From a virus (Duplodnaviria; Heunggongvirae; Uroviricota; Caudoviricetes), in the IMG/VR virus record IMGVR_UViG_3300028602_000005, positions 178,137-242,136 of that record: 64,000 nt of DNA; one strand, written 5' to 3'. This document shows positions 1 through 64,000 of the stretch, piece by piece. Positions within the stretch are counted from its first letter, which is position 1. Each line of letters opens with the position of its first letter. The notes below the pieces were generated by a model that saw only the letters and a list, made by a program, of their open reading frames with translations, searched no databases and had not been told where the DNA came from. A program made the position numbers and the translations under genes.

Positions 1-913
1 CAACAGCAGAAAAACCTTTTTTAAGTAATTGTGTTGTGGCAATTAAACTTTGCATGATCGGATTTCTAACAATTCCCTGCATAATTGAAACACCAATATC
101 TTTAGTTACACCAACTAAAGCATATCTTAAACCTCTTAATTCTTTTAAAATTTTATTTGATGTTTTTACTTCTTGTTCTCTAAGAGGATCAAATGCTTGT
201 TTAAGTATTGACGCTAATTTATCTATAGGAGTTACTATTTCAGCAGGGTGTAATCTAACCAATCCTCCTTTTTCAACAATACCTCCTTTAGCCATTTTAG
301 GTATTTCTTTTGCCTTATTCATCTTTATTTTTATAGGATCTTCTTTTGCATTATTTCTTCTTCTGTTTCTTTCGGAAATATTATATTTTAAGCTACTCCA
401 TCCAGATTTAATCTTTTTTCCTAAAAAATCTAAATTATAACTTTTTATTTTTTCCATAAAGTTTTGCCATACACTTGTTTCAAAAAATTTAGATGCAAAA
501 TATCCAAATATAGGAGTAGATTTTGAAAGAGACAATGCTAATAAATTTTGTTTATTTATATCAAGCTCTTTATTAATTATTTGACCATATTCTTTAATGG
601 TATCTTTCGTAGTAACTGCTGTTTCAACCATTATTTTTTTTGCATTTTTAGAAACATCTTCAATTATATATCCCATTTTCTTTAGGATTTTATCCATTGA
701 TTTTTCTACTTTTTGAATTCCTTTTGTATATCCAATTTCATTAATTTCTAATTTTCCACCCTTAGATTTCTTAACTAATTCATCTTGTTTTTTAGCAACG
801 CTATCTATACGTGAAGATATATTATTTATTTTCCTATCCTGTCTTTCTTCAAATTTTTGAATAATAGACGAATATGATGATATTCTTTTTGGGTCGAATG
901 CGTCTTCTTTCAA
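1..913 (-). CDS. Tape-measure-like / tail-associated protein, N-terminal part (runs off the window start)
   Basis: Not in the ORF track because no stop lies in the window. TTG start at 913 after an AAGGA RBS; open frame MKEDAFDPKRISS... Contains MAKGGIVEKGGLVRLHPAEIV, a motif typical of tape-measure/tail proteins; helical, Lys-rich. Confidence 0.55.
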   Translation of the reverse strand, partial: MKEDAFDPKRISSYSSIIQKFEERQDRKINNISSRIDSVAKKQDELVKKSKGGKLEINEIGYTKGIQKVEKSMDKILKKMGYIIEDVSKNAKKIMVETAVTTKDTIKEYGQIINKELDINKQNLLALSLSKSTPIFGYFASKFFETSVWQNFMEKIKSYNLDFLGKKIKSGWSSLKYNISERNRRRNNAKEDPIKIKMNKAKEIPKMAKGGIVEKGGLVRLHPAEIVTPIDKLASILKQAFDPLREQEVKTSNKILKELRGLRYALVGVTKDIGVSIMQGIVRNPIMQSLIATTQLLKKGFSAV

Positions 914-925
914 TTTATTTTTTCC

Positions 926-1849
926 TTATTTAAATTTAATAAATAATTTTCTTAAAGCTAGTGGCAACTCATCTATATCCATTAATTCAGAAAAAACACA
1001 AATTACTTCTGAAGGGACAAAAAGTTCCTGATAAAAAAATGAAACCTTTGATTGTATATTCTTCTTTATAATTTTTTCATATGAATTTTCGATAATATTG
1101 AAATAATGTTCAAATAGCTTTCCAAATACTCTTGGATCTGTATTATGTAAAGTTTGAAAAGAAAAATGTTGATATCTTAGTATTTTTCTTTCAAATGTTT
1201 CAGGATCATCTTTAGAATATTTTTTAAGTTTTCTTAAAGCATCAATATTCTTATTAAATACATCTGTTTTCCATAAAAGGGATTCATTTTCAACCATTAA
1301 ATTTACAATTTCTTTTATAGTATTTTTATAATTCTTTTTCTCATCTAAATTAAAATCATGATAAAATAAATTTTCATAAAAGGTATAAAGATATCTTCCA
1401 AAATGACTTAAGAATTCCTTTGCTCCTAATTCATCAGCCATCATATGAATTAATTCATGAATTGTATATTCAACTATTTGTTCGTTTGTAGAAACACCAA
1501 AAAAATTACTAGTATTATCAATTAAAATAAATATTTTATTTTCATTTCCCTCAAAGAAAGCCAATAATTTTGGTGATCCTTTATAGAATAATTTTTTTAT
1601 TATTTTTTTTAATATGATTGCGCCTATAGATTTTGTTGAAAAACATGGAACTATAATACCATTATCAACTAATTTACTAATATATTTTTCTATTTTGTTT
1701 GCTCTTTTAATATCTTTAAAAACTTCTTTAAATTTTTCTTTTAAATCATTTGATGAATATAATGTAATTCCAAATAAATCACCCACAGGATATAGGTTAA
1801 TAGGAACAGCAAATAATTCTGAAATAAATTCATTATCTTTTTTCATCAT
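926..1849 (-). CDS. Hypothetical protein with HExxH zincin-like motif
   Basis: 307 aa, TIHELIHM plus a downstream QELF..SE; lies in the late block. Confidence 0.5.
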   Translation of the reverse strand: MMKKDNEFISELFAVPINLYPVGDLFGITLYSSNDLKEKFKEVFKDIKRANKIEKYISKLVDNGIIVPCFSTKSIGAIILKKIIKKLFYKGSPKLLAFFEGNENKIFILIDNTSNFFGVSTNEQIVEYTIHELIHMMADELGAKEFLSHFGRYLYTFYENLFYHDFNLDEKKNYKNTIKEIVNLMVENESLLWKTDVFNKNIDALRKLKKYSKDDPETFERKILRYQHFSFQTLHNTDPRVFGKLFEHYFNIIENSYEKIIKKNIQSKVSFFYQELFVPSEVICVFSELMDIDELPLALRKLFIKFK

Positions 1850-1858
1850 AAATCCCCT

Positions 1859-3535
1859 TTATAAATCAGAAAGAACTTTAAACATATCGACAAATAATCC
1901 ATCCTGTGTTTTAGTTCCCATTTTATTATCTATTAAAAATTTAGCTTTATTCTTTAAGTCTATATTCAATGATTGCATTTTATTATCTTTAAATTCCTGT
2001 GTATCATTATCAGTGAATCGAACAATTTTATTATCATCATTAAGATCAATAATATCTTTGAAAAATGAATCATCTCTTGAAAATTCATCACTTAACATTA
2101 ATGGTGGATCATATTTTCTAACATAAAATGTAAAAGCAGTAGCTAAAGTTAAGTCATCATTTTCCCCAATATCTGCTTGAACTTTTCCATTATGTTCAAC
2201 TAAACCTATGAGTTCATTTATAAGTCGTTCTGAATAAATATTATGAGGAAATTGAACAATGTAAGAATAAAGAGCATCTATCATTAAAGGTCTTGTTAAT
2301 GTATTCGTATTTAATCCAGGAACAACAATATTACTTGATTTTTTATATTGATATAACATTCCAGAATATTCACTTAAAGATAATGTTTCAGAAACTTGAT
2401 TTCCGTAACTATTATTTTCGGGAATAACTAATCCTTGATATTGGGAACAAGCAAATTTAACAACTTTTGAAAAATTAGTTACTGATGTTTTAACCTGATA
2501 TTCCCATACTTGTTCTAATGTTACATAATCAAATACTTCAATTGTCGAATAGTCATTTCCAAATTCAGATGCTGTATCTACACCGATTAAATAATTTTTT
2601 CCAGGAACAGGATCTGCAAATACCCAAACTTCTCCCCCAAACAGTTTAAATCTTTCTTTTGGGTCTTTTTTATTTTCTTGTAATTTACTTATAGTTTCAT
2701 CTGGAAAAAATGATCCTGATGAGGCAACAAATTGCATTTCTAATTCTTGTTTAATTTTCTTTTGATCATATGCAAGAAGTTTACATTGATTCTCATACCA
2801 TAATGGATCATTTGCTAATTCTGGAATATTTCTCCAATGAATTTTAAATTCTTTGAAAATATCTTTATTACTTACAGCAGATTTATATTTTTCATAATAC
2901 CATTTTCCCACACCTTGAGTTTTATTCGGAGTGGATAATATTACAGTTCCATAAGGAACACCTGCTTTTCTAGCTTGCATTTGATTTGTAGAAAGGGCTG
3001 GAACCATTGAGGTCCAAGCTTCATCTATAAATTTAATGAACGCTGCTTCATCTATGACTAAAAATGTAATAGCTTTACCTCTAAGACATTTTTCAGGTGA
3101 TGCTGGTGCTACAGGAGAAGCATAAACCTTTGATCCATTTTTTAAAATAAATGACTGTTCAGTATATTTATCATATCCAGGCTGAAGCCATTTTGGTATT
3201 TTATCAATCATTTTTCTAATATCTCTGGCAAAAACTGTGGCTTCAGAAGCATCTTTAGAAACAATACCCACAACAACATTATCATGAAATATTGTCAACC
3301 AAACACAATATGCTTTAAGAATAGTTGAAATTCCAATCTGTCTTGATTTAATAACAAAAATATATTTTTCTCTTTCTATAGCATCTAATAATTCAACCTG
3401 TTTATCATAAGGTTTAAAATATTCATCACCACCTGGTAATTCAAGAAGAATATAATTTCTTATAAAATAATCATAATTTTCACTACATCGAATGAACTCA
3501 TTTAATTGATCTTCTTTCTTTTGAGTTAAAATCAT
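1859..3535 (-). CDS. terL: Terminase large subunit (T4 gp17-like)
   Basis: Walker A-like KSRQIGIST, LRG, Walker B VIDEAAF, motif III STPN, nuclease motifs GVDTA...DYS, ENN, DDL. Confidence 0.95.
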   Translation of the reverse strand: MILTQKKEDQLNEFIRCSENYDYFIRNYILLELPGGDEYFKPYDKQVELLDAIEREKYIFVIKSRQIGISTILKAYCVWLTIFHDNVVVGIVSKDASEATVFARDIRKMIDKIPKWLQPGYDKYTEQSFILKNGSKVYASPVAPASPEKCLRGKAITFLVIDEAAFIKFIDEAWTSMVPALSTNQMQARKAGVPYGTVILSTPNKTQGVGKWYYEKYKSAVSNKDIFKEFKIHWRNIPELANDPLWYENQCKLLAYDQKKIKQELEMQFVASSGSFFPDETISKLQENKKDPKERFKLFGGEVWVFADPVPGKNYLIGVDTASEFGNDYSTIEVFDYVTLEQVWEYQVKTSVTNFSKVVKFACSQYQGLVIPENNSYGNQVSETLSLSEYSGMLYQYKKSSNIVVPGLNTNTLTRPLMIDALYSYIVQFPHNIYSERLINELIGLVEHNGKVQADIGENDDLTLATAFTFYVRKYDPPLMLSDEFSRDDSFFKDIIDLNDDNKIVRFTDNDTQEFKDNKMQSLNIDLKNKAKFLIDNKMGTKTQDGLFVDMFKVLSDL

Positions 3536-3568
3536 TTTTTGTTTTTTTTTAAAACTCCAAATTATATT

Positions 3569-4039
3569 TTATTTAATATAATTTACTAATCTAGGAATAA
3601 CATCATCATAGTATTTACTTAAATCTTCATTAGACAAAGCCATAGAATTAAATGTTAATCCTCTAATTTTATTATCTAAAGAATCTGATGTAAGAGAACG
3701 AATACTTGAATTGTTTTCAAAAACTATTAAATCTTTTCTTACTGTTATATATTTAGGTTTAATATTTTCTGGTAAATCTCTAATTAATTTTTTAATATCT
3801 TGCATATTAGTTATTGCTTCATTTATATCTTTAGATACAATAGCAACATTCATATTACTTTTAAATGTTGTTAACCAAATATAATATAATTTCATTCTTA
3901 TATTTGAATAACTGACTTTTTTAGATTTTATAAAAACTATTTTTTTATCTCTATCAAATTCTGAAAGATCTTTATCATTAAAAAAATAACTGGAAAAAAC
4001 ATCAAAGCGTTTAGAGTATTCTATATAATCTTTTTTCAT
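3569..4039 (-). CDS. Degenerate paralogue of the terminase ATPase N-terminal subdomain
   Basis: Colinear with TerL residues ~55-165: FIKSKK/VIKSRQ, YYIWLTTF/YCVWLTIF, VAIVSKD..EA/VGIVSKD..EA, LPENIKP/IPKWLQP, FENNS/LKNGS, IRG/LRG. Walker B DE is absent. Confidence 0.75.
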   Translation of the reverse strand: MKKDYIEYSKRFDVFSSYFFNDKDLSEFDRDKKIVFIKSKKVSYSNIRMKLYYIWLTTFKSNMNVAIVSKDINEAITNMQDIKKLIRDLPENIKPKYITVRKDLIVFENNSSIRSLTSDSLDNKIRGLTFNSMALSNEDLSKYYDDVIPRLVNYIK

Positions 4040-4062
4040 AAATATTCCTTTCCTTTCTTTTA

Positions 4063-4074
4063 ATTTTGTTCTAA
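4063..4074 (-). promoter_or_regulatory. Putative late promoter TTAGAACAAAAT
   Basis: Exact 12-mer also at 5522-5533(-) and 6572-6583(+); heads the terminase operon. Confidence 0.65.
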
Positions 4075-4101
4075 ATTTTTTTCAATCTTGAGAAATTATA
4101 G

Positions 4102-4112
4102 TATATATATTA
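4102..4112 (+). promoter_or_regulatory. Putative early promoter TATATATATTA
   Basis: Motif recurs upstream of several small genes, followed by an A-run and a GAGGAGG RBS. Confidence 0.6.
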
Positions 4113-4140
4113 TTTAATATAAAAAAACGAGGAGGTTGTT

Positions 4141-4536
4141 ATGCAAACTTATACTTTTTATATTACTGATGAAAATTTTGATAAGGAAATTAAAAATGAT
4201 TATGTTGGAGAGCTTGTTAGAAATATAAAAGATATTGATTATTTTGATATTGCAGATTTTAATGATCTATGTGTGATTGGAGGAATATTATTATCTATAT
4301 TGAGAAGAAAAAAATATATTTCGAAAAAAATTATTGAAGAAATAAAAGAAGATTATTCTTTTATTTCAGAAGTATTCAATTTTAAGGAAACTATAAATCA
4401 AGAGATTGATAAATTAATGGAAATTGCATTAAACACTATAATAAATTTATTAAAATATGCAAATGTTCCATTTAATATAAATCAAAATGCAAATGAAATA
4501 TTTATAGAATTATTGCATCCAGATTTAAAACCTTAA
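4141..4536 (+). CDS. Hypothetical early protein
   Basis: 131 aa, strong GAGGAGG RBS, own promoter motif. Confidence 0.75.
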   Translation: MQTYTFYITDENFDKEIKNDYVGELVRNIKDIDYFDIADFNDLCVIGGILLSILRRKKYISKKIIEEIKEDYSFISEVFNFKETINQEIDKLMEIALNTIINLLKYANVPFNINQNANEIFIELLHPDLKP

Positions 4537-4648
4537 AATTAGAATTATATTCTAATTATATTACACACACGTATAAACAAAGGAGATTTAATCTAGCTGA
4601 TAAAAGTTCTGTAAAATTCTATTTTGAATCTGAAATTTAGAATTGTTT

Positions 4649-4662
4649 TATATATATTAATT
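4649..4662 (+). promoter_or_regulatory. Putative early promoter TATATATATTAATT
   Basis: Identical 14-mer at 6499-6512(-); both copies have TGAAATTT starting 18 nt upstream. Confidence 0.65.
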
Positions 4663-4692
4663 GATGAATAAAAAAACTTGAGGAGGTTTTTT

Positions 4693-5040
4693 ATGAACTA
4701 CGAATTTACAGGAAATAAAGAAAAAGTAAACAATATAATGAAAAAAGGATTAAAAAGAAAAGTGTTTTATCATCACTTATCAAAACAAGAAGTGGATAAG
4801 TTTTATAATTCTATTATAATTATTATTCATTTCTTAATAGAAGGTATTGAGGAAAACACCTTCGATGATTTATTAATATGTCAACACATGTTCAATCCTT
4901 TATTAAATGAACTATTACCTGGAGAAAAATATGATAAATTAATTACTATAAGTAAAGATATCATTATTGATATCTTAAAAAATCACAAAGATGTAACAGT
5001 AACAGAAAAAGAAAATATGTTATTAGTACATTTTAATTAA
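4693..5040 (+). CDS. Hypothetical early protein, probable paralogue of 4141..4536
   Basis: ATG at 4693 follows GAGGAGG. C-terminus DKLITISKDIIIDILK resembles DKLMEIALNTIINLLK. Confidence 0.7.
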   Translation: MNYEFTGNKEKVNNIMKKGLKRKVFYHHLSKQEVDKFYNSIIIIIHFLIEGIEENTFDDLLICQHMFNPLLNELLPGEKYDKLITISKDIIIDILKNHKDVTVTEKENMLLVHFN

Positions 5041-5044
5041 AAAT

Positions 5045-5086
5045 AAAAAATAACATAAATGAATTTATCATTTATGTTATTTTTTT
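5045..5086. terminator. Bidirectional intrinsic terminator
   Basis: Perfect inverted repeat AAAAATAACATAAATGA/TCATTTATGTTATTTTT between convergent genes. Confidence 0.75.
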
Positions 5087-5487
5087 GCCTCGTTTTCCAT
5101 TTTTTCAAGTCTTGTGTAGTAATCACTTATCTCTTCTAAATGATCCTTTGCTATTTCTCTAGCTATTAAAATATCATTAGTGTGTTCTGTTTCTACTTCT
5201 ATACCCATTGTCAATTGTTTAAAATCATATTTTGAATCTGGTTCATCTACATGCTTACCAACATTATTTAAATAATGTGAATATTGCTTGGCTACATACA
5301 TATATAAATCTTCTGGCAATATTCCAATTTTTTTGGCTAATTCTTTTATATCATTTAATGATTTATAATCATTATTTCTGAAATATTTTTTTACTTCATA
5401 TTCCTGAGTATCTGTAAATCTTCTAACTAATGGTGATGGTAGTAGATTTTCTAAAAGAATATTTTTATATTCATCATCATTTTTCAT
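5077..5487 (-). CDS. DUF5661-like protein
   Basis: QLTMGIEVETEHT...AREIAKDHLEE..DYYTRL..ME pattern; preceded by the late motif. Confidence 0.65.
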   Translation of the reverse strand: MKNDDEYKNILLENLLPSPLVRRFTDTQEYEVKKYFRNNDYKSLNDIKELAKKIGILPEDLYMYVAKQYSHYLNNVGKHVDEPDSKYDFKQLTMGIEVETEHTNDILIAREIAKDHLEEISDYYTRLEKMENEAKK

Positions 5488-5521
5488 AATAAATAAATCC
5501 CCTTTAAATTATTAATATATT

Positions 5522-5533
5522 ATTTTGTTCTAA
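5522..5533 (-). promoter_or_regulatory. Putative late promoter TTAGAACAAAAT
   Basis: Exact repeat of the 12-mer, ~35 nt upstream of the ATG at 5487. Confidence 0.65.
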
Positions 5534-5551
5534 GTATAAAAATAAACAAAA

Positions 5552-5617
5552 AAATAACACATGCAAGATTATCTCACATGTGTTATTTGTATATTAAGAT
5601 AATTATATTATCTTAAT
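5552..5617 (-). terminator. Double-hairpin terminator-like unit (copy 1)
   Basis: Hairpin TAAGATAAT-ATA-ATTATCTTA followed by a long hairpin with G-U pairs on the minus strand and a U-rich tail. Confidence 0.5.
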
Positions 5618-5757
5618 TATATATTCTTCTCCTTTTCCTTTCTCCATTTCAAATCTACCATTATTTTTAATGGAGGATACAATAGATAAAATGAAGATTT
5701 CAAAAAAAATAAAAATTTTATATTCTTAATTATACATATAATTTTATAATAAAAAAA

Positions 5758-5819
5758 AGAGTATAAATCATAATGATCTATACTCTCTTTATACATAAGA
5801 TAACTATGTTATCTTATGT
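5758..5819 (-). terminator. Double-hairpin terminator (copy 2) after 5821..6471
   Basis: Perfect hairpin ACATAAGATAAC/GTTATCTTATGT, then AGAGTATAGATCA/TGATTTATACTCT plus a U-tract. Confidence 0.65.
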
Positions 5820-5820
5820 T

Positions 5821-6471
5821 TTATTCATTTCCTCCTTCATTCTCATTTTCTTCTTTTGATGTTATGGTTTTAAAAGTTTCGATAAATCTTTCCAGTCTTT
5901 CGATGATTTCTCCAAATTCTTTGGTATCCTCATCGAACCCCATGTCATCTTCGACAATGTTGAGTTGTTTCTTCAGAGTTTCTCCAAGAAATTCTAATTT
6001 CCTGAAGTATATTGGGTTATCCTTTTTATAACCCTCATATATTCGTTTGACGGTTTCATCAAGAGCCTCAGCTTCAGATATATCAGGCATAGAGTTAAGA
6101 TCTTCGATAATTTCTTCGAATTTTTCAATTGAAGTATTTTTACCGAAGTTATTAAATCTATCTATCATTCTATTAACTATGTCAATAACTTTATTATCAC
6201 TTACTATAATGATAATAAGTTGTTCAACATCGTCAATAGTTTCTATGACGAGCTTTTTAAAGTTTTCATCACTCACAACTTCCTTTACTAAAGAAAAAAC
6301 ATTGGAGTAATTACCTAGAATTCGCTGAAAGACGTTCTTTGTTACATTGAAACAAATCTCAGTGGAAACTATTTGATATATCATTTCCACCATTCCTTTA
6401 TAATGGTCAAATCTGACCATTCCCAAAACAAACTGATAGAAACCCATTACTGTATTCAACATATTAAACAT
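5821..6471 (-). CDS. Hypothetical early protein (acidic, helical)
   Basis: GAGGAGG RBS places the start at MFNML; early promoter motif upstream. Confidence 0.7.
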   Translation of the reverse strand: MFNMLNTVMGFYQFVLGMVRFDHYKGMVEMIYQIVSTEICFNVTKNVFQRILGNYSNVFSLVKEVVSDENFKKLVIETIDDVEQLIIIIVSDNKVIDIVNRMIDRFNNFGKNTSIEKFEEIIEDLNSMPDISEAEALDETVKRIYEGYKKDNPIYFRKLEFLGETLKKQLNIVEDDMGFDEDTKEFGEIIERLERFIETFKTITSKEENENEGGNE

Positions 6472-6498
6472 AACAAACCTCCTCATTTTTTTATTACT

Positions 6499-6512
6499 AA
6501 TTAATATATATA
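6499..6512 (-). promoter_or_regulatory. Putative early promoter TATATATATTAATT
   Basis: Identical to 4649-4662. Confidence 0.65.
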
Positions 6513-6571
6513 GCTAAAATGAAAATTTCAGAAAAAAATTTTTATGTAATTATTTATGGATTTTAAAATAT

Positions 6572-6583
6572 TTAGAACAAAAT
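6572..6583 (+). promoter_or_regulatory. Putative late promoter TTAGAACAAAAT
   Basis: Third exact copy, upstream of 6620. Confidence 0.65.
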
Positions 6584-6619
6584 ATAAACATAAAAGAATT
6601 AATTTTGGAGGTTTAAAAA

Positions 6620-7870
6620 TTGTCGGAATCAATAGATGTTGGTAAAAGAAAACTTATTCCAACTAGATCTTATGATATTAAAATAGTAATTAAAGATAAA
6701 GATTATACTGCGAATTTATCAACTGTTAGAATTTTAAATTCTTTAGTTATGCCTTATCCTTTGATTTTATTTGAATTATTTATTGATCCAACTGATGTTA
6801 TTCTTGAAAAAATTTATGGTAAAGAACCAATTTATTTAAATATTAGATTATTAGGTAGAAGTAATGAATCAGATGTTTTTGAAGAAACAAATTTCGAATT
6901 AATGTCAACTGGAAATGATATGCCTTTAATACAAAAATCTACCTTTTATGAAAAATCTTATACACCTTTAAAATTAGTTTTCACTACTGTTCCAAGAAGT
7001 TCTTTTTCAACAGCAACAACTTTCATAAATACAATTGGTTTCAATACTACCCCAAGAAATCTTATTTCTAATTTAGTTAGTAGATATACTGGAGCTTTTT
7101 TAGATTATGACACAAATAAAGAAAACTTAAATACTATCGGACAAATTCTTTTACCACCAGCTACTCTTTATAATACCATTCAAGAAATAGATAGTTTACA
7201 TGGATTACATAATGGAGCTACATCTGTATATTGTCGATATAATAATGTATTATCTGTAATGAATTTAACTGAAAGAATATATAGAAATCAAATATTTACT
7301 ATAACACATTTATCTACAGACACTGATAATTCTAAAATAATAGAAGAAAGCGTAGATGGGAAACATTTTTATACATATTTCCCAATTAAAACTGATTTTC
7401 AAAATAATTCAAAATTTATGGAATTAGCAAAAAATATAAAATATATATTAAAACCAGACGATAGATTATATTACAAAATAGAAAAAAATTTGGAATCAGT
7501 ATGTAATTCTTATGGATTAATATCATCTAATGGATATGTAGATTTATTTATAGATCCAGAATTAGAAAAAAGAATTAAATATGAATTATATCCAGGTTCA
7601 GGTAATCTTTCAGACATCTTTATTAATTCATATTTATCAAAACAGATAGCTGATTTATCTCAAATAGAATTACAAATAGAAAAAAATTTCCCAATAGAAG
7701 GATTAATGAACGTAGGATGTCCAGTAAATTTCAGAGCTAAAAGTATTGATTACACAGACTTTGTAGGAAAATATATACTTAAATCTTCTGATATATCTTT
7801 TACTAGAACAACTCCAGATTGGAGGTCTGTTTCTTCTTTATATTTGATAAGAACAAATAAAATAAAATAA
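6620..7870 (+). CDS. Putative virion structural protein (baseplate hub-like)
   Basis: 416 aa, GGAGG RBS, late motif; beta-rich with C-terminal VG..V.F....D..GKYIL pattern like hub proteins. Confidence 0.45.
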   Translation: MSESIDVGKRKLIPTRSYDIKIVIKDKDYTANLSTVRILNSLVMPYPLILFELFIDPTDVILEKIYGKEPIYLNIRLLGRSNESDVFEETNFELMSTGNDMPLIQKSTFYEKSYTPLKLVFTTVPRSSFSTATTFINTIGFNTTPRNLISNLVSRYTGAFLDYDTNKENLNTIGQILLPPATLYNTIQEIDSLHGLHNGATSVYCRYNNVLSVMNLTERIYRNQIFTITHLSTDTDNSKIIEESVDGKHFYTYFPIKTDFQNNSKFMELAKNIKYILKPDDRLYYKIEKNLESVCNSYGLISSNGYVDLFIDPELEKRIKYELYPGSGNLSDIFINSYLSKQIADLSQIELQIEKNFPIEGLMNVGCPVNFRAKSIDYTDFVGKYILKSSDISFTRTTPDWRSVSSLYLIRTNKIK

Positions 7871-7871
7871 A

Positions 7872-7910
7872 AAAAAAGAATCCTAATAATTAATATTAGG
7901 ACTCTTTTTT
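7872..7910. terminator. Bidirectional intrinsic terminator
   Basis: TCCTAATA/TATTAGGA stem flanked by A- and T-tracts, between convergent genes. Confidence 0.7.
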
Positions 7911-7915
7911 ATTTT

Positions 7916-8827
7916 TTAAACTTCTATCTTAAGAGCAGAAACCATCTTTTCAGGAAGAATAAGAATTTTCTCAACAATATTATCTAGGAGATTTTTCATA
8001 TTGATGTTACCTTCTTTTGCAGTATATTTAGAAATTGCCAAAAACATATCCCAACTTGAAATAACACCATTTTTGGCATAATCATCATCTTCACCAATAT
8101 TTAAATTATTAGCTACCTCAATTCTTTTTTTCTTTCCAAGTTTTTCTATAGTTTCAAGTGTATCGAGAACTGTTTTGAAACTTAATTTATTATTCATATT
8201 TTCTTTAATAAAATCAACAATCCCTCCAGCAAATTCTGATACATAATTATCAACATTAATTATATTTGTTTTTGAATTTTCAATATGAATTTTTCTCATA
8301 TCTATAATGGAATGTGTAAAATTAAATTGAGCAAGTGTATCTTTATCATTATCTTTACTTAATATTGTAATTCCAAATCTTACATCTTGTGAACCTTTTC
8401 CATCATAACTATTGAATATAGATATTGTTGGAAAAATATCACCAATTTCCAATGATTGAACATCTGATGAGAATGCAATTACATACATCATTCTTGAATA
8501 AAATTGTGATAAAACTATCTTTTCTTTGATAATTTTAAGATCTTTATATTCATTTAAAAATTCGATAACACCTTTAATTAATTTTTCATTTCCTTCGAAT
8601 TTATAATAATCAGAAACTATTCCCACCAATTTATAATTCTTAACAGAATCTTCTAAATTCTTAGTAAAAACACCAAGATATGGGATGTTTCTCTTTCCAT
8701 CAATCGTTTGTAAATATTCATAACTAACACAACTATACCTATCAATATACTCAAAAGTATATGGGCAAATAGGTATTAACCCCATCGATTCAGCTCTATT
8801 CCCAAAAGAATAATTCATTATTTTCAC
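7916..8827 (-). CDS. DUF932/DUF945-like protein
   Basis: IFPTISIFNSYDGKGS..V.FG motif. Confidence 0.5.
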   Translation of the reverse strand: MKIMNYSFGNRAESMGLIPICPYTFEYIDRYSCVSYEYLQTIDGKRNIPYLGVFTKNLEDSVKNYKLVGIVSDYYKFEGNEKLIKGVIEFLNEYKDLKIIKEKIVLSQFYSRMMYVIAFSSDVQSLEIGDIFPTISIFNSYDGKGSQDVRFGITILSKDNDKDTLAQFNFTHSIIDMRKIHIENSKTNIINVDNYVSEFAGGIVDFIKENMNNKLSFKTVLDTLETIEKLGKKKRIEVANNLNIGEDDDYAKNGVISSWDMFLAISKYTAKEGNINMKNLLDNIVEKILILPEKMVSALKIEV

Positions 8828-9476
8828 TGTTCCTTTCTATTATTGCTCTCAAATAAATATTTCTTCCGTCATATTTAAAATTTTTAGTTATTGTTTTAAG
8901 ATTAAATCTTCCTTCATATTCAAAAAAATACATCAATCTTTCTGCTGTCCAAATTGATAAATGAGGATCATCTGTTTCATTGACAATTTCACTTGATATT
9001 ATGATATTATTTTTATCAAAATCTTTTGAATTTACATCTTCATTACAAACCATTGAAGCTAGCTCATTGAAATCAGGTACAATTATATCCAATAATGTTC
9101 CTTCATTACATATAGTTGACAATAGATATATAAAATAAAGAACTTTATCAAATGGTATATGTTCAAGAAATCTATGCATTACTATTAAATCAAATTTTAA
9201 TCGTGTGTGATTTATAAATGAAAAAACATCATTTGAAATATAAAATGTTGAAGGAGTATCATATTTTATTTTATCAACTACAAATAATCTTTCTATTTCA
9301 TGAATATCACGATCTAATTCATATTGAATATAATTTTTATCTAAATTAAAGGAAACAGGCGGTTTAATAAAATTTGAAAGATGATTTATTATAGTTGTAT
9401 TTATATTATTTAAAAGATCATATTCTATTTTTCCCGCACCAATATTTAAAACCAAAGGATTTCTAAGTTTTCTCAT
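8796..9476 (-). CDS. SAM-dependent methyltransferase-like protein
   Basis: VLNIGAGK (motif I), FDLIVMHRFLEHIP, G.LLDIIVPD. Confidence 0.7.
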   Translation of the reverse strand: MRKLRNPLVLNIGAGKIEYDLLNNINTTIINHLSNFIKPPVSFNLDKNYIQYELDRDIHEIERLFVVDKIKYDTPSTFYISNDVFSFINHTRLKFDLIVMHRFLEHIPFDKVLYFIYLLSTICNEGTLLDIIVPDFNELASMVCNEDVNSKDFDKNNIIISSEIVNETDDPHLSIWTAERLMYFFEYEGRFNLKTITKNFKYDGRNIYLRAIIERNSENNELFFWE

Positions 9477-9487
9477 TTTTAACCTTT

Positions 9488-10210
9488 CTATACAAAGTTT
9501 AATGTCAAAGATTCGGTAAATGGTCTAATATAAAAATCAAAATACCATTTTTTATCTATTTCATTACTATCAACTAAATTCAACACATGTTTTGAAATTT
9601 CTATTTTTCCATATTTTTTAAAACATATTATAAATTTATCATCCTTTGGAATTGAAAATATTTTTATGTTATTTGAATTAATCATATCTTTTCTTATTTT
9701 TTCCAAAGAATAAAATAAAATATCTTTATTTAAAAAATTTATATTTAATATTTCTTTATATACGTTTTCAATTCCATCATATTTAAATGGAATACCTTTA
9801 ACTGTTAATTGATTTTTATTATCTATGGCAATGAAGCTTTGTCTATTTCTTGAAATTAAGAAATTAACAAATATACTTTTTAATTCTATAGGTAAGATGT
9901 ATTCTGTATATTTTAAACTTCTTGTTAACATTATTCCATCATATTGTCTTAATATTAATTGATCTTCTTTTACATCGTTCTTTTTTAAAATACCATCAAT
10001 TATTTTTTTAGTAGTATCCCTTAGAAATAATGAAAGTTGTTTATTTTTCTTCTCCAATAAACCTATTTGTCGATTTCTTTCAAATTTATTTGATGGATCT
10101 ATATGTGTTACATCATAATTAATTTTTCTTAAGATATTATAATGACATGATACTATATCATAAGAATAAATATTGTTTAAAAAATAATTACATGTTGGAT
10201 TAAAATTCAT
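9488..10210 (-). CDS. Small family-B DNA polymerase palm-like protein
   Basis: YSYDIVSCHY (motif A-like), RQYDGI (motif C-like), VKG; only 240 aa. Confidence 0.45.
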   Translation of the reverse strand: MNFNPTCNYFLNNIYSYDIVSCHYNILRKINYDVTHIDPSNKFERNRQIGLLEKKNKQLSLFLRDTTKKIIDGILKKNDVKEDQLILRQYDGIMLTRSLKYTEYILPIELKSIFVNFLISRNRQSFIAIDNKNQLTVKGIPFKYDGIENVYKEILNINFLNKDILFYSLEKIRKDMINSNNIKIFSIPKDDKFIICFKKYGKIEISKHVLNLVDSNEIDKKWYFDFYIRPFTESLTLNFV

Positions 10211-10231
10211 TTGCTAAAATTCCTAATTATT

Positions 10232-10414
10232 TTACTCATTTTTGAATTTTTCTATTTTTACATTCCATGTTAATTCATAATCGAATTTATTATCTGTATC
10301 ATATATATAAAAGGCTATAATCCAATTAGATAAAGCATTAAGAATTCCTTCTTTTGCTTCTTTCATATTTTTATATGATGTTTTTTCTCCATTATCATAT
10401 TCAACAATAATCAT
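10232..10414 (-). CDS. Hypothetical protein
   Basis: 60 aa, AAGGAG RBS. Confidence 0.6.
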   Translation of the reverse strand: MIIVEYDNGEKTSYKNMKEAKEGILNALSNWIIAFYIYDTDNKFDYELTWNVKIEKFKNE

Positions 10415-10425
10415 AATAATACTCC

Positions 10426-11001
10426 TTAAAAACTAGCATAAATATCTGAAATTTTTTCTAATAAATTAGATTTAGTATTATATATCATTTCAACATAATC
10501 GATAGAATATCTTGATAATAATTCTCTGAATCCTTCAAATTTTATATCATTCATTGATTCTACACCTACATATCTACCAAGAGGTTTTCCTGTAATTAAA
10601 TTATTTAATGAAATAAAATCAAAAATACTATTTTTAATACCAGTTAAAATATACCATGAACTTAATGGTGAACTTTCAAATGTTTCTTCCCAAGGAATTT
10701 TAAAAATATCTCCAATTTTAACATCTATTTTTTTTAAATTTTCTAAAAATTTATTATGTAAAAGTTCATTTAAAAACTTTTCCACATCAAAATTTTCTAA
10801 ATGACTTTCTATGATTTTTTTAATTGATAAATTATCATCTGGACCAACACCTTTAGAAATAAGATATTTAGATAAAACATTCCAATTATTTTCATTTTTA
10901 ATAATTTTTGATAGTTTTATTAGGGTTAGAATCTCGCCTGTAATTCCTAAATATTTTCCTGTCTCTGTCTTAAAAAATTCTCCTTCCACCTTATCCTCCA
11001 T
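10426..11001 (-). CDS. Hypothetical protein
   Basis: 191 aa, translationally coupled to the upstream gene. Confidence 0.65.
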   Translation of the reverse strand: MEDKVEGEFFKTETGKYLGITGEILTLIKLSKIIKNENNWNVLSKYLISKGVGPDDNLSIKKIIESHLENFDVEKFLNELLHNKFLENLKKIDVKIGDIFKIPWEETFESSPLSSWYILTGIKNSIFDFISLNNLITGKPLGRYVGVESMNDIKFEGFRELLSRYSIDYVEMIYNTKSNLLEKISDIYASF

Positions 11002-11606
11002 TATTTTAATTTTTCATTAATAAAAAAATCTGATTCTGAAATATCACCACCGTAACATTTTAAACAAGAAATACAACTCTTACCTCCACAATTAATATAT
11101 ATGCTGTTTCTTTTTATATATGATTTATTAAAAACAGTGAAGACATGATCATATTTATCTATATCAGGTTCATCTATTTTATTAATTTTAAAAGAAGATC
11201 TAACTAAAATAAGATTCTTTGGTTTTTCATATTTTTTTATAATATCATCTCTTTTTGTCCATAAAGAAAAAGTTATATCTGAAAACCATTCTGCAATTCT
11301 AATAAAGTTTTCATAATGTAAATTATTTATTAATTCTCCAAATGAGTGAAGTCTTATTAATTTTGCAGATTTTATTTGGTCTGGAATTTCTTCTTTTTTT
11401 ATTTTTTCATTACTTAAAATCTTTAAGTTATTTTGTATATAATTTCTAAAATATTTTCTCCAATATTCATATCTGGATGAATAACATCTTGAACAAATAT
11501 TTTCTTTGTTTTCTGACATTTTTTTACAAAATGGGTTCGATAAAGAACTTGTATTTATACTCACAATATTCTCCATTTTTCCACTACCTATACTTAAATG
11601 AATCAT
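11001..11606 (-). CDS. Gp88-like protein
   Basis: C..CY, RLHSFGEL, FSLWTKR, C-terminal C...C..C..CY. Confidence 0.65.
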   Translation of the reverse strand: MIHLSIGSGKMENIVSINTSSLSNPFCKKMSENKENICSRCYSSRYEYWRKYFRNYIQNNLKILSNEKIKKEEIPDQIKSAKLIRLHSFGELINNLHYENFIRIAEWFSDITFSLWTKRDDIIKKYEKPKNLILVRSSFKINKIDEPDIDKYDHVFTVFNKSYIKRNSIYINCGGKSCISCLKCYGGDISESDFFINEKLK

Positions 11607-11667
11607 TGATAAATAAACTCCTTATATTTTTTACACGAAAAAAGTTAATTTAATAGTTAAATAATAA

Positions 11668-11704
11668 AAAGGCACATATGGATATAATATCCACATGTGC
11701 CTTT
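11668..11704 (-). terminator. Intrinsic terminator
   Basis: GGCACAT.TGGATAT/ATATCCA.ATGTGCC stem with a U-tract on the minus strand. Confidence 0.7.
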
Positions 11705-11709
11705 AATAA

Positions 11710-11898
11710 TTAATAAAGAACTAACAAATCGTTTTTAAATTTTTTAAAGTCTTCATAATCTTTTTTATCAGATAATTTACATTGATCATCTTTTAAATTA
11801 TCATAATCTATAAAATTTACTTTACAATTCAATTTTTTATCATCAGTAGAAACAGATATAACATTTCCACCAAGAATTTCTATAAACAAATTTATCAT
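11710..11898 (-). CDS. Hypothetical protein
   Basis: 62 aa, ATGA overlap. Confidence 0.6.
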   Translation of the reverse strand: MINLFIEILGGNVISVSTDDKKLNCKVNFIDYDNLKDDQCKLSDKKDYEDFKKFKNDLLVLY

Positions 11899-12704
11899 AT
11901 TATTTTTTCTAACCTTTCGGAAGTTATACCCTTCAGAACAAGATCTATTTGAATCAAATGATTAATATCAAAGAAATAGTCATATCTATCTTTTAACCAT
12001 TTAAATAAATTTTCATAAGTATTTATTGAATCTATTTGTTTACTAGATTGTTTATAAAGTAATTTTAAAGCTTCTTTATTTATTTTCATATTTAATATTC
12101 GTTCAAAACCATGATCTATTTTAAAAACAAATTTATAAAAATTATCTAATTTTGAAAGTTTTGAATCATGGTAAGGTATATCGTATTCACCAATTTTTAT
12201 ACAATCAAAAATAATAGGTGAATTTTTAAGACCATAAAATTTAACACTATATTTATCATCAATAATATAATGAATTAAAAATGTTCCATTTGGAAACACT
12301 GAGAAAGCTTTAATATCTAAATTATCAAATACTTTATATTTTGAACAATTTTTTAGAATACAAATTTCTCTCTTCTTTTTATTTAATGGTATAGTAAAAA
12401 GAAGAGTATCCTTAGAATCTATACCATCTATTTTTATATTCTCAAATTTATTTGAACTTAATTCATTCATTTTTGAAATATTTTTTAAAAGCCAATCATA
12501 AAATGGTATAAAAGAAATTTTTCTAGGTGAGTAAATCTCACTATAATCATCAGTAATATCCTTTATTATTTCATTACTTCCTTCATAAAATTCTTCATCG
12601 TCTTCATCAAATGTTTCAAATTCTCTTTTTAAAGGAATTTCACCATTTTTTGCTTTTTCATCAAAATTTTCAATTATTTTTGTTAAATTAAAATCTAAAC
12701 TCAT
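11895..12704 (-). CDS. Hypothetical protein
   Basis: 269 aa, AGGAG RBS. Confidence 0.7.
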   Translation of the reverse strand: MSLDFNLTKIIENFDEKAKNGEIPLKREFETFDEDDEEFYEGSNEIIKDITDDYSEIYSPRKISFIPFYDWLLKNISKMNELSSNKFENIKIDGIDSKDTLLFTIPLNKKKREICILKNCSKYKVFDNLDIKAFSVFPNGTFLIHYIIDDKYSVKFYGLKNSPIIFDCIKIGEYDIPYHDSKLSKLDNFYKFVFKIDHGFERILNMKINKEALKLLYKQSSKQIDSINTYENLFKWLKDRYDYFFDINHLIQIDLVLKGITSERLEKII

Positions 12705-12939
12705 TTTCTCTCCTAACCTCTTTTACTATTTTTTAATGAGAGTCATTCTTCCTTTTGTACTATGTATATAAGTTATTTTGAATTGAATGTTTTTAATCAT
12801 ATGAAATGATCCTTCATATTCATCTTTTTTTAAAAAATCTTTTTCATCTAAAGGAAATGCAGAAAGTCTATTACCTTTAGATTCAAATATTTCATATTCA
12901 CATCCATGTATTATTAATTTCTTACCTTTTTCAAATAAA

Positions 12940-13317
12940 TTATTCTCTTCCATTATCTCCATCTTCCTCATTTTTTTTCCATTTATTTTTTATTGTTCCG
13001 TTTCTCCACTTTTCATAATCTATCTCAGTAAATTCTTCAAGAATAGCACCAGATAAAGCGAAAATTTTTATTAGAACTTCATAAACATTTAAAGGAACTG
13101 ATCCTTGTTTTTCCATTTCATAACAGTTATTCATCCATTCTGGTAATTCTTCACTCCAAGGTTCAGAGAAACCCGACATTAATTTTTGACAATAATTTCC
13201 AATTAATATACTAATTAAAGCTGGTGTTATTATGGGATTATCCTTATATAGTCCAAAAATTTTCTTTTCATATTCTCTTTCTTTTTTATATAATTCGAAA
13301 ACTTCTTCTTCTCTCAA
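12940..13317 (-). CDS. Hypothetical protein (possibly MazG-like helical fold)
   Basis: EREY..., EVLIKIFALSGAILEE; AAGGAG RBS. Confidence 0.45.
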   Translation of the reverse strand: MREEEVFELYKKEREYEKKIFGLYKDNPIITPALISILIGNYCQKLMSGFSEPWSEELPEWMNNCYEMEKQGSVPLNVYEVLIKIFALSGAILEEFTEIDYEKWRNGTIKNKWKKNEEDGDNGRE

Positions 13318-13342
13318 AACACTTCTCCTTATTTTATTTTTA

Positions 13343-13786
13343 TTAATTGTTGATAATATTATTTAATAAATCTATCTGATATTCATGATATTTTTTAAAT
13401 CTTTTCGCTTCACCAATTCTTAAGATTAAATTATATTTATTTAAAATAAAATCTAAATTTTTATTTTTTATCTTAATTTCCATTTTAAATTCATTATTTG
13501 TAAATCTTTTATTTTTTATAATTAACATACCTCTTTCAAACTTAAGTGCTCTATCATATAATATATAATCGAATTCTTTAGTGTTTAAATATGATTCAAA
13601 AATAAATTCATCACAATATACTGATTTGAATCTTATTTTAATTTTATTTATTTTTGGAATCATCATATTTTTAAAAACATTTTCTTTTATTTTTTCTTCC
13701 TTTTGAATTTCATTAAATAATGAATGTTCGGCTTCTTCTAATTTTTTCTTTATTTGATTTATTTCTTTTTTAATTTCTTCAATCAT
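13343..13786 (-). CDS. Hypothetical protein
   Basis: 147 aa ORF in the operon. Confidence 0.6.
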   Translation of the reverse strand: MIEEIKKEINQIKKKLEEAEHSLFNEIQKEEKIKENVFKNMMIPKINKIKIRFKSVYCDEFIFESYLNTKEFDYILYDRALKFERGMLIIKNKRFTNNEFKMEIKIKNKNLDFILNKYNLILRIGEAKRFKKYHEYQIDLLNNIINN

Positions 13787-13790
13787 ATTT

Positions 13791-14759
13791 TCATCTACTC
13801 CTTATAACATTATTAGAAACATCAATTAAGAAATTTTCCCAAAATTTTAAATCTGCCTTACTCGGTAAATCTGATTTAATAATCAAATTTTCAATCTCTT
13901 CCATTAATTCTTCCATTTTAGGTAAAATTTCTTTATGATAATTTAATTTTCCTAATCTAATATCTCTTAAATATGAACCTTCTTTTAAAGGAAATTCTAT
14001 ATCTTTATTTATCAAAATAGATTTTATTTCTATCATAACTCTTATTGCATGACAAATAGATTTCCAATCAATTTTTTCATTATTTTCAATTTTTCTTACT
14101 CTTTCACCATAATCATCATATACGCCTTGTAGTATTTCCTTTGAATATTTTATTGTTGCTGTTTCTTGTAATCCTCTACCACAAACCATATACATTTTTA
14201 CATCATTTTTAGTAACTGAAAATTCAAAAAATTCACCATTTGGTAATTTATCCCAAATTTCTTTTATTCTTAAATATCCTTTTCCAGAATTTATATATTC
14301 GTCAAAAAAATCAATAATTTCTTTAACAGCTAAAATTCTTTCTTTTTTAACCATATATTTTGATGCTTGTTTTCTAGCATATCCTATAAAAGCTTTAAAA
14401 TTTTTTGAATATAATTTTTCTTTATTTTTGACGATTTCATCCCAAATTTCTGAACTTTTCTTTAACATTTTTTTTGGAGCATGAATCATATCCAATTGAT
14501 TTGTTTGTCCTTCACATGCTAGTTCAATAAATCTATGTAAAGAAAATAATTCAACTTCTGATTTTTCTTCTTCTGGTTTAAAAAGATTTTTATCATAATT
14601 ATTAGATATTTTTCCTAATAATATTTCTCTTTTAGATGGTAAAATAACTCCTTTATAATCATAATCAGAAGAAAGAATGTCACTTCCATATAATCGTGAA
14701 CCAAATAAAGTAACAACTACAAAGTCAGAATCTCGTTTAAATTCATTTTTTTCGAACAT
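13791..14759 (-). CDS. Pol-beta superfamily nucleotidyltransferase (phage RlaP/YcgL-like)
   Basis: FGSRLYG....SDYDYKG, F.GYA..QA, DWK...HA.R, L..IR.G. Confidence 0.8.
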   Translation of the reverse strand: MFEKNEFKRDSDFVVVTLFGSRLYGSDILSSDYDYKGVILPSKREILLGKISNNYDKNLFKPEEEKSEVELFSLHRFIELACEGQTNQLDMIHAPKKMLKKSSEIWDEIVKNKEKLYSKNFKAFIGYARKQASKYMVKKERILAVKEIIDFFDEYINSGKGYLRIKEIWDKLPNGEFFEFSVTKNDVKMYMVCGRGLQETATIKYSKEILQGVYDDYGERVRKIENNEKIDWKSICHAIRVMIEIKSILINKDIEFPLKEGSYLRDIRLGKLNYHKEILPKMEELMEEIENLIIKSDLPSKADLKFWENFLIDVSNNVIRSR

Positions 14760-15013
14760 AATTCTTTTTCCTCATCATTAAGTTTTCTTGAAGGTATTGC
14801 ATTACAAAATTCTTCTGACCAACCAAGTAATCTTTTGAGATTATTTCCAAATAGTGCTGCCTTAATAGAATCTGAATTACTCTTACCATATGTAACAATA
14901 TTTTGAGATGAATCTTCATCCACTGTCAAAATAATTATCATATCTCTGTCATATTTTTCTGCAATTTCTTTTGCTACATTTATAGGTATAAGAGTTTTTT
15001 TATATTCTTCCAT
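14717..15013 (-). CDS. Hypothetical protein
   Basis: 98 aa, IPI..AKEIAEKY, VTYG motif. Confidence 0.6.
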   Translation of the reverse strand: MEEYKKTLIPINVAKEIAEKYDRDMIIILTVDEDSSQNIVTYGKSNSDSIKAALFGNNLKRLLGWSEEFCNAIPSRKLNDEEKELCSKKMNLNEILTL

Positions 15014-15043
15014 TATTATATCCTTTTTAATTTTTAATAAATA

Positions 15044-15071
15044 AAATGGGGAGTATCTCTACTCCCCATTT
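15044..15071 (-). terminator. Intrinsic terminator
   Basis: AAATGGGGAGTA/TACTCCCCATTT perfect stem. Confidence 0.75.
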
Positions 15072-15081
15072 ATTCAAAATA

Positions 15082-16890
15082 TTAATCTTCTGATGAATAA
15101 ATATTTTTCGATTGAGTTTCTCCAACTGATCTAGATCTATGATAATTATGGATTCCAGCAGAAACAACAAAAGTAGATTCTTCAACTCCTGTTAAAGTAT
15201 TATCAAATTTTGCCATATTTCCTTTTGAAATACCATATTTATATTCTATTTCATCTAAATTCTTTCCTAAAAATGTAAATGACCATCTTCCAGTTTTTTC
15301 AAGTTCTTTTATTTTTTCCTTTATCTGATAGTCATGTTCATATTTTATAGAATGATTATTTAATCCATCTGTAAGAATTATATATAATACTGAAACTTTA
15401 GGATCATTAATATCATCAAGCTTTAACATCCCATCAATAGATAGACCTATAGCATCATTTAAAGCAGTTAATCCTTTTGGATTATAATCTTGTAATTCAA
15501 TCTTTTTCAATTTATTAACATCTTCATTCCAAAGAATAGGATCTCTTACTCTAGAACTGAAGTAAACAAGAGATACTCTTTCTTCCATTTCATTAGACCA
15601 TTTCTTTATTTCCTCAACATATTCATTGAATGAACTAACAATTTCTTCTCTTATTTTAAGCATCGAACCTGATTCATCAATTATAAACACAATATAATTT
15701 TTTAATATATTTTTTTTCTTTTCCATAAAGGATTCATAATAACTTTCAGAAACCTTTTCTGATTTAGTAAATGTTCTCTTTCTTAAAGAAACTCCATATT
15801 CACCTACTTTATTTTGAAAAAGAATAATTCTATCCCATGCTGTTCTTTGATTTGGAAATTTAAAATTACTTTCCCAAGAAATATTTTTAAACCAAGAAGG
15901 AATTCTATTTTTTCCATATTTATGATAAGCATATTCACATATTCTAGTGGAATATCTTAATGCTGGAACAACTGTATAAATGTAATATTTTCTTTTATTT
16001 ATAAGTTCTTCTATCTTTTCATTAGATTTTTCAATACTAAAAAATTTTGTATTATTTTCAGGTAAATCAATTTCCATATTAAAACATGTAACATCTATTT
16101 TCTTTATTTCACCTTTAATTTTTTCAACTTCATCATCTTTATCTTTACCATAAGAAAAATCCTTTGTTTCCTCTACATCTTTTTCAGATGGAGGAATAAA
16201 TCCTTCTTTTCTCATGTCACTTATCAGTTTTCCATAATATGTACCTTCTTCAGATAATCTATCGATAAGAGCTTTTGTTATAAAATATTTTTTAGTGAAA
16301 ATAGAAACCCATTTATTTGGATGAACAAAATATTTGAAATTAATAAGATTATTTTTATCCATTATCCCATGTTCAAGTAAAAACTCATTTTCTTTTGCAT
16401 TTTGAATAAATTCTAAGCTTGACCATGCATCATACCAATTTCCTTCAAAATCTGTGATTGAAAATGCTCTTGATGATCCAATATCTCCATCTTTGATAAC
16501 ATTTTGATCCGTTATTCTAACTGAGAATGAGAAGGTCTTTTGATTTGAAACAATACTAGTTATTTTACCATGTCTATTTTCATTATTTAAAACAACTTCA
16601 TTTTTAGATTCATTTGAACTTGATCTAATTTTTTTATAATTAGGAATATTAATTACAGCATTTCTAGTACTTAATTCAAATAAAAATGTTGATAAATCTA
16701 AATCGGTAGATATCTCACCATTAACAAAAAGTTGTCCAGGCTTTCTACTAAAAATATCACTATTCCAATAATTTAAAACTTCAGTTATTACAGCATCATC
16801 AACTGGTTTACTTAAATCCATAATGCTTTTCATAGCATCAGTATTTAAGACATTTTTTAGATCATTAGAAATTTCTTTCTTTTTAGTCAT
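15082..16890 (-). CDS. Protein with unknown N-terminal domain and C-terminal vWA domain
   Basis: MIDAS DESGSM, G.TAL.DA, ILTDG.NN, WSFTFLG. Confidence 0.8.
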   Translation of the reverse strand: MTKKKEISNDLKNVLNTDAMKSIMDLSKPVDDAVITEVLNYWNSDIFSRKPGQLFVNGEISTDLDLSTFLFELSTRNAVINIPNYKKIRSSSNESKNEVVLNNENRHGKITSIVSNQKTFSFSVRITDQNVIKDGDIGSSRAFSITDFEGNWYDAWSSLEFIQNAKENEFLLEHGIMDKNNLINFKYFVHPNKWVSIFTKKYFITKALIDRLSEEGTYYGKLISDMRKEGFIPPSEKDVEETKDFSYGKDKDDEVEKIKGEIKKIDVTCFNMEIDLPENNTKFFSIEKSNEKIEELINKRKYYIYTVVPALRYSTRICEYAYHKYGKNRIPSWFKNISWESNFKFPNQRTAWDRIILFQNKVGEYGVSLRKRTFTKSEKVSESYYESFMEKKKNILKNYIVFIIDESGSMLKIREEIVSSFNEYVEEIKKWSNEMEERVSLVYFSSRVRDPILWNEDVNKLKKIELQDYNPKGLTALNDAIGLSIDGMLKLDDINDPKVSVLYIILTDGLNNHSIKYEHDYQIKEKIKELEKTGRWSFTFLGKNLDEIEYKYGISKGNMAKFDNTLTGVEESTFVVSAGIHNYHRSRSVGETQSKNIYSSED

Positions 16891-17140
16891 TTGTATTGTT
16901 TTCCTTTCCTATAAGTTTTAAAAATGATTCACGAACTAAATTTGCACTTTTAATTTCGTTTTCTATTTCAGAATTTTCACCTTTTAGTTTTTCAATTTCG
17001 GTATCGTTTGAAGTTTTTTGGTCTGATAGATCCTTAATTCCTGCCCCCATATCATTAGACCATTGTTCAATTTTGGAAACTACTCCTTTAATTTTTTCTC
17101 TTCCTGATTCTAACTTTGTTTTTTTCTTTAAAATTTCCAT
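16883..17140 (-). CDS. Coiled-coil hypothetical protein
   Basis: 85 aa with a heptad pattern. Confidence 0.6.
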   Translation of the reverse strand: MEILKKKTKLESGREKIKGVVSKIEQWSNDMGAGIKDLSDQKTSNDTEIEKLKGENSEIENEIKSANLVRESFLKLIGKENNTND

Positions 17141-17152
17141 TTCTTTTTTCTC

Positions 17153-18019
17153 CTAAATAATATATTTTCCATTTAAACCGTTTTCAATACCTTTCCAGTT
17201 AATACTTATAGCATCACTTTTATGTATTGATTCTTCATGTCTACATTTAACTAACCAATCTATAATAAAATCACTTTCTTCTAAAACTTTTGATATTTTT
17301 CTAATACTATCCTCAACAAACATTGTATTTTCTTTCGCAATTAAAGCCATATGCATTTCATCTATCCTTTTAATTATTGGATAAGGTATTGTAACTATTT
17401 CATTTTCTATCATTTTTACCAAATCCTCTATCCATAAAGTTTTTAATTGATTTACTTCTACAATTACATTTGCAAAAGATCTTTGAGCATGTGGATATCC
17501 AATTTTTTTACTATTTATAAATGAATAATCACAAAGAGATTCTGAACAAGGACAATAAGATGCATATTGAATTTCAACTCTTTCATAAAATTTAAAACCA
17601 TTGTTTGTTAATCTTCCTTCAAAGGAACAAGGATAATAAACAGGGAAAATATATTCTGAGACAGGTGATTTTTTATCTATTGGATAATTAAAATCAAATC
17701 TTATAAAACTCTCTTTTGAATTTTCACCTATATGTGTTAAAAATGACCTTAACATTTCTTCAATTTTTTTATGTTTTAAAGGATTTGAAAGGAAAGGTAT
17801 AAGTGTCCTATGAAGTCTGGACATACTTATACCTCTCACAGAATCATTTAAATCTACACACATTGTAACATTTGATAAAATATTTATTAATTCATTATTA
17901 TAAGGTCTTTCTATTTTTATCGGAACTTGAATATTTTGAACACCCACAGTATTTATATACATTTTTATTTTAGGTTGTTCTTTTTGAATATCTGGTAAAT
18001 AATTTAAATCATCTTCCAT
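17153..18019 (-). CDS. folE2: GTP cyclohydrolase IB
   Basis: LPDIQ, VGV, RGISMSRL, CPCS, HAQRS, KR.DE, FVED..R, ESIH. Confidence 0.92.
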   Translation of the reverse strand: MEDDLNYLPDIQKEQPKIKMYINTVGVQNIQVPIKIERPYNNELINILSNVTMCVDLNDSVRGISMSRLHRTLIPFLSNPLKHKKIEEMLRSFLTHIGENSKESFIRFDFNYPIDKKSPVSEYIFPVYYPCSFEGRLTNNGFKFYERVEIQYASYCPCSESLCDYSFINSKKIGYPHAQRSFANVIVEVNQLKTLWIEDLVKMIENEIVTIPYPIIKRIDEMHMALIAKENTMFVEDSIRKISKVLEESDFIIDWLVKCRHEESIHKSDAISINWKGIENGLNGKYII

Positions 18020-18029
18020 AATATTTCAT

Positions 18030-21000
18030 TTATTTTCCCTTCAAATTAAGATTTAAAGCTGTCATATAAGCCTTTAATAATTTTACAGATTCTGGTTCCA
18101 ATAAACTATTATCTATTTCTTTGGGGAGCGAAAAATCAGGATCAATTTGAGATCTAACAAACATACTTTTAAGCTCTATACAATCAGATTTTAAAGTGAT
18201 CATTTCATTTAAATTTTCTAATCCATTATGAGCTATTATACAAGCTGTTTCCATTTCTCCACATCTTTGACCACCTTTATTTTTTCTCCCACTTATAGGT
18301 TGAAATGTTCTTCTTAAATAATTTCCACCAATGCTTCTAGCTGATAATTTTTCTTCTGCGATATGAACCATTTTAAAGAAATACATCCATCCTGTTGTTA
18401 TTTCTTCTTGTATATCTTCACCACTTATCATATCTTTTAATTTATTTCTCATCCGAGTTTGTGTATATTTTAACGCTTCTATTATTTGATCTCTATTTGA
18501 AGACTCAAAAGGTGGTTGCATTATATTTAATTTTTCTATAAATTCTTTATTTATTTCAATTTTGTCTAGCTCTTTACAAAATTGATTATAATACCAATTG
18601 CCATTAGTATTATCTATTATTTTAATGTAATCAGATAAATATTTTTTTAATTCTTCTTGATTTTCTTTTGAATATTTATTGGATAATCTTTTAAACATTT
18701 CAGTTTTAAGATCATTTAAAGATGAAGTTAAATGTAATTCAAATAATTGTCCAAAATTCATTCTGGATAAAAATCCTAATGGATTCAAACAAATATCAAC
18801 ATGTCTTCCATCTTTCAATTTTGGCATTTGATCGTAAGGTAATATATTTGAAATTGTTCCTTTGTTTCCATGTCTATTCCCTATTTTATCACCAACTTCA
18901 AGTTCTCTTGTATAAAAGGCATCTACTTTAACATATATACCATTTATTAATTCACCTTTTATTTTAAATTTTCCAGTATTATTTGAAAATTTATCTAAGC
19001 TATTATCATTTATAAAATCTTTTGCTTGTTCTTCCGGTAAATATTTATAAATTATATTTTGTAGTTTTTTCTCTTCATTTATTTGTAGTTCAACCTTTTT
19101 AGATATATAATCAGCATATCTTTTTATTGAATCATTATAAGTATTTACATAAAGTTCTACATTATAAATTAAAACATTGTTTGTTTTTTCAGTATATAAT
19201 TTTTCAGAATCTTTTAATAAAGTATAATAATCTATAGGACCATTTGGTATTTTTTTCATAATAGCATATGGCTGTTCAATATTCCTACATACATATTTTT
19301 CTAAATTTTCATTTTTACATATCTCTTTTTTAACACCAATTTCTTCAAATATTTTTTGAAAATCTGGATTAGGTAAAGGAATATAATCATTATCTGATAG
19401 ACTTAAAAGAATAGCATCTGGAGGTATAGTGAATGATAAATCTAAATGATGTATAGATCTAAATTTATGTTTTACTCTATCCGAAATAACAATTCCGTCT
19501 TCATAATTAAAGCCATGAAAAGGCATTACTGCGGTTAATAAATTTCTTCCAAAAATTATTTTTTTCTCTTCATTACTTATAAAACTACCTCTTACAATAA
19601 TATCTCCTTTTTGAAATTCAGAACCTACGTCAAGATTACTATAATAATCTAAGTTTTCAGTATAAATATTTTTTATACCTATATTGAATATTTCATCTTC
19701 GCCATCTATATATTTTACAATTATGAAATTATTATTTACAAAGACCACTTTTCCATCATTTTTTGCCAATCTTACAGATTGAGTTTTATCACTGTAAAGT
19801 GATTCAACTCCCGCTTCTATCATAGGTTTATCAAATGATGTTAAAAGAATTGCTTGTCTCATTTGCGATGCTGCCATTTGTAGTCTTGTTTGATCGTTAT
19901 TTCTTAAGAATGGTGTAAATGAAACAGGAATAGAAACTTTTTCTTCTGCCAGTTCTTCTGAAAATTTTAAATTATTATCTAATTTTACATTAGGTAATAA
20001 ATTATGAAGAATACCACAATTTTCTCTATCCGGTGTATCAACAACACAAACTCTTCCGAACATAGAATCATCTATATCTCTCAAATATCTTGGAACATTT
20101 GCCTTTTTAAAACCACCTGGTCCTAATAAACTTATTCTTGATAATTTAGTTAATTCTTCTATAGGATTTATTGAAAAATCAAATTGAATTATATCTGAAA
20201 TATTTGATTCGCTTAATATTTGTTTAGTATTTATATTAAATTTTGGTTTTCTGGTAGTTCTATTTGCTACGCAAAAATCAAAAATTATTTTGGCATATTT
20301 TGATAGTATTATATATTCAAAACATCTAACTCTTTTATTAATTAAATTTATATCATCGAATTCTTCTGATTTTATCGCATAAATTAATTCATCTATGATA
20401 TTTTCAGTATGAAAAAATTGTTTAGATGGTAAATCAATTTTACTTATAAGATCTAAAGAATACATAAAATCACTGGCTTTAGATTTATTTGAATTGAATG
20501 ATAAATATTTTGCGATATCATCTAAGAAATCTTCTTTTTTAAATCCTTCAGATCCTTCACAAAAATCTTTAAGATCATATATCAATTTTCCAAATGTTGT
20601 ATCGGTCTTAATATCTTCAGCTTTTATGTTATCTAAATCAAACATCTTACGTGTTTCTTCTATTCCATATTTACATAAAATAATTAAAACTAAAGGTACT
20701 TTTCTACCAAAAGCAGATAACCTAACAAAAGGAAATTTTTTAAATTCTTCAACAACAAATGTTAAGATATTAGTTCTTAACTTTATTGTTTTTCCTCTAG
20801 TAACTATAGGAATATCAAACATTTGAAATAATGGTAATTTCTTTTTACCACCAATAATAAAGTAATTATCATCTATCAATCTAGGTATTAATAAACTTAA
20901 ATCTATATCTTTACTATTTTTTCTTAATTTAACTATAAATTTTTGACTTATTGTTTTGAATAATTCATTTGATCTTGATTTAACATTTTTTATTCCAAAC

Positions 21001-21137
21001 TCAATTACTTCAAATCCTATTTCTTCAGCAGGAATTAACATATTTCTGACTATTTGTTCAACTTTATCTAAATCATTTTTTCTCAAATTAAAAATATTAT
21101 TTTCCTGAAGTTTATATCTTGGATTTATTATTTCCAT
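18030..21137 (-). CDS. rpoB: Multisubunit RNA polymerase beta-like subunit (RNAP-1)
   Basis: LGPGG, TPDRENCG, QMRQA, GRNL, GFNYEDG, GDKIGNRHGNKG, LNPLG..SRMN.GQ, K..ARS, GGQRCGEME. Confidence 0.93.
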   Translation of the reverse strand: MEIINPRYKLQENNIFNLRKNDLDKVEQIVRNMLIPAEEIGFEVIEFGIKNVKSRSNELFKTISQKFIVKLRKNSKDIDLSLLIPRLIDDNYFIIGGKKKLPLFQMFDIPIVTRGKTIKLRTNILTFVVEEFKKFPFVRLSAFGRKVPLVLIILCKYGIEETRKMFDLDNIKAEDIKTDTTFGKLIYDLKDFCEGSEGFKKEDFLDDIAKYLSFNSNKSKASDFMYSLDLISKIDLPSKQFFHTENIIDELIYAIKSEEFDDINLINKRVRCFEYIILSKYAKIIFDFCVANRTTRKPKFNINTKQILSESNISDIIQFDFSINPIEELTKLSRISLLGPGGFKKANVPRYLRDIDDSMFGRVCVVDTPDRENCGILHNLLPNVKLDNNLKFSEELAEEKVSIPVSFTPFLRNNDQTRLQMAASQMRQAILLTSFDKPMIEAGVESLYSDKTQSVRLAKNDGKVVFVNNNFIIVKYIDGEDEIFNIGIKNIYTENLDYYSNLDVGSEFQKGDIIVRGSFISNEEKKIIFGRNLLTAVMPFHGFNYEDGIVISDRVKHKFRSIHHLDLSFTIPPDAILLSLSDNDYIPLPNPDFQKIFEEIGVKKEICKNENLEKYVCRNIEQPYAIMKKIPNGPIDYYTLLKDSEKLYTEKTNNVLIYNVELYVNTYNDSIKRYADYISKKVELQINEEKKLQNIIYKYLPEEQAKDFINDNSLDKFSNNTGKFKIKGELINGIYVKVDAFYTRELEVGDKIGNRHGNKGTISNILPYDQMPKLKDGRHVDICLNPLGFLSRMNFGQLFELHLTSSLNDLKTEMFKRLSNKYSKENQEELKKYLSDYIKIIDNTNGNWYYNQFCKELDKIEINKEFIEKLNIMQPPFESSNRDQIIEALKYTQTRMRNKLKDMISGEDIQEEITTGWMYFFKMVHIAEEKLSARSIGGNYLRRTFQPISGRKNKGGQRCGEMETACIIAHNGLENLNEMITLKSDCIELKSMFVRSQIDPDFSLPKEIDNSLLEPESVKLLKAYMTALNLNLKGK

Positions 21138-21173
21138 ATTTTCTCCTAATCTTTTATATTTTGTGAGTTATTT

Positions 21174-21374
21174 TTAAATTTTAAATTTTATGGAAATCGC
21201 TATAGCTAATGTTATAAATGTTGAGTTGGTGATATAAAAATTTAACTGATGTAAATTCTTATATTCACCATAATTTTGAAAATATATAGTTTCAAATATG
21301 AAACAAATAATAAATATTATAAAACAAATTAATAAAATAATTTTAAAACTTTTATTTTCATTATTTTTATTCAT
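21174..21374 (-). CDS. Small two-TM membrane protein
   Basis: Likely start MNKNN overlaps the beta' stop; two hydrophobic segments. Confidence 0.5.
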   Translation of the reverse strand: MNKNNENKSFKIILLICFIIFIICFIFETIYFQNYGEYKNLHQLNFYITNSTFITLAIAISIKFKI

Positions 21375-24096
21375 TACAAACATTCTCTCCAAAAACCATT
21401 TGATCATATTTACCATAATAATTATATTCATTTTCTTTAAGTCCATCGAGCATACTTTTCTTAGGATTTGAAAATCCAAAACCTACTGCCCAACTTTCTT
21501 TTTCTGGAACACTTTGGATACTATAAAATATCGGTTTAATCTTATTTCTATTTGGATGCAATCTCCATTTTATTCTTCCAACCCACATTAACTGCGCTAC
21601 AATACACTCTATATGAACAAAATTAATATCTTTACTTGAATTATAAATATTAAATAATTTTGAAACAAATAAAGGTAAATTTTCGTGAACTTTTTCAGGA
21701 GTTTTAATATGTAATAATTTTGAAACTTGAGATAAATTATCTATAATATCTGTTTGCATCATATTTGAATTTTCTTCATGCATAACAGCAACGCCAGATG
21801 TATGAAATACTCTCAATATTAATTGAGTATTTATTTCACCCAAACTTTGTGCGGCAATTACTCCTATGAAAGGACTGTGTAATTTTTCATGTAGTCTGCC
21901 ATAACATTTATCGCAAATTTTTTCATTTTGACAATAAATAGGACTTCTTAAATTTATTTTCTTTTTTATTATTTCTTTATAATTTTCATTTGTAATTTCA
22001 ATTAAAATTTTACCATCTGAATAAAACCTTCCAATTAACATTTCAGCTTGTTTTTTATTTTCTATTTTTATTTTGAGATAATCAGTAGTTCCACAATCAG
22101 AAGGACTTTTATCTTTCATTAAATTTATAGCTGTAAATATTAATTTTCTAGATTGATACCCAGATGTTCCGGTATTTATAGCAACATCAAGAAGACCTTT
22201 TCTACATCCATATGTAGATATGAAAAATTCTCTTTCTGTTAAACCATCTAATAAACTGTTTTTTACAGGTTCTTTTAAAATTTTACCTTCGAAATTTGAA
22301 ATAAACCCTCTTGTTAAGAGAACTTGTCTAGCTTGATCCCATTTTCCTCTCGCTCCAGAATATATCAAATATGAAAAATCACAATTATCTTTAACTATAT
22401 TTTCAATGTCTTTTCTTGACACATTCATAACTTGTTTAGAAATTTCTTCTTCACTATAAATACTATCTCTTAAAAAATTTAATTCATTACTACTTAAATT
22501 TATCAAATCTAATGAAATTGTTGATCCATATAAAGTCGCATATTTAAAACCCATATCTTTTATATTATCAAGAACTTTTGAAGTAACATCAGATGAATAA
22601 GAATTTTTAATTTTATTTAATAAATCTAATAATTTATTTTTATCTACCACTTCATTTATAACTTCATAATCTTCTGGAAGACATCTATTAAATAATTCTC
22701 TACCTTTAGTAATTTCCACACCTTTAAAATTAACCTTTTCATTTAATTTATTTATTTTATTATTAGTTAATAAATATACTCCCAAAACAATATCTTGACT
22801 AGGTGTTAATGTTAAATCTTGATTTGCTGGATGAAATAAATTCTTTGAAGGGAGGAATTTTTCCAGAATCTCATTTTTAGTTTTTTCAGAAACTGGAATA
22901 TATACTGCCATTTGATCCCCATCAAAATCTGCATTATATGGTGAACAAACTAGTGGGTGAATTTTTATAACATTATCATGAGAAAGTTTTATTTTAAAAC
23001 CTAAAATACTTAATCTGTGAAGTGATGGTTGTCTATTTAATAAACAAACTTCATTTTCTATAATCTCTTCACATATAGGATATAATTCATAATTTTTAGA
23101 ATCAATACAATTTTCTATATAATTGAGTGCTCTTGGTAATTGACCAAATCTTCCCAATTGAAGTAGTCTTTTCGCAACTTGAACTTTAAATAATTCTAAA
23201 ACCATAAAATATGGTAAAACACATTCATCTAAATTTAAGCTTGGATCTGCTGATATAACTGCTCTACCTGAAAAATCTATTCTCTTACCTAAAATATTTC
23301 CCCTTAATAAACCTTCTTTCTTTGGAAATTTTTCTATTATATGTTCATACAATTCAAATATATCTTTTTGAAATTGTCTAAAATAATTATAATATAAAGT
23401 TTTATCATTAATAATATCTATAATAGTAGATTTTAAAGATTCTTTTTTAATTAGTAATTGCATATAATATTTATTAATTTTATCAACTATTTGATTCTCA
23501 ACAATAGCTGCTCTAGTGGAAGGTCTTAACTCAGGGGGAAGGACAATTATTTTATTTATTAAAAAATTATCTATATTATCTAAAAACATTTTCCAATCAG
23601 GACTTTTAGTTTCAGCATAAACATCTAAAGCTAAAATTTTTACAAATTCAAAAATAGCATCTGTTCGTTCCCATACTTTTATACTTAAATCGTTAGGTCT
23701 TTCATTTGAAACATATAAACCATCTTTATCTTTACATAAAAAACTTTTCTCATCTTTCATTAATTTATTTAAAAATTCTTTAACACTATTTCCAGCTAAA
23801 TTAATAAATAAATCATACATTATAGGATTAACAACTTTCATTGGTAGAACTATTTTGGCAAACCTTCTTCTTCTTTCAGAACTAGAAGATATTACCATTT
23901 TACAAACAGGACACTTTTCGCCTTCTCTAGATTTACCAAAATAAGTACCACATTCACAAGTATAACTCTTCAAAGGACCAAAAATTTTCTCAGAATATAA
24001 ACCATTTGGATCAAATTTATTTTTTGAAAGTATTTTTATTGAAGATACTTCTGGTAAATTCTCACAGAATTCTTCAACATTTAAAATTTTCAGCAT
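21367..24096 (-). CDS. rpoC: Multisubunit RNA polymerase beta'-like subunit (RNAP-1)
   Basis: GL.S..IFGP, Zn ribbon CECG..CPVC, LGKRIDFSGR, NRQPSLH, catalytic NADFDGD, SGARG, GYQSRKL, C...CDKCYG, AQSLGE..TQ...RVFH. Confidence 0.96.
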   Translation of the reverse strand: MLKILNVEEFCENLPEVSSIKILSKNKFDPNGLYSEKIFGPLKSYTCECGTYFGKSREGEKCPVCKMVISSSSERRRRFAKIVLPMKVVNPIMYDLFINLAGNSVKEFLNKLMKDEKSFLCKDKDGLYVSNERPNDLSIKVWERTDAIFEFVKILALDVYAETKSPDWKMFLDNIDNFLINKIIVLPPELRPSTRAAIVENQIVDKINKYYMQLLIKKESLKSTIIDIINDKTLYYNYFRQFQKDIFELYEHIIEKFPKKEGLLRGNILGKRIDFSGRAVISADPSLNLDECVLPYFMVLELFKVQVAKRLLQLGRFGQLPRALNYIENCIDSKNYELYPICEEIIENEVCLLNRQPSLHRLSILGFKIKLSHDNVIKIHPLVCSPYNADFDGDQMAVYIPVSEKTKNEILEKFLPSKNLFHPANQDLTLTPSQDIVLGVYLLTNNKINKLNEKVNFKGVEITKGRELFNRCLPEDYEVINEVVDKNKLLDLLNKIKNSYSSDVTSKVLDNIKDMGFKYATLYGSTISLDLINLSSNELNFLRDSIYSEEEISKQVMNVSRKDIENIVKDNCDFSYLIYSGARGKWDQARQVLLTRGFISNFEGKILKEPVKNSLLDGLTEREFFISTYGCRKGLLDVAINTGTSGYQSRKLIFTAINLMKDKSPSDCGTTDYLKIKIENKKQAEMLIGRFYSDGKILIEITNENYKEIIKKKINLRSPIYCQNEKICDKCYGRLHEKLHSPFIGVIAAQSLGEINTQLILRVFHTSGVAVMHEENSNMMQTDIIDNLSQVSKLLHIKTPEKVHENLPLFVSKLFNIYNSSKDINFVHIECIVAQLMWVGRIKWRLHPNRNKIKPIFYSIQSVPEKESWAVGFGFSNPKKSMLDGLKENEYNYYGKYDQMVFGENVCNE

Positions 24097-24105
24097 TGTT
24101 TCTCC

Positions 24106-24363
24106 TTATAATTTAATATCATTAAGAGTAATTTCCTTTTTTCTTTCAGTATCTGAAAGAATTTTCAAAAAGAATTCATTAATTTGTTTATTTACTTCTT
24201 CTTCAACCTTTTTATTTAAATAGTCATTAAAACATTCAACTATTTCCTTTGCTTTTTCTTTGTTTAACTCTTCATTTAGTTTTGTAACTAATTGTTTGAT
24301 TTCTTCATATAAATCAATTTCAAATTTATTAAATACTTTAGATAAAGTTTCTTTATCATTCAT
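24106..24363 (-). CDS. Hypothetical coiled-coil protein
   Basis: 85 aa. Confidence 0.6.
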   Translation of the reverse strand: MNDKETLSKVFNKFEIDLYEEIKQLVTKLNEELNKEKAKEIVECFNDYLNKKVEEEVNKQINEFFLKILSDTERKKEITLNDIKL

Positions 24364-24559
24364 CTTCCTTTTTAATATCCTCCTTTTCTATTTCTTTAAT
24401 ATTTAGGATTTCATTTAAGGATTTATTTACATCACTTTTTAAATTATTAAATAATTTATCAACCGTTTTTACAATTATTGGTGATATTTCTTTTAAAAAT
24501 TCTTTTGTTGTTTTTTCAACTACTTTTATTAATACATCATTTATAATCTTCATTTTCAA
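24356..24559 (-). CDS. Hypothetical protein
   Basis: 67 aa, GGAGG RBS. Confidence 0.6.
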   Translation of the reverse strand: MKMKIINDVLIKVVEKTTKEFLKEISPIIVKTVDKLFNNLKSDVNKSLNEILNIKEIEKEDIKKEDE

Positions 24560-24914
24560 ATATTACCTCCAACCAGGGTCTAAAATAACAGTCGTCATAA
24601 TTGAATATTCTTAAAAAATATTCAATCTTATTACATATTTCATCTAAATTTTCTACTTCAACTACTTCTTCATAAATATTATCAGGAAAACAAAATTCAT
24701 TAGTTTCTGGATTTGCATTTGGGTGTCTACAATCTAAAAAAACATTTTTTATTTTTAAATCATCTGAAAGAATAATAGTATATGAATTAATTACAAAATC
24801 TTCAGTTAATGATTTAATATTTTTAATTCTACGATTATCTATAACTTTTGTAGGAACTATTCTCTTATCCACTATAATTTTTCTAAATTCTCTTAATTTC
24901 GCTTTCAGCATCAC
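24537..24914 (-). CDS. Putative E2 (UBC-fold)-like protein
   Basis: HPNANPETNEFC resembles the UBC HPN...C signature; coupled to a ThiF gene. Confidence 0.5.
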   Translation of the reverse strand: MMLKAKLREFRKIIVDKRIVPTKVIDNRRIKNIKSLTEDFVINSYTIILSDDLKIKNVFLDCRHPNANPETNEFCFPDNIYEEVVEVENLDEICNKIEYFLRIFNYDDCYFRPWLEVIFENEDYK

Positions 24915-25792
24915 GCTGCTCCCGTTTCTGGTATTAACTCTATCATTTTATTTACTTTAGAAAAAGATACTAAATAACTTTGATATGGTAAATTTGATTT
25001 TTCTATTAAATCACCTAAATATGAAAATATTTCTTCTTCTTCTTTAAAAAATTTAGAATCTACTTTTCTATGGTAAAAATAAGCTTCTCTATCACCAATA
25101 TAGATATTTATATCATTTTTATTATTTTCTATTAATATATTTTTAGAATTATCGATTAAATCAGGAAATAAATCAAAATATTTTTTATCTGAATCTAATA
25201 TTAATTCTTGAGATTTATTGTTTTTATTTATTTTATTGATAATAGATCTACTTATATAATCTAGATCTATTTTATGCTGCATACCTTTTTTCATTAAACT
25301 ATCTATGATTCCACTGAATATAAAATTTGTAACACATAACGCAGCATTTTTCAAGTCATTTTTTTTCAAAATAGCAGTATATTTACCTTCAATATTTTTA
25401 TCAAAAATAATATTTTTCCTACAATCTATAATTACATATCTACCTGAAATATAAGTTCTAATATCTATTAAATCATTTCTATTATAATTAAAATCTCTTG
25501 AATCTATCACTAAATCATATTTATCATCTAAAATAGTTTCATTTTCTATGAATTTTTCATTCATTTTAATAATTTGAATTTCTTCATTATCTATTTTTAT
25601 CAATTTTTCCAAAACATCAACTTTATATTTTCCAACATCTTTCTTTTTATATATACTATTTTTTATATTCCTTTCATCGACAATATCATAATCGATAATT
25701 AATATTTTTTCTATACCTTCTGTTTCTGATATAAATTTGGCAATGAAACCTCCAAGAGTTCCAAGTCCAATTACTGCAATTTTTTTAAACAC
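24911..25792 (-). CDS. ThiF/E1-like protein with a possible C-terminal ubiquitin-like domain
   Basis: IAVIGLGTLGG, D.DIV...N, G..KV, VIDSRD; ends MIELIPETGAA. Confidence 0.75.
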   Translation of the reverse strand: MFKKIAVIGLGTLGGFIAKFISETEGIEKILIIDYDIVDERNIKNSIYKKKDVGKYKVDVLEKLIKIDNEEIQIIKMNEKFIENETILDDKYDLVIDSRDFNYNRNDLIDIRTYISGRYVIIDCRKNIIFDKNIEGKYTAILKKNDLKNAALCVTNFIFSGIIDSLMKKGMQHKIDLDYISRSIINKINKNNKSQELILDSDKKYFDLFPDLIDNSKNILIENNKNDINIYIGDREAYFYHRKVDSKFFKEEEEIFSYLGDLIEKSNLPYQSYLVSFSKVNKMIELIPETGAA

Positions 25793-25810
25793 TTATAAAA
25801 ATCCTCCACA

Positions 25811-26077
25811 TTAAATTATAGTAATTTTTTCATTTTTTGACATTTCCTTCGCTTTTTCGCATATTTCATCCAATTCATCTTTTAATAAATAAATTTCTTT
25901 TAAAGATAATCTACCCAACTTCAAAAATTTTTCATCTCCATCATTTATGTTTTTTCTTGAAAGTTGAATCTTTGGATCACCATTATTATATGACATAATA
26001 GAAATATCTATAAAAGAATTTTCCGAAACTTCTATTGTTTTTTTAAATAAACAAACATCTTTTGATTTATCGAACAC
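25811..26077 (-). CDS. PC4/YdbC-like ssDNA-binding protein
   Basis: ISIMSYNNGDPKIQLSR...KLGRLSLKE. Confidence 0.6.
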   Translation of the reverse strand: MFDKSKDVCLFKKTIEVSENSFIDISIMSYNNGDPKIQLSRKNINDGDEKFLKLGRLSLKEIYLLKDELDEICEKAKEMSKNEKITII

Positions 26078-26105
26078 GAAAAAAAATCTCCTTTTTAAAT
26101 TTAAT

Positions 26106-26142
26106 AATCCATAGATGAAGAATATATCTTCATCTATGGATT
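26106..26142 (-). terminator. Hairpin / terminator
   Basis: 16-bp perfect stem AATCCATAGATGAAGA/TCTTCATCTATGGATT. Confidence 0.65.
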
Positions 26143-26151
26143 TTATATTAT

Positions 26152-26691
26152 TTACTTACTTGAAATATATATTTCTGAATTTGTTGGGGTTGGCATATAA
26201 TAAGCTTTATAAGGAAAAATAGAAGCTAATAATACCATTGGATAATATTGAGGAATTTCAACATTTAGATATGGCTCTCTTTTTAAAACTTCAATTTCAT
26301 TGTTTTTTACAGGAATAAATTTTATTTTATAATTTAAACCACTTTCGTTTAAATTTTTTACCAAATTTTGAATTTCATCAGAAGAATCAAATTTAAATAA
26401 TTTATTTAAAATGCGATTTCTTCTATTCATTATATTTACAAGATTTATAACAGAGTTATTTTTTTCGTTTTTATAAGCGTCATAAGCTCTTGAAAATGAT
26501 CTACCTCTTCCTTCCACTTTATGATGGTTATCTAAAATTGATCTAATAGAGATTCCTCTTGAAACAATTCGATCACCTACAATTAAAAGGCATACGGTAG
26601 CATATGCTCCGAGAATTGGTGATCTTAGATAATAAAATTTTGCCTTATCTACACCAATTTCCTTACATTTCTCATTAATATCAACCTTCAT
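26152..26691 (-). CDS. Hypothetical protein
   Basis: 179 aa, GAGGA RBS. Confidence 0.7.
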   Translation of the reverse strand: MKVDINEKCKEIGVDKAKFYYLRSPILGAYATVCLLIVGDRIVSRGISIRSILDNHHKVEGRGRSFSRAYDAYKNEKNNSVINLVNIMNRRNRILNKLFKFDSSDEIQNLVKNLNESGLNYKIKFIPVKNNEIEVLKREPYLNVEIPQYYPMVLLASIFPYKAYYMPTPTNSEIYISSK

Positions 26692-26720
26692 AATACAATC
26701 CTCTTTCTTTTTATATTATA

Positions 26721-26744
26721 GGGGGTAGTTAAAAAACTACCCCC
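26721..26744 (-). terminator. GC-rich hairpin after the Ubl gene
   Basis: GGGGGTAGTT/AACTACCCCC. Confidence 0.65.
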
Positions 26745-26762
26745 ATAAATATTCCCTAAATA

Positions 26763-27245
26763 TTAACCCTTCTGGCCAGAAGGACGAACAAATTCAACCT
26801 TATCTTCTGACTTAAGGATTTCTGAACCCTTAACAATCTTCCCATTGAGAACGATTGTAGAAGCAGGATTAATATTAAGAATATCCTTAAGAACAGCAAA
26901 ACCCTCTTCAATAGACATTCCACTGAGAGGATATTCACCAACGAATGCTCCATAAGAAACAAAAACATTCTTACTGTATTTCATTCCATCAGGCGCATTT
27001 TCATCCTTAAGAGTAGCATTGACGCTAACTGAAACAACTTTAGGCATTCCTGTGCTTACAACAGTTGCCGCTGTTTCTTTCGCAGGACCATCTGCTGAAC
27101 GCAACACTGTATCTTGAGATGAAATAATTTTTGAAATAATTTCACTCTTTGTCATTTTTGATGCATTGGGAATGTTCTTCTGAAGACATATTACTCTTAA
27201 TTCTCTTGTGGTCTTGTTTTCCAGTTCTACTTGTGTGTAATTCAT
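26763..27245 (-). CDS. Ubiquitin-like (beta-grasp) protein with an N-terminal Rho-N/HeH-like domain
   Basis: N-terminal L..KT..ELR.IC....I...SKM.K.E.I..I; C-terminal VLNG......L...D.VEFVRPSGQKG ending in Gly. Confidence 0.75.
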   Translation of the reverse strand: MNYTQVELENKTTRELRVICLQKNIPNASKMTKSEIISKIISSQDTVLRSADGPAKETAATVVSTGMPKVVSVSVNATLKDENAPDGMKYSKNVFVSYGAFVGEYPLSGMSIEEGFAVLKDILNINPASTIVLNGKIVKGSEILKSEDKVEFVRPSGQKG

Positions 27246-27320
27246 ACTTCGTTTACTCCTTTTTCTCTTTTTTGGTTTTTTTGGTTTTTAATTACTAATT
27301 TAAATTAAAAATATATTCGA

Positions 27321-28028
27321 CTAAATAATTATTTCTCTTCTTATAGCATTTACCCTAACAGTATTTATATCAAAATAAATATCATTAGGAATAAAATTGT
27401 TTATTTTATTATCCTTTAAACAATTTTTGACATTATAAAAAATAGCACACATCAATATTGCCGCAAAACAATTTGCAAAATATAATTGCGGTTCAGATTG
27501 ACTTAATTCTTCACATGACATTTCATGTGGCATTTTTCCAACTGGATTTTCTATTTCTGGATGATAATCCGTAATTTTAGGTGTTAAACTATTTCCATTT
27601 AATTTTATAAATAGTTGTGCGTTTCCATCTTCATATTCATTCCCACCAGATATTAAAATTACATTATTTAATTTACTTGCATGATCTGAAATTAATTTTC
27701 TAGTTGGATGATTATCAACGCATATAAAAATTATACAATTATCTTTAATGATAGAATTAATATTATCTTTATTAATATAATCATTAAATGATGAAAAACA
27801 AATATTTTTAAATTTTCTATTAAGTTCTTCTAGTTTAGATTCAGCTTTATTTTTCATATTTTCAAATACTTGTCTTTCAAGATTCTTATGTTCGTATGAA
27901 TCACCATCAATTAATACAATATCAAAACTATCCTTTATTGAATAGTTTATAAATCTTGAAATTTTTTCTGACAATTCTGAACCAATACCACCCAAACCGA
28001 CAATGTATATTTTATCAAAATTATCCAT
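27321..28028 (-). CDS. ThiF/E1-like adenylyltransferase
   Basis: VGLGGIGS, DGD.YE..NLERQ, KAE, CVDN..TR, SGGNE, SCEE...PQ....N. Confidence 0.9.
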   Translation of the reverse strand: MDNFDKIYIVGLGGIGSELSEKISRFINYSIKDSFDIVLIDGDSYEHKNLERQVFENMKNKAESKLEELNRKFKNICFSSFNDYINKDNINSIIKDNCIIFICVDNHPTRKLISDHASKLNNVILISGGNEYEDGNAQLFIKLNGNSLTPKITDYHPEIENPVGKMPHEMSCEELSQSEPQLYFANCFAAILMCAIFYNVKNCLKDNKINNFIPNDIYFDINTVRVNAIRREIII

Positions 28029-28031
28029 TAA

Positions 28032-29171
28032 TTATTCTCCATTTACAGATTCTAATAAATTTACACTCTCATTCATAGTGTTAATGCCGATATCTCCTAA
28101 AGATATTTCCGTTAAAGAATCTTGAAACTCCAGAAAATAATCTCTTAAGTAAAATTTTTTTATTTTTTCACTATCATTTTTTTTATCTTCTAATTTTAAA
28201 TTTTCTAAAGTTTCTTCATCAACATAAACACCATTAATTAGAAAATGTTTAACCCATTCACCATTTTTATTTTTTGCATAATACATTGGTACTGACGGAT
28301 ATTTATTATTACCGTCACCACTTTTATTAATGTAATTATAAATGTTTCTTTCTGGTTTTGAAACTTTACTTAACCACAATTTATTAAAATTCTTTTCATT
28401 ACCATCCAAAATAAAGTTTGTTAAATATCTTTCAATTTTTTTATAAGATTTCTTTTCCTCCTTTCTATCAAATAAATTTTTATATCCTAAAATCTCTGCA
28501 TAATTTTCCCACCAAATACTTTCTGAATCTGATTTATAAGAAACTGTTGTATATGGTTCTTCTAATTCAACAAATTTTATTCCTTCGATATAATCTTCAG
28601 GATTCTTTTTTATTCTTATATTATTAGATACAAGAGAACAAACCACAGACACTTCTTCTTTATTAAGATTACCCACTGTTATATGAATACCATCAAAATA
28701 TTTCTCATCATTTACATCTGTTCCAGAATGAAAAGCTCCGAAATCAGAATGACTATGAATTGAACCTATCAACACCAAATTATCATCGTCATCTTTTTCA
28801 GTCCTTCCTTCATATTTAACGGAAGCAGATGAGACTTCTTGATCTGGAACATCTAAGCTATATTCTAATGTATTTATATTTAAATATAACAGAATTACAG
28901 ATTCAGTTTTATATTTTTCATAAATCGATTTTAAGAAATTAAAAGCTTTCTTCGTTATTTTTGTGGGTATTTTAGGAATATTTACATTTACACTTGTTTC
29001 CATTTTTTCTAAAAATGGAATTTTTTCTACAGGAACTATGCTTTGAATAAATCCCAATTTCTTTTTAAGATAAATACCATTTCCATTTATAATGTAACAT
29101 ATATTATTTTCTTCTATTATTTTTTTACACTCTTCACTTCCATCATAAACAACAACCGGAAATAAAATCAT
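28032..29171 (-). CDS. JAB/MPN+ metallopeptidase
   Basis: E (TES) ... VP.Q.VS ... GSIHSH....AFHSGTD..DE, GIHITVG. Confidence 0.9.
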   Translation of the reverse strand: MILFPVVVYDGSEECKKIIEENNICYIINGNGIYLKKKLGFIQSIVPVEKIPFLEKMETSVNVNIPKIPTKITKKAFNFLKSIYEKYKTESVILLYLNINTLEYSLDVPDQEVSSASVKYEGRTEKDDDDNLVLIGSIHSHSDFGAFHSGTDVNDEKYFDGIHITVGNLNKEEVSVVCSLVSNNIRIKKNPEDYIEGIKFVELEEPYTTVSYKSDSESIWWENYAEILGYKNLFDRKEEKKSYKKIERYLTNFILDGNEKNFNKLWLSKVSKPERNIYNYINKSGDGNNKYPSVPMYYAKNKNGEWVKHFLINGVYVDEETLENLKLEDKKNDSEKIKKFYLRDYFLEFQDSLTEISLGDIGINTMNESVNLLESVNGE

Positions 29172-29199
29172 ATTTAAAATGTCCTTTCTTCATATTCAA

Positions 29200-31776
29200 T
29201 TAACATTTTTTGTAATCTAGATATTTTTTATTAATTTTAATATCACTATTTTCTTTAATTTCAACTATATTTCCATTAAAAGTAAATTTTATATTTACTT
29301 TTTTATTACTACCTTTTTTCCTATTTTGAATTTTAGGTTTAAAGTTTTTCAATCTTACATAATTTTCATATAAATATATTACTCCAAAAGCTGGCATACT
29401 ATCTCTTTTGAAACTTAAACCATACTTTAATGATGATTTTTTAGTAAGTATTATATATTTATTATAATTATTATCTTTTATGATTATATCACCAATATCT
29501 AGATTATTTTGAGGAAACATATTTACAGCACGATAATTTGGTTTATTTATTTCCGAAAAGTCATTTTCTATCATATATTCATTTTCTGGTAATATAAATT
29601 CAAAATTCTTAAATAAGTTATCATTTATATAATATAATTCTTTATTTTTCGTTATAAATATTTCATTATCTGTTGGTTTTTCATCATAAAAACCTATGAT
29701 TTTATCAATAGTTATTCCATCCTTTTTTATTTCTGTTCCAGATACTAAATCACTTTTATCGCTTTTTGTTTTAATTTTTATAATTTTATCTATTGCTAAA
29801 TTAAAGAAATACTTATTATTGCCTAAATGGTAGTTATAAAAAATCGGAATAGAATTAAACTGTTCATTACCACTACAATAATAAAGAATATTTATTTGTT
29901 CACTAAGAGATTGTATTGAACGTACTTTACCAAATTCAACCTTATCTACGTTTGATAACATAAAATATTCTTCTGTTTTAAAATCAAAATGATCTCCTGT
30001 TAAATTAAATATAAAAATAGAACTTCTATCTTCTGAAAATGATGAAACTAATCTACCTACTGTTCTATTTAGATCAAGAGTACATATTTCTTTAAGAAAA
30101 TAATCATATGATGTTTGATGTCTTAATTCATAAGCTTTAACAAACGTATTCGATACATCAATATATTTTTTAAATCCTTCTTTTTCTATAAATATTTTTT
30201 TATTATCAACTTCTAAATCCACAAGTTTATCATAAAGTAAACAGAAATTATTCGGAGGATTAAATTCTGATATTTCATCATTTAAATTATTTAAATCAAA
30301 CAATTTTTTAAAATCAAATAAACTAATATTTAAAGATTTACTTGGGGAATCCATCATACAAACCATATATTCGCCATTAGGATCAAAACCTAAAAATTTA
30401 AATTTTATTAATAATTCTGGAAAATCAATAAAATATTTAGAATAATTAGCATTGGTTTTAAATTTTAATGTATATTCTTTCTCTTTTTCAAGTGTTAAAG
30501 ATTCTATTTTTAAAGTATCTTCCAATATTAAATGTTTAAAATTTTCTGCTTTTTTAATATTTAAAAATACTCTTGAACCATTAATATTTATAAAAAGAAG
30601 ATCACTACTTATAATTTTAATATTTTCAATTACACCACTCTCATATTTACTATTTTCTTTTTTAAAAGATACTGTATCTCCTATTTTAAATAATTCGTCA
30701 TTAATGGTTATTTCTTTTATAATATTAAGTTTTTTATTTAAAAATTCTAACTCATCTGATTTTGAATTTAAAATTACTTTTATAATATCTGAATTATTAT
30801 TTTCAACATCATTATCCTTTAAATATATTATTGCATTATTATCTTTTTCTATTTCGAAAACTTTATATATTTTTTGATCAATTTCAAAAAGATCATTTAA
30901 TTCAATAAAACCATATTCAGTATAATGATCAAAATGATTTATTTTTTCCTTATTTTTAGATTTTACGTCAGTAAAGAAATTTGAAGGTGCTAAAAATCTC
31001 TTTAAAGATCTTTCATCAAACCCTTTTTGAATATTTGAAAGTTCTATCATTTTTCTTAAACTATAATTATTTACAGGCCAATCAACTTTAAAAATAAAAC
31101 CTGGATCTTTTTTAGTAAAATGCTCCCATGACATAAAACCTAAAATATTTGATTTTTTAGTAAACTTGAAAAATGTTTCTGTTACATCCAGATTAAAAAC
31201 ATTAAAGAAGAAAGAATCGATAATACTTTCTATTTTCATATTATTTTCTATACGACCTATACAAATATTATTATAATCATCATATATATTTGGTAAACAT
31301 GAATTTAATAATGAATCATCTAAACTTGTTAAAGGATTGAGTCTAAAGAAAACTCTCATATCGTAAAATATTTTATTTTGCATAGAAATATATAATATTA
31401 ACCAAGGAAATGAAATAGAAACTCTAGCTGGATCATTAGACTTTAAACTACCATAATCATAAAATCTATTAGAAATATCTATTTCTCCTATTAAATTACT
31501 ATTTTTTAACTGTTGATATTCTCTAAGTAATAAATCAGGTGAAACACTAATTGTTCTTATCATTGGTGGATATTCTAAAACTATATTTTCTAATAAATTG
31601 TAATCTTTACCATAATATCTACAATTTTGCGGTAAAATTCCATCATAAGTAAAATAATCTTTAAAGTTAATTAATAAATCTTTTGTACTAATTAAATTTT
31701 GTGGTTCAGATATTTCTTCAAAATTTAAATTTTTTACACTAAAAGAATATGAATCATCAATAACTATTTTGTCCAT
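29200..31776 (-). CDS. Large protein with an N-terminal prokaryotic E2 (family D-like) domain
   Basis: FPW.I....VFFR..PL.S..D.L....LPNI......ICIG...F....FN.D...W...T..DP.F....W; C-terminal KOW/SH3-like segments (FKIGD.V, LDIGD.I). Confidence 0.65.
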   Translation of the reverse strand: MDKIVIDDSYSFSVKNLNFEEISEPQNLISTKDLLINFKDYFTYDGILPQNCRYYGKDYNLLENIVLEYPPMIRTISVSPDLLLREYQQLKNSNLIGEIDISNRFYDYGSLKSNDPARVSISFPWLILYISMQNKIFYDMRVFFRLNPLTSLDDSLLNSCLPNIYDDYNNICIGRIENNMKIESIIDSFFFNVFNLDVTETFFKFTKKSNILGFMSWEHFTKKDPGFIFKVDWPVNNYSLRKMIELSNIQKGFDERSLKRFLAPSNFFTDVKSKNKEKINHFDHYTEYGFIELNDLFEIDQKIYKVFEIEKDNNAIIYLKDNDVENNNSDIIKVILNSKSDELEFLNKKLNIIKEITINDELFKIGDTVSFKKENSKYESGVIENIKIISSDLLFININGSRVFLNIKKAENFKHLILEDTLKIESLTLEKEKEYTLKFKTNANYSKYFIDFPELLIKFKFLGFDPNGEYMVCMMDSPSKSLNISLFDFKKLFDLNNLNDEISEFNPPNNFCLLYDKLVDLEVDNKKIFIEKEGFKKYIDVSNTFVKAYELRHQTSYDYFLKEICTLDLNRTVGRLVSSFSEDRSSIFIFNLTGDHFDFKTEEYFMLSNVDKVEFGKVRSIQSLSEQINILYYCSGNEQFNSIPIFYNYHLGNNKYFFNLAIDKIIKIKTKSDKSDLVSGTEIKKDGITIDKIIGFYDEKPTDNEIFITKNKELYYINDNLFKNFEFILPENEYMIENDFSEINKPNYRAVNMFPQNNLDIGDIIIKDNNYNKYIILTKKSSLKYGLSFKRDSMPAFGVIYLYENYVRLKNFKPKIQNRKKGSNKKVNIKFTFNGNIVEIKENSDIKINKKYLDYKKC

Positions 31777-31779
31777 TTT

Positions 31780-32133
31780 TCACCTTTCATATTTATCTTT
31801 AAAATAATTTAAAATAACTTTATTTAAATCAGAAAAGAATGAATTAATATCTTTATTTATATTTTCATCTAAAAAGCAAGCAAGTTCAATTATTGATATA
31901 GTTTTGTCTAAACCTTCAAAAAATTCTTCTTCCTTTCGATTTTTATCTTTTTTTAATAATATAGTTTCGGAATCAATACAATTTATATTTAAAGATAATG
32001 TTTTATCTAAATTATTTGGGAATTTTAAACCTGTTATTTTAAGTATTTCACTGTTTAAATTGTTTTTTAAACATATTTCTCCTTTTGGGGTATCAGTTTC
32101 TAAATAACCCAATATATTCTTCCTGATAACCAC
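31780..32133 (-). CDS. Hypothetical protein
   Basis: 117 aa, AAGGA RBS. Confidence 0.6.
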   Translation of the reverse strand: MVIRKNILGYLETDTPKGEICLKNNLNSEILKITGLKFPNNLDKTLSLNINCIDSETILLKKDKNRKEEEFFEGLDKTISIIELACFLDENINKDINSFFSDLNKVILNYFKDKYER

Positions 32134-32149
32134 GAATAAATCCTTTCAT

Positions 32150-33223
32150 TTAATTTTTATGTAATAGATCTAATAATAAATCATCTATCATTTCATCATT
32201 TTCATTTAATATTTTAGAATGAATCATGCAAGTCCAATTACATTTTTCACATAGTTTATTTTTATCTTCTTTAAAAGAATTTTTTAAATTTAAATTTAAT
32301 GTTCCTGTTTTATCAAGTAAATTTTTTATATTGAATTTCTTAGGGGTGTCAATACCCATTATTCTTAAACATAATCTTATACTACCATCAGAATCAATTG
32401 TAATATTATGAACTTCTTCATCTATTTTACAATCATTATTTGATGGAAGATGTTTGAATATTATTGGAAGAAAATCATCTCTCATATTGATGGATAAATT
32501 TTCTTCCATCATTTTTTCAAAAATTTCACAAAGTTCTGAACTTTTAAATACCATATTATCATATGATGTAATATTTGAAAAATCATAAAAGTTATTTTTA
32601 GATATATCTAAAAATGTTATATCACTATTTATCCCAATTCTAGTTAAAATTTTAACTAATGGGTATAAATATGATAAAGATTCCTTTGTAACCGTTATCT
32701 CTGCAACCAAATCATCAATATATCCAACATATTCAGATATATTAAAAAATCCTTCCAAACTTTTTTTAAAAATATCTTCATCATATATTTTATCACTTAA
32801 AATTATTGGATCTATTGAAACTGTTAAACTTTTTAAATAACTGATATTATTTAATAGTTCTTTGAATTTACTTTTTATTTCCCCAGAATAATTTGTTATG
32901 AGTGTATAATTTATATCATTATCATTACAGTAGTTTATAATTTTTGCCAAATCATCTCTCAGTAATGGTTCACCACCGTAGAAAATGTGAAATATATCGG
33001 GATTATGTCTTTTAAATAGATATAAGGTTGAAATGATATCTTCTGTTGAAATTTCATTTTTGTAAAAATAAGATAAATCTTTATATTCATTAGGTTTATT
33101 AACGTAATTTTTAGATATCCTACAATATGAACAATTCATGTTACATCTTCTCGTCAATAACCAGTTGACTATATGAATTTTATCCAAAATAAACCCCCTT
33201 TTCAAATATTCAATAGAAAACAA
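32150..33223 (-). CDS. Radical SAM protein with a C-terminal auxiliary Fe-S (SPASM/twitch-like) region
   Basis: CNMNCSYC, YGGEPLLR, C...I..DG.I..C, CEKCNWTC. Confidence 0.88.
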   Translation of the reverse strand: MFSIEYLKRGFILDKIHIVNWLLTRRCNMNCSYCRISKNYVNKPNEYKDLSYFYKNEISTEDIISTLYLFKRHNPDIFHIFYGGEPLLRDDLAKIINYCNDNDINYTLITNYSGEIKSKFKELLNNISYLKSLTVSIDPIILSDKIYDEDIFKKSLEGFFNISEYVGYIDDLVAEITVTKESLSYLYPLVKILTRIGINSDITFLDISKNNFYDFSNITSYDNMVFKSSELCEIFEKMMEENLSINMRDDFLPIIFKHLPSNNDCKIDEEVHNITIDSDGSIRLCLRIMGIDTPKKFNIKNLLDKTGTLNLNLKNSFKEDKNKLCEKCNWTCMIHSKILNENDEMIDDLLLDLLHKN

Positions 33224-33227
33224 TCAT

Positions 33228-33554
33228 TTACTTATTTTTTTTTATTAAACTATTAATATTTGATACATTTGGTTTTGGAATAAATAGTTTTCCAAATTTT
33301 TCCTGGAACTCTGAAGCAACATTACCTTTTACATTTCCAGAAATAGCCAAAATTTTATCAATATAAATTTTTGATTTCTCTTCAATCATAGGGGTTGGAA
33401 TAAGTTGAAAACCAAATGCTTTCTTTTCATGATCAATACCAGTCTGGAGAAAACATAAATTTTCCACTTCATAATACTTTTCTTCCTTATTTTCAGAAAT
33501 AAGGTCAAAAATCATAAATGCACCATTATCAAGCATTACTACATTAATATTCAT
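33228..33554 (-). CDS. Hypothetical protein
   Basis: 108 aa, beta-rich. Confidence 0.6.
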   Translation of the reverse strand: MNINVVMLDNGAFMIFDLISENKEEKYYEVENLCFLQTGIDHEKKAFGFQLIPTPMIEEKSKIYIDKILAISGNVKGNVASEFQEKFGKLFIPKPNVSNINSLIKKNK

Positions 33555-33566
33555 TTTTTAATCCTT

Positions 33567-35771
33567 TCATATAGCCAAATTATAAACAAAATCAAATTCT
33601 AAAATATTTCCTACATCCTTATTATGTGAAATTACATTTATTCCTTTATTTTTTGATAATTCTTTCAATAATATAGAAACATACTCAATATTCTTTTCAT
33701 CTAAACTATCAAATATCTCATCTAACATTATAATATTCATACCCATGTCTTGAATTTTTGATTGTAAGTCAGATAATGTAAATATTGTGGCAATATCTAT
33801 GAGCCTAGTCTGACCACCTGAAAGTGTTTTATAATTAGTATTTTTTGTTTTTGTATCTAATACATGTATTGTTATTTTGTCTTTAAATTCTCCGCTTTTA
33901 TTTGCAGACAATGTATCAAAAGATACTAAATATCTTCCACCAAGTTTATTGAGATATTTTTTTATAGAAGAATTCATAAAAGGAATAGATTCATCAATCA
34001 ACATTGAAGGAATACTTTTTCCTGTCATTGAAAAACCATTTTTCCAAAACATATTTATTTTTAATTTTTTTTCTTTTTCCAATAATGCTTTATTTAGTTT
34101 TTCAATATATATTTTTTTTTCTTCTATTTCTTTTTTAGAATTATTTAAAATAGATTCATCAAATTTAGATTCTTCTTGAATCAGTAATCTATCTTCATAT
34201 TGAGAAATCCATTTTATAATACTTTCTAATTTATTTTTTATTTCATCTCTTTCTTTTATTTTCAAATTTAATTTAATAAATTTTTCTTCCAATTTATTTT
34301 TTTCATTATTTAAGTCATTTATTTTTTGAGAGTCTTCAATTTCTATATTAGATATTTTATTACTTAATAAATTCTTTAATTTAGAAACAGCATCTGTATA
34401 TGATTTACTTAATTGTGCTTCTTCTAATAATTTTTTATCGTTAACTATTTTTTTCTTTTCATCAAAATCTTTCTTTATTTTAGATGATTCTAATTTTATT
34501 TTCTGTAGTTCTTCTATCAGTACCTTTGATTTTTCCTCAAGTGATTCTTTACTTTTTTCACTTTCTGAAATTATATTTTTTTTATCTGATAGAATAATTT
34601 TTAGATTTTCAACATTTTCTTTTCCCACAATTTGTTTACATGCAAAACAAATAATTATTTCTTTATTTAAACTTTCTTCTAATTCTGTAATTTCTTTTTT
34701 AATATCTTTAATCTTTTTATCTAAATTATCTGATGATTTATTAATTAAAGATAATTTATTTTTAAGTGTGGAAAAATTATTATTTAAATCTAATAATTTT
34801 TCATTTTCTTCTTTATTTAAAGAATTTAATTCATCATTTTTTTCCATTTTAATAGAATTTATGCTTTGATTATATTTATTATCAAATTCAGATTTTTTCT
34901 CATTAAATTTATGGCGAATCTCATTCTTTTTATTTTCGATTTCATATTTTAAATTATCAAACTTTGATGATATTTCCTGAATTTTTAACTTCAGATCTAA
35001 ATGATCATTTTCTTCTATATTAAATGAATTAAAAAGTTTTTCAGTATTTATTCTATCAAAATTAAATTCTTTAATTTTCTTTTTTATTTCTAAAATATTA
35101 TTTTTTTTATTTTTTTCAAATTCATCTTTTTTTTGAATTGAATTTTTAAGATTATCTTCAATATATTGAAGGACTTTTTTAGATTCATTTAAATCTATAT
35201 TTATATCGTTTATTTCTTTTTCTATTTTTTTTAATCTAGAATCTGATTCCTTATAATAAAACAGATATGAATCTAATTGAATGACTTTTCTAAAAATCTC
35301 TCTTTGTTCGGAATTTTTTAATCCTGTGAAAAAATCTTTTACCTTTTGACCGAATGAAACAGTATTTCCAAATAATTTAAACGGTATTATTAATCTCTCT
35401 ATTTCAGCTTTTATTTCATTAAAACCTTTTTTTATTACTTTATTATCGTTTAAATTAATTAAAAAGCATTCATCCTTAAATTTTTTATGTTTATAATATC
35501 TTTCAGTTCTATAAAAAACATCATTTATTTTAAATGTTGTAAAAACATAACAATCTTTTGGATCTTCTTCATTGGCCAAATCTGATATTCTTTCTCCTTC
35601 AGGAGTCATACCATATAAACCTAATGGTAATGCTTTAAAAATGCTTGTTTTTCCATTACCATTAGGTCCATATATTAAAGTTAGAGAGTTATTAATAAAA
35701 TTGAATTTGAATGGTTCTTTAAAACAACAATATTTATCAAATTCAACTTCTATAAAATCTATTGTGTTCAA
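33567..35771 (-). CDS. sbcC: SbcC/Rad50-like recombination ATPase (T4 gp46-like)
   Basis: GPNGNGKTS, coiled coil, zinc hook CFAC, LSGGQ, LDEIFD.LD, ISH. Confidence 0.92.
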   Translation of the reverse strand: MNTIDFIEVEFDKYCCFKEPFKFNFINNSLTLIYGPNGNGKTSIFKALPLGLYGMTPEGERISDLANEEDPKDCYVFTTFKINDVFYRTERYYKHKKFKDECFLINLNDNKVIKKGFNEIKAEIERLIIPFKLFGNTVSFGQKVKDFFTGLKNSEQREIFRKVIQLDSYLFYYKESDSRLKKIEKEINDINIDLNESKKVLQYIEDNLKNSIQKKDEFEKNKKNNILEIKKKIKEFNFDRINTEKLFNSFNIEENDHLDLKLKIQEISSKFDNLKYEIENKKNEIRHKFNEKKSEFDNKYNQSINSIKMEKNDELNSLNKEENEKLLDLNNNFSTLKNKLSLINKSSDNLDKKIKDIKKEITELEESLNKEIIICFACKQIVGKENVENLKIILSDKKNIISESEKSKESLEEKSKVLIEELQKIKLESSKIKKDFDEKKKIVNDKKLLEEAQLSKSYTDAVSKLKNLLSNKISNIEIEDSQKINDLNNEKNKLEEKFIKLNLKIKERDEIKNKLESIIKWISQYEDRLLIQEESKFDESILNNSKKEIEEKKIYIEKLNKALLEKEKKLKINMFWKNGFSMTGKSIPSMLIDESIPFMNSSIKKYLNKLGGRYLVSFDTLSANKSGEFKDKITIHVLDTKTKNTNYKTLSGGQTRLIDIATIFTLSDLQSKIQDMGMNIIMLDEIFDSLDEKNIEYVSILLKELSKNKGINVISHNKDVGNILEFDFVYNLAI

Positions 35772-35784
35772 ATTTTATCCCTTT

Positions 35785-36177
35785 CTAAAATGCATCATTT
35801 ATTGTCGCTACCGAAAATCCTTTTTCAAATAAAATTTGTCTCAATTGCTTGACATTAAATTCATCATATTCTTCCATAATCACAGCATAAAATTCTTTAT
35901 CTGGATCATAAGTTGGCTTAGTTTTATCTGGAAGACATTCTTTAAAATCATTCCATGAATTCAAAGGAATAAAGTTTTTTGTTAATAAAACAGGGGTACA
36001 TTCACTATCCACTAATGCAATACAAGCTTCAGACTCACCGAAATATAAAATTCCATTCTCATCTAAATATGTATCTTTATCTAGATTATCTTTTACATCT
36101 TCAAAGAAGTCTTTATCAAAATCTCTTGGTGGAATTAATAACCAATCATTTTCAATCACTTTTTCTAACAGATTCAT
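35785..36177 (-). CDS. Hypothetical protein
   Basis: 130 aa, AAGGA RBS. Confidence 0.65.
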   Translation of the reverse strand: MNLLEKVIENDWLLIPPRDFDKDFFEDVKDNLDKDTYLDENGILYFGESEACIALVDSECTPVLLTKNFIPLNSWNDFKECLPDKTKPTYDPDKEFYAVIMEEYDEFNVKQLRQILFEKGFSVATINDAF

Positions 36178-36205
36178 TTTTTTCCTTTCTTTTCTTTAAA
36201 ATAAT

Positions 36206-36280
36206 TGGTACTCCTGTAGAGAATTGAACTCTAATTTTAAGATTGAAGGTCTTACGTCCTAACCGTTAGACGACAGGAGC
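36206..36280 (-). tRNA. tRNA-Glu(UUC), C33 variant
   Basis: Cloverleaf, anticodon arm TAAGA-CCTTCAA-TCTTA, encoded CCA. Confidence 0.85.
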
Positions 36281-36289
36281 ATTTGTTTT

Positions 36290-37171
36290 TTAAATAATTT
36301 TTATTTGTGTTTCTTCTACAAATAGAATTGGATATATAGGATGTATTATTTTCTTCTTTTTAAGAGATATTTCATTAAATCTATAATTTATATTAAAAAA
36401 TACATCACCTAAATCTTTAAATTTATATTTATCGAAATAATATTCCATTCTACCATCTATTTCTGATTTTATAATATCTAAATTAAAATAATTATCTGAC
36501 TTTAAAATTCTACAAAGTTCAACAGTTTCCCAAGTATATCCTAATTCTCCCCAATCAGATTGACCCTTAAACAAATCAGCAGATGGTTCTTGAAATATTA
36601 AAGTATCATCAAGTCCAAATTTTTTACCTAATAATTTAATATTTCTTTTTGAAATAGCTTTTAAAAGATTAAAATGACCTAAACCATCACCAAACATTGT
36701 ATAATATCCGATAAAATCTTCATCGGCATTGGATGTACTTACAACTAAAGCATTATATCTTCCAGCAATATTATTTAAATTAAAAGCAATTAATCTCGAT
36801 AAAATATTTCCATTATGAAATTTAACCTCATCATTTGTATAATTTAATAATTTATCCAATGTATGCATTCTATTGATAATTTCATTGAAATTATTACTAA
36901 CATTTAAACTTATAAGGTTATAATTACTATTCTCAAAAAATTTTTCTACTAAAACTTTTTTATTTGAATTAAAATCAGTCTCGATAAATACTGGAATAAT
37001 ATCAATTTTAAAATGTTTATTTAAATTATCAAGAATTGAAAATGTTACAAGTGAATCAATTCCACCAGATATTCCTAAGACAATTTTTCTTCCCATTAAA
37101 TTTTCTTTTTTAAACATTTTAAAAACACAATCCATATAAAATTCGTAATCAAAATTAGGGAAAACTATCAT
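36290..37171 (-). CDS. nadE: NH3-dependent NAD+ synthetase
   Basis: GISGGIDS, N..SR, TSN..E...GY.T.FGDG, PSADL..GQ.D..ELG. Confidence 0.88.
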   Translation of the reverse strand: MIVFPNFDYEFYMDCVFKMFKKENLMGRKIVLGISGGIDSLVTFSILDNLNKHFKIDIIPVFIETDFNSNKKVLVEKFFENSNYNLISLNVSNNFNEIINRMHTLDKLLNYTNDEVKFHNGNILSRLIAFNLNNIAGRYNALVVSTSNADEDFIGYYTMFGDGLGHFNLLKAISKRNIKLLGKKFGLDDTLIFQEPSADLFKGQSDWGELGYTWETVELCRILKSDNYFNLDIIKSEIDGRMEYYFDKYKFKDLGDVFFNINYRFNEISLKKKKIIHPIYPILFVEETQIKII

Positions 37172-37204
37172 TTTTTAAAACCTTTCTTTTTTTATAAATA
37201 AATA

Positions 37205-37281
37205 TGGCTGTGGGGGTGGGGATCGAACCCACGAATCTCCTGATTAACAGTCAGGTGCTCTACCTACTGAGCTACCCCACA
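37205..37281 (-). tRNA. tRNA-Asn(GUU)
   Basis: CCTGA-CTGTTAA-TCAGG arm, TTCGA, CCA. Confidence 0.93.
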
Positions 37282-37290
37282 GTAAAATTT

Positions 37291-37692
37291 TTAAGAATCT
37301 AGTTTTTTTGCCACACGAATAATATTCTGTTTTTTATTTATTTTTTTACTCTTTAATAGATTTTCTTTGGAAAAAATCATTTCTATTATTTCAATTGCAT
37401 GATCCAAGCTATCCCATATCATATCTTGTGAAATTTTAAAATCTATTGATATATCATCTATATAATTATTTTCCAAAAGATCTTCTTCACAGAAAGATCC
37501 TCTTGTGTCTAAAAAGAACATAATAATACCAGTCATAGTAAAAATATAAAAATCTTCTTTAGATGAAATAATAATATTATTTTTTATCATATATTTATTA
37601 ACATCTGTAAGAGATTTAGAAAGACCTTCTTTATATGTTTCAATAAAAGATTTTCCATTATCAATAATTTCGTATGTATTAAAAAGTGTCAT
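37291..37692 (-). CDS. Hypothetical protein
   Basis: Likely start MTLFN just after the upstream stop, with GGAG RBS. Confidence 0.6.
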   Translation of the reverse strand: MTLFNTYEIIDNGKSFIETYKEGLSKSLTDVNKYMIKNNIIISSKEDFYIFTMTGIIMFFLDTRGSFCEEDLLENNYIDDISIDFKISQDMIWDSLDHAIEIIEMIFSKENLLKSKKINKKQNIIRVAKKLDS

Positions 37693-37693
37693 A

Positions 37694-38218
37694 TCATCTT
37701 CTCCATTCCATTGTTTGACACATATCATTCTTTGTATCTTTATTTTTTGAATATTTTAATTCAACTGATTCTTTAATATTTTTATCTTTAATTTCTTCTG
37801 CATTTTCCATTCGAATTTTAGTATCTACCCTTTTATTTAATTCTTTTTTTATCTTTTCGAATAATTCTAAATTTATTCTTTCAAAATGAAATTCTTCTTC
37901 AGATGGTTTAAATTTAAATGATAAATATATATTTCCTTTGTATTCTAAAATTTCATTATATAATAATATTGTATCATTACCTTCAATATATTTTTCATAA
38001 TTCTCATTATTTATAGTAATAGTTACATTTTGAATTAATAATGATTTATCAATATTACTCAAATTTACTATCCTACCATCAGTTTTATCATCTAAAGTTA
38101 TATTCTCTATTTTATATGTATTTTTAAATATTAATAAAAAATCCATTGTTGGTGGCATACATGAAGATATCAAAAATAAACATATCAAAATAATTGAAGT
38201 TTGAAGAAATTTTAACAT
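37694..38218 (-). CDS. Putative lipoprotein
   Basis: Signal peptide ending in a lipobox-like ISSC. Confidence 0.55.
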   Translation of the reverse strand: MLKFLQTSIILICLFLISSCMPPTMDFLLIFKNTYKIENITLDDKTDGRIVNLSNIDKSLLIQNVTITINNENYEKYIEGNDTILLYNEILEYKGNIYLSFKFKPSEEEFHFERINLELFEKIKKELNKRVDTKIRMENAEEIKDKNIKESVELKYSKNKDTKNDMCQTMEWRR

Positions 38219-38248
38219 TTTTTAATCCTTTCTATTAATTTTTTAAAA

Positions 38249-38325
38249 TGGCGGGACCAACGGGATTCTAACCCGTAGCCTCATGGTTGACAGCCATGCG
38301 TTCTAACCATTAGAACTATGGCCCC
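38249..38325 (-). tRNA. tRNA-Asp(GUC)
   Basis: CATGG-CTGTCAA-CCATG arm, CCA; atypical T-loop TTAGAAT. Confidence 0.88.
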
Positions 38326-38337
38326 GTATTTTTTAAT

Positions 38338-38784
38338 TTATTCATATAAATCACTTCTAAGTTCATTAAAAAGATCATTATCACTCAAAGGAACTATATC
38401 TGAAAATGAATCATGAATAAATAAATCTAGTATTTTCAATATACATGTCAAAGAATTTTTAAAATACAATTTATACCAAGTTAATTGACATCTTATTAAT
38501 ATATATGGTGATTCAGTTTCAGATTTATCGTCAATGTTTATTCCGATTAAAGGATCGTAAATTGCATCTATTTTTTTTGTAAAATGTCCTTTACCAATTC
38601 CCAATAAATACAATCTTTTATGATCCGATTCTCTAGGTCCGATCATCCAAATATCAGGTATATTATTAATTGTTTCTGAATCAGGTGCTTCTTTTACAAT
38701 TAAACCCTTAATATTTTTAATCGAATCTTCTATCCAAGGAGCTTCAGTAAATTCTCCATAAAACTGTTCAGATATATCTTTCAT
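38338..38784 (-). CDS. Hypothetical protein
   Basis: 148 aa, AGGTG RBS. Confidence 0.65.
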   Translation of the reverse strand: MKDISEQFYGEFTEAPWIEDSIKNIKGLIVKEAPDSETINNIPDIWMIGPRESDHKRLYLLGIGKGHFTKKIDAIYDPLIGINIDDKSETESPYILIRCQLTWYKLYFKNSLTCILKILDLFIHDSFSDIVPLSDNDLFNELRSDLYE

Positions 38785-38813
38785 TTTAATTCACCTTTAA
38801 CTATTTTCATCAA

Positions 38814-40073
38814 CTATTGTTTCTGTTTCCATATTTGAACTTCAGATCCTTTCATATTATGAATAGGTTTAATTTTAAAAAGAACATTTACAGTTGGTTC
38901 AATTAATAATTCTATTAATTCTGAGTCTTTATAAACTTCTGGAGATTCATCTATTGTTGTTTCATTTAAATTTGTTGAAAATATACCTCTCATATCATAT
39001 TGATAATTTTCAACTTTTAAAGTTTTCTTTGCTTTAGATCTGCTTAATACTCGACCAGATCCATGTGGAGCAGAACAATTCCAATCTGTATTTGATTTTC
39101 CTTCACAGATTAAAATTCCATCTCTCATATTAAATGGGATTATACACCTTTCACCCTTATATGCTCTTATCGCCCCTTTTCTTATAATATTATCTTCAAA
39201 ACAGTAATAATTATGTATTGTTTCGATTTTGTCAAGTATTTTTTTATTTAAAATATCATTGACTATTATTTCTATAATCTTTTCTCTGTTTAAAGAAGCA
39301 AATTCTTGAACGAATTTCATATCTTGAAGGTAAGATTCCATATCTTCACCCTCTAAATATGATAATTCTCTTGAAACATTATCAAGTTGAAATTTATCTT
39401 TTAATTTTTTTATTTTAAGTTGTATTTCATTTTTATCTAATGTTTCATCTAAAACCTTTTTAACTTCTTTCTTAAATAAAATTTCTCTTTTTGATTCTAT
39501 ATTTTTTTCTGCTCTTTTTTGCCAATATTCACATGTTACTTTTCCAAGATGCCTAGATCCTGTATGAACAGTTAACCAAACATTTTCTTCTGGATCTTTT
39601 CCAAATTCAATAAAGTGATTTCCGCCACCTAATGTTCCAATAGATTTTAGAAAATATTCATTTTTATTATTCCATCTTTTTTGACAAGATTTCTCAAACC
39701 AATCATAAGTAAATTCTTTTTTAAATAAAACATTAATTCCATTAATTACTTTTTCTCTTATATTTATTCCAAATGGAATTAATTCTCTTATCTTTTTATC
39801 AACTTCATCATGATCTAATTCAATCTTTCCAAGATTGACTGATAACATGCCTCAAGAACCATCAACTCCAACAATGTTTGGAATTATTTTATCTCCTTTT
39901 TCCATTGTGAATCCGATAACTGCTCCTTTTCCAGCATGAGTATCTGGCATCACAATAATTGGATTTGGAAATGCGGGATTATTAACCATTTGATTTATTT
40001 GTTTTAAACACTCTTCTTCAACTTCATCAATCATAATATACGCATTTGTATATTTTCCAGTAATTACTATCAT
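38814..40073 (-). CDS. rtcB: RtcB RNA ligase with an in-frame TGA at the catalytic Cys (candidate selenoprotein)
   Basis: Track ORFs 39852..40073 and 38814..39848 are in one frame: PDTHAGKG...VGVDGS-TGA-GM..., GTLGGGNHFIE, VHTGSR, HNY, RKGA, SAPHGSGR, DESP..YK. 419 codons if read through. Confidence 0.9.
39809..39849 (-). promoter_or_regulatory. Putative bacterial-type SECIS element
   Basis: Directly 3' of the UGA: CAUG-UU-AUC-AG-UCAAUCUU-GGA-AAGAUUGA-AUUA-GAU-CAUG; the G-starting apical loop begins 21 nt after the UGA. Confidence 0.7.
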
Positions 40074-40075
40074 TT

Positions 40076-40474
40076 TTAATCCTTTAGAAATTTATTATAA
40101 AAATCTTTTTCTCCTTGATGAAATCTTCCTTCTTCGGTAAGTCCTTTATTGAAGAGTATATTTTTGATTCTTAATAGATATTTCTCTTTTAAAAATTTTT
40201 TACTTGGTTTTCGATCCATAGATAGTAATGTTAATGCATCACCCAAACACTCTCTTAGATCGCTATCATTTTCTCTTTTACATTTTTTTCTATATTCTAT
40301 TAAATTTTCACTGATTCTCAATAAAATTTGTGGGTAAAATCTAACATATTTATCAATCATTAAAAGAACACTTTTTAGATGTTTTTCTTCTTCTTCATTT
40401 AATAAAACCTTCATTAAATTATTAAGGTCATCAAAAATTTTATTTCTATCTTCTTCTTGTATTCTCTTATCCAT
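40076..40474 (-). CDS. Hypothetical protein
   Basis: 132 aa, AGGAG RBS. Confidence 0.65.
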   Translation of the reverse strand: MDKRIQEEDRNKIFDDLNNLMKVLLNEEEEKHLKSVLLMIDKYVRFYPQILLRISENLIEYRKKCKRENDSDLRECLGDALTLLSMDRKPSKKFLKEKYLLRIKNILFNKGLTEEGRFHQGEKDFYNKFLKD

Positions 40475-40760
40475 TTATAATCTCCTTTACAGAAACTCTA
40501 ACTACTTTTCCAAAACCATTTTCTTCACAATATTTAAATCCATCTGGAGAACACATTCTAACTAAAAATTCCTTTTTATAAATGAAATCTAGATCATTAT
40601 CTTTTAAATCCAAATATCCATAATAATCCCCATTTTCATCGATTTCAACTTCGACACCAATTATTTCATTTTCTGGAACACCACAATATTTAACAACTTT
40701 TGGACTAACATAGAAATGATCAAAATATCCATCTTTTCTTTTATGTGCATATAATTTCAT
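40467..40760 (-). CDS. Hypothetical protein
   Basis: 97 aa, coupled to the upstream gene. Confidence 0.65.
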   Translation of the reverse strand: MKLYAHKRKDGYFDHFYVSPKVVKYCGVPENEIIGVEVEIDENGDYYGYLDLKDNDLDFIYKKEFLVRMCSPDGFKYCEENGFGKVVRVSVKEIING

Positions 40761-41038
40761 ATAGACTGTATCTCTTTCAGAAATTTTTTGAAGTTTGGAC
40801 CAGATTTTGCCATCTTAACTTTTTTATCATTTATTTTATAAATATCAGGATAAAAAACTTCTATAATTTTTTCTTCGACTAAATAATCTTCAAATTCTTT
40901 TATTGGCCCCCACATTACATCATCATCTACCAATCTTAACATTAAAAGTATATAATATTTACTTAATTCTAATCCCTCTTTTAATATTATTCTTTTTTGC
41001 TCATCTGAAACCGGAGGTCTATCTATTAAACTTCCCAT
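40757..41038 (-). CDS. Hypothetical protein
   Basis: Likely start MGSLID after AAGGA; the track's longer start lies within an RNA element. Confidence 0.6.
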   Translation of the reverse strand: MGSLIDRPPVSDEQKRIILKEGLELSKYYILLMLRLVDDDVMWGPIKEFEDYLVEEKIIEVFYPDIYKINDKKVKMAKSGPNFKKFLKEIQSI

Positions 41039-41067
41039 CAAATTTTCCTTTAAATAATTTTGAAAAA

Positions 41068-41147
41068 TGGTTAGTGGGAACAATAGAATTAAAAGGGCTG
41101 CTAGAAATTATTCTAACCCACTTACATTAATCTATTGAACCCACTCT
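41068..41147 (-). ncRNA. CCA-terminated rod-shaped RNA in the tRNA array
   Basis: AGUGGG/CCCACU, CAAUAGA/UCUAUUG, UUAA/UUAA, GGGU/GCCC, UAGAA/UUCUA; ends AACCA; immediately 3' of tRNA-Pro. Confidence 0.55.
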
Positions 41148-41154
41148 TATATAT

Positions 41155-41232
41155 TGGTCGGAGTAGAAGGACTTGAACCTTCGAAACCCCTCGCTCCCAA
41201 AGCGAGTGCTCTACCAACTGAGCTACACTCCG
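41155..41232 (-). tRNA. tRNA-Pro(UGG)
   Basis: CTCGC-TTTGGGA-GCGAG arm, C1-G72, CCA. Confidence 0.93.
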
Positions 41233-41242
41233 ATATTTTTAT

Positions 41243-41533
41243 TTACCAAGGTAAAACCATTTTAACCTCAAGATTATCATATTTAAATATATGACTAAGT
41301 TTTTCACTGTCAAATCTTATTGAATGCGATAATTCTGAATTAACTGAAATAACACATTCATAGTGTTCTCCAATAATTTTTAATAAAATATCATACTCTG
41401 TATTTTCAAATGAAATATCATATATTCTTGATTTTTTTAATTTATCAAATATAAAAAATCCTTTTTCAATCCACTTAAGTTTATTATTTACTATATCATT
41501 TATAATTTTCATTTTATAATTTTCAAATTTCAT
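41243..41533 (-). CDS. Hypothetical protein
   Basis: 96 aa, GGAG RBS. Confidence 0.6.
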   Translation of the reverse strand: MKFENYKMKIINDIVNNKLKWIEKGFFIFDKLKKSRIYDISFENTEYDILLKIIGEHYECVISVNSELSHSIRFDSEKLSHIFKYDNLEVKMVLPW

Positions 41534-41555
41534 TGTTCACTCCAAAATTAAAAAA

Positions 41556-41631
41556 TGGAGCCGGTAGAAGGAATCGAACCCTCGACAAGATGATTACAAA
41601 ACATCTGCTCTACCTACTGAGCTATACCGGC
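41556..41631 (-). tRNA. tRNA-Thr(UGU)
   Basis: GATGT-TTTGTAA-TCATC arm (U31-U39 mismatch), CCA. Confidence 0.9.
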
Positions 41632-41636
41632 TCAAA

Positions 41637-41728
41637 GAGCTAAAAATGGCTTACATTTGATTATTTTTATTATAGACATAGTTTATATCTAATATTTAAA
41701 ATAATCTAATCTCATCTGTTTCTAGCTC
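41637..41728 (-). ncRNA. Long irregular hairpin RNA between tRNA-Lys and tRNA-Thr
   Basis: GAGCUAGAAA/UUUUUAGCUC, GAUUAUUUU/AAAAUAAUC, UAGAUAU/AUGUCUA; the G-U pairs work on the minus strand. Confidence 0.45.
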
Positions 41729-41741
41729 ATTTTAAATTATA

Positions 41742-41818
41742 TGGTGAGGATGGTGAGGATCGAACTCACAACTTACGGATTAAAGGTCCGTTACTCTATC
41801 CAATTGAGTTACATCCCC
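41742..41818 (-). tRNA. tRNA-Lys(UUU), C33 variant
   Basis: ACGGA-CCTTTAA-TCCGT arm, TTCGA, CCA. Confidence 0.85.
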
Positions 41819-41819
41819 T

Positions 41820-41879
41820 TGGTCATGGGAAGGGCAATACCCTATTCAAAATACTCTAGAAATATTTTTAATCCCATGA
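41820..41879 (-). ncRNA. D-arm-less tRNA-like RNA, loop UUCUAGA
   Basis: Acceptor CAUGGGA/UCCCAUG-A-CCA; 7-bp stem AAAAUAU/GUAUUUU with a 7-nt loop centred on CUA; mini T-arm AGGG/CCCU. Confidence 0.65.
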
Positions 41880-41887
41880 TATTATAT

Positions 41888-41958
41888 TGGCTCACATGGA
41901 AGGACTTTAACCTTCATAAAAGAACTCTAGATATCCTTTTATTCTTCCCGACATATGA
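41888..41958 (-). ncRNA. D-arm-less tRNA-like RNA, loop AUCUAGA
   Basis: Acceptor UCAUAUG/CAUGUGA-G-CCA; 10-bp stem AUAAAAGGAU/GUUCUUUUAU with a 7-nt loop centred on CUA; T-arm GAAGG-UUAAAGU-CCUUC. Confidence 0.7.
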
Positions 41959-41969
41959 ATATTTCAGAT

Positions 41970-42047
41970 TGGAGGGGATAGAGAGATTCGAACTCTCAAC
42001 CCTCAGATTAGAAGTCTGATGCTCTAGATCCATTGAGCTATATCCCC
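41970..42047 (-). tRNA. tRNA-Arg(UCU)
   Basis: TCAGA-CTTCTAA-TCTGA arm, A20, CCA. Confidence 0.93.
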
Positions 42048-42049
42048 TT

Positions 42050-42123
42050 TGGCTCTCAGATTAGGGTTCGAACCTAAATTGGAGGATTCAAAGTCCTCTA
42101 TCCTACCATTAGACGATCTGAGA
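42050..42123 (-). tRNA. tRNA-Gln(UUG)
   Basis: GAGGA-CTTTGAA-TCCTC arm, U1-A72, G73, CCA. Confidence 0.93.
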
Positions 42124-42132
42124 ATAAACTTT

Positions 42133-42834
42133 TTATCCTATACCAAAATTTGAAACACTTTTCAATTCTTTTGGTACACACTCAGGATCATAAATATATT
42201 CTTCTTTTTCTTTATCCCATTTAAACCAAAAACATTCAGTGTAAGGATAAAGACCTTCATAAGTTTTTTCAATTACTGCAAAATTATAATCACCTTCATT
42301 AATATCGCAATAATTTTTTTCTACGGTTTCTCTTGAATGATTATAATTTGAAAACCAACCAACAATTCTCTCTTTTTTAATATCAGCTTTTAAAAACATC
42401 AATGTTGTTATAGTATAAATCCAATAATGCATAACAATCCCATTAGCATTATCAAAATCTATATATTGAAGTTTTACTTTTTCCCAATCTATATTTTCAC
42501 TCATTTCTCTAATAAATCCAATAGAAATTGGACAATCAAAACATATATCACTTATTTTCAAATCTAATTGTTCTAATTTGGATTCATCTACTTCTATATA
42601 AAAATCAATCTCAAAATATTTTTTATCTATATTGATATTTTTTAATATAAATGATTCACAAACTCCAATACATCCAATATCTCTTGTATATACCCCAACA
42701 GGATATATTTTTCTTTTTTCTGGATCATCTTTATCATTTTCAAATTTATTGAAAAAATTCAAAAACCTAAAATTTCCAACTTCTGATAAATCATCTTTAT
42801 TGTCAAAGAACTTATAAGTAATCACTTTTTCCAT
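42133..42834 (-). CDS. Hypothetical protein (possibly two fused domains)
   Basis: 233 aa; C-terminal RIVGWF...DINE..YNFAVIE...EGLY...F.IG. Confidence 0.65.
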   Translation of the reverse strand: MEKVITYKFFDNKDDLSEVGNFRFLNFFNKFENDKDDPEKRKIYPVGVYTRDIGCIGVCESFILKNINIDKKYFEIDFYIEVDESKLEQLDLKISDICFDCPISIGFIREMSENIDWEKVKLQYIDFDNANGIVMHYWIYTITTLMFLKADIKKERIVGWFSNYNHSRETVEKNYCDINEGDYNFAVIEKTYEGLYPYTECFWFKWDKEKEEYIYDPECVPKELKSVSNFGIG

Positions 42835-43073
42835 ATATTCTTTATTCTCCCAATTAAATTGAAAAATCTTCTAAAATCCCAAACTGGCCAAATATGATCT
42901 CTTCCCCCAAAAATATTATCACATATGAAACTATTTATTCCTGTTACTTTATAAATTTTTGTTTTTTTATAATCATCTTTAAAATATAACCATTCAAAAA
43001 ATTTTTTAAATTTTTCCAAATTTAATATTTGTACATAAATCTTTCTAATTCCTCGAAAATAACTGATTTCCAT
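42822..43073 (-). CDS. Hypothetical protein
   Basis: 83 aa overlapping its neighbours. Confidence 0.45.
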   Translation of the reverse strand: MEISYFRGIRKIYVQILNLEKFKKFFEWLYFKDDYKKTKIYKVTGINSFICDNIFGGRDHIWPVWDFRRFFNLIGRIKNIWKK

Positions 43074-43441
43074 AATTTATTTTCTTTCTTTGTTTTAATA
43101 TACATTTTAATGAAAATTAAAATCATAAAATATATTAATCCTGGAATTGTTATAAACCAAATTAATGAAGCTATAATTAATTTAAAACTTAAAAATATAA
43201 TAAAGAATACATATGTTTCTATTAATGAATAGTATGTACTATTAAAAGAAATATGAAATAATCTATCAAGAAATTCATTTATCCTTATTTTTTCTTCATT
43301 AATATATAAATAAGAAGAATAAACTATTTGTAAAATTATCAAAATTAATATAAAAAACAAAGATATTTGAAGGAAAACTAAAAATACTTGAACATAATTA
43401 TCTATTAAAAAATACAATAAATATTCGATAACCTTTAACAT
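43022..43441 (-). CDS. Membrane protein
   Basis: 2-3 hydrophobic segments, AGGTG RBS. Confidence 0.6.
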   Translation of the reverse strand: MLKVIEYLLYFLIDNYVQVFLVFLQISLFFILILIILQIVYSSYLYINEEKIRINEFLDRLFHISFNSTYYSLIETYVFFIIFLSFKLIIASLIWFITIPGLIYFMILIFIKMYIKTKKENKLWKSVIFEELERFMYKY

Positions 43442-43465
43442 TTTTTCACCTTTTTTCTTTAAAAA

Positions 43466-43555
43466 TGGAGGTAGGAGTGGGATTTGAACCCACGGACCTT
43501 TTACGATCTCTAGTTTTCAAGACTAGCTCCATAAACCTAACTCGGACATCCTACC
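43466..43555 (-). tRNA. tRNA-Ser(UGA)
   Basis: CTAGT-CTTGAAA-ACTAG arm, long variable arm, CCA. Confidence 0.9.
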
Positions 43556-43566
43556 TTAATATAAAT

Positions 43567-43661
43567 TGGCAGAAGGGATAGGATTCGAACCTACGGGTCT
43601 ACTTTTATTTTCAACCAATGGTTTAGCAAACCATCTCTTTAAGCCACTCAGACACCCTTCT
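43567..43661 (-). tRNA. tRNA-Ser(GCU)
   Basis: ATGGT-TTGCTAA-ACCAT arm, long variable arm, G73, CCA. Confidence 0.9.
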
Positions 43662-43669
43662 ATTTATAA

Positions 43670-43722
43670 AATTAATATATAATTCATATACTACATTTTC
43701 AGTAGTAATAAATTTGTTCTTA
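43670..43722 (-). promoter_or_regulatory. Tandem late-like (TAAGAACAAAT) and early-like (TATATATTAATT) motifs ahead of the tRNA region
   Basis: Variants of both recurring motifs at 43712-43722 and 43670-43681. Confidence 0.5.
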
Positions 43723-43785
43723 ATTTTTTCAGAAATATTTTTATATTATTTAATACTATCTAAATTTATAATTATATTTAATTTT

Positions 43786-44172
43786 TTATTCATTATCAAG
43801 CTTTTTTAAATACTCATATACTAATAATGCAAAATTTGATGGATTAACTAAATATCTTAATGGTCCCATTACAAAATTTGGATCAAAATTTATATATTTA
43901 TCTGTAACCCAATCTGTAAAAATGAACCAATCATCTCTTTTAGACATCCATTCCCATAAATCGCCTAAATCATTCCATGTTTTAAATGTTCTATTTCTTA
44001 CATTTCTATTTTTACATTTTCCACATCTTTCTTCATAATGAATATTAAAATGTGGTCCACTTACAACTTCATGTAAATAAATATTTTCATGCCAACATAA
44101 ATCCATTTTTTTAGTAAGATATTTGGCAATATCCTCATTTAATTCTATTTCTGCCATATGTTCCCTTTTCAA
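43786..44172 (-). CDS. Hypothetical protein with a CWH...C..C motif
   Basis: 128 aa. Confidence 0.65.
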   Translation of the reverse strand: MKREHMAEIELNEDIAKYLTKKMDLCWHENIYLHEVVSGPHFNIHYEERCGKCKNRNVRNRTFKTWNDLGDLWEWMSKRDDWFIFTDWVTDKYINFDPNFVMGPLRYLVNPSNFALLVYEYLKKLDNE

Positions 44173-44246
44173 CTAACCATAGATATAAAAAGACCAATAA
44201 TAAGTCCTAATAATATTAAAATAATAGCAAATATATAAAACATAAA

Positions 44247-44813
44247 TTAATCCTTTTCAAAATATCTTCTTGTCAAAAATTTAACAGTTCCGATTAATCT
44301 ATATAATATTAATCGATTTTCTTCCTTTAAGATTGTATCTATATCTTTATCTTTCAAATCCTTAAATTCTTCAAGAAATTTTATATATGAATTTGCTTTA
44401 ATACTATTTTCAAAATTTTCTTTACTTAAATTAGATATCTTACTTAATAACACTTTTTCAATTGTAGTGGAATAATTTTTAAAATTAAAGTTTTTCTTCT
44501 TTGAATTTAAATTTTCCTTTTCACAAATAAGTTTGGAAATTTTTTCTTTATAATATTCAATATTTCCAAGACAATTAATCAATTTGTTTTCAGTATTTTC
44601 TATTTCTAAAGTTATATCTTCTATTGTAGGTTTGACATCAATTCCTTCTGCATTATAACCATTTTCATAACCACCATCAGATGTTTCTCCCCACGACTCT
44701 AATGATTGTTGAAGTCTCTCAGAATCGTTGCGATCATCTATATCTAATGCCAAAATCTCATCATGTTTACCACCTCTATAGAATTTGGTAAATTTTACCC
44801 ATTGAAATAACAT
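44247..44813 (-). CDS. Hypothetical protein
   Basis: 188 aa, GAGGA RBS. Confidence 0.65.
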   Translation of the reverse strand: MLFQWVKFTKFYRGGKHDEILALDIDDRNDSERLQQSLESWGETSDGGYENGYNAEGIDVKPTIEDITLEIENTENKLINCLGNIEYYKEKISKLICEKENLNSKKKNFNFKNYSTTIEKVLLSKISNLSKENFENSIKANSYIKFLEEFKDLKDKDIDTILKEENRLILYRLIGTVKFLTRRYFEKD

Positions 44814-44833
44814 TTTTTAATCCTCTTTATCTT

Positions 44834-45877
44834 TCATTCTCCATTATTTATCAATTCTGAACATGCCTCTATAATTGAAATTCCTTCTTTAAGATATTCT
44901 TCATGTTCTTCTTTTGGAGTTTCCATTATTTCTAAATATTTAATCATTTTATCATTCATAGACATTGCATTTGTAATGCCTCTATTGGTTATATCCTTTT
45001 CGATATTATCTATAACTAAAATATCTTCTGATAGATTATCAAATTTAACATTTTCAGAAACTTTATCTAATCTGACAAAATTTCCAAGTTTTTTCATTTC
45101 ATTTGCTTCTTTTATAACTTCTTCATAATTATTTTCATTCAATTCAAATTGACAGTATTTTTTATATCCTTTTGTTGGAAAAGATTCTATTTTATCATTA
45201 TCAGTATCGACAACTAAATATCTTTTTTCTTCCCCTTTTTCACCCCAATCTCTTTGAATTATTGATCCAACATAATAAACTCTTAATGATTCTTCAATAA
45301 TTTCTTGAGGTTTATGATAATGACCTAATAATACTGTTTTATATTTTCCTCTTAAATCTTTTAATCCAATATTACTTTTAATACTTAATCCTGAATTTAA
45401 CATACCCTCACTTAAACCAAAATGAGAAATTAAATAATCTGCTTCTTTCTCTTTTATAATATCTATCATTTTACTTGAAAATGGAACAAGTAATATTTTA
45501 CCATTATCTATAAATTCATAATCTCCCTGAACTCTAAAAACATTTGGTTCATTATCTATAGATTTTAATGCTGATGTTTGTATTTCACTTTTAGAATCTT
45601 TATCATGATTTCCATCCAGAACTATAAAATCCATATCCCTATTATTTCTAAATATATCTAAAAGTAGTGATTGTGCTATTGTATAAATAATAGATTTATT
45701 ATGAAGCGAATCACCACTTATAATAAGCGTTTTTATGTAATTACTTAAAAGTTCGGAAATCATTTCTTGAGCAGCATTATAAGACCAACTTAATCTTTCT
45801 GGCAATTTAGAACTTAAATCTATTTTATCTTGTGAGTATCCTGTAAAATGCCAATCTGCTGAATGTCCAAATTTCAT
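44834..45877 (-). CDS. sbcD: SbcD/Mre11-like nuclease (T4 gp47-like)
   Basis: ADWH, GD..H, GNHD, SH, LGHYH, YVGS..Q..WGE. Confidence 0.9.
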   Translation of the reverse strand: MKFGHSADWHFTGYSQDKIDLSSKLPERLSWSYNAAQEMISELLSNYIKTLIISGDSLHNKSIIYTIAQSLLLDIFRNNRDMDFIVLDGNHDKDSKSEIQTSALKSIDNEPNVFRVQGDYEFIDNGKILLVPFSSKMIDIIKEKEADYLISHFGLSEGMLNSGLSIKSNIGLKDLRGKYKTVLLGHYHKPQEIIEESLRVYYVGSIIQRDWGEKGEEKRYLVVDTDNDKIESFPTKGYKKYCQFELNENNYEEVIKEANEMKKLGNFVRLDKVSENVKFDNLSEDILVIDNIEKDITNRGITNAMSMNDKMIKYLEIMETPKEEHEEYLKEGISIIEACSELINNGE

Positions 45878-46083
45878 TTTTTTGTCTCCGAATATATTAT
45901 GACATCTCTTAATTCATATATCGCATCAACTATCAGTGTATAAAAATCTAAAGTCAAAAATTTTGATTCTCTTAAATCATGAGCATTATTTATATCATCC
46001 TCATGTTTTCTTGATATTTCTTCTATATTTTCTATAAATTTTAAAATATTCTTTTTATCAAACAAGTTACAAAAATCCTCCAA
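45874..46083 (-). CDS. Hypothetical protein
   Basis: 69 aa. Confidence 0.5.
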   Translation of the reverse strand: MEDFCNLFDKKNILKFIENIEEISRKHEDDINNAHDLRESKFLTLDFYTLIVDAIYELRDVIIYSETKK

Positions 46084-46101
46084 ACAAATACAATTTTTAT
46101 T

Positions 46102-47538
46102 TTATTTTCCTATAACATTTATAACCTCTTCTTTGGTTAAGTCTTCAAACTTACCTTTTTCATTTACATATACATATCTAATATTCCATTTTTTTGATTC
46201 ATAAAAAGATATTCTAGGAAGTAATGTTTCTCTTATATCCAAACATCCTATATCAACAATTTCTATTATTATTGGAATATTTTTGTCTTTTTTAGATCTA
46301 ACAACTCTTCCACTTAATTGTTCGATATTTGAAATGGGACTTGTTGTTATCAAACAATCTTTTTTAGGAATATCAACACCATCTCTTATTTTTAAAGGAG
46401 TGGAAAAAACTAATTTACTTTTTAAGATATTATTTTTTTCTGATCCTATAAATTTTACTTTATCCATTTCTTTGGGTAATTTATCAAATAATAATTGTAT
46501 GTGGTTTTTTCTTTCACTCATTACAATTATATCTCTTTTATCTTTATAAACTTTTTTAATTAAACTAATTAAAAATTCATTTAAAATTTTAGAATTTTTA
46601 AGCAAATTCAAATATCTAGGTCTATAAAAATTTCCCCCAAAATAAACATATTTAGAACTTTTTTTAATAATTCCAAAATCTAAAAAGAATATTGTGACTC
46701 TAGCATCCATTACACTAGCTTCACCTTCTGGTATAAAAATATTTCCCATATGATATTCTATTATATCACCATTTCCATCCCATCTATAAGGAGTAGCACT
46801 TAAACCAATTGTTATTTTAGATGGAACGTAAATAGAACATTTTGAAAAAGATGGTGCTCCTATACTTGTATGAACTTCATCCCCAACAAATATACCTATC
46901 TCTGAATTAAATAATGCTTTTTGAAAATTTATTTTATCTCTTTTTAAAAGAGAGAAAAATGTTTGAGATGTCGTAACTATTATATCACATTCAGAAAGAA
47001 CTTTTTTATAATTTAATGATGTCAGTCTTTTTATTTTTTTAGGATTTATATCTGTAAATGATAAGAATCCTTGAGGGTCTTCTTCTGTTCCTGGCCCAAT
47101 CCATTGATCTACTAAATTATCTTTATGAACTAAAATTAAAGATTTCTTTTTTAATGTAGCTATTACATAAATTGTAGTTATCGTCTTTCCACTACCAGGT
47201 ACTGCTTTTAAAAGACCTTTTTTATTATTTATTAAAAAATTAACTATATTTAACTGAAGTTCATCTCTTAATTTTATATGATGATTAATATTTATATCTA
47301 AACCATCTCCTATAATATCTTCTATTTCGAATGAGAATTTACAAAAATTTTCCAATGGAAAATATCTAGGAATTAAAAGATATTTTTCATTTTCCTGAAA
47401 AAATTCAGTTATTGTATAACTCTTTCTATCAAAATTTCTTGACGATCTAGTTAAAAATTTTTTAATTATCATATAAAAATATTCATTTTCATATTTTTTA
47501 GATATTAATATTCCAGAAGATCTTTTAAATAATAGCAT
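46102..47538 (-). CDS. SF2 DExH helicase (UvsW/XPB-like)
   Basis: LR..Q, PGSGKT, DEVH, LSATP.R.DG, DGVDIP, QLSGRVVR. Confidence 0.9.
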   Translation of the reverse strand: MLLFKRSSGILISKKYENEYFYMIIKKFLTRSSRNFDRKSYTITEFFQENEKYLLIPRYFPLENFCKFSFEIEDIIGDGLDININHHIKLRDELQLNIVNFLINNKKGLLKAVPGSGKTITTIYVIATLKKKSLILVHKDNLVDQWIGPGTEEDPQGFLSFTDINPKKIKRLTSLNYKKVLSECDIIVTTSQTFFSLLKRDKINFQKALFNSEIGIFVGDEVHTSIGAPSFSKCSIYVPSKITIGLSATPYRWDGNGDIIEYHMGNIFIPEGEASVMDARVTIFFLDFGIIKKSSKYVYFGGNFYRPRYLNLLKNSKILNEFLISLIKKVYKDKRDIIVMSERKNHIQLLFDKLPKEMDKVKFIGSEKNNILKSKLVFSTPLKIRDGVDIPKKDCLITTSPISNIEQLSGRVVRSKKDKNIPIIIEIVDIGCLDIRETLLPRISFYESKKWNIRYVYVNEKGKFEDLTKEEVINVIGK

Positions 47539-47566
47539 AATTTATTTTCCTATTTAATTTAATTTT

Positions 47567-48007
47567 TTATAATATACCTGTAAATTCCACCTCTGAATTT
47601 TTACCTTCTGTAATTTTTACACACAATAAATCAATATTATCATATCCTAAGAGTTTATTTTTCATATCATAATATATAAATTTTGCAATAGATTCTATTG
47701 TAGGATTAGATAGAAGTTTAATAAATTTTAAATCGCAATCATGATCATCATTAGAAAGAAGTTTTTCTATATTCGAACTTAATGAATCTTCATAATTATA
47801 AATAAAAGCATGATCAATAAGTGAAACGGAATCTTTTATTATTTTTTCTAATTCCTTAAAATCTATCACCATACCTCTATTGTCAAGTTTTTTTGACATT
47901 ACAGTTACTGAAATTTCAAGATCATGCCCATGAATATTTTTACATACTTCATGTCCACTTAGTCTATGACCTATTGAAATATTTACACTCTTTGTTAAAT
48001 AAAACAT
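47567..48007 (-). CDS. queD: 6-carboxytetrahydropterin synthase / PTPS family
   Basis: GHRL...C.NIHGH, GMVIDF, DHA, PT.E.IA, E. Confidence 0.88.
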   Translation of the reverse strand: MFYLTKSVNISIGHRLSGHEVCKNIHGHDLEISVTVMSKKLDNRGMVIDFKELEKIIKDSVSLIDHAFIYNYEDSLSSNIEKLLSNDDHDCDLKFIKLLSNPTIESIAKFIYYDMKNKLLGYDNIDLLCVKITEGKNSEVEFTGIL

Positions 48008-48010
48008 ATT

Positions 48011-49339
48011 TTAACTTTTTCTCCTTTTAATAAAATTAGATATAAAATTGGAATATTGATCTAAACAATGTTCTTCTATTTTTTCAAGTTTGTCTTTATA
48101 ATATTTTATAGTATTAGATAAATCATTAATATCAATATTAATTGTTAATAATCTATTTATTCTATATTTATTAAATAATTCTTTAATTATTTCTTCACTT
48201 TCTTCAGATTCTTTTGATATATTTTTTATAATTTCTTCTATATCTTTAATTTTATTTTTAGATAAATAATTACCTAAAAATGGTCTTATCTTTTCAAGAA
48301 TTTTATATTCATTTATTACAGTATTTATTCTATTTATTTCAGTATTTAACATTACCTTATTTACATCAATAAATTCTTTATATGATTTCAATAATAATTC
48401 ATCAACAGAAGGTCTATAAACTTTTCCATTTACATCAACAACAGTAATTTCATAATTTATATTTCCAATTACTGCTTCTTCAAATTTTTCAAGAAAACTT
48501 TTAAATATTTCATCTCTATTTCTTAGTTTAGAAACTTCAAATATAATATTAGTTTCTTTCCTTGATAAATCTATAATCCCTATATCATTGTTTTCAAATT
48601 CTTTTGAAAATTTGGATATTATAGATTTAAATTTATTACCTTCTGGCCAAGAGTTTAAAATTATTCTATTATTTTTTTTATCTACAGTATATTTACCTCT
48701 TACTTTAATACTTTTAGTTCCTTTTTCTAAAAGCTCTTTTAATTCATCATCTTTAGATAAAATAACACAATCAGTTTTGGGTTTAATTATAGGTTCTTTT
48801 TTTATTTTACCTAAAAGAAATTCTAATCTTTTAAACAGATCACTGAGTTCAAAGGTAGGAGATAAAATCCTACAACCAAACCCTATTCCCATACTCGATC
48901 CCATTAAACAAAATGGAAACATAGTTGGAATAAATAATGGTTCTTTATCTAATTCAGAATCAATTTTTGGAACATAATCAATATATTTAAATGCCATTTC
49001 AACAACCCAATTTGATAATTTACATTCAGTATATCTCATTGCTGAAGCCTCACATGGTTCTACACCAACACTTGATCCAAAATTTCCCTGTTTATCTAAA
49101 AAACCATTATTTACCATTTGAATTATCGTTGTATAACAACTTCCATGAGGATGATAATGACCAATCACATGACCATCTACTCTGGCACTTTTCACTAATT
49201 TACCTCTAGCTATTTCAAAAGTAGATAAAAGAACTCTTCTTTCAACAGGTTTTAAGCCATCTAAATCTAAAGGTAAAGCTCTGTTTCTATTTACATATAA
49301 TCCGTATTCTCTGTAAAGATTTGGTATTAAATTATCCAT
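48011..49339 (-). CDS. Type IIA topoisomerase subunit A (short, no beta-pinwheel CTD)
   Basis: RALP...DGLKPVERR, KSARV.G...G.YHPHG, QGNFG, AMRYTE. Confidence 0.92.
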   Translation of the reverse strand: MDNLIPNLYREYGLYVNRNRALPLDLDGLKPVERRVLLSTFEIARGKLVKSARVDGHVIGHYHPHGSCYTTIIQMVNNGFLDKQGNFGSSVGVEPCEASAMRYTECKLSNWVVEMAFKYIDYVPKIDSELDKEPLFIPTMFPFCLMGSSMGIGFGCRILSPTFELSDLFKRLEFLLGKIKKEPIIKPKTDCVILSKDDELKELLEKGTKSIKVRGKYTVDKKNNRIILNSWPEGNKFKSIISKFSKEFENNDIGIIDLSRKETNIIFEVSKLRNRDEIFKSFLEKFEEAVIGNINYEITVVDVNGKVYRPSVDELLLKSYKEFIDVNKVMLNTEINRINTVINEYKILEKIRPFLGNYLSKNKIKDIEEIIKNISKESEESEEIIKELFNKYRINRLLTINIDINDLSNTIKYYKDKLEKIEEHCLDQYSNFISNFIKRRKS

Positions 49340-49401
49340 TATTTATTTGTTACCTTTTTATTGGTAGAATTACCTTTTATTTTTTCCATAATATATTATC
49401 C

Positions 49402-49787
49402 TCAATCTAATACGATTACTCCTTCTGGATAAGCTTCCGTACCAATTGGAATTTCAAAACTTAAATAAGCAGCATCTTTGTATAATGATTCATCTTTAAG
49501 AAATCTCTTAAGTGCATTGACAGAAGAAATCAAACTAAAATTTTTTTTTGTTCTCCTATAGGTTTTACTCTTATAATCATAAATTTAAATGGATGTGTTA
49601 AATATTCTTTAAATTTAAATGCATTTTCAAATGTATCAAAAACTAATATTCCTGGTGTATTTGGAATAGGTTTAACATGATTACCTTTAAAATAATATAA
49701 AGATTCGTTGAGTATTTTACATGTTTTATATATCACACTCCTCCTAGAATTAGTAACCACTTTCCATTTTATATTTTCTTTTTTCAT
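49402..49787 (-). pseudogene. Hypothetical gene with an apparent frameshift at an A9 run
   Basis: The 85-aa frame stops at 49530; the -1 frame continues NFSLISS...PIGTEAYPEGVIVLD to a TGA at 49402. Confidence 0.5.
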
Positions 49788-50290
49788 AAAACTTTTGAAC
49801 CTCTCAATATTGCTAAATCATGATATATATGATATGGAACAAGTCTTCGATATTCTTCATCTTTTCCTAGTTTATATAAATCTCTAAAAGCTGAAGAACT
49901 ATAATAGAAATATTGTGGGTCACACATTAAAAAGAATGTTTCGACATTTCCAATTTCTCTATTTAAAGATGCAATCTGAAATTCATAATTAAAATCAGTA
50001 TTTGATCTTAATCCTCTAATAATAGATATTGAATCAGTCAAAAGTTTTCTTTCATTTACATAATCTTTAACTAATCCAGAAAAATTATCACATATAACAT
50101 ATGAATCTTTAAAGCTTTGTTCGATAAAAGATTTTCTTTCTTCCAAAGTAAACATTGTTTTTTTATTTGAATTTTCAGATATTAGAACAATAACTGTATC
50201 AAAAATTTCTAAACTTCTATTCACTATATCAAAATGACCATATGTGATAGGATCAAATGTTCCTGGATATATTCCTACTTTCTTCTCCAT
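49784..50290 (-). CDS. coaD: Phosphopantetheine adenylyltransferase
   Basis: YPGTFDPITYGH, N..K..MF..EER, IRGLR...DF.YE.Q.A..NR, ETFFL, SSS. Confidence 0.9.
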   Translation of the reverse strand: MEKKVGIYPGTFDPITYGHFDIVNRSLEIFDTVIVLISENSNKKTMFTLEERKSFIEQSFKDSYVICDNFSGLVKDYVNERKLLTDSISIIRGLRSNTDFNYEFQIASLNREIGNVETFFLMCDPQYFYYSSSAFRDLYKLGKDEEYRRLVPYHIYHDLAILRGSKVL

Positions 50291-50295
50291 AAAAA

Positions 50296-52074
50296 TTACT
50301 CCATTCCCAATAATTTCCTTTTTTCACTTACACTTTCAAATAATTTCATTATATTTTCAAGATTTTCAGTATATTCTACTTTTATCAAATTTCTTGTTTT
50401 TTTATTTAAAGCTGAAATTTCTAATTGCCAAGGTTCTAATTCACCCAATCCTTTGAATCTTGTTATATTTTCACCCTTTTCTCTATACTTATCTAATGTT
50501 TCATTATCCCAAATAGGAATAAAATTTTTTCCTTTTGTTATTCCATATAAAGGCATTTTAGCTAAATAATAATGACCTTCTTTTATAATTTCTGGAACTA
50601 AAGTTGCCAGCGCAATAGTCAATAAACAAAATATATGACCACCGTCAGCATCAGCATCAACAGCAGATATTACCTTATCATATTTTAATTTTTTTATATC
50701 AAAGTCTGGTCCTACACCTGTCCCAAGAGATTGAATTAATTCAGATATTTCTTTATTTGCTAAAATATCTTTTTTATTTATTATCGAAGGAATTTTACCT
50801 CTTAATGGAAATATTGCATGTATTCTAGGATCTCTTGAATTTATAAATGGTCCTGAAGCAGAATCTCCTTCTACGATGAATAATTCCCCATTTGAATTTA
50901 AACAATCTCTCAATTTAGTAAATCCTGTTGTTAATCGCTTTCTTGAAGAATTTCCAGAATTTATTTTTTTAGAGTTCATTTTAATTCTGTAATTTTTAAA
51001 ATATTCTAAAATCTTATCTAAATCATCATTATTTTTATTTAATTCTATTTCTAAAACTTGCCTAATTTTTGAAAATAGTTTAGTAAAATATGTTTTCCTA
51101 TTAATAAGTTTTTCTTTTGACTGACCAGATAATTCTGGTTTTAATAATTCCAAACTTATATAACATCTTAAACCACAAAGAACATCATTAGGTTGAAGTC
51201 TTAAATTTGCTTTCTTTGCCTTAATTAATAAATAATCTTTTAAACACTCAAAAAACAGATTTACATGTGTTCCACCATCTTTAACAGGTAATATATTTAC
51301 TGATGAAATTACCTTTGGCATTATAGGAGCATTATAAACATATGAAAATAAAATATCAAAGTTTTCTTTCCCCAAAGATCCATTTATTTTAAATATTTTA
51401 GATGATTCTTTATTATTTAAAAATTGATCTTTGAAAAATGTTTCTTTATCTAATTTTATAACTTCTTGTTTACCGTCTATTTGTAGGACAAATGTACAAT
51501 TTTTTAATTCAGCGGAAGCAATTAGAATTCTTTCTCTAACTCTTTCTAAATCTATTTTTTCATCTTCAAAATATTTCTTATTTGGTTTAAATTTTATGAG
51601 TGTTGAATATGGTTTTTCTTCAGTTTTTATTTTATCTTTTTTCACAATTACTGAATTTTCGAAATAATATCTTGAATTTTCACTATTTCTAAAAATACTT
51701 ATTTCAAATGTTTCACTCAAAGCATTTATGGCTACTAATCCTACACCATGTAAACCACTACAAATTTCATAGACTGTTTTTCCATCTTGGAATTTTGCGC
51801 CTGAAAATAATTTTGTTGAAATTGTAATCGGTATATCCTTTTCTGTGGGAATTCCTCTTCCGTTATCTATTATAGAATATTCATTTTTTTTAGTATCTAT
51901 TATTATTGCGATAGCATTTGCATATCCAGATAAAGCTTCGTCTATACTATTATCAAAAGCTTCCTCTAATAAATGTACGGGATTACTAGTTTCCCCAATA
52001 TACATTCCTGGATTCATTCTAACATGTTCAATTTCTTCTACAATTTTTATATCTTCATGAGAATATTCTGACAT
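50296..52074 (-). CDS. Type IIA topoisomerase subunit B
   Basis: EHVR..PGMYIG, E..DNS.DE, DNGRGIP, GLHGVG, GGTH, EGDSA, PLRGK, DADADG, RFKGLGE. Confidence 0.93.
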   Translation of the reverse strand: MSEYSHEDIKIVEEIEHVRMNPGMYIGETSNPVHLLEEAFDNSIDEALSGYANAIAIIIDTKKNEYSIIDNGRGIPTEKDIPITISTKLFSGAKFQDGKTVYEICSGLHGVGLVAINALSETFEISIFRNSENSRYYFENSVIVKKDKIKTEEKPYSTLIKFKPNKKYFEDEKIDLERVRERILIASAELKNCTFVLQIDGKQEVIKLDKETFFKDQFLNNKESSKIFKINGSLGKENFDILFSYVYNAPIMPKVISSVNILPVKDGGTHVNLFFECLKDYLLIKAKKANLRLQPNDVLCGLRCYISLELLKPELSGQSKEKLINRKTYFTKLFSKIRQVLEIELNKNNDDLDKILEYFKNYRIKMNSKKINSGNSSRKRLTTGFTKLRDCLNSNGELFIVEGDSASGPFINSRDPRIHAIFPLRGKIPSIINKKDILANKEISELIQSLGTGVGPDFDIKKLKYDKVISAVDADADGGHIFCLLTIALATLVPEIIKEGHYYLAKMPLYGITKGKNFIPIWDNETLDKYREKGENITRFKGLGELEPWQLEISALNKKTRNLIKVEYTENLENIMKLFESVSEKRKLLGME

Positions 52075-52096
52075 CTATCCTCCAATTAAAATAAAT

Positions 52097-53365
52097 TTAT
52101 AATTTAATTACATATCCACTTCTATCAATTAAATTTGTTTGACCATTTTTATTTACAATCCAAATAATTTTATTTGGTAATAAATTTCTTGGTATTTTAT
52201 TTATATCTTCACAGAAACCATCTGTAAAAACTAAAATAACATCATTTTTTATTTCTTTGAATTGTTTTAATGCTGGATATAATTCTGTTCCACCTCTACC
52301 CTTTAAATCATATCTGATATCACTTAATTTTTTTATAGTATATATTTTTTGTATTATAGTATCTATTTCTATAACAGTAGTGGTAGTATTTCTATCATGT
52401 TCTATAAAATCAACTATTGCCGATAAACCTTCTTTTATATCTTCTATTGCCATACTAGCTGAAATATCTAAAATAATACCTATCTTAAAACTAAAATCTT
52501 TTCTTTTACCTGGAAATAATGCCATCTTTATTGAATCTTCATTACTTCCTTCTAATAAATATAATCTTTTTTTATTTATCCTAGAATATGATTTAGTATA
52601 TTTTGATCTTTTTGATCCTTTAACTAATTTTCTAACTATATAATAATAAGGAAGTATTGGTTCAAATAATAATTCATCAATTAATTCTGTTATATATCCT
52701 GGGATATTACCTCTATCTCTAATAGAATTAAAAGATTGTTTTACTATATTTTTAATATAATTTTCTAATGTTCTTATTAAAACTGAATTATCGCTAGATG
52801 AAAAATCTAAATTATTAACCCATTTAATATGATTATCTTTTTCATCTTTATTTTCTCCATTATTTTTTAAATTTTTAAAATATTCATAATAATATTCTGA
52901 AGATTGCTTTTCTAATAAACCGACTTTCTTTGGATGATATAATGGATATGGTTTTTCATTTACTATTAATTCAGAAATATTTAATATACTATTAACAGCA
53001 CAATCTGCTCCTTTACTCCAATCCTTTTTTATTTTTTCAGCTTTTTTTTGATCTTCATAATTTAAATTTATTCTTTTTATATTTTCAATTTCTAACATTT
53101 TTAAAAGTCTTGGGATGTGTCTATTAAGTATATGAATACCCTCATGTTCTATAATTTTTGTATTATGTGAATATGAAGTATTCTTAATTAAATCATTATT
53201 AAAAATTAATGATATTAAACCATCATTTTCCAAACTAACCATCATAGGAAATTTAATACTATTGTCTTCTATTCTTCTTATTTTAGAAAATACATAACCC
53301 CAATAATTATCATCTAAAATTAATTTACCTATGATTTTGGAAATAATAGAATCACTTCCGATCAT
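52097..53365 (-). CDS. DUF2201-like metallopeptidase plus vWA protein
   Basis: HEGIH, D..VN, DISASM, GRGGT, FTDG. Confidence 0.8.
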   Translation of the reverse strand: MIGSDSIISKIIGKLILDDNYWGYVFSKIRRIEDNSIKFPMMVSLENDGLISLIFNNDLIKNTSYSHNTKIIEHEGIHILNRHIPRLLKMLEIENIKRINLNYEDQKKAEKIKKDWSKGADCAVNSILNISELIVNEKPYPLYHPKKVGLLEKQSSEYYYEYFKNLKNNGENKDEKDNHIKWVNNLDFSSSDNSVLIRTLENYIKNIVKQSFNSIRDRGNIPGYITELIDELLFEPILPYYYIVRKLVKGSKRSKYTKSYSRINKKRLYLLEGSNEDSIKMALFPGKRKDFSFKIGIILDISASMAIEDIKEGLSAIVDFIEHDRNTTTTVIEIDTIIQKIYTIKKLSDIRYDLKGRGGTELYPALKQFKEIKNDVILVFTDGFCEDINKIPRNLLPNKIIWIVNKNGQTNLIDRSGYVIKL

Positions 53366-54585
53366 AATTTTTCCTTTTTAAGATTACTCAATTTCTGATA
53401 ATAATTTTCCATATAAAGAGGGAGCTTTTTCATCTTAATATGTAGTTTTGTAAAATATTTATATTCTTCTGAAGCACTTCCATATGTATCTATTACAGAT
53501 AAGAATGAAGTAGCAATATCTATTGGAATATCTGTTAAAAACATTCCTATATTATTTATCAACTCATCATTAATTTCAGGTCGATGCGTTAAAGTATAAA
53601 TTGAAAATGACTGCATAATATTAGATAATTTAACATAATTATTATTTTCTATTAAATTTAAAATATATTTTCTTACATCATTATATTTTTCTAATATATC
53701 TTTTGGATTAATATCAAAACCTTCTTTTATAAAATCTATAAACAATCTTGCATGTGATAAATTTATTTTTCCAGCTATCAAAGGAAGTAATTCTTCAGAA
53801 TTTTGAATTAAATTAAAACCTGATAATTCATAACCATATAAAATAGTTGAAACTTCTTCCCAACTTCCAGGATTAGAATAAACACTCCCTAATTTTTGTG
53901 AATCATAATCATATAAATAATTAGGATGAATAATAATCCAATCAATTACGGAATTATGAAATTTTTTCTCTTTCGCATAATTTAAAAATGATTGTACATT
54001 GACATCAGTATAAATATGAAGAGTTCTTCTTAAACCAGCCGCATCTTCAAAAGAATTCATTGAATATTCTCTATCATCTGGATTATCTAAACAAATTACA
54101 AACCAACCTTTAGGAAATTCTTTTAAATGTATTTTATATTCGTTTTGAATTTGCCACATTAATTGTTGGAGGTTATCATCCCCTCTACTAAATTCATCTA
54201 TTACAAAGATTCCAAATGAATCTTCTTCTTTGGGAATAAATTCAGTATAAAACATTTCAAATGTCTTTTGATCTGGAAGTGGATATGGACCCATTAAATC
54301 ATCTCTCGATATAACTGGAGATGTTATTTTTATATATTTAAAATCGATATTTAAAATTTCACTTATTTCTTCTTGAATTTGTTTACATATTTGAGTTTTA
54401 CCAACACCTGCTGGTCCTATAATATGAAATGTTTGTTTTTTTAAATCAAATCCTTCATTCCAGCAATTTATTGTATTAATAATATTTTGTTTAATTAATT
54501 TTTTAATTTGATCTATAGATAATACTGATATATTCAACTTTTCAAAATATTTCTTCTCTACTTCACCTTCCATTTTTAACCTCAA
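53362..54585 (-). CDS. MoxR-like AAA+ ATPase
   Basis: GPAGVGKT, DL.G.P, DEFSR, NP, D.A..RR, NP.SWE; paired with the vWA gene. Confidence 0.85.
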   Translation of the reverse strand: MRLKMEGEVEKKYFEKLNISVLSIDQIKKLIKQNIINTINCWNEGFDLKKQTFHIIGPAGVGKTQICKQIQEEISEILNIDFKYIKITSPVISRDDLMGPYPLPDQKTFEMFYTEFIPKEEDSFGIFVIDEFSRGDDNLQQLMWQIQNEYKIHLKEFPKGWFVICLDNPDDREYSMNSFEDAAGLRRTLHIYTDVNVQSFLNYAKEKKFHNSVIDWIIIHPNYLYDYDSQKLGSVYSNPGSWEEVSTILYGYELSGFNLIQNSEELLPLIAGKINLSHARLFIDFIKEGFDINPKDILEKYNDVRKYILNLIENNNYVKLSNIMQSFSIYTLTHRPEINDELINNIGMFLTDIPIDIATSFLSVIDTYGSASEEYKYFTKLHIKMKKLPLYMENYYQKLSNLKKEKL

Positions 54586-54718
54586 AAAATCATTTTATAA
54601 AAACCATAAAGAAAAATAAATGTTATAATTAATGAAATGATAAAAATAGTTAATAAATATTTTTCATTTAAGGATTTTCTATTTTTAAAAATCATTTCAA
54701 ATTCTCCTCATTATTAAA

Positions 54719-54743
54719 GGGGGTTAGTATAATACTAACCCCC
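54719..54743 (-). terminator. Hairpin / terminator
   Basis: GGGGGTTAGTAT/ATACTAACCCCC. Confidence 0.65.
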
Positions 54744-54767
54744 ATATATACGTGATAAATACTCTAT

Positions 54768-55700
54768 TTAGAAAACAAAATCATCTGTAACAAATTTATT
54801 TTCTTTTTCACTAGAATTTGTATTGTTAACTGGTTCAAATTCTGGAATAGAATCTTCGTCATTATTATCATCAAAAATTTGATCTTCTGAAAAATTACTT
54901 CCAACACCAACAGCAGCGGAGCCTGACATGTTTTTAGACCAATCAAACTTTTCTTTAAATTCTTTTTGTGTTTCTTTTGCCATTTTAAGAAGCTTAAAAA
55001 CATCACTATTTTCCAAAAATTCTTTGCTTTTATTAAGCTGAAATACCATTTTATCTCCATATCTGGTATTTTGAGAACCAACTGTTATTTTTGTGAGATG
55101 TCTTTTATTATTTGAATATAGTTTCTCAAATTTCTTAGTTTCATCTGTAGCAGGTTGAAAAAGAGGTGGATATTCAAGCTTGGATAATTCGTCTAAATAT
55201 GTTCCGACATTATTATATTTAGCTCCCTTTCCTCTTATAAATCCATAAACAATTCTTCCTTCACTATCTTTAATTAATCTCTTTTCCAAATTTCTTTCTC
55301 CTGGATTTACAAGAACTCCAGCTACAATCAATTCTGTTTTACAATTTTTACAAAAATCATTTGCGGCTCTTTCAGTTCCATTCTTACAACAAATTTTTCC
55401 TGTCGTAGATTTCCAAGGCCATTCACCTTCTCTAAAAGAGAAACATTCAACCTTATTTTTATCATTCTTTTTCAATAATACTTGGTGAGTATGAAGAATA
55501 ATCATATAAACTTCAGTCAAATTTATATTAAAACCTCTAATTTGAAGTTTACCTCCTTCTTCTACTTCATCCTTATAATTTTTCCTTGTTGATCCTGCAA
55601 TGTAAATAGAATGGAAAAACTCATCTTCTGGTTTTATTTGAGGTCTTGAAATTCCTCCTCCATAAACACTACCTTTATAATCATTAAAACTTTCACTCAT
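54768..55700 (-). CDS. Putative single-stranded DNA-binding protein
   Basis: Cys cluster, beta-rich core, long acidic tail ending DDFVF; own terminator. Confidence 0.5.
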   Translation of the reverse strand: MSESFNDYKGSVYGGGISRPQIKPEDEFFHSIYIAGSTRKNYKDEVEEGGKLQIRGFNINLTEVYMIILHTHQVLLKKNDKNKVECFSFREGEWPWKSTTGKICCKNGTERAANDFCKNCKTELIVAGVLVNPGERNLEKRLIKDSEGRIVYGFIRGKGAKYNNVGTYLDELSKLEYPPLFQPATDETKKFEKLYSNNKRHLTKITVGSQNTRYGDKMVFQLNKSKEFLENSDVFKLLKMAKETQKEFKEKFDWSKNMSGSAAVGVGSNFSEDQIFDDNNDEDSIPEFEPVNNTNSSEKENKFVTDDFVF

Positions 55701-55721
55701 AAAAAATGTTCCTTTCTTTAA

Positions 55722-56324
55722 TTATTTATTTAGTTCGAGTAAAAAGTTACAAAACCCATTTTTCTTAGGTAATGTAACGATACTATATGTTGAATCAAAC
55801 CAACATTTTGTAGGTTCTTCCATAATAGATGATGATGAAAATTTAATTATTTTTCTATCTTCAAAATTAGAAATATCTTTAATTTTTTCATCTTTTAAAA
55901 TTATAAAATTTATTTTCCTTACCTTAGAATCTGTTAATTCACCTGTTATTAACTTAGTATGAGGGCAATATATAATTATTATTTCATCATCACTTATTTT
56001 TCTGAAAATTTCATTTTTATATAAATATAAATTTGAATCAATATCATACGCCAAAGACTTTCCTTCAAACACAACTCTTTCGATTGAAGTATGTTGACGA
56101 CATAAATTTATGCCTATTTTTTTCTTTTCTTTACAAACACTACAATTAGAATTATCTATCGAATAATTTGGAATTATATCTTTTATTTTTTTATCATTAG
56201 AAGATACTTTTGAAATAGTATTTAATATTTTTTTTCTGTTTAATAATAATTTTAAAATTGTAACTGGAAAAACTTCAATTTGTAGGTTTTCAGTAAACTT
56301 TTCAATGAACAGATTCTTCTTCAT
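55722..56324 (-). CDS. Hypothetical protein with a CxxC...CxxH zinc finger
   Basis: CSVC...LCRQH; AGGAG RBS. Confidence 0.65.
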   Translation of the reverse strand: MKKNLFIEKFTENLQIEVFPVTILKLLLNRKKILNTISKVSSNDKKIKDIIPNYSIDNSNCSVCKEKKKIGINLCRQHTSIERVVFEGKSLAYDIDSNLYLYKNEIFRKISDDEIIIIYCPHTKLITGELTDSKVRKINFIILKDEKIKDISNFEDRKIIKFSSSSIMEEPTKCWFDSTYSIVTLPKKNGFCNFLLELNK

Positions 56325-56378
56325 ACAAACTCCTATAAAATTTTTTGGGAAAAAAGCATGTTAATAAAATTTCACAAA

Positions 56379-56499
56379 TATACTCCTGACGTAAACTATT
56401 TTTTAATTATCAAAAAATAGTTTTAACATCAGGAGTATAAAATATATATTCACCATGTCATAAACTATTTTTTTTAATAATATAAAAATAGTCACGACA
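56379..56499 (-). other. Tandem related long hairpins (structured leader or ncRNA)
   Basis: 56379-56439 and 56456-56499 share ACTATTTTT...AAAAATAGT; G-U pairs on the minus strand. Confidence 0.55.
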
Positions 56500-56560
56500 G
56501 GAATTTTTTCTGTCCAATACTACTCTTTTTTAAACAATATAATATAATTATTTTATAAAA

Positions 56561-56803
56561 CTATTGTTGCGGTGTTATTTTAAATTCTTTTACTTCAATT
56601 TTAAATAACTTTGCAACAGAAAAGAGAATTTCATCATCAGCCTCTTTTCTTAAAAAATCTTCTAATTTTCTTCTCATTTTTTTCTTATCATTAATTATTG
56701 CTATGTCTAAAATTAAGGATAATGCATCTAATTTTTCTTCATTAATTTCTTTTCTTAAAAACTCTTCACATCTTCTCCTTAGCTTTTGGAAATTAGTTAT
56801 CAA
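56561..56803 (-). CDS. Small early protein with an internal repeat
   Basis: KLRRRCEEFLRKE / KMRRKLEDFLRKE; GGAGG RBS and early motif upstream. Confidence 0.65.
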   Translation of the reverse strand: MITNFQKLRRRCEEFLRKEINEEKLDALSLILDIAIINDKKKMRRKLEDFLRKEADDEILFSVAKLFKIEVKEFKITPQQ

Positions 56804-56857
56804 ACTTAAAATCCATACCTCCTTCCAAAATAAAAATATTTAAAAACTACTTCAGTG

Positions 56858-56870
56858 ATTAATATATATA
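56858..56870 (-). promoter_or_regulatory. Putative early promoter TATATATATTAAT
   Basis: Recurring motif at the head of the long minus-strand replication/metabolism region. Confidence 0.6.
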
Positions 56871-56904
56871 ACATTTATAATTTAAATGAAATTTAAATTT
56901 TTTA

Positions 56905-57174
56905 CTAATTTTCTATCAAAATAGACACTGGTTTACGATAATTAGCTAAATCTACTTCCAAATCTCTATCTAAAAAATTATTTATGGAATTTGTAATAAC
57001 TTCCTTCGTGCTATTAGGCATATTCATATCATATACATAAAACTGAATTCCGGTCTTTATTTGGAATGTTATTCCATCATGAGTTTGATCTACAGATAAA
57101 AGATCGCTTCTTAAAACTTTAAGAGAAAATTCCGGTCCTCTTCTTCCGTCTTTAATTGTTATTAATTTTGACAT
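56905..57174 (-). CDS. Hypothetical protein
   Basis: Likely start MSKLIT after AAGGA. Confidence 0.65.
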   Translation of the reverse strand: MSKLITIKDGRRGPEFSLKVLRSDLLSVDQTHDGITFQIKTGIQFYVYDMNMPNSTKEVITNSINNFLDRDLEVDLANYRKPVSILIEN

Positions 57175-57175
57175 T

Positions 57176-57787
57176 TTAAGTTTCCTTTCTATTTTCATAA
57201 TAAATAGATAATAATATTCCATTTCTATTTTTTTCTGTTATTTTTTTTAAAAAATCTAAATGATTATCTACATCAAAAAAATCCTTTATCAATTTAGGAT
57301 TTTCAAGTTTACTTAAAGTTTTATCTATATTCTTTGATATATCTAAACTTTTAGCATGATTTAAATAATATTTTGCAACTCTATCAAACATTTTTATATC
57401 TAATTTTGAATCTATTATATTTGACCAAAATATCTTAATAAAATCAAGATTATCAAATTCTAAAAATTTCACAAAATTTAAAATTTCTTCTACCGTTTCC
57501 TCTGAAAATAAATCAAAAGATTTATCAAATTCAAAATCATATACTTCTTTTATTTTTTCTAATAATGATTTACAAAATAGAGCTTTCCATTTAATATCTA
57601 TTTCTTTAAATGATATTAAATAAAATAAATGTTTAAAATCTTCTTCTCCAACATTGTCTATTAAATCTTTCATATGATAAACATTTGTTACTATTTCTAT
57701 TTTTTCATCACTATATTCATCATCATCATATTCGTCTAATGGTGTTAGATCAGAAATTAAATTTTTTAAGTTATTGTCATTATTCAT
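57176..57787 (-). CDS. Hypothetical protein
   Basis: 203 aa, acidic N-terminus. Confidence 0.7.
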   Translation of the reverse strand: MNNDNNLKNLISDLTPLDEYDDDEYSDEKIEIVTNVYHMKDLIDNVGEEDFKHLFYLISFKEIDIKWKALFCKSLLEKIKEVYDFEFDKSFDLFSEETVEEILNFVKFLEFDNLDFIKIFWSNIIDSKLDIKMFDRVAKYYLNHAKSLDISKNIDKTLSKLENPKLIKDFFDVDNHLDFLKKITEKNRNGILLSIYYENRKET

Positions 57788-57869
57788 TTTTATTTCCTTA
57801 ATAAAAAAATTTTAAATAAAAATATATTACCAAATATTAATATGTATACTTTCTAACTTAATACTGAAA

Positions 57870-60800
57870 TTATCCTCTTTCAAGCATTAGAGCAATAAAA
57901 TATGAATTTAATAAATCTCTAACTGGAGATGTTTTTGGAACTTTAAAATCAGCATTTCCTGACTGAATTATTTCTGAAATTATTTCATTTTTAGTTCCTG
58001 CATCATCACTCAACGGTCCCAACATTTCAGAAAGAAAATTTATACAATTATATGATATTAATGAATATGTATCAGCTTCCCCTAATCTCTGACCACCATC
58101 TTGTCTTTTTCCAGCAGTTGGTTGACCAGTTTTCATTTTTAATGGACCAGTAGATCTTGAATGGATCTTAAGCTCTCCTAAATGCTCCAATTTTGAAATA
58201 TACATATACCCAACTGGAACTTCATTTGCCGTTTTAACTCCAAATTCTGGAAGATATAAATTATAACCAGATTTAAGTCCTAAAATTTTCATAACTTGAA
58301 TTATCTGCTTATGATTTGGAGCTTTAAAGGGCGTAATAATAAGAGGAAAAAATTCATTTTCTTTTACTTGATTATAAAATTTATCAAATTCGGATTTTGG
58401 TAATTTTTCTAAATTAGATAGAAATGTTGTACTAAATTGTTTTTTAGGACTATTATCTAAAATAGGTAATGTTCTTTTTAAAATATCTATTATTTTATTT
58501 TTATCTTTTGCTTTTAAAATTCTTATTCCTAAATCCTTTGATATTAATCCTGCGTATAATTCATATAACTGACCAGCATTCATTCTACCAATTAAACCTA
58601 TAGGATTTAATAGAACATCTATTCTATCTCCCCAAGGAGTTCTAGGCATATTCATATCGTCTTCTATTAATGATACAATTCCTTTATTCCCATGCCTATT
58701 ACATAATTTATCTCCTTTATTTATTTTTAATTCTTGCTCTAATTTAAATTTTATTAAAATTCCTTCAATTGGCGTTCCTCTTACAGTAAATTTTTCTTGA
58801 TTTTTTGTTCCATATCTTTTTCTAGTTTTTATAATAAGATCTTTTATAAAAGGAAATTTATCATCATCTATATTTGAAAATATTTCAATATCAACTACTT
58901 TTCCTCCAGGACTTTTCATAATCATTTCTTGACCTGATAATTCAAATGTTTCATCTTCTTCTATTCCTAAAAGTTCTTCCAATTCACCAATTGTTTTTCT
59001 TATTAAAGGATCACCTTTTTTTGTAAATGTTCCTATTTCAGATAATGAAATTATTCTATCTTTAACACCAACTAAAATTTCTTCTTCTATTCCATGAAGA
59101 GATGTTAAAGAATCATTTTCTATTAATTTTCTATTTAATACTATTCCATCTTCAAAATTATATCCTTTATATGGCATGAAAGCAACACATAATGTTCTTC
59201 CAAGAGAAATTTCACCACTATTTATACAACTTCCTTCCGCTATTATATCACCCTTTTTAACATTTTGTCCTATTTCAACTATTGGTTTAAAAACACTTAA
59301 TGTATCTTTACCAACTCCAGATTTTAAATGTACTGGATTTAATGCTGAAATATGTTCTCTTCCATCTTCTTTACATATTATTCTTATTACTTCATCTGAA
59401 ACAAAATCAACTTTACCGTTACATGGTGATTTTTTTACAAAATTATCAGATAAAATGCTTGTTAAAATAGATTCATAACCAGATTTAACTATAGGAGATT
59501 TTGGATTTTTTAAAGGCAACATCTGTCTTGCTTGATTTACCGCCATAATAACTCTTGCTCCGTCATCATTTTCAATAAATGGAATCATTGATGAAGAAGT
59601 TGATAAAATACCAGAACCGTCTTCATTTGATATTTCCTTTTGCCTAAAAATACCTCTCGCATTTGTTATTAAAGCGTCCATAGCTAATTGTTGTGTTATA
59701 CCTATACTGCCTCCTTCTGGTGTATCCAAAGGATCAATATTTCCAAAATATGTAGGATGAACATTTCTTGCTTTTGTTTGAATAGCTTGTTTGTCAGGAA
59801 TACCACCTAAGTTTTTTCCAACTGGCGCAACTCTTGTCATAGTTGCCATTTCTTCAATAGGATTTGCGTATTCCATATTTGTTACTATTTCTGAATTTAA
59901 AAATTGACTTAAAACTTTAGTTTGACTTATTTCAAATTTGGCATTTTTATTTCCAGATAATATCTGCTCTCTATAAACAGTATAAGCCGCAAGTACTTGT
60001 TTTTGAATTAAATGGACAATTACTTCAGATCCTCTAATTCTTTGATTAGTTAAATCATTTCTATCATCTTCTATTCCTAAAATAACTTTTTCAGACATAT
60101 ACTTAATTATATTTTCAATTTCATATGGAAGTTGTTGATTTATAAGAACTTGTTTTGCGACAGGATCAACAATATTATCCAAATTAGATATAATTCTATA
60201 TGTTGAATTTGTTTTCCCTGTCATTGCTAGAATTAAATCACTAAAATATTCTTTTGTTCCGAAAGGTTTAGTAACTTTAAAAGAATATATTTTTTCTCTT
60301 ACAAAAGACTTAACTATTTGTCTTTTTAATTCCGTATCTACTTTTTCGAATATTATATATTGACTATCATTTATTTTACAAGAAATATCTGGATCACCTT
60401 TTTTATCTGATATTGTATATGTAATTCCATAACTTTTCAATACTGAATCAAAACCAAAACTATATCCCATAAAAACTAAAAATGGTAATTTATATCCCAT
60501 GAATATTTGCAAATATTTTTCTCTTCTTAAAATTTTACTATAAACATAGAATTTAGAATAAGAACTTTCAAATCGAGCTTCATATTTTTTTGGAAAAGAA
60601 ATTGGACATAAAATTATTTGATTTATAAGACATTTTCTATTACCATTTAATCTAAATGTTCCGAAATTTGGATCTATTTCTGGTATATCTATATTTATTA
60701 AATGTTTATTTCCAAAAGAATCTACTAAAACTACTCTAACAACACTAATATCTGATTTATCTAATTCACCAGGTTTTTTTCTTTTCGGCACTATTAAAAT

Positions 60801-61985
60801 ACTTTCAGTTTTTATAGAAACTTCTTTAGATTCCAATACCTTAAATGAATTATTTATATCATTTTTTAAATTTATTTCAAAATCTATTTGTCTTTTTTGA
60901 AATAAATGATATGGTGTTTTTTCATCAACAGCTTTAGAAAGATTTGTACTATAAACAACAACATTATTAGAAGTAATTTTAGGTTTTGATTTAACTAAAA
61001 GTTGATCCGCAAAAGTTTTTTCTATTGCTTTTAAAATAGAATCTGTATTTGCTTTTAGTCCCACTTTTTCACTTTTTTTAACTATTTTATCAATGGTTTT
61101 TTCAGATTTCTTTAAATCACCACTATTTCTATATAAAATAGATTTTGAAACTAATTTATTTGCCTCATCTTTTTCTATTTTATTATCATCTATTATTTTT
61201 CCAGTAGAATCTGGTTTATTATTTAAATATGTTGTAACTATATCTTTTACTTTTTCTTTATTTTCTGGTGAAACATTAACATCAACTTTTTTTAATATAA
61301 TATCAGAGGCTTTTTCAACATCTTGATCATTAATATCTGAAGTATCTATTTTTAAATTTCTTAAATATGTAGCTAATTTATCTATTTTATAATTTCTATT
61401 TTTTATTAATAATCTAAATTTAGTATGATCATTGTAAATCATAGCTAATAAAAGATGATCAAAATTTAAATCCCCATCCTTTAATTTCATCAATAATGGA
61501 AATATTTTTCTATTCGCAAAAGAAGGTAATGGTTTTGACATATCAACTGAATAAATAAGAATTTTTTCATAATTTTTATTATTTGAAAATACATTATATA
61601 ATGTATCCATTATTAAAGTACCTTCTCTTGTTCTATAACTGTTAGGTTTAAATTGAAGATCAACAGCAGAAACATAATTGGTTATATCATATATAACATT
61701 TCTATTTTGAGGAACAGGCATATTTGATTGATATGGTCTTAACTTAAAACTTTTAAGTTTTTTCATTAAATCTGGCGTTAATTTAGTTCGTGGAAATTTA
61801 GTATATGGAATAACAGCCAATTTTAAATCTATAAGTCTAAAATTTAATTTAGGATAATCTGTTATAAAATCAGAGTTTTCAGAAAAATAATTTATAAGAT
61901 ATGGATTTTCTCCTGGCTTTGGTTGATTAAAAATAATTTCTGATACTACCTGAGTATATTGTCTTATTAGTTCAAATTTAAACAT
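57870..61985 (-). CDS. rpoB: Multisubunit RNA polymerase beta-like subunit (RNAP-2) with an N-terminal extension
   Basis: RNVHPTYFG.IDP.DTPEG..IG, IPFIE.DD..R..M..NQ.RQ, GYNFEDG, GDKLCNRHGNKG, LNP.G...RMN.GQ, KL.H....K.HSRS, GGQRLGE. Confidence 0.94.
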   Translation of the reverse strand: MFKFELIRQYTQVVSEIIFNQPKPGENPYLINYFSENSDFITDYPKLNFRLIDLKLAVIPYTKFPRTKLTPDLMKKLKSFKLRPYQSNMPVPQNRNVIYDITNYVSAVDLQFKPNSYRTREGTLIMDTLYNVFSNNKNYEKILIYSVDMSKPLPSFANRKIFPLLMKLKDGDLNFDHLLLAMIYNDHTKFRLLIKNRNYKIDKLATYLRNLKIDTSDINDQDVEKASDIILKKVDVNVSPENKEKVKDIVTTYLNNKPDSTGKIIDDNKIEKDEANKLVSKSILYRNSGDLKKSEKTIDKIVKKSEKVGLKANTDSILKAIEKTFADQLLVKSKPKITSNNVVVYSTNLSKAVDEKTPYHLFQKRQIDFEINLKNDINNSFKVLESKEVSIKTESILIVPKRKKPGELDKSDISVVRVVLVDSFGNKHLINIDIPEIDPNFGTFRLNGNRKCLINQIILCPISFPKKYEARFESSYSKFYVYSKILRREKYLQIFMGYKLPFLVFMGYSFGFDSVLKSYGITYTISDKKGDPDISCKINDSQYIIFEKVDTELKRQIVKSFVREKIYSFKVTKPFGTKEYFSDLILAMTGKTNSTYRIISNLDNIVDPVAKQVLINQQLPYEIENIIKYMSEKVILGIEDDRNDLTNQRIRGSEVIVHLIQKQVLAAYTVYREQILSGNKNAKFEISQTKVLSQFLNSEIVTNMEYANPIEEMATMTRVAPVGKNLGGIPDKQAIQTKARNVHPTYFGNIDPLDTPEGGSIGITQQLAMDALITNARGIFRQKEISNEDGSGILSTSSSMIPFIENDDGARVIMAVNQARQMLPLKNPKSPIVKSGYESILTSILSDNFVKKSPCNGKVDFVSDEVIRIICKEDGREHISALNPVHLKSGVGKDTLSVFKPIVEIGQNVKKGDIIAEGSCINSGEISLGRTLCVAFMPYKGYNFEDGIVLNRKLIENDSLTSLHGIEEEILVGVKDRIISLSEIGTFTKKGDPLIRKTIGELEELLGIEEDETFELSGQEMIMKSPGGKVVDIEIFSNIDDDKFPFIKDLIIKTRKRYGTKNQEKFTVRGTPIEGILIKFKLEQELKINKGDKLCNRHGNKGIVSLIEDDMNMPRTPWGDRIDVLLNPIGLIGRMNAGQLYELYAGLISKDLGIRILKAKDKNKIIDILKRTLPILDNSPKKQFSTTFLSNLEKLPKSEFDKFYNQVKENEFFPLIITPFKAPNHKQIIQVMKILGLKSGYNLYLPEFGVKTANEVPVGYMYISKLEHLGELKIHSRSTGPLKMKTGQPTAGKRQDGGQRLGEADTYSLISYNCINFLSEMLGPLSDDAGTKNEIISEIIQSGNADFKVPKTSPVRDLLNSYFIALMLERG

Positions 61986-61988
61986 ATT

Positions 61989-62681
61989 TTAAAATTCCTC
62001 TTTTTCTTCTACTAGAGTTCCTGTTAAAACTTTTTCTAGAATAGATGGTGGTAAATTTGTTTCATTTATTAATCCAGTATTTAAAGCTTTTCCTACATTT
62101 TCAAAAGCAAGACCCTGTAAAAATCCTGTATTAAAAACACTAGTTTTTATATTCATCATAACAGGATCATCAGGATTTTTACTTAATCTGGCAGGTAACG
62201 CAACATTATCTTTATTTCGTAAACATTGAGATAATAATACTTCTAAATGAACAAGATCCATATCACTAGCAATGGGACCATAAACTTTAAATAATTTTAA
62301 TAATAAATGAGATGTATCCTTATAAACTCCTCTTCCACCAAGCAATCTTTTAACATATAAAACCTGTTCTTTCATTTCTTGTTTTGCCAAAGATACATTT
62401 AAAATTGAATCATCTTTTTCATAATATAATATTATTTTTTCCTTTTTTATTTTTTCCATTTGATAAATATTTACTTCAACTGGATAATCTAAAATTAAAT
62501 TAAACATAATATCATCAAATTCTATTTGTGAAATTAAACCATTTACCCATATAAATTCTTCAGAAATATTTATATTATCTCCTACATTATAATCTCTTTT
62601 TAATTCTATTGTCAATTTACACGGTTTCAAGCATATTAAAGAATTTTCAACTTGATTTAAATAATTTGTAATTTTACTCAC
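61989..62681 (-). CDS. RNAP-2 beta'-like C-terminal fragment
   Basis: VHLEVLLSQ and GFLQGLAFEN..K.L match the beta' C-terminus (cf. VHIECIVAQ and GFGFSN.KK in RNAP-1). Confidence 0.75.
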   Translation of the reverse strand: MSKITNYLNQVENSLICLKPCKLTIELKRDYNVGDNINISEEFIWVNGLISQIEFDDIMFNLILDYPVEVNIYQMEKIKKEKIILYYEKDDSILNVSLAKQEMKEQVLYVKRLLGGRGVYKDTSHLLLKLFKVYGPIASDMDLVHLEVLLSQCLRNKDNVALPARLSKNPDDPVMMNIKTSVFNTGFLQGLAFENVGKALNTGLINETNLPPSILEKVLTGTLVEEKEEF

Positions 62682-63561
62682 TATTATGTTCCTTATTTTT
62701 TATAGAAAATTTTAAGCTTCCACAATCCCATATTTTAAGATACTTTTTTTTTATTTCATCACTTTCATTTAAATTCATAAAATCTTTACCAATACCAACT
62801 GAAAATCGATATCTCATTCTAGTTTCACTAATATACCAAAAATTAGGATTAGTTATTTTACATGAATCAAAACATTCATCATTAAAAGATTTCAAAAAAT
62901 CCCATCTTCTATCTACATAATAAATTATTTCTTCCCATAAATATTTTTTTTTAAAATAACCTAAAATATTTTCAAAAATACCTGGAATTATATAATTAAA
63001 GTCTATAGAAAATCTACTTATCTTCCATTGATGTTTTAATTTATTTAAATAATTAAATGTCATTACAGCAACTAATTTATTCTTATAAAATACTCCAATA
63101 TTTACAAATGAGTAATCTGTTCCTTGAATATTAAATTTTTCTAAAAAATAACTTTTCTTTTTATTTCCTATTTCTATGATTTTACAATTTTTATATTTCA
63201 ACCTAATATATTTATTTTTACTTAAAATTCTTCTTAAATTATTTTTAACTATATTCTTTTTAAAAATCCATTCATCTTCAAAAATCTGAATTAACTTAAT
63301 ATTTTTTTCTAAACAATTATTTAATTTATCTAAATGATTATATTTTTTAATCCATTTATTGGAATGCCAATATAAACCATTTAATTCTATTGCTATTTTT
63401 TCTTGTGGTATAAAAATATCTAATTCTTTAGGTGGAATTATATCATATGTATTTCTAATAACTTCACCTTTATAAATCATATTAATAAAATCAAATAATT
63501 CTTCTTCTTGAGAGAATTTTTTATTTTTATCTATATATTCACTATTTTTTTTATCTTTCAT
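62674..63561 (-). mobile_element. Free-standing Hef-like homing endonuclease gene
   Basis: ELDIFIP..KIAIELNGLYWH, K...C...I.LI.IFEDEW, LVAVMTF, YVDRRW, IWDCG. Confidence 0.8.
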
Positions 63562-63570
63562 TATTAATCC

Positions 63571-64000
63571 TTATTTAGTTAATGTTATAAGGGGATCTCC
63601 TTCTAAAACATCATCTATGATATTTCTTACAGATAATGAAACTGCTCCTCCTTTATGAAATGATCTCATAATCAATTGTGTTCCTCTTTCACCAACTTGT
63701 TGTGCTGCTAATATTCCTCCAAATGGAGTTCTATGCTTTTCTAATAATCTTCCATAACATGTGTGACAAAGTTTTGGTGAAATACAATATAATGGAGTTC
63801 TTAATTTTATCATTTGACCTATTTTAGCATTTTTTGGATCAAATTCTTCAATTTTTCCATTTACAATTACAAATCTTCCTATTAATCTTTTTATTAAATC
63901 AGAATCTAATTTAAGTTCCAAATATTTTTTTGTTCCACAATCTATTAAATTAGGATGTATTTCTACTGAATTTAATAAAAAAACAAGCTGTCTTGTTGTA
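63571..64000 (-). CDS. rpoC: RNAP-2 beta'-like subunit, 3' end (continues beyond the window)
   Basis: Frame open to the window edge: TTRQLV...DCGT..., LRTPLYC....CHTCYG, G..AAQ..GE.GTQ..MRSFH.GG. Confidence 0.88.
   Translation of the reverse strand, partial: TTRQLVFLLNSVEIHPNLIDCGTKKYLELKLDSDLIKRLIGRFVIVNGKIEEFDPKNAKIGQMIKLRTPLYCISPKLCHTCYGRLLEKHRTPFGGILAAQQVGERGTQLIMRSFHKGGAVSLSVRNIIDDVLEGDPLITLTK

Follow-up and report, generated by a model that had tools for sequence, protein, structure and literature searches.

The locus considered here raises the question of how an in-frame TGA, standing at the codon for the catalytic cysteine of a phage-encoded RNA ligase, RtcB, is read: as selenocysteine (Sec), as cysteine, or simply as a stop. 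It lies in a window of 64,000 nucleotides (the whole stretch of DNA that was analyzed, to which coordinates refer unless G000 is named) from the 254,910-bp record of an uncultured jumbo phage with 25% GC content and a CheckV completeness of 82%. The phage capsid is of the T4 type, and genes for a multisubunit RNA polymerase are present in two sets, with subunits encoded at positions 18030 to 24096 and 57870 to 61985 of the window and at G000 241707 to 244058.

The rtcB frame occupies positions 38814 to 40073 of the minus strand and comprises 419 codons with TAG as the terminator; a Shine-Dalgarno-like AAGGA (40080 to 40084, minus strand) stands ahead of its start codon. Read from 40073 to 38814, its only internal stop is the TGA of codon 74 (39854 to 39852, minus strand), in the motif V-G-V-D-G-S-*-G-M, so that the two RtcB "halves" described in an earlier, sequence-only reading are indeed one frame interrupted by TGA alone. 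The read-through protein matches the Pfam profile PF01139 (RtcB) over the whole domain (residues 25 to 409, E value of 3.6e-56, 191.6 bits against a cutoff of 27), while its scores for the NCBIfam RtcB subfamily models lie under their cutoffs. When the protein is aligned with 119 close homologues, codon 74 falls in a column that is Cys in all 119; the DINC Cys of structures 2epg and 4dwr lies in this column, which corresponds to the Mn-bridging Cys98 of the Pyrococcus horikoshii enzyme (Pho). One study states that this Cys binds both Mn ions, that replacing it with Ala kills the enzyme, and that oxidation inactivates RtcB at this residue (PMC10630183).

With U read as C, all 47 invariant columns of the alignment are matched by the phage protein, including 38 of 38 downstream of codon 74, which bears out the earlier statement that the remaining RtcB motifs are intact. 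Among these columns are Asp71, His153, His170, His287, and His337, whose counterparts among the metal ligands and the guanylylated His of Pho are Asp95, His203, His234, His329, and His404; four of the five residues were aligned to solved structures, and the pairing of His287 with His329 is deduced from the motif. The unusual G-S preceding codon 74 can be regarded as natural variation, since D-G-S-C is present in four Cys homologues (P0020, P0180, P0200, and P0297). The phage protein is off consensus at 9 of the 123 columns that are at least 90% conserved, a level of departure (at least nine) reached by only 3 of the 119 homologues, and most of these changes look conservative. Its nearest full-length relatives are about 55% identical and all carry Cys, and a locus search with the phage protein retrieved no viral relative. 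An intron or intein inserted at the codon 74 site was excluded, as the gene is colinear with its homologues.

Elsewhere in this genome TGA behaves as an ordinary stop, terminating 13 of the 69 minus-strand ORFs in the window and 43 of the 305 ORFs of at least 100 codons in the record. Twenty TGA codons have at least 50 open codons on both sides, and a wider scan gave 96; that of rtcB alone was judged to be intragenic, and genome-wide opal recoding was thereby ruled out. The gene sits between tRNA-Asp and tRNA-Pro in a cluster of ten tRNA genes (36206 to 43661, minus strand), none with a UCA anticodon, which we regard as context and not as a recoding signal. Across the 255-kb record, ARAGORN at default settings gave no UCA tRNA, Rfam gave no tRNA-Sec above its cutoff, and no sel gene was present among the 197 proteins scanned (a scan that left aside smaller ORFs and the 80-100 kb region); any recoding must be supplied by the host. 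Three intron-containing "SeC" tRNA calls that appeared at relaxed ARAGORN settings were treated as noise. A 74-nt tRNA with a CUA (amber) anticodon lies outside the window and away from the main cluster (G000:C1:17284-17359, plus strand); it is possibly an amber suppressor, despite which TAG is the stop of 38 of the 305 long ORFs, rtcB included.

Genes for RlaP, a TROVE protein, an ATP-dependent RNA ligase, and a CCA-adding-type enzyme are present in the record as well, and an RNA repair gene set of this kind has been described for jumbo phages (PMC7824862). Other gene groups were noted: two ThiF (E1-like) genes are clustered with a Prok-JAB gene at 24911 to 29171, suggesting a ubiquitin-like or sulfur-transfer module, and genes for FolE2, a radical SAM protein, and a PTPS/QueD-like protein (17153 to 18019, 32150 to 33223, and 47567 to 48007) together with that for a queuosine salvage protein (G000 71618 to 72508) likely constitute a 7-deazaguanine pathway. 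A promoter scan of the phage rose barely above shuffled sequences (32 versus 24.7 +/- 4.8).

Downstream of the UGA, folding confirmed the perfect 8-bp stem and the G-starting loop 21 nt past the UGA that the sequence-only reading had reported. The predicted SECIS upper hairpin (39820 to 39838, minus strand), UCAAUCUU-GGA-AAGAUUGA, consists of eight Watson-Crick pairs closing a GGA loop (39828 to 39830), with pair probabilities of 0.67 to 0.99 in a 200-nt context. The lower stem claimed in that reading held up in part: four base pairs are present and complete a predicted stem-loop of -10.4 kcal/mol (39809 to 39849, minus strand), but this weak stem lies behind a 7x7 internal loop and varies with the segment that is folded. 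The bacterial SECIS (bSECIS) model, as set out in a 2026 review (PMC13188914), takes a loop of 3 to 9 nt with a G within its first two positions, a stem of 4 to 16 bp, a spacing of 16 to 37, and a minimum free energy of -7.5 or lower, and the phage hairpin (3 nt, GGA, 8 bp, 21 nt, and -10.4 kcal/mol) falls inside every one of these published constraints. Rfam returned no SECIS match for the hairpin, and its folding energy was not unusual against dinucleotide shuffles (z from -0.09 to -1.9 in six folded segments).

The stem is more telling under codon-aware controls than by energy against shuffles. It uses three codons that are rare in the genome (GTC supplies 5% of Val codons, CTT 18% of those for Leu, and AAG 11% of those for Lys). 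In sets of 20,000 synonymous recodings, a G-loop stem of at least eight pairs appeared only 10 times when codon use followed the genome, 11 times when it followed the gene itself, and 73 times when it was uniform; such a stem follows 0.64% of 9,769 random phage codons and none of 136 distinct viral Cys-RtcB stretches. As a positive control we took selD genes from three bacterial groups, dropping 6 of 73 loci that had no motif match. A strict rule (GGN triloop, at least six pairs, and a spacing of 16 to 22) was passed by the phage rtcB, by 24 of 50 UGA-selD, by 0 of 17 Cys-selD, and by 0 of 138 viral Cys-RtcB genes, with a background of 101 in 64,378 phage codons and 19 in 3,000 recodings. The loose published model passed 44 of 50 UGA-selD, 3 of 17 Cys-selD, and 21 of 138 viral Cys-RtcB genes, and its background was 220 in 3,000 phage codons and 153 in 3,000 recodings. 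Both strict rules were set after the hairpin had been seen, and the likelihood ratio is for this reason placed between about 6 and 80.

Among the UGA-selD genes, the best hairpin had a GGN triloop in 17 of 29 from Desulfobacterota, all 7 from Spirochaetota, and 2 of 13 from Clostridia, and this was so for none of the 17 Cys-selD genes; of the 29 Desulfobacterota genes, 10 had GGA as their best loop, and in 11 the loop stood at +20. Among the three groups sampled, the loop type of the phage hairpin thus seems to fit Desulfobacterota or Spirochaetota better than Clostridia. A Gram-positive SECIS with a 7-bp stem and a GGU loop, very similar to the phage hairpin, is shown in a preprint (bioRxiv 2022.07.06.499078).

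The alternative that survives these results best, which we nevertheless consider unlikely, is that rtcB, as an accessory gene, was recently inactivated by a nonsense mutation from TGT to TGA and that the hairpin is coincidental. A single base change would be enough, TGT making up 947 of the 995 phage Cys codons; the phage RtcB is one of the more divergent proteins in its set of homologues, a second RNA ligase is encoded by the phage, and the candidate was chosen out of a very large scan. Against this, the coincidence required is 0.05 to 0.6% for the strict hairpin (5 to 15% for the loose model), 419 codons have been kept without a further lesion, and runs from three studies (2018 and 2022) contain rtcB pieces that do not differ from the window, the codon itself being covered only by run X1.

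The nonsense explanation also draws on the search for relatives. The sequence-only reading had looked to homologues with TGA/Cys alternation at this column and a covarying hairpin, and no such member of the clade was encountered at the DNA level. DNA patterns for the TGA motif gave no RtcB among 34, 30, and 11 viral matches or among 44 metagenome matches, an archaeal-type TGA pattern gave no match in viruses, and none of 28 species-genome matches belonged to the phage RtcB clade; as for sensitivity, closely similar protein motifs fit 82 to 97 of the 119 close homologues, and one of the patterns, when written with Cys, hits about 1,800 viral stretches. At the 159 viral rtcB loci (of 164) that cover the Cys column, the codon was TGT or TGC in all 159. 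Seven uncultured phages have a capsid 65 to 74% identical to that of our phage, and an rtcB match was obtained in two of them, both with Cys, the records of the other five being 19 to 59% complete. With Cys in both rtcB-bearing sister phages and no UGA relative of the clade at the DNA level, the hairpin has no support from covariation.

Three of the 28 species-genome matches are bacterial rtcB genes of the Escherichia coli type with TGA at the Cys codon, which we read as chance nonsense alleles: none of the three passes either SECIS rule and one has a second stop, although tRNA-Sec is present in two of the three genomes. Their existence makes the nonsense explanation of the phage gene a real one. 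In all, four bacterial rtcB genes (L234, L251, L260, and L338) with a TGA, which stands at the Cys codon in three of them and elsewhere in the fourth, lack a SECIS-like hairpin, and all four are read as nonsense alleles.

At the protein level, two RtcB records (P0135 and P0138) stop at VGVDQS, immediately before the Cys column, and a comparison of the phage C-half with 1.84 billion representatives gave as its best match P0167, which clusters with P0317 to P0321 (six records from nine contigs), each beginning at a Met two residues past that column, with the catalytic motifs tested kept in all five full-length records. These may be two halves of one UGA gene, and, with P0211, they are candidates for either a second UGA lineage or an intron-split rtcB. 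P0167 is not sister to the phage rtcB, and its peptide cannot encode the GGA triloop stem (five pairs at most). Other RtcB fragments end near the Cys column in different ways. Intein-like insertions at the catalytic Cys are seen in P0103 (with PF14890), L270 to L272, and L305. Six N-terminal fragments (P0130 to P0133, P0136, and P0137), some with 6 to 12 members, diverge at VGVDI or VGVDIGC; several of their tails resemble an out-of-frame GCGM motif, and a recurring extra base or four-base step at the Gly codon is possible.

A further comparison is offered by bacterial RtcB of the archaeal type. Among 151 genomes from one phylum, RtcB was found in 110, with a TGA inside the match in five, of which four were read (G125, with three TGA codons, was left out): two are archaeal-type genes with TGA at the Cys, one has TGA elsewhere, and one is a nonsense case of the E. 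coli type. The two archaeal-type genes (L336 and L337) carry a hairpin loop at +20/21, and tRNA-Sec is present in their genomes; the loose SECIS test is passed by L337 and failed by L336, which has a bulge and an upper stem of 4 bp. The upstream gene resembles one for an archease. L336 and L337 provide a precedent for Sec at this column; they share with the phage gene the UGA column and the loop spacing but are only 23% identical to it and have G-rich loops of the GGUC or GGGUU type in place of the GGA triloop. A quick tree of 51 rows places the phage rtcB among Cys genes, separated from L336 and L337 by long, fully supported branches. This placement and the low identity make transfer of a bacterial Sec gene unlikely, and it is likely that the phage Sec form arose from a Cys gene within its own clade, separately from bacterial UGA-RtcB. 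With somewhat less assurance than for Sec insertion itself, we lean toward the view that the phage lineage evolved its own selenoenzyme, in which the codon for the Mn-bridging Cys became UGA and the codons after it were shaped into a host-type SECIS, independently of bacterial Sec-RtcB.

A hairpin-recoded UGA might also be read as Cys, or as a mixture of Cys and Sec, if the host had a selC*-type tRNA-Cys(UCA) with SelB*, and the product would be an ordinary Cys enzyme. The study that bears on this point reports tRNA-Cys(UCA) in anaerobes including Syntrophobacterales and Desulfobacterales and tests of UGA suppression (PMC5389517), and the phage hairpin resembles the selD elements of Desulfobacterota and Spirochaetota. 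The same study, however, gives the full Sec apparatus for all genomes with such tRNAs (PMC5389517), so that Sec would still be available there; moreover, selC*-type tRNAs are confined to a few lineages, and no such tRNA was found in the phage. We therefore hold Cys insertion to be improbable, more so than inactivation by a nonsense mutation.

Whether the TGA is real in the sampled population was addressed with public runs, and the codon stood unchanged where the sequence-only reading had wanted reads inspected (39852 to 39854): a 708-nt contig from X1 (word depth of 3.9), a run that may come from the source sample, covers 39751 to 39980 with no differences. Two runs of other studies, X2 and X3, carry other rtcB pieces, also with no differences, codon 74 being outside their coverage. 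Two collections list the 73-residue N-half, from two contigs in all, of which the longer measures 280 kb compared with 255 kb here. The runs that hold the phage sequence are landfill metagenomes, and no RNA data set is among those listed. An assembly error at the TGA is unlikely, and the weakest explanation as a whole, that the TGA came about through faulty sequencing or assembly or that the halves are separate polypeptides formed by a stop and a restart at Met76, has little to commend it: the low depth at the codon in the sole covering run, possibly the source sample, and the ATG two codons past the stop speak for it, but the X1 contig agrees letter for letter and the N-half recurs on two contigs, whereas a split product would be without residue 74, where substitution by Ala kills RtcB (PMC10630183), and no usably spaced Shine-Dalgarno precedes Met76.

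Insertion of Sec by the SelA/SelB/SelC of the host, as first proposed from the sequence, is accordingly the best-supported reading, on three lines of evidence: (i) the UGA stands at an invariant metal ligand, (ii) genome-wide recoding is excluded, and (iii) the hairpin passes codon-aware, positive, and negative controls. It is drawn from one phage lineage, and we regard it as probable that host SelB inserts Sec at the rtcB UGA. In this event, SelB with Sec-tRNA would bind the GGA loop and decode the UGA as Sec, giving a predicted full-length Sec-RtcB of 419 residues in which Sec74 would bridge the two Mn ions together with Asp71, His153, His170, and His287, and His337 would be the guanylylated residue. 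The host would be a Sec-using anaerobe. The enzyme may reseal RNAs cut by host nucleases, which have 2',3'-cyclic or 3'-phosphate and 5'-OH ends, and may do so alongside the CCA-adding, TROVE, RNA ligase, and RlaP gene products of the phage.

The search for this host brought few leads. The capsid has no close cultured relative (24% identity at best), and plasmid matches were weak. The phage carries an IS200/IS605 element (TnpA and TnpB) at G000 133130 to 134604, with a transposase cluster of 23 members; the transposase was not found at an E value of 1e-45 in 391, 251, and 281 sampled genomes of three phyla, a search that was run without a positive control and is uninformative. The phage RtcB clade matched 1 of 401 sampled Desulfobacterota genomes, by a fragment, and 13 of 201 Spirochaetota genomes, with Cys in all 11 that had a readable motif.

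The significance of such an enzyme would lie in its chemistry as well as in its biology. Catalogued prokaryotic selenoproteins are nearly all redox or redox-like, and the phage gene likely encodes a selenoenzyme outside these usual roles; a Sec bridging two Mn ions in an RNA ligase would provide a direct test of the role of selenium outside redox catalysis, and since oxidative inactivation of RtcB occurs at the same Cys, Sec and Cys forms could be compared in one scaffold. If the reading is true, several consequences follow: (i) RtcB would have acquired selenium at its binuclear Mn site on at least two occasions, and separate phage and bacterial origins would argue for a selective advantage and not for accident; (ii) phage RNA repair would depend on the Sec supply of the host; (iii) phages would be able to recruit SelB, and gene callers would split such genes in two; and (iv) the shape of the SECIS may hint at the host.

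Within the literature covered, which excluded subscription journals and preprint supplements, we found no published RtcB selenoprotein or phage selenoprotein, and the most likely description of the phage rtcB is that of a SECIS-directed Sec codon in an RNA ligase; the recoding system itself is known, and we found no published case of it in this enzyme family or in this type of genome. The main text of the 2026 review of 119 prokaryotic selenoprotein families, in its accessible part, includes no RtcB, ligase, PF01139, or phage (PMC13188914); BSepDB has no RtcB in its text or in one supplementary file, which is possibly incomplete; and the available portion of a report on huge phages from wastewater notes tRNA-Sec genes and names no selenoprotein (PMC10747093).

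Several known systems come close to the one proposed here, among them the archaeal-type UGA-RtcB genes of bacteria compared above. The Cys-type RtcB enzymes of P. horikoshii (PH1602, PDB 1uc2/4dwr), Thermus thermophilus (TTHA1785, 2epg), and E. coli have in common with the phage protein a full-length PF01139 domain and the Asp, His, and guanylylation motifs, and differ from it in having a Cys codon where the phage has UGA and a SECIS-like hairpin. The RtcB of jumbo phages that is encoded in tRNA clusters resembles the phage gene in being accompanied by tRNAs, a CCA-adding enzyme, TROVE, RlaP, and an ATP-dependent RNA ligase (PMC7824862). Bacterial genes with an in-ORF SECIS, as in selD of Desulfobacterota and Spirochaetota, show the same UGA at the Cys column, perfect stem, GGN triloop, and similar spacing, whereas the phage gene is viral and encodes an RNA ligase and not a redox enzyme; the fdhF gene of E. 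coli is a bacterial selenoprotein gene of this kind, whose in-ORF SECIS is read by SelB. Finally, the glutathione peroxidase selenoproteins of poxviruses are a precedent for a virus that uses the Sec machinery of its host, but in contrast to the phage rtcB, they are redox enzymes and belong to viruses of eukaryotic hosts.
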